Origin: Bryobacteraceae bacterium
GTDB lineage: Bacteria > Acidobacteriota > Terriglobia > Bryobacterales > Bryobacteraceae
DNA: 24,000 nt
Reading direction: 5' to 3'
NCBI GenBank assembly: GCA_046160045.1
Contig: JBJXGR010000413.1
Span: 8,959 to 32,958 of the forward strand
Numbering within the stretch: the first letter of the stretch is position 1; each line of letters begins with the position of its first letter. Below, piece after piece: positions 1 through 24,000 of this stretch. The position numbers and the translations under genes were made by a program. The notes under the pieces are model-generated. The model searched no databases. It saw only the letters and a program-made list of their open reading frames with translations, and had not been told where the DNA came from.

Positions 1-143
1 GTTGTTGGTGGCCGTTCCCCTGGCCCTCACAGCCCTACGCCGCCGGCGTCGCACGCGAACAAAGCCGAGTCAAGAGCGGGTTCCTGGAATGTAGGTCAGG
101 TTGGCGGACACGGAACACCATACGGAAAAAGGGGACTGCCTGA

Positions 144-290
144 TCTGCGGGGTTTTGCCTCGGGATCGTTCGGCAGGCCCATCCGTTTCCTTGGCCACGC
201 GACCCGCCTTTGGGCGCGGGCGGCCATGACGATCTCGCGCTGGCGGTAGCGCTGGCCTCCTGGTACGCCCGCAAGCTCTGGCCGCCTGAG
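144..290 (+). pseudogene. Possible relic of a phage terminase large-subunit C-terminal tail
   Basis: The frame is open after the stop at 141-143 and reads ...PWPRDPPLGAGGHDDLALAVALASWYARK. The HDDL-LA-ALA-W tail resembles the conserved C-terminal end of terminase large subunits. There is no start codon and no in-frame upstream continuation. Confidence 0.2.
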
Positions 291-316
291 CCCGAAGGCA
301 GCCCTCCGCCTTCGGG
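291..316. repeat. Perfect 9-bp stem hairpin (CCCGAAGGC / GCCTTCGGG, 8-nt loop)
   Basis: Direct reading: 291-299 is the reverse complement of 308-316. It sits between the terminase-like tail and the inverted RayT fragment. Function is unknown (REP-like or terminator-like). Confidence 0.6.
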
Positions 317-321
317 TCAAA

Positions 322-425
322 TCCTATGGTTGGACCGCCAACAGACCTTCTTCTGTGACGAAGACTATCGCCTCTACCTCGAACTGCTGACCGACTACTC
401 CCGGCAGTACTCCCTGGAACTGTAG
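322..425 (+). pseudogene. Internal fragment of a REP-associated / IS200-like Y1 transposase (RayT-like), truncated
   Basis: The translation ...LWLDRQQTFFCDEDYRLYLELLTDYSRQYSLEL* matches the segment that normally follows the HHVTQRGN motif in this family. The catalytic remainder (CLMxNHVHL, Tyr) is absent. Confidence 0.5.
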
Positions 426-487
426 TTTCCCCGCTGGGTGACGTGGTGCGGACAATCGACCGCGACCACGCGGGCCAATCTCGACAT
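425..487 (-). pseudogene. N-terminal 21 codons of a RayT/IS200-like Y1 transposase (MSRLARVVAVDCPHHVTQRGN)
   Basis: A minus-strand ATG at 485-487 is followed by the family-typical PHHVTQRGN motif. Homology stops at 425, where the opposite-strand fragment begins. Confidence 0.5.
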
Positions 488-520
488 GGCGGACATCGAA
501 GTAGTGCTCAACGCCAAGCA

Positions 521-1365
521 TCATTTTGAGGCCGTGTCGATCACCCGCCAAAGCTCGGCACGGACAATGCGGCGGTCGCCGCCGAAGGCCTTCATCGTCT
601 CATCCATGTTCTTGCCCGGGTGGACCTTCGCGAATGCGGCCCGGAAGCCCTCGCGCGGACTGACATACTTGGCATCGACGGCGGAGCTATAGCCCCATCC
701 CACTGTGAAATCGTAACTCAGCGTCGAGGACCCAGTGAAAATGGGGCTCGTCACCGATGGCTCAGGATGGCTCCCTGTGCCGCGAGTTCCTGCGCGATGG
801 GCAGCATGATGTTGCGGTGTTCGGCCAGGGCGGCCCCAAGCTTGCCCGGGAGGACGCGAATGCGGCGGATGGCCACGGCCGCGCCGGGCTTCAAGGCGCC
901 GCCGACGGCCATGTGGCGGCGGCTGATGATCGAGCGGACGGTGAGCGGTTGCAGAAATTGGCTGACTGAAGAGAAATCGCGCTTGCTGCCGGCCGCCGCG
1001 AGCAACGTCTGCCACTGATCTGGCCCGGTCATGGGGTCGAATGGCTTGTCGCCGGAAGAGACCGCGACGAAATTATACTCGCCGGCCATGCCCGCTCCCC
1101 CCACTGAGAACAGTGTCCATCCGGACCGGTCCCCGGCGGCGATGCGCGCTTCCGCAATCTTCTTCATCACGCCTTGCTGGTGGTCAAGAAACGCCGCGGT
1201 TTGGGCGGGCGGCACCTTAAAGAAATGCGCTACCGAATACCCAGCCCCGGGATCCGCGGTCTGGGCCATGGCCGCGCCGCTGAATGACGCCAGCGTCCGC
1301 AACGCTACGGTGGCGGCTACGTTAGCCGCGCGCATCAACGGTCTATATGCAGTTGTCGGATTCAT
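521..1365 (-). pseudogene. Secreted tandem-domain protein, interrupted by a frameshift near 750-770
   Basis: ATG at 1365 with a signal-peptide-like N-terminus (MNPTTAYRPLMRAANVAATVALRTLASFSGAAMAQ) and an upstream RBS-like AGAGGGGA. Frame A stops at 751-753. A protein-like sequence continues in another frame (SPIFTGSSTLSYDFTVGWGYSSAVDAKYVSPREGFRAAFAKVHPGKNMDETMKAFGG...) to the stop at 521. The second half repeats the pattern of the first half. Confidence 0.5.
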
Positions 1366-1656
1366 CGATTCAGTCCCCTCTTTAATTGGATTGTAACGAC
1401 CGGAGATCGGACGATAGGTAGAGTATATAGCCGGAATTCCCATTTTGGGCCTTCCGGACCCGGCCAGTATACACCAACCCCCTGACTCGGGGGGCCGAGT
1501 GGATCAAAACGGCCCCTTCCGAGCGCCGGCCGGTGCCTGCGCATGGCTTCGTCGGGCTTTGGCGCAAAAGCGAAAGCTGGAATCTGTGTGTTCTCAACAG
1601 CGCTCTCCGACACCTCTCCGTCCCTACCTCCTCCTTCCCGTCAAGATGTTCACCGG

Positions 1657-2100
1657 TCAGCGCCGCCGGTACCCTGTCGATGCCGGCAACGCCTCCATCC
1701 GCCGCACCATGCTGCCGAACAGCCGCCGCGTCAGATGGCTCTCCGCCAGCATCAGCCAGTAGTCGCGGGCGTGCTTGACCAGCCGGCCGCCCGTCTTCAC
1801 CAGCCGCTGTTGCAAACTGGTCAGCGACCAGTTCTCGATCCTCCTCGGCAACACCAACCGCCGCCACAGATTCCCCAGGTTGTAGGCGATCAGGCTCAGC
1901 ATCAAGCGCACTTCATTCGAGCCGAACCGGTGGCAACTCAGCCGCGTCATCTTCACCGCCTGCTTGCCTTCTTTGATCCACTGCTCCGCCGTTCCGCGCT
2001 TGTTGGAAAACCGCACCACCGCCCGGCTGCCGGTCTCCAGGTTGGTCACCATGAAACCCACCCGGGGAAACAATTCCCCGCAAAAGAAGGCCACCTGAGG
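1657..2100 (-). mobile_element. IS1380-family (DDE) transposase, C-terminal remnant only
   Basis: The translation GELFPRVGFMVTNLETGSRAVVRFSNKRGTAEQWIKEGKQAVKMTRLSCHRFGSNEVRLMLSLIAYNLGNLWRRLVLPRRIENWSLTSLQQRLVKTGGRLVKHARDYWLMLAESHLTRRLF matches my memory of the conserved C-terminus of IS1380-family transposases. The N-terminal two thirds are missing and no terminal inverted repeats were identified. Confidence 0.65.
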
Positions 2101-2225
2101 GACCAAAGTTGGCAGAAGCGGCGGGCCGCACAACCCAGGATCGAAGGTCGCTCTCCTCTACCCCACAATCAACTGCCTTAACAGGTGCTTTCCAGTCCGG
2201 CTATGTCAACGGGACCATGGCCTAT

Positions 2226-2297
2226 CCCGTGGCAGAAGCCGAGAATGCCCGCTACCTTCCGGTCGCGGCTCCGTCGTTTCAGCAGCTTACGGGAGAG
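2226..2297. repeat. 72-nt repeat, copy A (REP-like)
   Basis: It aligns without gaps to 7618-7689 with 5 mismatches in 72 positions, in the same orientation. Confidence 0.9.
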
Positions 2298-2494
2298 TTT
2301 TGCCCTGCGGGCGGACATTTACCACGGGCTGTTAATTTAAGATAAGCTCGCCTGCTGCCGGCAGGCGGCCTCTGGCTGCAGAATCGGCCACCAGGACTGA
2401 TCCGATATGCAACTTTCCCGGGGCACTCGGGTCGATGGCCTGCCAAGCCTGTTCTGACAGCAAACACATCCACTCCCAAGGAGGGGAATAAACG

Positions 2495-2677
2495 ATGGTC
2501 TCTCCGCCATTCCTTCTTCGAAAGGGACGAGACATCATCGTGAAGAACGGCCATTTCCCGCTGCAACGCGCCGTTGCCAGTAAGGGCGACAGGAGCATGG
2601 CCGGGCTGCAGGCCAATCGCGTTTTCGGTGTATTCTCCGCAGCCAGCGAGCTGCGGCTCGACAGCAGACGGTGGTAG
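2495..2677 (+). CDS. Hypothetical 60-aa upstream ORF
   Basis: A strong SD (AAGGAGG at 2478-2484) precedes the ATG at 2495. The stop TAG at 2675-2677 overlaps the SD of the next gene, 10 nt before its ATG. No recognisable domain. Overlapping minus-strand ORFs compete with it, and the ORF could be chance in GC-rich DNA. Confidence 0.25.
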
Positions 2678-2687
2678 GAGAGAACCC

Positions 2688-5348
2688 ATGACATACGAGG
2701 AACTTCGACTCGAGGACTCCCGACAGAAACGAGCCCACTGGCAACGATGGGGTCCGTACCTCAGCGAGCGAGCCTGGGGGACTGTCCGCGAGGACTACAG
2801 CCCGCAGGGCACGGCGTGGGAATACCTCTCGCACGACCACGCCCGGTCACGCGCTTATCGCTGGAACGAGGACGGCATCGCCGGCATTTCCGACCGCCGG
2901 CAGTCCATCTGCTTCGCTGTCGCGATGTGGAACGGCCGCGACCCCATCCTGAAGGAGCGACTCTTCGGCCTCACCGGCAACGAGGGCAACCACGGCGAGG
3001 ACGTCAAGGAGTGCTACTTCTATCTCGACAGCACGCCGACGCACTCGTACATGAAGTCGCTGTACAAGTATCCACAGCCCGAGTTCCCGTACGCCCAACT
3101 GGTCGAGGAGAATCGCCGCCGCGATCGCAGCCGACCCGAGTTCGAGCTGATGGACACGGGCGTGTTCGCAGAGAACCGCTACTTCGACGTCCAGGTCGAG
3201 TACGCCAAGGCCTCACCCGAGGAGATCCTGATCCGGATTTCCGTGACGAACAACGGGCCGGACACGGCGGCCCTCGACCTACTGCCCACCGTGTGGTTCC
3301 GCAATACCTGGTCGTGGGGCAACGCGGACGGGCCCCGGCCCGTGCTACGCGAGGCAAACAGCGCGATCGAACTCGAGCACCACCAGCTCGGACGCCGCCG
3401 CCTGGAGTGTGAAGGTAGTCCGGAGCTGCTCTTTACCGAGAACGAGACCAACGTACAACGCCTGTTCGGCGCGGCCAACCCAGGCCCGTACGTGAAGGAC
3501 GGAATCAACGACTACATCGTCCACGGCAACCCTGACGCGGTGAACCCGTTGCGCATCGGCACAAAAGCCGCGGCTCGTTACGCGCTGCCGCTCGCGCCGG
3601 GCGAGACGCGGACGGTCCGGCTCCGCCTCGCGCCCCCGGGCGCCGCCGCCAATTTCGAGCAGACGTTTGCCGACCGCATCCGTGAGGCCGACGAGTTTTA
3701 CGCCACAGTGATCCCACCCGACCTTGCGCCGGATTCGCGCAACGTGATGAGGCAGGCCTTCGCCGGCATGTTGTGGTCGAAGCAGTTCTACCACTACGTG
3801 GTAAACGACTGGCTGAAGGGCGACCCCGCCATGCCCCCGCCTCCCGGCGAGCGGATTAACGGACGGAACCGCGACTGGTCGCACCTCTACAACGCCGACG
3901 TGATCTCGATGCCGGACAAATGGGAGTATCCGTGGTACGCGGCGTGGGACCTGGCGTTTCACTGCGTGCCCCTGGCGCTCGTCGATAGCGAGTTCGCCAA
4001 GCAGCAGCTCATTCTCATGACGCGCGAATGGTACATGCACCCCAACGGGCAGCTACCCGCGTACGAATGGGCCTTCGGCGACGTCAACCCGCCGGTTCAC
4101 GCATGGGCCGCCTGGCGCGTTTACAAGATCGAAAAGAAGCGCCGCGGCGTGGGCGACCGCGCTTTTCTCGCACGCATTTTCCAGAAGCTTCTGCTGAACT
4201 TCACCTGGTGGGTCAACCGCAAGGACAGCGAAGGCCGCAACGTCTTCCAGGGCGGCTTTCTCGGGCTCGACAACATCGGTTGCTTCGACCGGAGCGCGCC
4301 GCTGCCCACAGGCGGCCATATCGAACAGGCGGACGGCACGGGCTGGATGGCCATGTACTCGCTGAACCTGCTTGCCATAGCGATGGAGCTCGCGAGCGAG
4401 GATCCCGCTTATGAGGACGTCGCCAGCAAGTTCTGGGAGCACTTTCTTTACATCGCGACGGCTATCAACCACCTGGGCAACGACGGCACCGGGATGTGGG
4501 ACCGGGAGGACGGCTTCTACTACGATGTCCTGCACCTGCCCGACGACGGTCACATCCCGCTGAAGGTCCGCTCGATGGTCGGCCTGGTCCCGCTGTTCGC
4601 CGTGGAGACGCTGGAACCGGCGCTGGTCGACAAGCTGGAAGGCTTCAAGCGGAGGATGGAGTGGTTCATCGCGCACCGCGAGGATCTGACCCATAACGTC
4701 GCGTCCATGCACGCCGACGGAGAAGGAGACCGGCGGCTGCTATCCATGGTCGACCCCGATCAGCTCCGCCAGATCCTCCGCGTGATGCTGGACGAGCGCG
4801 AGTTTCTCTCGCCATACGGCATCCGGGCCGTTTCTCAGGTACATCGCGACCACCCGTACGTCTTTCGCGCGAATGGATCTGAATACCGGGTGGGCTATGA
4901 GCCGGGCGAGTCATCGACGGGCCTTTTCGGCGGCAACTCGAACTGGCGCGGACCGATCTGGTTCCCGGTCAACTTCCTGCTGATCGAGTCGCTCCAGAAG
5001 TTCCATCACTATCTCGGCGACGACTACAAGGTCGAATGCCCGACCGGATCGGGCACGATGATGACGCTGTGGGAAGCGGCGGCCGAGATCTCGCGCCGGC
5101 TGACACGGATCTTCCTGAAGGCGCCGGACGGCCGGCGGCCGGTGCATGGCGTCAACACGATGTATCGCGACGACCCGCACTGGCAGGACCTCGTTCTGTT
5201 CTACGAGTACTTTCATGGCGACGACGGCTCGGGCGTCGGCGCCAGCCACCAGACTGGCTGGACCGGCCTGGTCGCGAAGCTGATGCAACAGAGCGGCGAA
5301 CGCGCCGATCGCGCAGCCGAACTCGCCCTCGAGGCGGTCGCGCAGTGA
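2688..5348 (+). CDS. GH63-like (MGH1-like) glycoside hydrolase / glucosidase, about 886 aa
   Basis: ATG at 2688 with GGAG-type SD upstream. Family-typical segments are present: [82 protein letters not shown]. The upstream extension of the ORF (from 2574) is Arg/Pro-rich and not protein-like. Confidence 0.85.
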
Positions 5349-7207
5349 TCCCGTTCGAAGTCTCCAGCCGACGCGAATGGCTGGAGACCAACGGCATCGG
5401 CGGATTCGCATCCTCGACCGCCGCGAGCTTGAACACGCGCCGTTACCACGGCCTGCTGGTCGCGGCGACCAAACCTCCGGTGGGACGAATGGTCCTGCTG
5501 TCGAAACTCGAGGAGACGCTTGTCATCGGCGATCGCCGTATCGACTTGTCCTCGAATCGCTACCCCGGCGTGATTCACCCGCAGGGCCACGAGCACCTGC
5601 GGGAGATCCGCCACGAGCCGTTTCCGGCCTTCGTCTATGAGGTCGACGGCATCCGCCTGACGAAGTCGATCTTCATGGTGTATGGCGAGAACACCACCGT
5701 GGTCGAGTACGAACTGGAGGGCGGCCCCTGCAAGCTGGAAGTCCGCCCGCTGATCGCCTTCCGCGACTATCACGCGACGGCGCACGAGAACGCCGCGATC
5801 GATCCGACACTCGAAATCGAACCGGGTCTCGTGACGTGTGCGCCTTACCAGGGCTGTCCGAAGCTGCGGCTCGCACACACCGAGGGCTTCGTGAGCCGGA
5901 CCGGCGAATGGTACAGAAACTTCGAGTACACGATCGAGCAGGAGCGCGGCCTCGACTTCCGGGAGGACCTTTTCAACCCGCTCATCCTGACGTTCGAGTT
6001 CATGCGCGATGGGCGGGCGGCAATCGTCGCCTCCACCGAACCGCGTGACGCAAGGTCGGTCGAACGCCTTCGCGCGAGCGAAATTGCGCGACGTCTGGTG
6101 CAGTCGGAGGACCCGTTCGAGCAGGCACTGATCCGGGCGGCCGAGCAGTTCGTCGTAAGGCGCGGCAACGGCAGCACGGTCATCGCGGGTTACCCTTGGT
6201 TCAGCGACTGGGGCCGCGACACGATGATCGCGCTGCCCGGCCTGACGCTGGCCACTGGCCGCTACCAGGAAGCTCGCGGCATATTGCTGGCATTCGCTCA
6301 GAGCGTCGACCGTGGAATGCTGCCGAACCGCTTCCCCGACGCAGGGGAGACGCCCGAGTACAACACCGTCGATGCCACTCTCTGGTTCTTCGAGGCTGTG
6401 CGCGCGTACGCTGCGCACACCAACGACGTGAGATTCGTCCGGGCGGAGCTGCTCGACGTCCTCGCTGACATCGTCTCGTGGCACGAGCGCGGCACGCGTT
6501 ACGGCATCCGCGTCGATGCCGACGGATTGCTGCTCGGCGGCGAACCGGGCGTGCAGCTCACCTGGATGGACGCGAAGCTCGGCGACTGGGTCGTGACCCC
6601 GCGGCACGGGAAGCCGGTCGAGATCCAGGCACTCTGGCACAATGCGCTGCGCGTCATGCACGATCTGACCGGCGACGCGCATTATCGGGATTTAGCCGAC
6701 CGGGCGCAGGAGAGCTTCGTGCGGCAGTTCTGGAACGAAGCCGAGGGCTGCCTGTACGACGTCGTCAACGGCGATCTACGTGACGGCTCGATCCGGCCCA
6801 ACCAGATCTTCGCGGTGAGCCTGTTCCATTCGATGCTGCCTGCCGCGATGGCTGCGCGCGTCGTGGAGGCGGTGGAACGACATCTGCTGACCCCGTACGG
6901 TCTGCGGAGCCTGGCACCGTCGGACCCGCAATATCGCGGCCGCTACGAAGGCGGCCCCGAAAGCCGTGACAGCGCCTATCATCAGGGAACTGTCTGGCCT
7001 TGGCTCATGGGTCCGTACGTGACCGCGTATCGCAAGATCCACGGGCACCCGCCCGAATGGACCGCACCGTTCCGCCGCTTCGTCGAGGACTCGGGCGGCC
7101 AGATCCCCGAGGTGTTCGACGGCGATGCACCGCACCGTCCCGGCGGCTGCCTGGCGCAGGCGTGGAGCGTTGCCGAACTGCTCCGCTGCTTGATGGAAGA
7201 GACCTAA
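5345..7207 (+). CDS. Amylo-alpha-1,6-glucosidase family glycogen debranching enzyme (GDE N-terminal plus GDE C-terminal domains)
   Basis: The GTG start at 5345 overlaps the upstream stop (GTGA). The N-terminus [41 protein letters not shown] and the segments [37 protein letters not shown] are family-typical. Confidence 0.9.
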
Positions 7208-7333
7208 CCCCCAGGAAGCATTGCAGCAGGACCAGCAGACGCTGTGACACGGCGATATTTCAACAGGTCAGCCGCCCACAATCGGGGCGCGTGGAGCCCG
7301 TATAGGACGCTGCCGCTGCTCGCTATTCCCGAT

Positions 7334-7603
7334 TAGCTACTTTCCGGCGCAAAAATACCGGATTCGAACGCGGGACCGCTCGCTTACGGGGCTTACGGGG
7401 TCCACCCCGTTTCCCGGTCAACGTTTCGTGGAGAATCAACGATTTGTGGCCGTGAAACGGGGTGAACGTCCCTGTTTTTTCACGGTTTCGCACGCTCGCG
7501 GCACGTTTAGCGTTGTTGATATAGCAGGAACTTCATACCGTGCCGCGACGGTAACGGAGCGGTTCGCGGGCTGAAAACTGAATTTTGCGCCGGAAACCAG
7601 CTA
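7334..7603. mobile_element. MITE-like non-coding element with imperfect terminal inverted repeats
   Basis: 7341-7354 TTTCCGGCGCAAAA is the exact reverse complement of 7583-7596. The ends GCTAC.. and ..CCAGC extend the match. Weaker complementarity runs about 65 bp inward. TA dinucleotides flank both ends (7334-7335, 7602-7603). There is an internal 11-bp perfect inverted repeat (7403-7413 / 7454-7464). No ORF. Confidence 0.4.
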
Positions 7604-7617
7604 GGCTAGACTAGCAG

Positions 7618-7689
7618 CCCGTGGTAGAAGCCGAAAATGCCCGCTCCCTTCCGGTCGCGGCTCTGTCGTTTCAGCAACTTACGGGAGAG
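7618..7689. repeat. 72-nt repeat, copy B (REP-like)
   Basis: See copy A. It starts 4 nt beyond the stop codon of the minus-strand anti-sigma gene. Confidence 0.9.
7631..7660 (-). terminator. Candidate intrinsic terminator inside repeat copy B
   Basis: The minus-strand RNA reads CCGC-GA-CC-GGAA-GG-GA-GCGG: a 4+2 bp stem with tandem G.A mismatches and a GNRA-type GGAA loop. It is followed by GCAUUUUCGG, just downstream of the anti-sigma stop. Confidence 0.4.
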
Positions 7690-7692
7690 CTG

Positions 7693-8580
7693 CTAGACGC
7701 CGGTCTTCGTGAGGAACTCGCGGACGCCCGGAGCAAGCGTGGAGGCCACTTGCAGGTTGGCCATACCCTTCATGTCGGAAATGACGTACGCGAGGAAACT
7801 GCCCGCGTCAAATGCTGCGACCTGGTAGCGATCGGCGCCCGACTGGTAGATAGGAATGCCGGAGGGGCCGGCGGCCGGGGAGAGCTGGTCGAACGTCTCG
7901 CCGTCTTGTTTGCGGGCGATCACCAGCGACAGCAGCTTGTCGCCGTTTGCCAGCGTCAGATGCACGTATTGGCGTTTGGCGAAGGCGCACTGATGCGCCA
8001 GGACGATCCGGTAGCCTTCCGGAACCGCGGTTCGCACCACCGGCAGCAACCCCTGGTACGACGGTCCGAGCTCGCGTTCCATCTTCTCCACGCTGGGCGG
8101 GTTCTTCGAGTATTTGCGAAACACGGCGCAGTGGATATGGTCGCGCAGTCCTACTCGCAGGACGGCAGCAAACCGCGCCGAGACCTTCTCGATGTAGGTA
8201 TTCTGAGCCGGGCGATTGGCGAGTTCCGGCATCGGCTCGGGCCTGCCGCTGACCCACACCGCGGCAAAGAGGGCGAGGCTCGCGGCGGCGGCCAGGGACC
8301 ATCGCGCCCAGATCGCGCCGAACGGCTTGCGCGACTCTGCAGCCCCGATTCGGCGGCGAATGAGCACGGGAAGCTCAACGGGCGCCGGCTGGTTCCGCAC
8401 GACGGCTTTCAGGCGCGCGCGAAGCTGGACTCGCGCGTCGGCCTCGGCCGCGCATCCGGCGCAGCTCTCGAGGTGACGCAGCACCTCGTGGTTCGTCTCG
8501 ATGGTGAGCTCGTTGCTGATGTAGGAGTCGAGATACTTGCGGGTCCGCTCGCAGATCTCTCCAAATGAAACCCGATTCAT
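7693..8580 (-). CDS. Anti-sigma factor, zf-HC2 type, single TM, about 170-aa extracytoplasmic domain of unknown family
   Basis: N-terminal H-x3-C-x2-C motif (HLESCAGC). One hydrophobic span (WSLAAAASLALFAAVWV). The start overlaps the sigma gene stop (ATGA at 8577-8580). Paralogous to 22676-23497. Confidence 0.85.
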   Translation of the reverse strand: MNRVSFGEICERTRKYLDSYISNELTIETNHEVLRHLESCAGCAAEADARVQLRARLKAVVRNQPAPVELPVLIRRRIGAAESRKPFGAIWARWSLAAAASLALFAAVWVSGRPEPMPELANRPAQNTYIEKVSARFAAVLRVGLRDHIHCAVFRKYSKNPPSVEKMERELGPSYQGLLPVVRTAVPEGYRIVLAHQCAFAKRQYVHLTLANGDKLLSLVIARKQDGETFDQLSPAAGPSGIPIYQSGADRYQVAAFDAGSFLAYVISDMKGMANLQVASTLAPGVREFLTKTGV

Positions 8581-9134
8581 GCGCTCTTTCCTTCCCCTTT
8601 TGCCCGGCCGATTCCATATGATTGCGCGACGCCGGCCAACCGCTCACGGAGCTGCCTGCGGCCCCGGCTTAGCCTGGACATGATAGTCCCGATCGGCACG
8701 CTCAGAATTCCAGCCGCTTCCTTGTATGAAAACTCTTCGACATCGATGAGAAGCACGACGGCCCGGTAGTCATGTGTAACGTCGGCCAATGCCGCCAACA
8801 TCTCTTCATCGGTAATGTTCTCCGGGATCGACAGGCCTGGCGACACGGCCTGGTCGAGAATCACTTCGGGCTCGTTGATCATCCGGACGTTCCGCCATTT
8901 CCGGCGGTAGTGATGGAGCGTGTGGAACAGGATCGTAAAGAGCCACGCGCGGCAGTTGGTCCCCGGCTCGAATCGCCCGAAGGACTTCCAAGCCTGCAGG
9001 TAGACTTCCTGGACCACGTCGTCCGCTCCCACTCCCGTGCCCAGAAGGCGTGCCGCCGTGCGGTAGATGTCGTTCAAAAACGGCAGGGCGGCGGCTTCGA
9101 ACTCATCCGTTCGCGGCCGGTGCGAGAAGAGCAT
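8577..9134 (-). CDS. ECF (sigma-70 family, group IV) RNA polymerase sigma factor, copy 1
   Basis: Region 2 (VVQEVYLQAWKSFGRFEPGTNCRAWLFTILFH) and region 4 (EEFSYKEAAGILSVPIGTIMSRLSRGRRQLRERL) signatures. Translationally coupled to the anti-sigma gene. Confidence 0.9.
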   Translation of the reverse strand: MLFSHRPRTDEFEAAALPFLNDIYRTAARLLGTGVGADDVVQEVYLQAWKSFGRFEPGTNCRAWLFTILFHTLHHYRRKWRNVRMINEPEVILDQAVSPGLSIPENITDEEMLAALADVTHDYRAVVLLIDVEEFSYKEAAGILSVPIGTIMSRLSRGRRQLRERLAGVAQSYGIGRAKGEGKSA

Positions 9135-9142
9135 CCTACCCC

Positions 9143-9172
9143 CTTCATCCAGCTATTCAGCCAGTTTATTCC
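9143..9172 (-). promoter_or_regulatory. Type-1 bipartite promoter-like motif upstream of sigma copy 1
   Basis: The minus strand reads GGAATAAA-ctggctgaatagct-GGATGAAG, then 8 nt, then ATG (9134). Confidence 0.55.
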
Positions 9173-9228
9173 CCGCCAGTGAAAAATTTCTGCAAGATCA
9201 GAGGATGCTAGCGACCACCCACGCAGAA

Positions 9229-9354
9229 TCAACTACTTACACGCCGACCTTGGCAAGCATCATTGTGTTTTTGATCCTTATTGACCGGGTCGGCGGGCAA
9301 TCCGGCGAACGCCGGGGTCACTCCCAACAGGAGAACAAACCGTCTGGTCCGCAT
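9229..9354 (-). CDS. Hypothetical 41-aa peptide with a signal-peptide-like (Tat-like TRRFVL) N-terminus
   Basis: Translation MRTRRFVLLLGVTPAFAGLPADPVNKDQKHNDACQGRRVSS*. The ATG lies 5 nt after a type-1 motif, the same geometry as four other starts. It is below the ORF-track size cut-off, and GC3 drops in its second half. Confidence 0.35.
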   Translation of the reverse strand: MRTRRFVLLLGVTPAFAGLPADPVNKDQKHNDACQGRRVSS

Positions 9355-9359
9355 GTCCT

Positions 9360-9389
9360 CTCAATCCAACTGGCAAGGGCTGTTATTCC
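9360..9389 (-). promoter_or_regulatory. Type-1 bipartite motif upstream of the 41-aa ORF
   Basis: The minus strand reads GGAATAAC-agcccttgccagtt-GGATTGAG, then 5 nt, then ATG (9354). Confidence 0.5.
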
Positions 9390-9401
9390 CGGAACGCCGC
9401 G

Positions 9402-9431
9402 GGAATAACCACCGGGCTGCCCCGGATGAAG
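9402..9431 (+). promoter_or_regulatory. Type-1 bipartite motif upstream of the SDR-led operon
   Basis: The plus strand reads GGAATAAC-caccgggctgcccc-GGATGAAG, then 18 nt containing the SD AAGGAG, then ATG (9450). Confidence 0.55.
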
Positions 9432-9449
9432 CAGGTGCAAGGAGCAACG

Positions 9450-10253
9450 ATGGAACGATTAAAAGGAAAGAACGTGCTGATCACCGGCGCGTCGTCCGGC
9501 ATCGGGCAGGCGATCGCGATCCGGTTTGCGCGAGAAGGTGCGAACGTCGCCATTAATTATCGGAGCGGCGCCGAACAGGCAGAAGCCACCCAGGTGCTCG
9601 CCAAGGCCGCACGCACCAATGGCCACGGGCGGGAGATCCTCGTGCAGGCCGACGTCTCGAGCGAAGAGCAGGTCAAGAACATGATTGCCAAGACGATCGA
9701 AGCGTTCGGCCGCCTCGACGTCCTCATAAACAACGCCGGAATTCAGAAACCGGCGCCCAGCCACGAGATCGAGACCGCGGACTTCGACCGCATCATCTCG
9801 GTCAACTTGCGCGGGCCGTTCCTCTGTTCGCGCGAGGCCATCCGGCACTTTCTTTCGCGGCCGGGCGGCGGCGTCATCCTCAACAATTCGAGCGTCCACG
9901 AGATCATTCCGAAACCGAAGTACCTCTCGTATTCCGTGAGCAAGGGCGGGATGGAGAACCTGACCAAGTCGCTGGCGCTCGAATACGCCGGCCAGGGCAT
10001 CCGGGTGAACGCCGTCGGACCGGGCGCCGTCGTGACGCCAATCAACAAGGCCTGGACCGATAGCCCGAAGGCGCGAGGCGAGGTCGAAAGTCACATTCCG
10101 ATGGGTCACGCAGCGGAAGCCGACGAGATCGCGTCGGTGTTCGCGTTCCTGGCATCGGACGAAGCGTCGTACGTGACCGGGCAGACGATCTTCGCCTGTG
10201 GCGGCCTGACGCTGTATCCCGAGTTCCGCGTGGCCTGGTCATCGGGAGAGTAA
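9450..10253 (+). CDS. SDR-family oxidoreductase, glucose 1-dehydrogenase-like
   Basis: ATG at 9450 with AGGAG SD. TGASSGIG cofactor motif, NNAG, and the catalytic S...YxxSK (YSVSKGG). Overall resemblance to Bacillus-type glucose 1-dehydrogenases. Confidence 0.9.
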   Translation: MERLKGKNVLITGASSGIGQAIAIRFAREGANVAINYRSGAEQAEATQVLAKAARTNGHGREILVQADVSSEEQVKNMIAKTIEAFGRLDVLINNAGIQKPAPSHEIETADFDRIISVNLRGPFLCSREAIRHFLSRPGGGVILNNSSVHEIIPKPKYLSYSVSKGGMENLTKSLALEYAGQGIRVNAVGPGAVVTPINKAWTDSPKARGEVESHIPMGHAAEADEIASVFAFLASDEASYVTGQTIFACGGLTLYPEFRVAWSSGE

Positions 10254-10263
10254 GGGGAACATC

Positions 10264-10941
10264 ATGAGTTCACTCGAAGGAAAAACGGTTATCGTCACTG
10301 GCGCCAAAGGTGGCCTGGGCAGTTTCGTCACCGAGGCCTTTCTCGCGGCCGGCGCCCGAGTGGTAGGCGTATCGCGATCGATCCAGGCAAGCGACTTCCC
10401 TCACCCGGAGTTCGTCGCCTTGCCGGCCGAGTTGTCGAGCGGCGACGCTGCTCGTAAGGTCGCGGCGGAAGTCTCCGGACGGTTCGGGCGCATCGACGCT
10501 CTTGCTCACGTTATGGGCGGATTCGCCGGTGGGCAGAGCGTCGCGGAGACCGACGACGCGACGTTGGAAAAGATGCTCGACCTCAACTACCGGGCCGCGT
10601 TCTACATGGCTCGCGCCGTCCTACCCCAGATGCGGGCACAAGGCGGAGGCCGCATCGTGGCGGTCGCGAGCCGGCAGGCGGCGGAACCGGCCGCCATGAC
10701 CGGCGCATACAGCGCGTCCAAGGCGGCGCTGGTTGCGCTGATCCGAACAATCGCGCTCGAGAATAAGGATCGCTGCATCTCCGCGAACGCGGTGCTGCCG
10801 GGCACGATGGACACGCCGGGCAACCCCGGACCGCAATTCGTTCAACCGGCGCAGGTGGCGGCGATGCTCGTGCACCTGGCCTCCGACGCCGCGGCGCAAG
10901 TCACGGGCGCGGCGATTCCGATCTACGGAAACCAGGTGTGA
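10264..10941 (+). CDS. SDR-family oxidoreductase (short, 225 aa)
   Basis: TGAKGGLG glycine motif and YSASKAA catalytic motif. RBS AAGGGGA lies upstream. Confidence 0.85.
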   Translation: MSSLEGKTVIVTGAKGGLGSFVTEAFLAAGARVVGVSRSIQASDFPHPEFVALPAELSSGDAARKVAAEVSGRFGRIDALAHVMGGFAGGQSVAETDDATLEKMLDLNYRAAFYMARAVLPQMRAQGGGRIVAVASRQAAEPAAMTGAYSASKAALVALIRTIALENKDRCISANAVLPGTMDTPGNPGPQFVQPAQVAAMLVHLASDAAAQVTGAAIPIYGNQV

Positions 10942-10942
10942 C

Positions 10943-11137
10943 ATGACGGTCGCGCTGTGGCTGGCTGGCATTTACGCAGGGATTGGCCTTGTGTTCGCAG
11001 TGGTGTTCGTCGCGGTCGGGATCGGCCGGGTCGATCCCAACGCGCGGAAGGCGCCGCTCGGGTTCCGCCTGATCGTTCTGCCCGGCTGTGCGGCGCTCTG
11101 GCCGCTGATGGCGGGGCGATGGATGAGGGCGCGATGA
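10943..11137 (+). CDS. Small membrane protein (64 aa, two hydrophobic spans)
   Basis: It starts 1 nt after the SDR stop. Translation MTVALWLAGIYAGIGLVFAVVFVAVGIG...LIVLPGCAALWPLMAG. No recognised family. Confidence 0.55.
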   Translation: MTVALWLAGIYAGIGLVFAVVFVAVGIGRVDPNARKAPLGFRLIVLPGCAALWPLMAGRWMRAR

Positions 11138-11277
11138 CGCGACCCCTGCGGCGCGCTCACTTCCGGATCTGGATCGTATTGGCCTTGCTGCTATACGCCA
11201 TATTGACGGCAGGCATCCTGGCCCGGCGAAGCACGATGCCGGTGAATCCGAACCTGAATTGGGAGCAGTATCGATGA
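11134..11277 (+). CDS. Small membrane protein (47 aa, one hydrophobic span)
   Basis: ATGA overlaps at both ends (11134-11137 and 11274-11277). Translation MTRPLRRAHFRIWIVLALLLYAILTAGILARR... Confidence 0.45.
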   Translation: MTRPLRRAHFRIWIVLALLLYAILTAGILARRSTMPVNPNLNWEQYR

Positions 11278-12299
11278 GCCTCGGCTACCAGGCGGTCGGT
11301 TGGAACCGCACGAAGAAAATCTACGACAGCCTCATCGTGAGCGGACTGGCGGTGTACCTCGCGCTGTTCGTGGGCATCGGAGCAGCCGTTCATCCGCACG
11401 CGACGGCGGAGACGCTGCTGATCCGCGGACTGGGCACTGCGGCGCTTCTGCTGCTGCACGTGATTCTCGCGATCGGTCCGCTGTGCCGCCTCGACCGGCG
11501 CTTCCTGCCGATGTTGTACAACCGCCGGCACCTGGGCGTCACGATGTTCCTTCTTGCCCTCGCGCATGGGGTCTTCTCGATCTTCCAGTTCCATGCGCTG
11601 GGCGACGTGAACCCGCTGGTCAGTGTGTTCGTCAGCAACACCCGGTACGGCAGCCTTGCCGATTTTCCGTTCCAGGCGCTCGGATTCTTTGCGCTTACGA
11701 TCCTGTTCCTGATGGCAGCCACCAGCCACGACTTCTGGCTGGCCAACCTGACCGCCCCGGCGTGGAAGCGACTTCACATGCTGGTGTACGTCGCCTATGG
11801 CCTTTTGATCGCGCACGTGGTGCTGGGCGCGCTCCAGTCGGAAACGAGCCGGGCGCTCCCGGTAATCCTCGGCCTGGGCATTACCGTCCTGGCCACGCTA
11901 CATCTGGCGGCGGCGGCGAAGGAGCGCCGGAAGGACAGCACCGGTCCGGGATACATGCCTGCCTGCGATCTCGACCGCATCCCCGAGAATCGCGCCTGCG
12001 TGGTTTCGTGCGGCGGCGAGCGGGTCGCGGTGTTCAAGTATGGCGGCAAGGTGTCAGCAGTTTCGAACGTCTGCCGGCATCAGAACGGCCCACTGGGCGA
12101 AGGCAAGATTATCGACGGCTGTATCACCTGTCCCTGGCACGGCTATCAGTACCTGCCTGATACGGGGGCCTCGCCGCCGCCATTCACGGAGAAGGTCTCG
12201 ACCTACCGCACGAAGATCGTGGGCCGGCAGGTGTTGGTCGATCCGATGCCGCTCCCGCCGGGAACGCGCGTCACCCCATCGGAGATCCCACATGTCTGA
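11274..12299 (+). CDS. Ferric-reductase-like transmembrane domain fused to a C-terminal Rieske [2Fe-2S] domain
   Basis: Multi-TM N-terminus with two H-x12-H pairs (HLGVTMFLLALAH, HMLVYVAYGLLIAH), typical of di-heme FRD/MsrQ-like domains. The C-terminus carries CRH...CPWH (the Rieske CxH-x17-CxxH). Confidence 0.85.
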   Translation: MSLGYQAVGWNRTKKIYDSLIVSGLAVYLALFVGIGAAVHPHATAETLLIRGLGTAALLLLHVILAIGPLCRLDRRFLPMLYNRRHLGVTMFLLALAHGVFSIFQFHALGDVNPLVSVFVSNTRYGSLADFPFQALGFFALTILFLMAATSHDFWLANLTAPAWKRLHMLVYVAYGLLIAHVVLGALQSETSRALPVILGLGITVLATLHLAAAAKERRKDSTGPGYMPACDLDRIPENRACVVSCGGERVAVFKYGGKVSAVSNVCRHQNGPLGEGKIIDGCITCPWHGYQYLPDTGASPPPFTEKVSTYRTKIVGRQVLVDPMPLPPGTRVTPSEIPHV

Positions 12300-12960
12300 G
12301 TTCTACATTGGCTACTCGCCCATTCCGGCGGGCCTGCGAACGTTCGTACGGCGCGTTGTCGCGGTCCTCGGAGTGATTGCCGCCGGAGCGGCGATCGCGC
12401 TCGTCCTGGAGCAGGACCCTTTTGCTCCGAGCGTGTTCGAGTTTCACGAATATCGCGAGTTCGAGGGCGTGCTGATTACGAAACCGTATCCCGCGCTCGT
12501 TGCCGCGGACGGGCTTCCGTGGCTGCTCGCCGGACCGGGCAAGCACGGATTCGCACCGCCCTCCGAACTCCGGGGCCAGGTCGTGCGATTGCGCGGGGAG
12601 CGAATCTACCGCGGACCGGACCGCATGATCGCGGTTCAAGGGGTGACCGCCGTGAGGCCGAGCGAACCCCCGCCGGAGGTCGACCTCGGTCCGGTGGAGC
12701 TCACCGGCGAGATCGTGGACAGCAAGTGCTACTTCGGCGTGATGAACCCCGGCAATGGTAAAGTCCATCGCGACTGTGCGGTCCGGTGTCTGAGCGGCGG
12801 CATTCCGCCCGCGCTGATTGTGCGCGACGCAGCCGGCGCGGGGCGAACGGTGCTGCTGGCGAATTGGCGGCGCGAGCTGCTGGACCGGGTGGCCGAGCCG
12901 GTGACCATTCGCGGCCGCCTGGCCCGATCCGCCGGCCGATTGATTCTCTACGCGGAATAA
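12292..12960 (+). CDS. N-terminally anchored protein of unknown function with a C-x14-HRDC-x3-C motif
   Basis: 8-nt overlap with the upstream gene. One TM (VVAVLGVIAAGAAIALVL). Contains DSKCYFGVMNPGNGKVHRDCAVRCLSGGIPP. Confidence 0.7.
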   Translation: MSEFYIGYSPIPAGLRTFVRRVVAVLGVIAAGAAIALVLEQDPFAPSVFEFHEYREFEGVLITKPYPALVAADGLPWLLAGPGKHGFAPPSELRGQVVRLRGERIYRGPDRMIAVQGVTAVRPSEPPPEVDLGPVELTGEIVDSKCYFGVMNPGNGKVHRDCAVRCLSGGIPPALIVRDAAGAGRTVLLANWRRELLDRVAEPVTIRGRLARSAGRLILYAE

Positions 12961-12983
12961 ATGCGACGCGCCCGCGGATTTCG
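12954..12983 (+). promoter_or_regulatory. Type-1 bipartite motif upstream of the OlsF-like gene
   Basis: The plus strand reads GGAATAAA-tgcgacgcgcccgc-GGATTTCG, then 6 nt, then ATG (12990). The -35-like box overlaps the TAA stop (12958-12960) of the upstream gene. Confidence 0.55.
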
Positions 12984-12989
12984 AGAGTG

Positions 12990-14762
12990 ATGGCTACCGC
13001 GGTTTTTGACTCCGTCATTCCCCGGATCGTCCCCTTCCCGCTGCCGCGCGCGATCCGCGATCTTCTCTCCCGCGCTCTCGGTTTCGACGAACTTGCGCGC
13101 GTGTACGACGCGCTGCAGTCGGCGGGAGACCGGCCGATCACCGACCGCCTGCTGGGAGTCCTTTCCGTCCGCTGCGCGGTCTCGGATGCCGATATCGAGC
13201 GCATCCCACGTGCAGGCGCGGCGATCGTCACGGCGAACCACCCGTTTGGCATCCTCGAGGGCGCGGCGCTCGCGGCCCTGCTCGGCCGGGTGCGGTCCGA
13301 TGTTCGCATCCTCGCGAACGGAATCCTGACCGCCATTCCGGAGTTGCGCGACCTCGTGATCCCGGTGGATCCGATGTCCGGGCCACAAGCCGCAGGCGGC
13401 AACGGCCACGGTCTGCGGCGCGCGCTCGAGCATCTCGGCGCAGGCGGCATGCTGGTCATTTTTCCGGCCGGCGAGGTCTCGCACTTCTGCTGGCGGGAGC
13501 GCGGTGTGAGCGACCCGGGCTGGAACCCGGCCGTCGCCCGGCTGGTGAACATCGCGGCGAGGCGAGGCGTTCGTGTACCGGTGCTGCCGGCTTTTGTCGA
13601 TGGCGCCAACGGAGCTCTGTTTCAGGCCGCCGGCATGGTGCATCCGCGACTGCGTACGGCGCTGCTCGGCCGCGAGTTGCTCAACAAACGCGGGCGGCGC
13701 GTGGAGGTGCGGATCGGGACGCCGGTCGAGTCCGACAGGCTTCTCGCGATTCCAAGCCCACGCGAACAGGTCGACTATCTCCGCTGGCGCACGTACCTGC
13801 TGGCGCGCCGCGAGCGCTTCAAGCCGTTAACGTCGCGGCCATTGGACCGCCCGGACGATGCTCAACGCGAGGCTGTTGCAGGGCCGATCCCACCAGAGGC
13901 ACTCGCCCGCGAGATTGGCGGGTTGCCCGCCGACCACCTCCTGAACCGCTCCGGCGATCTGGAGGTCTATCTCGCGAACGCCGCCGCGATTCCGCAGACG
14001 CTGCTCGAACTCGGCCGGCTGCGTGAGATCACGTTCCGCGCCGCTGGCGAAGGAACCGGCAAGCGGCTCGACCTGGACCGCTTCGACGAGCACTACCTTC
14101 ACCTATTCGTCTGGAACGCGCGCCGGCAGGAAGTCGTCGGCGCCTACCGCCTGGTGGGCACGGACACCGCCGGCACGCGGGGACTCTACACCGCGACGCT
14201 CTTTCGTTACCGCCCGGAGTTTCTGGACCGTCTCGGGCCGGCGGTCGAACTGGGCCGCTCGTTCATTCGCGCCGAGTACCAGAAAGGGTTCGCGCCGCTG
14301 CTCCTGTTGTGGAAGGGAATCGGCGCGTTCCTCGTGCGCAACCCGCGGTACACGGTCCTGTTCGGACCGGTCAGCATCAGCAACCAGTACGCCGCCGTCT
14401 CGCGAGAGCTGATGGTCGGGTTCCTCGAGAAGTATGCGATGCTGCGCGGCTGGGCCGGCTTGGTGCGCGGCCGCAATCCGTTCCGCCGCCGGCTACCGGA
14501 CGACGGCTTGCCGAGCGCGGGCTTCGACGTCGAAGACCTCTCCACGATTCTCGGTGATGTGGAGCAGAACGTTGCGGGCGTTCCGGTCCTGTTGCGGCAA
14601 TACCTGCGGCTCGGCGGCAAGCTGCTTGGCTTTAATGTCGACGCCAAGTTTGCGAACGCGCTCGACGGGCTGATCCTCGTCGACCTCACTAAGACGGAGC
14701 CGAAGCTGATCGAGCGGTATCTCGGCAAGGAGTATTTGAAAGGACAACATGGAACACACTAG
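12990..14762 (+). CDS. olsF: Bifunctional aminolipid synthase, OlsF-like: PlsC-type O-acyltransferase (N-terminal) plus OlsB/GlsB-like GNAT N-acyltransferase (C-terminal)
   Basis: The N-terminal half has the acyltransferase motifs NHPFGILEG (HX4-acidic) and VIFPAGEVS. The C-terminal half has LGRLREITFRAAGEGTGKRLDLDRFDEHYLHLFVWN..VVGAYRL, typical of the OlsB-type N-acyltransferase family. The 590-aa length fits OlsF. The amino-acid head group cannot be read from the sequence. Confidence 0.8.
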   Translation: MATAVFDSVIPRIVPFPLPRAIRDLLSRALGFDELARVYDALQSAGDRPITDRLLGVLSVRCAVSDADIERIPRAGAAIVTANHPFGILEGAALAALLGRVRSDVRILANGILTAIPELRDLVIPVDPMSGPQAAGGNGHGLRRALEHLGAGGMLVIFPAGEVSHFCWRERGVSDPGWNPAVARLVNIAARRGVRVPVLPAFVDGANGALFQAAGMVHPRLRTALLGRELLNKRGRRVEVRIGTPVESDRLLAIPSPREQVDYLRWRTYLLARRERFKPLTSRPLDRPDDAQREAVAGPIPPEALAREIGGLPADHLLNRSGDLEVYLANAAAIPQTLLELGRLREITFRAAGEGTGKRLDLDRFDEHYLHLFVWNARRQEVVGAYRLVGTDTAGTRGLYTATLFRYRPEFLDRLGPAVELGRSFIRAEYQKGFAPLLLLWKGIGAFLVRNPRYTVLFGPVSISNQYAAVSRELMVGFLEKYAMLRGWAGLVRGRNPFRRRLPDDGLPSAGFDVEDLSTILGDVEQNVAGVPVLLRQYLRLGGKLLGFNVDAKFANALDGLILVDLTKTEPKLIERYLGKEYLKGQHGTH

Positions 14763-15159
14763 AGCATTTGTTTGGACGAGCTGGGGGCTGCGGCTGATCG
14801 TCGCGGTCATTCTGCTGCAAACCCTTTTCTTCAAGTTCACCGGGGCCCGGGAATCGGTCTACATCTTCTCGACGCTCGGGATGGAACCATGGGGGCGAAT
14901 TGGATCGGGCGTCTTCGAGTTGATCGCGTCCGCGTTACTGCTGATCCCGTCGACCGTGCCGTTCGGCGCCGCGATGGCGCTGGCCGCCACAGGCAGCGCG
15001 ATTGTCTTCCATCTGACCAGGCTCGGAGTCGCGCTGGCAGCCGTCGGCGACCGCGGCGAGCTATTCGCCCTCGCCGTGCTGGTCGTTTTGTGCTCGGCAG
15101 CCCTGCTCTTGATGTACCGCCGGGAACTGCCGTTCGTCGCTTCCCACAAACTCACCTGA
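14749..15159 (+). CDS. DoxX-family membrane protein
   Basis: 14-nt overlap with the upstream gene. Four hydrophobic spans and a DoxX-like N-terminus (WGLRLIVAVILLQTLFFKFTG...). Confidence 0.75.
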   Translation: MEHTRAFVWTSWGLRLIVAVILLQTLFFKFTGARESVYIFSTLGMEPWGRIGSGVFELIASALLLIPSTVPFGAAMALAATGSAIVFHLTRLGVALAAVGDRGELFALAVLVVLCSAALLLMYRRELPFVASHKLT

Positions 15160-15166
15160 TGGCTAT

Positions 15167-15200
15167 GGCGATCGGCGGGCTCTGGAACTCGCCGATCGCC
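15167..15200. terminator. 11-bp perfect GC-rich hairpin between convergent operons
   Basis: GGCGATCGGCG (15167-15177) pairs with CGCCGATCGCC (15190-15200) around a 12-nt loop, 8 nt after the DoxX stop. No U-tract, so terminator function is uncertain. Confidence 0.4.
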
Positions 15201-15363
15201 AACACAGCCGGCACTCGATCCCCGACCACCGTCCCTGCCGGAATCGGCGCGTTGATCTGCGTCACCCAACCGTTCCCGGAGCTGGACCAATGAACGGCGA
15301 CCGGGTCGAACGGGAAGGCGACGGGTATGCCCGGCATCGTCGGTTGCGAGCCCCTCCCATTAG

Positions 15364-16923
15364 TTAGCCCGTCGCGACATCGGCTGTCCGCCGGCAAGGA
15401 GGATCTGCCGGTCGGCTCGGTCGTAGACGATGATCATGCCTGTTTATGCGACCGGGCCGTTGTGTTCTTCCCGGGGCGCGGACGACCTGCACGAACTGGC
15501 GGAGCGTCATGGGCCGCGCGCCGGCAGCACGGTTCGCGCTGCCGATCTCGAAGGCGATGCGCCAAAGGCGGAACATTACGCGGTAGGCTTCGAGCAGGCT
15601 GACGGCAGGGTCGTAGATATGGGTCGCCTCGGCCGATACGCCATTCAGCTCGAGCACCTGGAAGATGCCGGCCTGGAAGTCGGCGATCGACGGCGTGCGC
15701 AGGTCGAAGCGGCCGAAGTAGAAGCCCGGGTGCGACTGCGCGACCGCGTCGATGGCGGCCTCGAGCTCGGGCGTGCAATAGGACGAGCCGTCCAGAAAGA
15801 TGGCGCCCCGGCAGTGCGAGCCGAGCTCGACAAGACGCACACGTTCGCCGGGGAAGAGGATGCGGTCTGGCTGCCTGGCGAGGTAGATGTGCGCCAGGCA
15901 AACGGCACGATCATCTCGAAGGACCAGGTCGGACAGCTTGCTCACGCCGTCGCCAACCACCTCGGGAAAGCGCTTCTCGGTGATGGAGCAGATGCGACCG
16001 GACCGCTCGCCGGGATAACGGTAGTAGAAGACCCCGAATTCAAGGCCTCCCACATAGCGCTGCACGATCGTGGCGATGCGGGCGGCGGCGAGGTATGCGT
16101 TGACCTCCTCCCGCGAGCGTGCGATGACCACGCCTGTCCCGCGCTCACCGACGTCGGGCTTGAGCACGACCGGGAACTCGGAGACTTCGAGCGTCTCGCC
16201 AGCCCGGACGAGCTGGAAATCGGGAACACGCGGCAAGTGGGAGAGGATCGAGGACTTCGATTCGCCGACAAACCCGCCCGACGGAATGCCGGGGTTCGCC
16301 GCCGTGAACAGCGTCAACGATCGATGCCTCCAACCGAGATATAGGAGGTACGGAACAATTGGCAGATAGGCGAGCCATGGCGGCCAGAACTCCCAGCGCG
16401 CCCTGCGGCGAAACCAACCGATAATTCGTTGGCGAGTCTGCCACCGCAGCCGGGCGATCTGCCAGCCGGCCACTGCGACGGCGACCGCGAGAGGCGCCCC
16501 CGGGATGCCGCGGCCAAGCACAGCCGCGCTGCCGACCAGGAGCGGTGTCCACACGAGGGCCGCGGCCAGGAAGTACAGATTGAACGTCCAAAAGCGCGTG
16601 TGCAGCATCCCGGCGGCGAGGTACGTGGGCAGTCGCAGACCGGGAGTAAACCGGCTGAGGAGCACGACCGCTGCGCCACGCTCAGCCATCCAGCGCGCTG
16701 CGCTAGCGATCTTACTCTCCGGCACGAGCCGGCGGATGATCGGCCGACCTGCGAGGCGGCCCGTGAAGTAGAGCAACAGGTCGCCGAAGTAGATCCCCGC
16801 AGCGCAGGCGAGAACACCCTCAACGAGGCCGAGGTGCCCGCCCGCGACAAGTGCGCCCGTGGCGATGCATGTCAGGTCTTCGCTCACGAAGGTCGCGAGC
16901 GCAATGGCGATGAGTTGTCCCAT
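15364..16923 (-). CDS. Fusion protein: DedA/VTT membrane domain (N-terminal) plus ATP-grasp ligase domain (C-terminal)
   Basis: The N-terminus is DedA-like (FVSEDLTCIATGALVAGG...YFGDLLLYFTGRLAGRP...LLSRFTPGLRLPTYLAAG). Extra TMs follow, then ATP-grasp-like segments (VVLKPDVGERGTGV, IVQRYVGGLEFGVFYYR, FGRFDLR, VLELNGVSAEATHIYDP). The last roughly 40 aa are low-complexity. Confidence 0.8.
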   Translation of the reverse strand: MGQLIAIALATFVSEDLTCIATGALVAGGHLGLVEGVLACAAGIYFGDLLLYFTGRLAGRPIIRRLVPESKIASAARWMAERGAAVVLLSRFTPGLRLPTYLAAGMLHTRFWTFNLYFLAAALVWTPLLVGSAAVLGRGIPGAPLAVAVAVAGWQIARLRWQTRQRIIGWFRRRARWEFWPPWLAYLPIVPYLLYLGWRHRSLTLFTAANPGIPSGGFVGESKSSILSHLPRVPDFQLVRAGETLEVSEFPVVLKPDVGERGTGVVIARSREEVNAYLAAARIATIVQRYVGGLEFGVFYYRYPGERSGRICSITEKRFPEVVGDGVSKLSDLVLRDDRAVCLAHIYLARQPDRILFPGERVRLVELGSHCRGAIFLDGSSYCTPELEAAIDAVAQSHPGFYFGRFDLRTPSIADFQAGIFQVLELNGVSAEATHIYDPAVSLLEAYRVMFRLWRIAFEIGSANRAAGARPMTLRQFVQVVRAPGRTQRPGRINRHDHRLRPSRPADPPCRRTADVATG

Positions 16924-16933
16924 GGGGTCTCCG

Positions 16934-17596
16934 TTACGCGGCTCGGGCGCAGGGTGCAGTGGGCAAGTAATGGAAGCGAATCTCGCCGTTCCGAACGATC
17001 ACCTCGCTGAAGCTCACTGTCTCGGCGTCGGACCGGTGCATGCAGGGCGCGTGCGCGCCCGACGATCCGGTGTGGCTCGCGTGAAACCTGTATAGCGACG
17101 CGGGGTCGACAGGTTTGAGTCGAGCGAACTCCAGTAGGCGCTCCCGGCGGACGCCGTCAGGGTCGTAGGACGAGGACGTCAGCGGCGCTCGCGCGTCGAG
17201 GTCGACGGCAAGTTGGGCGCCGTCCCATATTCCGACCGTTGCCGGCCCGCCCGGTTCGAGCATCAGAAGGACAAACGGAGCGAAGGGGCTCAGGTCCGAG
17301 TGTCGAAGCAGAAAGACGCAATCGTCGATCGAGCGGATCCAGATGAGTTCGGGGATAAGCAGACCACGGCTGCGCTGAGCAGGCCGTGAAGAGCCGTTCA
17401 AGAGGCACAGCGATATGCCGTGCTCGTTTACGGCGATCCACGTGCCGCCGAAGTCGGCATCGGTGGGGGCCAGGTATTTCACGCCGGCCCCCTCGAAGAC
17501 GCGTGGCGGGTGTGCGATCCCTCGCGTCCTCTTCTCATCGCGATTGCACAGAAGATGATAGCCGCCGGTTTGATGGAGCCAGCTCACCGTGCACAT
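16934..17596 (-). CDS. NRDE-family (TANGO2-like, Ntn-hydrolase-like) protein
   Basis: It starts with MCT (N-terminal Cys after Met) and carries the LCNRDE signature. An RBS GGAG lies in the 10-nt spacer before the downstream gene. Confidence 0.85.
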   Translation of the reverse strand: MCTVSWLHQTGGYHLLCNRDEKRTRGIAHPPRVFEGAGVKYLAPTDADFGGTWIAVNEHGISLCLLNGSSRPAQRSRGLLIPELIWIRSIDDCVFLLRHSDLSPFAPFVLLMLEPGGPATVGIWDGAQLAVDLDARAPLTSSSYDPDGVRRERLLEFARLKPVDPASLYRFHASHTGSSGAHAPCMHRSDAETVSFSEVIVRNGEIRFHYLPTAPCARAA

Positions 17597-18133
17597 TTAC
17601 GCAGCCTCCGCGGCGCTCGCCGCCAGATAACGCAGGGTGGAAGGCGCCATCCCAAAGTCGGGGTCAATGTCGACTCCGTGCAGTCGCAGCGTCATCGCAA
17701 TCAACGCGAAATGATGGATGGTATGGCTGCTGAGGACCTGCAGTTCACGACTGATCGATGACTCCATAAACGGCTCGTGAACCAGGCCCGCCGCCGCGTC
17801 CTCCATCCGAACCCAGACGACGGCTTCGAAACGGACAGCCGTGGACGTTTGCAACTCCCTGATGACGGCGCGAATACAATCCGCCGCGGCGCTACGGGAC
17901 CGCTCGATCTCGAGGTCGCGCCGGCGAGCGTCATAGTCGATATGAAGCGACTCAGCGCCGCACAAGAAGGCCTGATAGAACTCAATGACGTGACGAAGAT
18001 GACCGCCAGCGCGATGGGGCGCCATGCCGGGCGCCGTGGTCGAGTAGGCTGTGTCGTCGAGCTGTTCCAGCAGCCGGAGGGCTTGCCGTAGCCAGCGGAT
18101 GTTGGTGTCGATTAAGGTGTTCAGCCGTTCCAT
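17597..18133 (-). CDS. DinB-superfamily (four-helix-bundle, His-triad) protein
   Basis: Helical protein with candidate metal-ligand histidines (HLRHVIEF, SSHTIHHFALI). Its stop TAA abuts the NRDE ATG (TAAATG). Confidence 0.7.
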   Translation of the reverse strand: MERLNTLIDTNIRWLRQALRLLEQLDDTAYSTTAPGMAPHRAGGHLRHVIEFYQAFLCGAESLHIDYDARRRDLEIERSRSAAADCIRAVIRELQTSTAVRFEAVVWVRMEDAAAGLVHEPFMESSISRELQVLSSHTIHHFALIAMTLRLHGVDIDPDFGMAPSTLRYLAASAAEAA

Positions 18134-18140
18134 ACTGCTG

Positions 18141-18170
18141 GAACATCCCTCCCGGCGGCCGATTTATTCC
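18141..18170 (-). promoter_or_regulatory. Type-1 bipartite motif upstream of the DinB-NRDE-DedA::ATP-grasp operon
   Basis: The minus strand reads GGAATAAA-tcggccgccgggag-GGATGTTC, then 7 nt, then ATG (18133). Confidence 0.55.
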
Positions 18171-18172
18171 AT

Positions 18173-18202
18173 GGAATATTTCCGCGGCGACGCGTCCTCT
18201 AA
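18173..18202 (+). promoter_or_regulatory. Type-2 bipartite motif upstream of the aquaporin operon
   Basis: The plus strand reads GGAATATT-tccgcggcgacgcg-TCCTCTAA, then 5 nt, then GTG (18208). Confidence 0.4.
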
Positions 18203-18207
18203 GCGGC

Positions 18208-19002
18208 GTGCAGGCAACTGGCGTCGCAATCGCAAAACCCCATGCAGCGGCCGAAGCGCTCCGCGGCCACTGGCCGGAGTACCTGATGGAGGCCGCCGCG
18301 CTCGGAGCCTTCATGGTCTCGGCGTGCGCCTTCGGCATCCTTTTGCAGCGTGCGCCCGTTGGCGACTTCACTCGACGGCTGGCCGGCGGAATCGCCATGG
18401 GGCTGACGGCTGTGGCAATCATCTGTTCGCCTTGGGGACAACGGTCCGGCGCCCATATGAACCCGGCGCTGACGCTCGCATTCGCCACAATTGGCAAGAT
18501 CGCGCCCTGGGACGCGGTCTTCTACATGGCGGCGCAGTTTCTGGGCGGGACCGCCGGAGTCGTCCTGGCGCGGCTGCTCTTCGGCCCGGCCGTCGCGAAC
18601 GTGAACTATGTCGCAACTCTGCCGGGTCCGCAAGGTCAGTGGACCGCATTCGCCGCGGAGTTCGCCATCTCCTTTCTGCTCGTCGCGACGGTCCTACGCG
18701 TGGCGAACTCGCGACGATGGACGCGTGCGACCCCTTGGGTTGCCGGGTTCCTGGTCGCGGCGTTCATCACAATTGAGTCGCCGCTCTCGGGAATGAGCAT
18801 GAATCCGGCGCGCACGTTCGCGTCCGCGCTGCCGGCGGGCGTGTGGACGAGCTTCTGGGTCTATCTGACCGCGCCTCCGCTGGCGATGGTCACCGCGGCG
18901 CAGCTGTACCGGCGGCGTGTCTTCTGCGTCAAGTATCACCACCACAATCGCCAGCGGTGTATTTTCCGCTGTAACTACGGAGCACTTCAGAATGAGCAAT
19001 GA
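18208..19002 (+). CDS. MIP-family channel (aquaporin/glycerol-facilitator-like) with a Cys/His-rich C-terminal tail
   Basis: Two NPA boxes (HMNPALT, SMNPART) and six hydrophobic spans. The tail reads VFCVKYHHHNRQRCIFRCNYG. The start is uncertain: GTG at 18208, or ATG at 18286, which has a GGAG 6 nt upstream. Confidence 0.85.
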   Translation: MQATGVAIAKPHAAAEALRGHWPEYLMEAAALGAFMVSACAFGILLQRAPVGDFTRRLAGGIAMGLTAVAIICSPWGQRSGAHMNPALTLAFATIGKIAPWDAVFYMAAQFLGGTAGVVLARLLFGPAVANVNYVATLPGPQGQWTAFAAEFAISFLLVATVLRVANSRRWTRATPWVAGFLVAAFITIESPLSGMSMNPARTFASALPAGVWTSFWVYLTAPPLAMVTAAQLYRRRVFCVKYHHHNRQRCIFRCNYGALQNEQ

Positions 19003-20563
19003 CCGGCACTACGACGTGATCATCATCGGCACCGGGGCGGGCGGCGGCACACTCGCGCGCAAGCTCGCCCCTACAGGCAAGCGCGTGCTTCTTCTCGAGC
19101 GCGGCGACTACGTCCCGCGCGAGAAGGACAACTGGAGCACGCGCGCCGTCAACGTGGAAGGCAAGTACCAGACCCGGGAGGTCTGGCGCGACCGCGACGG
19201 CAAGCCGCTGCACCCGCACACGAATTACTGCGTCGGCGGTAACACTAAGTTCTACGGCGCGGCGCTGTTTCGACTGCGAGGGCGGGACTTCTGCGCCGTC
19301 CGCCATCACGGCGGCATCTCACCCGCCTGGCCTATCTCGTACGACGAACTGGAGCCTTACTACACAGAGGCCGAACGCCACTATCACGTGCACGGCGAGC
19401 GCGGCGAGGACCCGACCGATCCGGCGGCGAGCGCGCCGTACCCGCACCCCGCAGTCAGCCATGAGCCGCGCATCCAGCAATTGGCGGACGACTTCGCCGC
19501 CGCAGGCCTTCGGCCCTTCCACACGCCCCTGGGAGTGCAACTGGATGAGCGAAACCCGCGGGCCAGCAAGTGCATCCGGTGCAATACTTGCGACGGTTTT
19601 CCGTGCTTGGTGTATGCCAAGTCGGACGCCCAGGTGCTCGGGGTGGATCCGGCGCTCGAATACCTGAACGTCGGCCTCATGACGAACGCGTACGTGGAGC
19701 GCCTTGAGACCAGCGAGTCGGGCCGCGAGATCACGGGTGTCATCGTGCGGCAGAACGAAGCTATCGCTACATACACCGCGGACATCGTGGTGGTCGCGTG
19801 CGGCGCGATCAACTCGGCGGCGCTATTGCTGCGGTCGGCGAACGACCGGCATCCGCGCGGTCTGGCCAATGGATCGGATACGGTCGGGCGGCACTATATG
19901 GGGCACGTCAATTCGGTCCTGATGGCAATTTCGAAGTGCCCCAACCCGGTGATCTTCCAGAAGACGCTTTCGATAAACGACTTCTATTTCGGCACGGACG
20001 AGTGGGAGTACCCGATGGGGCACATCTCGTTCGTCGGCAAGCTGGACGGGGTTACGCTGAGCGCTGGCGCGCCGGCCATCGCACCGGGGTTCACTCTCGA
20101 CATGATGGCGAATCATTCGCTCGATTTCTGGCTCACGTCGGAGGACCTGCCCGACCCCGACAATCGCGTGACGCTCGACCGCGAGGGTAACATCGTCCTG
20201 AACTACCGGCCCAACAACGAAGAAGGGCACACGCGCCTCGCGGCGAAGTTGAAAGCGCTGATGCAGCGGCAAACGCGATGCTCGGTGCACGGGCACGATT
20301 GCCATCAGGGACTGTTTGCGCGCAGTCTGTTCGTCGGGCAGCGGATTCCGCTGGCGGGCGTCGCGCATCAGAACGGCACCATCCGCTTCGGCGCCAATCC
20401 GACGGCATCGGCGCTCGACCGCAACTGTAAGGCGCACGAGGTGGACAACCTGTACGTGGTGGACGGGAGCTTCTTCCCGTCGAGCGGCGCGGTCAATCCT
20501 GCATTGACGATCATGGCGAACGCGCTACGGGTTGGTGATCACCTCATCGGGAGGATGTCATGA
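18992..20563 (+). CDS. GMC-family FAD-dependent oxidoreductase
   Basis: The ATG at 18992 overlaps the aquaporin stop by 11 nt. FAD fold motif YDVIIIGTGAGGGTLA. C-terminal GMC signature (NLYVVDGSFFPSSGAVNPALTIMA). An internal Cys cluster reads KCIRCNTCDGFPC. Confidence 0.9.
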   Translation: MSNDRHYDVIIIGTGAGGGTLARKLAPTGKRVLLLERGDYVPREKDNWSTRAVNVEGKYQTREVWRDRDGKPLHPHTNYCVGGNTKFYGAALFRLRGRDFCAVRHHGGISPAWPISYDELEPYYTEAERHYHVHGERGEDPTDPAASAPYPHPAVSHEPRIQQLADDFAAAGLRPFHTPLGVQLDERNPRASKCIRCNTCDGFPCLVYAKSDAQVLGVDPALEYLNVGLMTNAYVERLETSESGREITGVIVRQNEAIATYTADIVVVACGAINSAALLLRSANDRHPRGLANGSDTVGRHYMGHVNSVLMAISKCPNPVIFQKTLSINDFYFGTDEWEYPMGHISFVGKLDGVTLSAGAPAIAPGFTLDMMANHSLDFWLTSEDLPDPDNRVTLDREGNIVLNYRPNNEEGHTRLAAKLKALMQRQTRCSVHGHDCHQGLFARSLFVGQRIPLAGVAHQNGTIRFGANPTASALDRNCKAHEVDNLYVVDGSFFPSSGAVNPALTIMANALRVGDHLIGRMS

Positions 20564-21534
20564 CGCGGCGACTATTCGTCCTTCTACTTGCCGCCAGCAC
20601 GCTGCTGTTCGGCGGCGACCGTCCTGGGATCGTCAGCGCAGTGGACTCGATCGGACTCACCGTCTCGGACCTCGACCGCTCGGTGGAGTTCTACTCCAAG
20701 GTCCTTCACTTCGAGAAGGTCACCGAAATCGAGGTGGAAGGCGACGCCTACGAGCACCTGCAAGGCGTTTTCGGGCTGCGGATGCGAATCGCCCGCATGA
20801 AGCTCGAAGACGAATCGATCGAGCTGACGGAGTATCTCGCGCCACGGGGCCGCCCTGCCCCGGTGGACGCGCGGAGCAACGATCGCTGGTTCCAGCACAT
20901 CGCCATCATCGTCAGCGACATGGATCGCGCCTACCGGTGGCTGCGCGAGCACAAGGTGGAGCACGCGTCATCGGGTCCACAACTTCTGCCTGCCTGGAAT
21001 CCGAATGCCGGCGGCATCCGCGCGTTCTACTTCCGCGACCCGGACGGGCATCCGCTGGAGGTCCTGTGGTTCCCGTCCGGCAAGGGCAAGGCGAAGTGGC
21101 ACAAAACCGATCGCCTGTTTCTCGGAATAGATCACACCGCGATCGTCATATCCGACACAGAGGCCAGCTTGCGGTTCTATCGCGACCGCCTGGGCATGGA
21201 AGTGGCCGGCGAGAGCGAGAACTACGGGCCCGAGCAGGAGCGCCTCAACAACGTCTTCGGCGCCCGCCTGCGCATCACAGCGCTGCGGGCGGCGTCGGGG
21301 CCGGGAGTGGAGTTCCTCGAATACCTGGCCCCGCGCGACGGGCGTCCCTATCCGCCGGACGCGCGGGCGAACGACCTGATTCACTGGCAGACCCGGTTCG
21401 TCGGGAACAGCGCCGGGGACGCCGCGAAGGTACTGCGGAATCGAGCCGTCGAACTGGACGGCAAGGCGGGGTTTCGGAAAGCAGTTACGGTCCGCGACCC
21501 GGATGGACACGCCATCCAGATCGTGGAGCCATAG
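20560..21534 (+). CDS. Secreted tandem VOC (glyoxalase/bleomycin-resistance/dioxygenase) family protein
   Basis: ATGA overlap with the GMC gene. N-terminal signal-like MTRRLFVLLLAASTLLFGG. Two VOC-like repeats each end in RDPDGH..E (FYFRDPDGHPLEV, VTVRDPDGHAIQIV). Confidence 0.85.
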   Translation: MTRRLFVLLLAASTLLFGGDRPGIVSAVDSIGLTVSDLDRSVEFYSKVLHFEKVTEIEVEGDAYEHLQGVFGLRMRIARMKLEDESIELTEYLAPRGRPAPVDARSNDRWFQHIAIIVSDMDRAYRWLREHKVEHASSGPQLLPAWNPNAGGIRAFYFRDPDGHPLEVLWFPSGKGKAKWHKTDRLFLGIDHTAIVISDTEASLRFYRDRLGMEVAGESENYGPEQERLNNVFGARLRITALRAASGPGVEFLEYLAPRDGRPYPPDARANDLIHWQTRFVGNSAGDAAKVLRNRAVELDGKAGFRKAVTVRDPDGHAIQIVEP

Positions 21535-21563
21535 TTCAACGTTCACAAATCAGGAGAAACGAA

Positions 21564-21971
21564 ATGAAGCAACTCAATCGCGTATTGTCTGTCTTCGCCG
21601 TGACGGCGCTGCTGGTCACGGCCAACTCGATGGCCGCCAAACTGGAGACCCACACGACATCCAGGTTCGAGGGCCCCAAGGCCAACACGGGCATGGCCAT
21701 TCACGTCATCGAAAACGGCAAGAGCATGCTGAAGGTGTCGGACGATTTCCAGGTGCCCGACACGCCCGCGCCGACCTGGCGCGTGGTCGACAACAAGGGC
21801 AACATCTACACCCTCGACGCCTTCAAGATCAAGAATGCCATCGGCGGCAACAAGGAGAAGCGTGACGTCGTAGTGCCCGCGTACGTGCCCAACATTGTGA
21901 AGGTTCAGGTTTACTGCGCCTGGGCCGAGGTTTTGCTGGGAGAGGCGAGCTTCTCAACGGCAGTGAAGTAA
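21564..21971 (+). CDS. Small secreted protein, DM13-domain-like
   Basis: AGGAG SD. Signal peptide MKQLNRVLSVFAVTALLVTANSMAA. The pattern G..I.V...G...L.V.DDF.V...P and the C-terminal VQVYCAWAEVLLGEASF resemble DM13 domains. Confidence 0.55.
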   Translation: MKQLNRVLSVFAVTALLVTANSMAAKLETHTTSRFEGPKANTGMAIHVIENGKSMLKVSDDFQVPDTPAPTWRVVDNKGNIYTLDAFKIKNAIGGNKEKRDVVVPAYVPNIVKVQVYCAWAEVLLGEASFSTAVK

Positions 21972-21994
21972 CACCAGCTTGCGTTTCTTCCCCG

Positions 21995-22031
21995 GGGGCG
22001 TGGAGGCATCCACGTCCCTCTTTTTGTTTTG
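21995..22031 (+). terminator. Rho-independent terminator of the aquaporin-GMC-VOC-DM13 operon
   Basis: A 10-bp stem GGGGCGTGGA / TCCACGTCCC (one G.U pair) with a GGCA loop, followed by TCTTTTTGTTTTG. Confidence 0.7.
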
Positions 22032-22036
22032 CGGCG

Positions 22037-22066
22037 GGAATAAATAGAGCTCGCGAAATCCTTATT
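22037..22066 (+). promoter_or_regulatory. Type-2 bipartite motif upstream of sigma copy 2
   Basis: The plus strand reads GGAATAAA-tagagctcgcgaaa-TCCTTATT, then 7 nt, then ATG (22074). Confidence 0.4.
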
Positions 22067-22073
22067 CAGGCGT

Positions 22074-22679
22074 ATGGCAGCTTCACAGGTAATGACGAGT
22101 TGCGAAGGCGAGTCGAGGCTTCCGTTCACTGGCGCCGTGAGCGTCGAGCGCCGGTTCGAGGAAGAAGCGATGCCGCACCTGAACGATCTCTTCCGGACGG
22201 CGCTGCGCGTGACCGGCGACCGCGGCGCCGCCGAAGACGCGATCCAGGAAGTCTACCTTCAGGCCTGGCGCTCTTTCGACCGCTTCGAGGCCGGCACGAA
22301 TTGCCGCGCCTGGCTCTACAAGATCCTCTTTCACTGTGTCAGCCATCAGCGCCGCAAATGGTTCCGCTTCCCTCTTCTCATGGAGACCGACGAGTTCCTG
22401 GAGACCAACCTCGTGCAAACGAAGCAAGTCCCGCAGCATGTGACCGACGAGGAAATACTGACGGCGCTTGACGGAATCCCGCAGGAGTTCCGCTCGGTGG
22501 TCCTGCTGGTCGACGTGGAGGAGTTCGCGTACAAGGAAGCGGCCGGCATCCTGTCGATCCCGATCGGCACGGTGATGTCGCGCCTGAGCCGCGGCCGGGC
22601 ACTGCTGCGCAAACGGCTGGAGGGGGCGGCGCGCTCCTACGGGATCTTGAAGAACGCTCCACAGGGTGAGAGCTTATGA
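22074..22679 (+). CDS. ECF RNA polymerase sigma factor, copy 2 (paralog of 8577-9134)
   Basis: It aligns along its length with copy 1 (AIQEVYLQAWRSFDRFEAGTNCRAWLYKILFH; EEFAYKEAAGILSIPIGTVMSRLSRGRALLRKRL). The start at 22074 is chosen from motif geometry. Later in-frame starts are possible. Confidence 0.85.
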   Translation: MAASQVMTSCEGESRLPFTGAVSVERRFEEEAMPHLNDLFRTALRVTGDRGAAEDAIQEVYLQAWRSFDRFEAGTNCRAWLYKILFHCVSHQRRKWFRFPLLMETDEFLETNLVQTKQVPQHVTDEEILTALDGIPQEFRSVVLLVDVEEFAYKEAAGILSIPIGTVMSRLSRGRALLRKRLEGAARSYGILKNAPQGESL

Positions 22680-23497
22680 CGCACACGACGTTTGATGAGG
22701 GGACCTGCCGCAGCATGCAGGCGAAACTGGATTCTTACATCGACAACGAACTGCTCGTCGAGACCAATCTCGAGATGACGCAGCACTTCGAACGCTGCGC
22801 CGTCTGCGCGCGGGAAGCCTCAATCCGTCGCGAGCTGCGCAGTAGAGTAAGAGCCGCCGCCAAACAGACGCCGTTGCCAGCAGGCCTCGACATTCTAGTG
22901 CGGCAGCGGTTGCGCCATTCCGCGCAGCCGACTCGATGGTGGCTGATGGCCATCGCGGCCGTGATCGTCGTGAGCATCGGATCCTGGCTCGGGTACGAGC
23001 GGCTCCGATTGCCGCCGGCGGGTCTGGTCGCGCTTCTTGGGATCGGCCAAGGCAACCACGTGCACTGCGCGGTCGGCCGTCAAAACAAGACGCGGCCGGT
23101 CGGAATCGACAAGCTGTCGCCCGAATACAAACCTATCCTTGCGATCGCCCGTCAGACAGTTCCTGTAGACATGCCACTCGCCGTTGCGCACGAGTGCCGC
23201 TACAAGGGGCGTCCGTTCATCCATGTCACGTTTCGCAATGACCAGCGCCTGCTGTCGGTGATCGTCGTCCGGAAGCAGGAGGGCGAATCGCTGCTCTCGG
23301 CCGGCGCGCGTCCCGCGATGTCGCGGGCGGGCATCGACCTGTACTCAGCCGGTATCGATCAATACCAGGGCGCCGCGTTCGAAAGCGGCGGGTTCCTCGT
23401 GTATACCATGTCCGATCTTTCCCGCCGCGAGAATCTGCGCATCCTGGCGGCGCTCGCGCCGGCCTTCCGCAACGCCCTTCAACAGATCGCGTCGTAG
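22676..23497 (+). CDS. Anti-sigma factor, zf-HC2 type, copy 2 (paralog of 7693-8580)
   Basis: ATGA overlap with the sigma gene. Carries HFERCAVC, one TM (WWLMAIAAVIVVSIGSWLG), and a C-terminal domain colinear with copy 1. Confidence 0.85.
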   Translation: MTHTTFDEGTCRSMQAKLDSYIDNELLVETNLEMTQHFERCAVCAREASIRRELRSRVRAAAKQTPLPAGLDILVRQRLRHSAQPTRWWLMAIAAVIVVSIGSWLGYERLRLPPAGLVALLGIGQGNHVHCAVGRQNKTRPVGIDKLSPEYKPILAIARQTVPVDMPLAVAHECRYKGRPFIHVTFRNDQRLLSVIVVRKQEGESLLSAGARPAMSRAGIDLYSAGIDQYQGAAFESGGFLVYTMSDLSRRENLRILAALAPAFRNALQQIAS

Positions 23498-23541
23498 CGG
23501 CGCGATCCCCGCCCCACATCCCGCCAAGTCCCCACCCCTCC

Positions 23542-23563
23542 GCGCCCCGATTTCGGGGGGCGC
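23542..23563 (+). terminator. Weak terminator-like hairpin after anti-sigma copy 2
   Basis: GCGCCCC / GGGGCGC form a 7-bp stem, followed by a moderately T-rich stretch (tctcgagtttcaacattttc). Confidence 0.3.
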
Positions 23564-23654
23564 TCTCGAGTTTCAACATTTTCGGCTGACCGCCAGTGAC
23601 CCGTAAGCGCCATCTCGGAGGCGAGCCTGGAGAATGCCCACGTTGTCGACTTAG

Positions 23655-23674
23655 GGGCCGCATTCATGCGGCCC
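23655..23674. repeat. Perfect 8-bp hairpin GGGCCGCA-TTCA-TGCGGCCC
   Basis: Direct reading. Intergenic. Function unknown. Confidence 0.5.
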
Positions 23675-23814
23675 ACTGCAGTTTGGCCATTTTACCCCGG
23701 TGGCACGAGCTTCAAAGCTCGCGGAACTTTGGTTTTCCACCTGATCGCTAACATCCAGGCCATTGGATCCGTCGCCTTCTCCGCAAGATTCCCCACCATT
23801 GCCAGACCCAATCA

Positions 23815-24000
23815 TTACGGGCCGCTGGGCAACGAGGCCTGGTCGGCAATATGTTCCATTGTGATCCGTTCGGCTGGTTCAATCCGGCACGGTGCCGCCA
23901 GCGGACGTTTCATTCCAATACGCGCCACCAGCTTGCCAAACGCCACCCGGCTTCGCGACGCCTTGCTGAAGATCCTCTCCAGGTCGACCTGACCGGGTCC
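23815..24000 (-). CDS. Possible C-terminal end of a gene entering from beyond the window (61 codons)
   Basis: The minus-strand frame is open from the window edge and reads GPGQVDLERIFSKASRSRVAFGKLVARIGMKRPLAAPCRIEPAERITMEHIADQASLPSGP*, with the stop at 23815-23817. GC3 is high in the first part. No family recognised. Confidence 0.25.
   Translation of the reverse strand, partial: GPGQVDLERIFSKASRSRVAFGKLVARIGMKRPLAAPCRIEPAERITMEHIADQASLPSGP

Follow-up and report, generated by a model that had tools for sequence, protein, structure and literature searches.

We propose that five copies of a bipartite motif, GGAATAA-N15-GGAT, found in a 24,000-nt stretch of DNA (the window) from a Bryobacteraceae MAG (a soil Acidobacterium), are very likely promoters read by a SigH-like ECF sigma factor that is itself encoded in the window, with sigma-1 as the most likely candidate. 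The type of regulatory system is an ordinary, known one. The genes concerned are:

7693..8580, minus strand: anti-sigma-1, 295 aa (zf-HC2), with a ZAS zinc-binding domain at the N-terminus, a single hydrophobic helix and, at the C-terminus, a further conserved domain
8577..9134, minus strand: sigma-1, SigH-like ECF sigma factor, 185 aa (Pfam Sigma70_r2 and r4_2)
9229..9354, minus strand: 41-aa ORF, by alignment the truncated N-terminus of a YHS-domain protein (signal peptide and ADPVNKD)
9450..12960, plus strand: SDR operon, with two SDR genes (267 and 225 aa), a 64-aa ORF, Ferric_reduct::Rieske (341 aa) and a 222-aa protein of unknown function
12990..15159, plus strand: OlsF-like bifunctional acyltransferase (590 aa) and an overlapping DoxX-like gene (136 aa)
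15364..18133, minus strand: DinB operon, a single operon of DinB_2 (178 aa), TANGO2/NRDE (220 aa) and VTT/DedA::ATP-grasp (519 aa)
18208..21534, plus strand: MIP operon (MIP channel, GMC oxidoreductase, tandem VOC/glyoxalase protein), in conserved synteny with sigma-2
22074..23497, plus strand: sigma-2 (201 aa) and anti-sigma-2 (273 aa, ZAS)

Pfam and NCBIfam agree with the identities that an earlier note had given to the ECF sigma, SDR, OlsF-like and DinB_2 genes, the OlsF-like protein scoring 389 bits against the OlsF model, under its 620-bit cut-off. The putative promoters, with distances counted from the last T of the -10 box, are:

9147..9172, minus strand: sigma-1, autoregulatory; GGAATAAA-N14-GGAT (-35 at 9172-9166, GGAT at 9150-9147), ATG at 9134, 12 nt past the T
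9364..9389, minus strand: truncated YHS-domain gene; GGAATAAC-N14-GGAT, ATG at 9354, 9 nt past the T
9402..9427, plus strand: SDR operon; GGAATAAC-N14-GGAT, ATG at 9450, 22 nt past the T
12954..12979, plus strand: OlsF-DoxX; GGAATAAA-N14-GGAT, ATG at 12990, 10 nt past the T
18145..18170, minus strand: DinB-TANGO2-DedA::ATP-grasp; GGAATAAA-N14-GGAT, ATG at 18133, 11 nt past the T
18173..18198, plus strand: MIP-GMC-VOC, second class; GGAATATT-N14-TCCT, conserved GTG at 18208, 9 nt past the T
22037..22062, plus strand: sigma-2, autoregulatory, second class; GGAATAAA-N14-TCCT, ATG at 22074, 11 nt past the T

An exhaustive scan of both strands for GGAATAA-N15-GGAT gave exactly five matches in the window, with the positions, sequences and identical spacing that the earlier note had read by eye, and no match in 100 dinucleotide-preserving shuffles. 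GGAATAA by itself occurs seven times, as had been counted by eye, against 0.74 expected, and no shuffle attained seven. All five GGAT sites face the adjacent gene, and recomputed gaps from the 8-mer box to the ATG are 8, 5, 18, 6 and 7 nt in coordinate order, the same values as before. A scan of positions 7000-19000 for sigma-70-type promoters found no alternative promoter. The two second-class sites belong to the same motif family, GGAATA(A/T)(A/T)-N14-TCCT, and had been missed because a GGAT criterion excludes their TCCT. The -35 box of the OlsF-DoxX site includes the TAA stop codon of the 222-aa gene upstream, and the -35 boxes of the MIP and DinB sites adjoin each other (TTATTCC-AT-GGAATA).

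The motif is conserved among relatives. The comparative set comprised more than 160 related loci, with spacer and control counts made on 80 of them (1.36 Mb). In these, the relaxed motif with an N17 spacer was found 163 times, compared to 28 times each for N16 and N18, 3 times for a composition-matched reversed pattern and 8.9 times in Markov simulations; the strict motif gave 42 matches, where the reversed control gave 0 and simulations 0.30. It is therefore a directional motif with a sharp spacing optimum. We give almost no weight to an origin of the sites by chance or from a dispersed repeat or mobile element. Chance is possible in principle, and the relaxed pattern can arise from coding sequence, as at 21124, where a GIDHTA motif matches it; however, the shuffles and the reversed control give zero for the strict motif and refute such an origin, the five window copies have unrelated flanks and spacers, and orthologous positions are conserved across genera.

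Across the 160+ loci, the bipartite motif precedes orthologous operon heads (sigma, DinB, MIP, OlsF, SDR, DoxX and YHS), e.g., in 18 of 20 MIP, 15 of 20 DinB (-10 of GGAT in 14 of 16) and 5 of 6 OlsF orthologues, and is almost never seen ahead of genes inside operons (FRD::Rieske, 0/12; DedA::ATP-grasp, 0/21; TANGO2, 1/20; GMC, 1/16). The phylogenetic footprinting that had been suggested shows both boxes kept at these heads and spacers diverged, also for OlsF. In a syntenic genome (L165), whose sigma-1 is 76% identical, the sigma-1, SDR, DinB and MIP promoters are present with the same boxes and spacing, the sigma-1 layout being identical to that of the window, and at the OlsF promoter both boxes remain, 1 nt closer together. 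The site before sigma-1, earlier called classic ECF behaviour, has counterparts before most orthologous and paralogous sigma genes, in sigma-1 orthologues as GGAATA(T/A)T-N14-GGAT/GCAT. The SDR leader is also conserved; an AAGGAG Shine-Dalgarno sequence lies ahead of the ATG at 9450, and GGATGAAGCAGGTG / GGATCAAACAGGCG leaders are common to the orthologous SDR promoters of L001, L003 and L165.

The earlier note listed the 41-aa ORF among the five targets. The promoter site before it stands; alignment to intact YHS genes of about 150 aa, which have the same motif ahead of them in six loci (L001, L003, L013, L048, L068 and L077), rules out a separate gene and identifies a remnant of a longer one. 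The L003 orthologue carries a Pfam YHS domain, and no gene was called for the ORF on Logan contigs with the same sequence.

Two other readings of the motif can be weighed against these patterns. One is that a dimeric transcription factor binds the motif as its operator, with the paired TTATTCC...GGAATAA boxes as palindromic half-sites, for which inverted repeats at 9383-9408 (12 bp apart) and 18164-18178 (2 bp apart) could be cited. We consider this very improbable, given that the half-site separation is not constant and that the sigma-1, OlsF and sigma-2 sites are single and non-palindromic. The conserved second box is one-sided, at a fixed distance of 17 nt, with the start codon about 10 nt beyond, and residues of the sigma factors co-vary with it (see below); divergent promoter pairs account for the inverted repeats. 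The other reading, to which we attach slightly less probability still, is an RNA-level 5′-UTR or translation element in which the GGA of GGAT would play a Shine-Dalgarno-like role 9-12 nt ahead of the ATG. The roughly constant distance of the second box from the start codon would fit, but a search of Rfam gave no matching family, the spacers are unconserved with no compensatory pattern, and the TCCT class has no Shine-Dalgarno-like sequence. Furthermore, the SDR site and many sites of sigma-1 orthologues lie 22-37 nt from a start codon that has its own Shine-Dalgarno sequence.

Promoter recognition by an ECF factor is consistent with the identity of sigma-1. Among known systems, sigma-1 and sigma-2 are most like SigH/SigR (ECF12) of the Actinobacteria, which act with the ZAS anti-sigma factors RshA/RsrA. 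Both factors find their best match in SigH, in NCBIfam models as well as in PDB chains. For sigma-1, the best NCBIfam match is TIGR02947 SigH_actino (136 bits, short of the 251.55 cut-off), and the best PDB match is Mycobacterium tuberculosis SigH (5zx2_F, E=6e-29). The published SigH/SigR consensus is (G/T)GGAATA-N16-19-(C/T)GTTGAA; in the same notation, the window motif is GGAATA-N17-GAT and that of SigH GGAATA-N17-GTT. The SigR-type likeness pointed out in the earlier note thus holds for the -35 box and for the 17 nt between it and the -10 trinucleotide, but not for the -10 itself, which is GAT (TCCT for sigma-2) rather than GTT. All five GGAT sites of the window have the extended SigH -10 feature (S at -5); in the wider set it is not enriched (59% vs. 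61% background). Other differences are the phylum (Acidobacteriota), the scores below family cut-offs, the two paralogous modules in one locus and the predicted leaderless state of most targets.

Anti-sigma-1 does not reach the RsrA family cut-off, although its homologues are named ‘TIGR02949 family’ by JGI. Its ZAS ligands C10/H36/C40/C43 are invariant and spaced like the four zinc ligands of RsrA (C11/H37/C41/C44). RsrA is small and soluble, whereas the window protein is membrane-anchored with an extra domain of about 180 aa. In an AF2 model of modest overall confidence (pLDDT 65.8), the predicted extracytoplasmic domain has its best fold matches in RseB/MucB (Foldseek E=7e-4, probability 1.0), with 96 columns superposed on 3m4w_A at 2.2 Å and low TM-scores (~0.24); we regard an RseB-like fold as no more than a lead. 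Single-pass anti-sigma factors likewise occur in the E. coli sigmaE-RseA-RseB and P. aeruginosa AlgU-MucA-MucB systems, but there RseB/MucB are separate proteins, whereas here the fold would be fused to the anti-sigma factor; sigma-1 is only distantly like RpoE (42 bits).

A GAT -10 box is also known from SigD-type promoters of C. glutamicum and M. tuberculosis (GTAAC-N17-18-GAT), whose -35 box differs from that of the window sites. The natural ‘H35D10’ hybrid Pcg0607 (GGAAC...GAT) joins, as here, an H-type -35 to a D-type -10, but is a rare promoter served by two sigma factors; the window hybrid would be the cognate consensus of a dedicated sigma at every target. The ECF26 factors of S. meliloti (RpoE1/RpoE4/RpoE6) share the GGAATA(A) box and autoregulation, but their -10 contains GT (cGTCT) instead of GAT, and sigma-1 has its best match elsewhere. 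Cognate ECF26 anti-sigma factors are of a different, NrsF/DUF1109-like type.

How the GAT might be read is suggested by the M. tuberculosis SigH structure, in which F72/T76/N77/W81 read T-9 and N88 reads T-10. In sigma-1 the four T-9 residues are all conserved and N88 is replaced by His, which has also been reported at this position in M. tuberculosis SigC and SigD. Promoters of factors with His there mostly carry A as the central -10 base (76, against 6 with T), and those of factors with Asn more often T (7, against 3 with A). Within the sigma-2 clade, 53 of 58 promoters of Asn-type factors show an xxAT -10, whereas a non-AT -10 (TCCT, CCTT or TCTT) is seen in 37 of the 43 unique promoters of Ser-type relatives (Fisher 6e-16, with phylogeny ignored); these co-variation counts are not phylogenetically independent, and exceptions occur in L015, L016, L042, L057, L104, L109 and L110.

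Among relatives, the TCCT class thus goes with a change from Asn to Ser in sigma-2. This co-variation points to two regulons distinguished by their -10 box, a TCCT class for sigma-2 and a GGAT class. Sigma-2 is 56% identical to sigma-1 (the anti-sigma factors, 35%). The earlier note had tentatively placed its five sites in one regulon under sigma-1. By co-variation, these five GGAT sites are likely to belong to sigma-1; however, the locus also holds sigma-2, a paralogue with a -10 class of its own. It is possible, though we think it clearly the less probable case, that the two factors are not insulated, i.e., that sigma-2 or both read the GGAT sites, especially that of DinB, and that the GGAT/TCCT difference sets promoter strength and not sigma identity. 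Beyond their overall identity, the factors have the specificity-loop sequence GTNCRAWL in common, and overlap has been documented for the C. glutamicum SigH and SigE regulons. Moreover, in most relatives the DinB operon lies in synteny with sigma-2 rather than sigma-1, and Asn-type genomes have xxAT at all three promoters (sigma-2, MIP and DinB); hence it is by its -10 class alone that DinB would be assigned to sigma-1. On the other hand, wherever a Ser-type sigma-2 occurs together with a DinB/MIP pair (seven loci, the window counted), the MIP and sigma-2 promoters have moved to TCCT/TCTT and the DinB promoter, 3 bp away from that of MIP, is still GGAT, which is hard to reconcile with one sigma factor of one specificity at both promoters.

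In the arrangement we favor, with sigma-1 reading the GGAT sites, domain 4 would bind the GGAATA box and domain 2 would read the GAT, 17 nt downstream. One site would drive sigma-1 together with its membrane-anchored ZAS anti-sigma factor, giving positive autoregulation, and the other four the truncated YHS gene, SDR/Ferric-reductase::Rieske, OlsF-DoxX and DinB-TANGO2-DedA::ATP-grasp. The paralogous sigma-2/anti-sigma-2 pair would use the same -35 box with TCCT, at its own promoter and the MIP-GMC-VOC operon. We infer from sequence the transcription itself, the pairing of sigma factors with sites, the start sites, the inducing signal and the release of sigma from anti-sigma. With the M. tuberculosis SigH open complex as a ruler (transcription from 9 nt past the last T), transcripts of sigma-1, YHS, OlsF, DinB, MIP and sigma-2 are predicted to start 1-4 nt ahead of the start codon and be leaderless or nearly so, and that of SDR to have a 14-nt leader with its Shine-Dalgarno sequence. 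Leaderless translation is plausible, because leaderless genes are predicted in three of three Acidobacteria genomes (mean, 13% of genes).

The inducing signal is probably envelope, thiol-oxidative or electrophile stress. As for SigH/SigR, there is a DinB-family target here, joined in relatives by AhpC/TSA redoxins and DUF1223, presumably a thioredoxin-like CxxC family; such targets fit a thiol or oxidative-stress flavor. Finally, we note that what is instructive in this locus is the way in which its two sister sigma factors seem to discriminate between promoters.

The observation made in the earlier note is confirmed. An exhaustive scan of both strands of the window finds GGAATAA-N15-GGAT exactly five times, at the positions first read by eye, and every copy faces the adjacent start codon. 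The sites are as follows, with the distance from the T of GGAT to the start codon:

9172-9147, minus strand: site before sigma-1 (12 nt)
9389-9364, minus strand: site before the YHS remnant (9 nt)
9402-9427, plus strand: site before SDR (22 nt)
12954-12979, plus strand: site before OlsF (10 nt)
18170-18145, minus strand: site before DinB (11 nt)

The extended -10 boxes, in the same order, are GGATGAAG, GGATTGAG, GGATGAAG, GGATTTCG and GGATGTTC. The heptamer GGAATAA occurs seven times in the window, just as the eye scan had it, where 0.74 copies are expected. The bipartite motif had no match in any of 100 dinucleotide-preserving shuffles of the window. A scan of 7000-19000 for the sigma-70 consensus returned zero sites. 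The genes and operons lying downstream of the sites are:

7693-8580, minus strand: zf-HC2 anti-sigma gene (anti-sigma-1)
8577-9134, minus strand: ECF sigma factor gene (sigma-1)
9450-12960, plus strand: SDR-SDR-64aa-Ferric_reduct::Rieske-222aa operon
12990-15159, plus strand: OlsF-like gene and an overlapping DoxX gene
18133-15364, minus strand: DinB_2-TANGO2-VTT/DedA::ATP-grasp

Sigma-1 matches a protein of a Bryobacteraceae MAG at 100% identity. The window was compared with three sets of related loci: 80 loci around sigma-1 relatives in species-representative genomes (1.36 Mb); 80 metagenomic loci around relatives of sigma-2; and same-species contigs together with a syntenic contig, L165, whose genome encodes a sigma-1 that is 76% identical. 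The strict motif has 42 matches across the 80 genome loci, compared with none for a reversed, composition-matched pattern and a mean of 0.30 under a first-order Markov model. The relaxed form GGAATA-N17-[GC]AT gives 163 matches, against 3 for the reversed pattern and 8.9 in Markov simulations, and when the spacer is varied the counts are 20 (N15), 28 (N16), 163 (N17), 28 (N18) and 10 (N19). The shuffle, reversed-pattern and simulation controls exclude the possibility that the sites are chance matches or copies of a dispersed repeat.

The genes downstream of these matches are sigma-2-like (32), DinB (17), sigma-1-like (16), MIP (15), SDR (7), OlsF (5) and DoxX (3). When orthologues are examined for a motif within 130 nt upstream, it is present for MIP (18 of 20), DinB (15 of 20) and OlsF (5 of 6), and the internal operon genes FRD::Rieske, DedA::ATP-grasp, TANGO2 and GMC score 0/12, 0/21, 1/20 and 1/16, respectively; the same 130-nt window gives 0/14 for GH63 and 0/4 for GDE orthologues. 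A logo of 93 unique ortholog-linked sites reads c(G/C)GGAATAA(A/T)-N14-g(G/C)AT(T)(T), the spacer being GC-rich and uninformative. Phylogenetic footprinting bears out the motif, in that the boxes are kept at orthologous promoters while the spacers diverge. The OlsF promoters of the window and of the related loci L003, L001 and L165 have the boxes and start codon in common and differ in the spacer. In L165 the sigma-1, SDR, DinB and MIP promoters recur with boxes and spacing unchanged, and the OlsF promoter retains the two boxes, its spacer being shorter by 1 nt.

Such a pattern could in principle reflect an element acting at the RNA level. This is disfavoured, given that the spacers are unconserved, that the gap before the ATG is variable at SDR and sigma-1 orthologues, that promoters of the second class described below, ending in TCCT, carry no Shine-Dalgarno-like sequence, and that there is no match to an Rfam family. 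Rfam searches gave nothing meaningful either for the whole window at the gathering threshold or for 7150-7750 at an E-value threshold.

The 222-aa gene upstream of OlsF (approximately 12292-12960) ends inside the -35 box of the OlsF promoter (12954-12960), which includes its TAA stop codon. This gene has no known function and no Pfam match, and its orthologue in the related locus L068 carries a motif copy of its own.

The sigma factor encoded beside the first site fits this type of promoter. Sigma-1 (185 aa) has only the Pfam domains Sigma70_r2 and Sigma70_r4_2 and is followed by an anti-sigma gene, as is characteristic of ECF (group 4) sigma factors; its stop codon and the beginning of the zf-HC2 gene overlap at 8577-8580, and the sigma-2 pair is arranged likewise. 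Sigma-1 and sigma-2 (22074-22679) are 56% identical, and their anti-sigmas 35%. The top NCBIfam match for both is TIGR02947, SigH_actino (ECF12), at 136.2 bits for sigma-1 and 148.5 bits for sigma-2, each below the cut-off of 251.55 bits. The closest solved structure to sigma-1 is Mycobacterium tuberculosis SigH (E=6e-29, 104 bits), followed by SigE (70 bits). At the level of sequence the proposed autoregulatory site also holds up: 12 nt separate the motif from the ATG of sigma-1, and the motif is found upstream of most of the 84 + 80 paralogues and orthologues, which supports the prediction that the sigma/anti-sigma operons are autoregulated through their own bipartite promoter.

A conserved N-terminal extension of about 16-27 aa, beginning M-A-x-S-x-x-x-E-x-W-M, characterizes the sigma-2 clade (22074-22150 in the window; relatives L021-L160) and is absent from sigma-1. 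N-terminal extensions modulate stability in SigR/SigH (Casas-Pastor et al. 2021).

Promoters of SigH and SigR have been published as (G/T)GGAATA-N16-19-(C/T)GTTGAA, or alternatively as GGAATA-N17-GTT. The window motif, gGGAATA-N16-GGAT(G/T), is equivalent to GGAATA-N17-GAT; it has the same -35 box and spacing and differs in one -10 base. The five sites share with ECF12 a GGAAT(A) -35 box placed 16-19 nt from the -10; in place of its GTT core they have GAT, and two more sites have TCCT. There is precedent for the altered base, as SigD-type promoters have a GAT -10 and a natural hybrid promoter, GGAAC...GAT, is on record. In the M. tuberculosis SigH open complex the -10 element is G-11 T-10 T-9, with T-9 held by F72, T76, N77 and W81, and T-10 read by N88; the authors of that structure point to this position as likely to determine specificity, and SigC and SigD have His there. 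In a HMMER alignment sigma-1 keeps the F, T, N and W residues (FEPGTNCRAWL); at the N88 position it carries His (ILFH), a substitution that gives the change from GTT to GAT a concrete rationale. The extended SigH -10 (S at -5) was set aside as evidence: G or C stands four nt past the T in all five window sites, and in 59% of the 93 ortholog-linked sites versus 61% of background.

Two further sites in the window carry the common -35 box with a different -10 element:

18173-18198, plus strand: MIP promoter, GGAATATT-N14-TCCT, with a conserved GTG 9 nt on; MIP is divergent from DinB
22037-22062, plus strand: sigma-2's own promoter, GGAATAAA-N14-TCCT

Among 139 unique pairs of a sigma factor and its own promoter, the -10 varies together with the residues expected to contact it. 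Where the N88-equivalent residue is His, 76 promoters have A as the middle -10 base and 6 have T; where it is Asn, 3 have A and 7 have T, the Asn group being one clade with promoters of the form GGAATAAA-N14-[C/T]CTTATG. The sigma-2 clade splits further at a residue four positions along the helix, into an Asn type (FHCVNH) and a Ser type (FHCVSH). Asn-type sigmas have GCAT, TCAT or GGAT, with 53 promoters ending in AT and 5 otherwise; Ser-type sigmas, to which the window's sigma-2 belongs, have TCCT, CCTT or TCTT, with 37 promoters not ending in AT and 6 that do. Fisher's test on this division gives 6e-16, a value uncorrected for phylogeny from counts that are not independent events. Exceptions to the co-variation occur in seven related loci (L015, L016, L042, L057, L104, L109 and L110).

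The promoters of other genes can be followed in the same way. Seven loci have a Ser-type sigma-2 together with the DinB/MIP pair (L084, L086, L087, L095, L107, L111 and the window). Each of the seven has TCCT or TCTT as its MIP -10, and GGAT as its DinB -10 wherever a DinB promoter is present; in Asn-type loci the MIP -10 is TCAT, ACAT or CGAT. The MIP -10 follows sigma-2, then, and the DinB -10 does not, and this is the main basis for supposing that the motif is read directly by the sigma factors and that there are two regulons. An operator for a dimeric transcription factor is disfavoured: three of the sites are non-palindromic, the half-site separation is variable, and the second box, present on one side only, varies in step with the sigma factor.

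We infer that the window holds two regulons with a common -35 box, the GGAT class being most simply assigned to sigma-1 and the TCCT class to sigma-2. The former would comprise the five sites first noticed, and the latter sigma-2 itself and MIP-GMC-VOC. The earlier note had proposed one stress regulon, should the motif be real; its five sites stand as a class, to which two TCCT sites and a second sigma factor in the locus must now be added. Cross-talk between the two sigmas, in which either would recognize promoters here assigned to the other, is a live and serious rival, because most relatives have DinB in synteny with sigma-2. Should the partition between the sigmas be wrong, an ordinary ECF regulon remains.

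Two pairs of sites form divergent promoters. The -35 boxes of DinB and MIP lie back to back 2 bp apart (18164-18178; TTATTCC-AT-GGAATA), an arrangement kept with its 3-nt offset in L084, L086, L087, L095, L111 and L165, and those of the YHS remnant and SDR lie back to back 12 bp apart (9383-9408). In such pairs two holoenzymes would share the same upstream DNA.

The gene identities proposed earlier stand for the ECF sigma factor, SDR, the OlsF-like gene and DinB; the 41-aa open reading frame does not stand as a gene in its own right. This frame (9229-9354, minus strand) aligns with the N-terminus of longer YHS-domain proteins of about 150 aa, covering their signal peptide and ADPxNKD motif, and is uncalled on Logan contigs. 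Intact YHS-domain genes in L001, L003 and L013 are divergent to the SDR operon and have the same motif upstream; the YHS domain proper is missing from the window, and L165 has lost the remnant entirely. The alignments indicate a decaying gene whose promoter survives. The window likewise lacks (9173-9228) the DUF1223 gene that L001 and L003 carry divergent to sigma-1.

Start codons lie close to most of the promoters. In the SigH open complex +1 is 9 nt after the last -10 T, and the start codon follows this T by 9-12 nt at 4/5 GGAT sites and at both TCCT sites; throughout the sigma-2 clade the gap from -10 to ATG is constant at 11 nt. By the SigH ruler the predicted 5′ UTRs are 4 nt for sigma-1, 1 nt for the YHS remnant, 2 nt for OlsF, 3 nt for DinB, 1 nt for MIP (GTG start), 3 nt for sigma-2 and about 14 nt for SDR, whose leader contains an AAGGAG Shine-Dalgarno. 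Most targets would accordingly be leaderless or nearly so. Zheng et al. predicted leaderless genes in silico in 3/3 Acidobacteria genomes, at a mean of 13%. Start-codon calling is affected, as genes under these promoters probably have no 5′ UTR, and MIP provides an example. Its automatically called start is the ATG at 18286 (238 aa), and the conserved HWPEY segment lies 5′ of this codon. Upstream of it the sole in-frame start is the conserved GTG at 18208, 9 nt past the -10, which is probably the true, leaderless start. For SDR a leaderless start at the in-frame ATG within GGATG (9426) was considered and rejected: the L001 equivalent is out of frame, and the ATG at 9450, with its Shine-Dalgarno, is conserved and used by gene callers.

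Other near matches were rejected as promoters or stand apart. The site GGAATAAA-N14-CCAT at 2485-2510 (plus strand), a candidate sixth target (GH63), is flanked by a strong AAGGAGG Shine-Dalgarno and the start codon (ATG at 2495) of a 60-aa open reading frame 5′ of a GH63-like gene, and is probably a chance match in view of the absence of the motif from GH63 orthologues. The site GGAATAGA-N14-TCAT (GGAATAGATCACACCGCGATCGTCAT) at 21124-21149 (plus strand) is intragenic, encoding GIDHTA of a tandem VOC/glyoxalase protein (20560-21534), and recurs in many loci because this coding is conserved; matches of this type can mislead motif scans. A third GGAATAGC-N14-TCCT site, at 7329-7304 (minus strand), is aimed antisense into the end of GDE. 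It falls within the roughly 480 nt between GDE and anti-sigma-1 (7208-7692), a stretch without a convincing open reading frame, in which a tRNA T-loop-like GTTCGAATCC is present and searches found neither a tRNA nor a meaningful Rfam match. Elsewhere, a tRNA-Asn (GTT) gene lies at 23819-23896 (plus strand), and the 108-aa open reading frame at 23666-23992 is considered spurious because this gene overlaps it.

The genes preceded by the motif hint at what the system responds to. In relatives they also include AhpC/TSA redoxins, DUF1223, an OMP beta-barrel protein, an NDH-2-like oxidoreductase, YceI and an HbpS::cupin protein. Going by annotations only, these families and DinB, DoxX, the SDRs, VOC and GMC suggest a response to envelope, thiol-oxidative or electrophile stress.

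Anti-sigma-1 has the ZAS signature (H36-LES-C40-AG-C43 with upstream C10, i.e., H-x3-C-x2-C plus Cys/His), invariant in 30 homologues, and matches Pfam zf-HC2 at E=3e-7. Its weak named match is RsrA, and homologues carry the JGI label 'TIGR02949 family'; against the RsrA/RshA-type model TIGR03988 it scores 30.9 bits, below 62.5. Unlike the small, soluble RsrA and RshA, it is 295 aa long, with a hydrophobic helix (91-111) and a large extra domain (residues 114-295). This domain is presumably periplasmic, contains invariant H148, H150, C151, H196, C198 and H207, and has no Pfam match. An AF2 model has a mean pLDDT of 65.8 and predicts an alpha/beta fold; only the C-terminal ~130 residues are confidently modelled (160-290, at 80-90). 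Its top fold matches are RseB/MucB, at a Foldseek E of ~1e-3 and a TM-score of only ~0.24. A fused RseB-like periplasmic sensor, which would be consistent with sensing of lipids or the envelope and with OlsF belonging to the regulon, is a lead only, held with low confidence.

The system is an ECF sigma regulon of the SigH/SigR type, and thus of a known kind, and the interpretation in the earlier note is supported. Its variant features are the GAT and TCCT -10 elements, membrane-anchored ZAS anti-sigmas with an extra domain, an Acidobacteriota host and, apparently, two paralogous modules insulated by the -10. These allow a joint reading, which we offer tentatively and with somewhat less than even confidence. 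Two paralogous SigH-like sigmas would share GGAATA and be separated only by the -10 (GGAT for sigma-1, TCCT for sigma-2), the switch being one or two residues on the sigma-2-domain helix at -11/-10 (His versus Asn at SigH-N88, and Asn versus Ser four residues on). Targets would have co-evolved with their sigma, the abutting DinB and MIP promoters would be wired to different sigmas, and most targets would be leaderless. The anti-sigmas would sense the envelope through the fused RseB-like, His/Cys-rich periplasmic domain, tying OlsF aminolipid synthesis to ECF control.

The regulon itself is unsurprising; the noteworthy parts are the series of co-varying sigmas and promoters and the predicted ECF control of aminolipid synthesis. 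The natural -10 series, GTT (actinobacterial SigH), GAT, CAT and CCT/CTT, each tracking defined residue changes, is a data set on the rewiring of ECF -10 recognition, and it bears on the insulation of duplicated sigmas, so far studied mainly by engineering. For the Bryobacterales (Acidobacteriota), an abundant and little-studied soil lineage, the analysis provides a predicted regulon and promoter code, in which two stress sigmas would control OlsF aminolipid synthesis, DoxX, the DinB/TANGO2/DedA operon, an aquaporin-type channel and redox enzymes.

Follow-up and report, generated by a model that had tools for sequence, protein, structure and literature searches.

A DinB–NRDE–DedA::ATP-grasp gene module as a candidate system for aminolipid head-group remodelling in Bryobacteraceae and other bacteria

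Ornithine lipids are products of the OlsBA and OlsF pathways, and their known modifiers comprise the hydroxylases OlsC, OlsD and OlsE, the methyltransferase OlsG and an ATP-dependent taurine transferase that makes cerilipin. Biochemical work has described this transfer of taurine to the carboxyl of ornithine lipid since the 1970s, with no gene assigned to it (PMC12971839). Ser-Gly and Orn-Ser-Gly are likewise known as head groups of aminolipids, and glycine lipid is an intermediate on the way to flavolipin. Unlike the module described here, no known ornithine-lipid modifier is an ATP-grasp, DedA, NRDE or DinB protein. MprF, which is also related to stress and antimicrobial peptides, has a comparable architecture, in which a cytoplasmic enzyme attaching an amino acid to a membrane-lipid head group is fused to a lipid-translocating membrane domain. 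However, MprF has no homology to DedA::ATP-grasp, and it modifies phosphatidylglycerol from aminoacyl-tRNA by means of a DUF2156/GNAT-like synthase domain, whereas here an ATP-grasp ligase sits on a DedA domain and the lipid would be an aminolipid.

The window, the whole 24,000-nt stretch of Bryobacteraceae DNA that was analysed, contains a minus-strand operon of three genes, dinB, nrde and dedA::ATP-grasp, which converges on an olsF-like/doxX-like pair (Table 1). The tight packing described in the original prediction holds: the open reading frames lie exactly at the coordinates given, on the minus strand, dinB and nrde meet at TAAATG, and nrde is separated from dedA::ATP-grasp by a 10-nt spacer with GGAG (junction sequences gcgTAAATGtgc and TAAcggagaccccATG). 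The true start of olsF is ATG 12990 rather than GTG 12786; its product reaches 388 bits with NCBIfam OlsF, under the cutoff of 620, and the DoxX-like protein is below the Pfam DoxX cutoff (19.8 against 23.6 bits). In agreement with the earlier statement that the three-gene combination has no defined bacterial function, none is assigned to it in the literature searched. Based on domain composition and gene neighbourhood, we tentatively propose that the module performs stress-induced, membrane-tethered amide ligation and hydrolysis on the head group of an ornithine-lipid-type aminolipid at the cytoplasmic membrane.

Table 1. Features of the window (positions in nucleotides)
Feature	Position	Strand	Evidence
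dinB-like, operon gene 1, 178 aa	17597..18133	-	Pfam DinB_2
NRDE/TANGO2-like Cys-Ntn protein, 220 aa, Met-Cys start	16934..17596	-	Pfam TANGO2
DedA(VTT)::ATP-grasp fusion, 519 aa	15364..16923	-	Pfam + NCBIfam
DedA/VTT membrane domain, residues 1-157	16453..16923	-	VTT_dom
Linker + ATP-grasp ligase domain, residues 200-485	15469..16326	-	profile + Foldseek matches
Predicted ECF-type promoter of dinB operon, GGAATAAA-N14-GGAT, 11 nt before ATG	18145..18170	-	motif
Back-to-back predicted ECF-type promoter, GGAATATT-N14-TCCT, facing mip-gmc-glyoxalase	18173..18198	+	motif
Predicted ECF-type promoter before olsF, overlaps stop codon of upstream gene	12954..12979	+	motif
OlsF-like bifunctional aminolipid synthase (O-acyltransferase + GNAT N-acyltransferase)	12990..14762	+	Pfam Acyltransf_2 + Acetyltransf_5
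DoxX/MauE-like small membrane protein, overlaps olsF stop	14749..15159	+	Pfam DoxX sub-threshold
Ferric-reductase-type (di-haem b) membrane domain fused to Rieske domain (FRD-Rieske)	11274..12299	+	Pfam Ferric_reduct + Rieske
Membrane-anchored 'DUFx', C-x15-C-x3-C pattern	12292..12960	+	no family match
mip 18208-19002, GMC oxidoreductase about 18992-20563, two-domain glyoxalase/VOC 20560-21534	18208..21534	+	Pfam; divergent from dinB
ECF sigma 22074-22679 + zf-HC2 anti-sigma 22676-23497, own GGAATAAA promoter 22037-22062	22037..23497	+	Pfam, motif
Second ECF sigma 8577-9134 + zf-HC2 anti-sigma 7693-8580, GGAATAAA promoter 9147-9172	7693..9172	-	Pfam, motif

The predicted fusion of a DedA membrane domain to an ATP-grasp ligase is borne out on both sides. 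The N-terminal domain, in which hydrophobic segments were mapped, matches Pfam VTT/DedA with 63.2 bits (cutoff 33.9) and has invariant E15, D16, D48, R91 and R97. The C-terminal domain falls just below the Pfam RimK ATP-grasp cutoff (20.7 against 21 bits), with its fold confirmed by Foldseek matches to CphA1, Ddl and GshAB at probability 1.0; profile matches are to cyanophycin synthetase 2, CphA1 and GshAB. Nor is the ligase degenerate: the catalytic Lys, R-x-D and E-x-N are all present, and K255, E295, R405, D407, E425 and N427 are invariant. The AF2 model of the fusion has a pLDDT of 82.7. Among 5015 homologues, the best 120 are full-length fusions; at E<=1e-30 the family comprises 1034 clusters at 50% identity, whose members are about 500-600 or about 800-900 aa long, and many versions carry an additional N-terminal alpha/beta-hydrolase (ABH).

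By profile and fold comparison, the nearest relatives of the ATP-grasp domain are ligases that add an amino acid to a C-terminal carboxylate. The G domain of cyanophycin synthetase, Ddl, GshAB and RimK have the same fold and catalytic residues, and the same chemistry is expected, in which a terminal carboxylate is converted to an acyl-phosphate that an amino group then attacks. However, identity to them is just 14-24%, and the domain scores below the Pfam and NCBIfam cutoffs of every named family. Whereas these relatives have an N-terminal substrate domain, the window protein has a membrane domain instead: in stand-alone ligase profiles (NCBIfam), residues 230-292 correspond to positions 128-194, and the classical pre-ATP-grasp domain is, on this alignment, largely replaced by the membrane domain and a linker. 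The sequence of an ATP-grasp does not reveal its substrate, which counts against the aminolipid reading. The similarity to Ddl, the annotation of the Vibrionaceae ATP-grasp as 'D-alanine--D-alanine ligase' and the fact that the best NCBIfam match of the DedA domain is UptA, the undecaprenyl-phosphate flippase, could be taken to mean that the module acts on a polyprenyl-phosphate-linked or peptidoglycan precursor, with Ddl-like or D-Asp-ligase-like addition to lipid II and DedA acting as UptA does. We regard this as very unlikely. The UptA score is 50 bits, far under the cutoff of 250, so the DedA domain is not an UptA equivalog, and cell-wall genes occur in none of the loci, the recurrent partners being aminolipid acyltransferases.

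The middle gene begins with Met-Cys and encodes LCNRDE, as originally observed, and both Cys2 and the NRDE motif are invariant (C2, T3, N18, R19, D20, E21). The Pfam TANGO2/NRDE match (28 bits, cutoff 22.6) is limited to residues 1-85, and the AF2 model (pLDDT 85.5) has an Ntn-type fold whose best Foldseek matches are TANGO2 (8sv7), bile-salt hydrolases, penicillin V acylase, acid ceramidase and NAAA. [quoted passage not shown] Cys-Ntn amidases cleave or transfer amides that join a lipophilic acyl group to an amine or amino acid, and the modelled fold of the NRDE protein matches amidases of such lipophilic N-acyl amides. We know of no TANGO2-family member with a known substrate. Fatty-acid derivatives have been proposed as TANGO2 substrates in the structure paper (PMC13044924). 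It is highly improbable that the NRDE protein is instead a non-enzymatic haem-trafficking protein like Shewanella HtpA, serving the nearby FRD-Rieske protein. The only studied bacterial TANGO2 homologue was indeed reported as a haem chaperone (PMC10470608), and an FRD-Rieske gene is found in 32/80 loci, sharing an operon with the GNAT gene in several non-Bryobacterales cases; but the catalytic Cys2 and NRDE constellation is invariant, many loci that have no FRD-Rieske gene, some of them in Vibrionaceae and Planctomycetota, do contain NRDE, and haem binding to TANGO2 was nonspecific in the crystallographic study (PMC13044924). DUFx, which has no match in Pfam, NCBIfam or PDB, always accompanies the FRD-Rieske gene in the 80 loci.

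The assignment of the first gene to the DinB type is borderline for the window protein itself (DinB_2, 25.2 bits, cutoff 24.8) and clear for its Vibrio orthologue (DinB, 29 against 23). The invariant residues are G43, R47, H48, H137, H140 and H141, with H45 almost so, and the C-terminus carries an FGxAPSTL motif that is kept in different phyla; a sequence search for a related solved structure found none. The comparison with EgtA/EgtC/EgtB drawn in the original prediction stands as an analogy only, since there is no homology between any of the three proteins and its supposed counterpart: the DinB protein lacks the FGE-sulfatase domain of EgtB, the NRDE protein is not a class-II glutamine amidotransferase like EgtC, and EgtA is not an ATP-grasp.

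The gene combination recurs far beyond chance, in dozens of species-level genomes. We retrieved 80 species-level loci with the fusion protein alone, 70 of them informative and 52 fully so. Of the informative loci, 55/70 have NRDE and 59/70 have DinB directly upstream of the fusion gene. They are frequent but dispensable partners; minimal loci such as GNAT-AT-ABH::DedA::Grasp lack both. A DoxX-like gene is kept in 31/80 loci, also in Vibrio and Photobacterium. The link to olsF proved stronger than could have been known from the window, in that OlsB-like and OlsA-like genes belong to the same co-directional operon in other phyla, as in the GNAT-AT-DinB-NRDE-(ABH::)DedA::Grasp operons of Planctomycetota among others. 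Genes of OlsB/OlsA or OlsF type share the locus, and often the operon, in Acidobacteriota, Planctomycetota, Vibrionaceae and Variovorax, their products being identified by Pfam/NCBIfam and scoring below the equivalog cutoffs. An OlsB/OlsF-type GNAT is present in 35/52 fully informative loci. Counting against the aminolipid reading, the remaining 17/52 have no aminolipid acyltransferase within 8 kb, and the same is true of the Azospirillum, Paracoccus and Salinivibrio loci. The fusion itself is not universal: in other cultured bacteria the module has DedA and ATP-grasp as separate genes, namely in Salinivibrio and in the DedA-Grasp-DinB-NRDE-(YHS)-DoxX-OlsF loci of Vibrio aquimaris and Photobacterium, while in Paracoccus ATP-grasp, ABH and VTT are separate adjoining genes. 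In Variovorax the ATP-grasp gene is directly followed by GNAT, and such relatives as were encountered in Acetobacteraceae are all stand-alone genes on plasmids, in a different context.

The module appears to be present in V. cholerae as VCA0646-0651, VCA0647-0651 having been compared by their published descriptions. Like the window locus, it combines an OlsF-type synthase with an annotated D-Ala-D-Ala ligase (VCA0650). VCA0646 is a functional OlsF-type ornithine-lipid synthase that influences polymyxin resistance (PMC12186959); it stands at the operon end, next to genes published as of 'unknown function', and a primer-derived peptide suggests a YHS-domain gene directly upstream. Co-regulation links the units VCA0646-7, VCA0648-9 and VCA0650-1 ('D-alanine-D-alanine ligase') (PMC7600106), which respond to HapR and low salinity, in contrast to the ECF promoter of the window; the fused window gene likewise differs from the separate DedA and ATP-grasp genes of Vibrionaceae. 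Overexpression of vca0646 with vca0647 kills V. cholerae; that vca0648 and vca0649 are dispensable for the phenotype counts against the aminolipid reading. The killing would suit an N-acyl peptide, soluble or secreted, that serves as a lipo-amino-acid signal, surfactant or toxin in place of a structural membrane lipid, its peptide part being built by the ATP-grasp and its export carried out by DedA. OlsB-type GNATs are also similar to FeeM N-acyl amino acid synthases, and stand-alone ATP-grasp relatives in Variovorax and Komagataeibacter keep natural-product-like company with a methyltransferase, an iron redox enzyme and a GNAT. We nevertheless consider a soluble product unlikely, as the operons include an OlsA-type O-acyltransferase, the maker of the diacylated membrane form, VCA0646 produces ordinary ornithine lipid and the module has no efflux or secretion genes. 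Against the aminolipid reading, in V. cholerae labelled with [14C]ornithine, TLC placed the label in ornithine lipid and at the origin only, with no extra species noted, although the upstream promoter was weak in that experiment (PMC12186959).

The dinB operon had been said to carry the same type-1 motif as olsF. The motif is indeed present at both, with GGAATAAAT 27-28 nt upstream of either start codon, but it is not specific to these two operons and corresponds to a predicted ECF-sigma-type promoter, GGAATAAA-N14-GGAT, which also stands in front of mip and of two ECF sigma genes. GGAATAAA occurs five times in the window, against 0.17 expected. Across 44 promoter sites gathered by the first box alone, the second box, GGAT, lies at fixed spacing, and the palindrome ATTCCATGGAAT is formed by the -35 boxes of the dinB and mip promoters meeting head to head. 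The same box precedes the AT::GNAT gene in 10 orthologous loci; orthologues of the ECF sigma/zf-HC2 pair downstream of mip-gmc-voc neighbour the module in 24-25 loci, with the box in 16/23, and mip-gmc-voc synteny is conserved in Bryobacterales and co-directional with the module in locus L049.

The same-regulon neighbours (GMC oxidoreductase, VOC, MIP, DoxX and FRD-Rieske) are suggestive of redox or electrophile stress more than of lipid synthesis, which counts against the aminolipid reading. Thiol transferases occur among members of the DinB superfamily, and GshAB is one of the closest structures to the ATP-grasp. The V. cholerae genes share their regulation with msrB, thioredoxin 2, glutaredoxin and a ferric reductase (PMC7600106). 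It is conceivable, then, that the genes serve thiol/electrophile or redox stress and have only their regulation in common with aminolipid synthesis, following the Egt-like logic of the original prediction, with DinB as thiol S-transferase, ATP-grasp as glutathione-synthetase-like ligase for a low-molecular-weight thiol or conjugate and NRDE as conjugate amidase. This seems unlikely given the lack of Egt homology, the DedA lipid-transporter domain that is fused or adjacent to the ATP-grasp in all lineages and the minimal loci, which keep aminolipid acyltransferases and DedA::Grasp and drop DinB and NRDE.

Under the preferred aminolipid reading, an ECF sigma factor freed from its zf-HC2 anti-sigma would, judging by the motif, fire the near-leaderless GGAATAAA-N14-GGAT promoters of dinB-nrde-dedA::grasp, olsF-doxX and mip-gmc-voc. 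By homology, the OlsF-like enzyme (OlsB and OlsA in other phyla) would make an acyloxyacyl amino-acid lipid, which the DedA domain may hold and perhaps flip. The ATP-grasp would activate a carboxylate, most likely the free one of the head group, as an acyl-phosphate and couple it to an amine or amino acid, yielding an extended head group comparable to those of dipeptide-headgroup or taurine-amidated aminolipids. The NRDE Cys-Ntn enzyme may hydrolyse or transfer the lipid amide in editing, turnover or transacylation, DinB could be an accessory enzyme with a His-ligated metal, and the N-terminal alpha/beta-hydrolase, where present, would add ester or amide cleavage. Since the module lies beside ornithine-lipid-type synthase genes from Acidobacteria to Vibrio, it may represent an undescribed route by which bacteria remodel their amino-acid membrane lipids under envelope stress.

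All three minus-strand ORFs of the predicted dinB–nrde–dedA::ATP-grasp operon were recovered with the same ends, and they are tightly packed: dinB and nrde meet in a TAAATG junction, whereas nrde and the fusion gene are separated as TAA-cggagacccc-ATG. The operon converges, as proposed, on plus-strand genes for an OlsF-like protein and for a small DoxX/MauE-like membrane protein, the latter having a sub-threshold Pfam match. The OlsF-like protein displays an O-acyltransferase N-terminal and GNAT (N-acyltransferase) C-terminal architecture (Pfam Acyltransf_2 at residues 131–340 and Acetyltransf_5 at residues 412–509, numbered on the ORF beginning with GTG 12786), and scores 388 bits against the NCBIfam OlsF equivalog for ornithine specificity, below the cutoff of 620. 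The listed olsF ORF is over-extended, the true start being ATG 12990. The nearest database protein is annotated to a Bryobacteraceae MAG. In the window, olsF and doxX belong to a compact eight-gene plus-strand array. It begins with two SDR genes, followed by two small membrane ORFs (linked by ATGA overlaps to each other and to the next gene), a di-haem ferric-reductase-type membrane domain fused to a Rieske domain (FRD-Rieske), and DUFx, which encodes a membrane-anchored protein that shows a C-x15-C-x3-C pattern and matches no family. The SDR genes are kept in 23 loci, and an SDR gene is also found upstream of the Salinivibrio module. FRD-Rieske and DUFx may constitute a trans-membrane electron-transfer unit; the DUFx profile gave no meaningful match in the PDB, and BLASTP found no similarity between DUFx and the YHS protein of Vibrio. 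Elsewhere in the window, large GH63/MGH1-like glycoside hydrolase and glycogen-debranching-enzyme genes are unrelated to the module. A 72-nt direct repeat (93% identity), whose second copy adjoins the 3' side of an anti-sigma gene, had no Rfam match and a weak predicted fold (best z-score −2.35), and an Rfam scan of the whole window matched nothing.

Features of the window and of related loci (gene orders as encoded; L numbers denote loci fetched from other genomes)
Feature	Source	Coordinates	Strand	Details
DinB-type ORF	window	17597-18133	-	178 aa
NRDE-type ORF	window	16934-17596	-	220 aa, Met-Cys start, LCNRDE present
DedA::ATP-grasp ORF	window	15364-16923	-	519 aa
SDR gene	window	9426-10253	+	
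SDR gene	window	10264-10941	+	
Small membrane ORF	window	10943-11137	+	
Small membrane ORF	window	11134-11277	+	
FRD-Rieske	window	11274-12299	+	
DUFx	window	12292-12960	+	
ECF sigma/zf-HC2 anti-sigma pair	window	7693-9172	-	GGAATAAA-N14 promoter box
ECF sigma/zf-HC2 anti-sigma pair	window	22037-23497	+	GGAATAAA-N14 promoter box
Anti-sigma gene adjoining repeat	window	7693-8580	-	
72-nt direct repeat	window	2226-2297 and 7618-7689		
Glycoside hydrolase and glycogen-debranching-enzyme genes	window	2574-7207	+	
ABH::DedA::ATP-grasp	L061	6741-9545		
ABH::DedA::ATP-grasp	L063	6705-9572		
ABH::DedA::ATP-grasp	21 other loci			
Co-directional operon	non-Bryobacterales			FRD-Rieske, DUFx, GNAT, AT, DinB, NRDE, (ABH::)DedA::Grasp
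Co-directional operon	non-Bryobacterales			AT, DinB, NRDE, ABH::DedA::Grasp, GNAT
GMC oxidoreductase and glyoxalase	L081 (contig_174916)	7494-8539		
Module	Vibrio aquimaris (L086)			DedA, ATP-grasp, DinB, NRDE, periplasmic YHS, DoxX-like, OlsF-like; seven packed co-directional genes
YHS-domain gene	Vibrio aquimaris (L086)	11354-11791		
Module	Photobacterium sp. GJ3			V. aquimaris order minus YHS
Module	Salinivibrio proteolyticus			VTT, 'D-alanine--D-alanine ligase', hypothetical protein, NRDE
Module	Paracoccus denitrificans			ATP-grasp, alpha/beta-hydrolase, VTT as separate adjoining genes
Stand-alone ATP-grasp	Variovorax (L087)	7092-10878		methyltransferase and iron redox enzyme, ATP-grasp, then directly OlsB-like GNAT
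Stand-alone ATP-grasp	Komagataeibacter (L084)	5079-8011		same methyltransferase and iron redox context as Variovorax, without GNAT

The third gene of the operon encodes, as claimed, a DedA/VTT membrane domain fused to an ATP-grasp ligase. The VTT_dom model scores 63.2 bits (Pfam cutoff 33.9), which places the membrane part in the VTT/DedA family, and R91 and R97 in SRFTPGLRLP are invariant in the fusion family; this is the DedA arginine pair that we take to be functionally essential in YqjA/UptA. Against the NCBIfam UptA equivalog the domain reaches 50.1 bits, far below the cutoff of 250. The RimK-type ATP-grasp Pfam model remains slightly under its cutoff (20.7 bits, cutoff 21), and the ATP-grasp fold was established by Foldseek, with the AlphaFold (AF2) model (pLDDT 82.7) matching CphA1, CphA2, Ddl and GshAB at a probability of 1.0. 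Likewise, the profile of the fusion family matches cyanophycin synthetase 2, cyanophycin synthetase 1, GshAB and Ddl. Homologues of the fusion number in the thousands, and the best 120 are all full-length fusions with at least 56% identity. The ATP-grasp domain is not degenerate, since its signature residues are invariant: in 20 sequences at 55–73% identity, K255, G259-E-R-G262, E295, R405, D407, E425 and N427 are conserved throughout, K255 being part of VLKPDxGERGxGV and R405-x-D407 and E425-x-N427 forming the other ATP-grasp signatures. Moreover, the ATP/Mg2+ residues of the family align with the equivalent motifs of 7ta5. Ligases of the CphA/GshAB/Ddl type phosphorylate a terminal carboxylate and then add an amino acid. 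Profiles of the stand-alone ligases begin aligning only at their position ~120–130, corresponding to residue 230 of the fusion, and thus the soluble N-terminal substrate domain has largely been replaced by DedA and a conserved linker (TAANPGIPSGGFVGESKS). This replacement hints that the carboxylate substrate may be presented from the membrane. A rival explanation for the module is action on polyprenyl-linked cell-wall precursors. Searches with the ATP-grasp domain alone yielded 1034 clusters (50% identity, E ≤ 1e-30), the lengths of which peak at ~500–600 and ~800–900 residues, representing two fusion types. In 23 of the 80 best loci (from 135 relatives), DedA is preceded within the fusion by an alpha/beta-hydrolase (ABH) that retains its GxSxG/Asp/His triad and has a membrane helix at its own N-terminus. 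The module resembles CphA, Ddl and RimK in its predicted chemistry and MprF in architecture, but it is a member of none of these systems.

The NRDE protein belongs to PF05742 (TANGO2) according to Pfam (28 bits, cutoff 22.6), and its Vibrio orthologue scores 44 bits over residues 1–210. C2, N18, R19, D20 and E21 are invariant in the family, and the model (pLDDT 85.5) has the alpha-beta-beta-alpha Ntn fold; the invariant Cys directly after Met and the modeled fold bear out the proposal of an N-terminal-Cys Ntn-type protein. The nearest matches of the model are human TANGO2 (8sv7), bile-salt hydrolases, penicillin V acylases, acid ceramidase and NAAA, all of them Cys-Ntn enzymes acting on amides that link a lipophilic acyl group to an amine. 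The same Cys-Ntn view is taken in a crystallographic paper on TANGO2 (2026), which proposes fatty-acid derivatives as substrates and according to which a substrate has yet to be demonstrated for any family member (PMC13044924). A competing explanation is that NRDE is a haem chaperone like HtpA (PMC10470608).

The putative DinB identity of the first gene product is the weakest of the assignments in the module. The DinB_2 match in Pfam is borderline (25.2 bits vs cutoff 24.8), most close homologues have no precomputed Pfam match, and comparison of the profile with the PDB gave no meaningful match and thus no solved relative by sequence. The Vibrio aquimaris orthologue matches PF05163 (29 bits, cutoff 23), and a Salinivibrio hypothetical protein is related to the DinB family of the window with an hhalign probability of 99.5%. 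Sequence alignment revealed that H48, H137 and H141 (H-x3-H), candidates for the metal-binding His triad of the superfamily, are invariant across phyla, as is the C-terminal FGxAPSTL motif; H45 is nearly invariant. The Egt-like logic suggested for this gene set did not hold, and homology to EgtA/B/C was rejected because the domain content differs. EgtB consists of DinB and an FGE-sulfatase domain, EgtC is a class-II glutamine amidotransferase and EgtA is a glutamate–cysteine ligase, whereas here DinB (178 aa) has no second domain and hence no FGE, and the Ntn protein (PF05742) and the ligase (an ATP-grasp) come from different families.

Peptides taken solely from the fusion protein were used to scan a single genome of each species. 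The scan confirmed 135 relatives, and the best 80 loci were retained; by their titles, these comprise 53 Acidobacteriota, 17 Planctomycetota and 10 others, although the MAG labels may be unreliable. Gene content was determined by iterated profile searches on six-frame ORFs. Among these best 80 of 135, 70 loci extend far enough upstream; NRDE directly precedes the fusion gene on the same strand in 55 of the 70 and DinB lies upstream in 59, so the predicted co-occurrence recurs in loci found through the fusion protein alone. Within the same set, DoxX is present in 31/80 loci, and FRD-Rieske together with the uncharacterised DUFx in 32/80, across phyla. Bryobacterales loci share the arrangement of the window, and outside this order the genes form single co-directional operons. 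There, split acyltransferases are nearest to OlsB (105 bits vs cutoff 320) and OlsA (145 vs 300), that is, below equivalog level. Some loci are reduced to GNAT-AT-(ABH::)DedA::Grasp, where AT is the OlsA-like O-acyltransferase, which points to the aminolipid synthase as the most constant partner of the ligase and to DinB and NRDE as frequent accessories. Of the 52 loci (best 80 of 135) that include 4 kb or more on each side, 35 contain an OlsB/OlsF-type GNAT; the third of well-covered loci with no nearby acyltransferase counts against a role in aminolipid metabolism. As a rival, the module could serve a secreted N-acyl peptide pathway. At L081, which has no olsF in its vicinity, the GMC oxidoreductase and glyoxalase genes beside dinB seem to be truncated or split, a sign that the accessory genes may be decaying in some lineages. 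Overall, the module is conserved in at least four phylum-level lineages.

Family members in cultured Proteobacteria were found by tblastn against plasmid and chromid records. The separate adjoining genes of Paracoccus denitrificans serve as a 'Rosetta stone' for ABH::DedA::Grasp, and the Salinivibrio NRDE matches the NRDE family of the window with an hhalign probability of 99.9%. In Vibrio aquimaris, a signal-peptide YHS-domain (metal-binding) protein is encoded between NRDE and DoxX. An iron redox enzyme of the Haem_oxygenas_2 type and a SAM methyltransferase accompany the stand-alone ATP-grasps of Variovorax and Komagataeibacter, and this setting is a second, distinct conserved context.

Judging from synteny in other Vibrionaceae, VCA0651–0646 of Vibrio cholerae appears to be the same module. 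Peptides translated from published V. cholerae primers match the N-terminus of V. aquimaris OlsF, and another matches the C-terminus of the V. aquimaris YHS protein; from primer-derived peptides only, this suggests that a YHS-domain gene may lie directly upstream of VCA0646. VCA0646 is a functional OlsF-type ornithine-lipid synthase that is induced by low salinity and required for reduced polymyxin B susceptibility, and it is the final gene of a putative VCA0649–0646 operon, with its own promoter (PMC12186959). TLC of V. cholerae revealed ordinary ornithine lipid only (PMC12186959), which counts against head-group modification of an aminolipid. In a PNAS study, vca0646–0649 were termed 'four genes of unknown function' and found to be HapR-activated, joint overexpression of vca0646 and vca0647 led to cell death, and Tn-seq for T6SS defence also picked out vca0647. 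In an RNA-seq table, VCA0650-1 carries the label 'D-alanine-D-alanine ligase, hypothetical protein', and in an iurV mutant VCA0646-7, VCA0648-9 and VCA0650-1 drop together, as do msrB, thioredoxin 2, glutaredoxin, an ECF sigma and a ferric reductase (PMC7600106). As for the neighbours of VCA0646, the V. cholerae papers expressly offer no explanation.

The type-1 motif that the original prediction took the operon to share with olsF, GGAATAAA(T), has five copies in the window vs 0.17 expected. It is indeed shared by the two genes, but it is not specific to them, as it also precedes mip and two ECF sigma genes. At these five sites it is part of a bipartite element, GGAATAWW-N14-GGAT/TCCT, followed by the start codon 9–12 nt on; the sites include four of the five exact GGAATAAA copies and a GGAATATT variant ahead of mip. 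A further GGAATAAA copy, at 2485, overlaps the ribosome-binding-like AAGGAGG and has no second promoter box. The sigma genes, identified by Pfam, are each directly followed by a zf-HC2 anti-sigma gene, and the two pairs are paralogous and flank the module region. Since both carry the same box, autoregulation and possibly cross-regulation are suggested. Half of all exact GGAATAAA copies in orthologous loci lie ahead of DinB or OlsF. In 44 sites collected by the first box alone, GGAT recurs at the fixed 14-nt spacing (G 0.73, G 0.75, A 0.86, T 0.98). Furthermore, a sigma orthologue neighbours the module in 24–25 loci, with the box present in 16/23. Two other readings of the motif were rejected. 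The mip and dinB boxes stand back-to-back and form the AT-rich palindrome ATTCCATGGAAT, which resolves into two divergent -35-like ECF-type boxes and not a repressor operator; the motif is also not a TAAATG junction, as the ATG after the upstream gene's stop at 12961 does not share the reading frame of olsF, leaving the GGAATAAAT box as the shared element. Sigma-70 and terminator scans of 10800–18400 gave nothing useful. With a bipartite promoter common to the module genes and the putatively autoregulated ECF sigma genes, the dinB operon, olsF-doxX and mip-gmc-glyoxalase can be read as one ECF regulon, probably with very short or no leaders. The regulon neighbours suggest redox/electrophile stress, which counts against an aminolipid function; the corresponding rival is a thiol/electrophile-stress module that is only co-regulated with aminolipid synthesis.

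The best-supported reading is that of a stress-induced membrane module that would remodel an ornithine-lipid-type aminolipid by amide chemistry. OlsF or OlsBA would synthesise the aminolipid, and the DedA-tethered ATP-grasp would couple a carboxylate with an amine or amino acid; given the nearest relatives of the ATP-grasp, this carboxylate is most plausibly the free one of the head group. NRDE would cleave or transfer a lipid amide, and DinB, plus the alpha/beta-hydrolase where present, would assist. DedA may also translocate the ligated product (cf. the flippase domain of MprF). Ser-Gly and Orn-Ser-Gly head groups occur in known aminolipids, flavolipin synthesis proceeds through glycine lipid, and ATP-dependent addition of taurine to the ornithine-lipid carboxyl has been described, its gene being unknown (PMC12971839). 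Such head groups provide a precedent for the proposed product. The joint proposal that DedA::ATP-grasp is the missing ATP-dependent aminolipid head-group ligase and NRDE a lipid-amide hydrolase/transacylase is tentative and, taken as one, rather unlikely to be correct; its ligase part would amidate the free carboxylate of an ornithine-lipid-type molecule with an amino acid or amine and pass the product across the membrane. In the literature searched, we found no link of ATP-grasp, DedA, TANGO2/NRDE or ECF sigma to aminolipids. We classed the module as a putative cluster for aminolipid biosynthesis or modification whose set of enzymes has no precedent; the original observation is thus confirmed, and its interpretation is partly supported and now extended.

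Aminolipids are widespread phosphorus-free membrane lipids, and certain peptide and taurine head groups on them were described decades ago. To our knowledge, no gene for an aminolipid head-group ligase has been identified, and an ATP-grasp welded to a lipid-transporter domain inside aminolipid operons represents a concrete candidate. In addition, TANGO2-family Cys-Ntn, DedA and DoxX proteins, families whose biochemistry is, as far as we know, disputed or unknown, share one defined genetic context. Human TANGO2 underlies a metabolic disease, and its function is not agreed upon. If true, the proposal would imply a class of lipids so far undescribed in Acidobacteria, Planctomycetes and Vibrio and would assign to the TANGO2 family its first class of physiological substrates. 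The apparent V. cholerae module comprises genes tied to polymyxin resistance, to T6SS defence and to cell death under quorum-sensing control, and with the module apparently present there, the hypothesis can be tested directly in an organism that is tractable.
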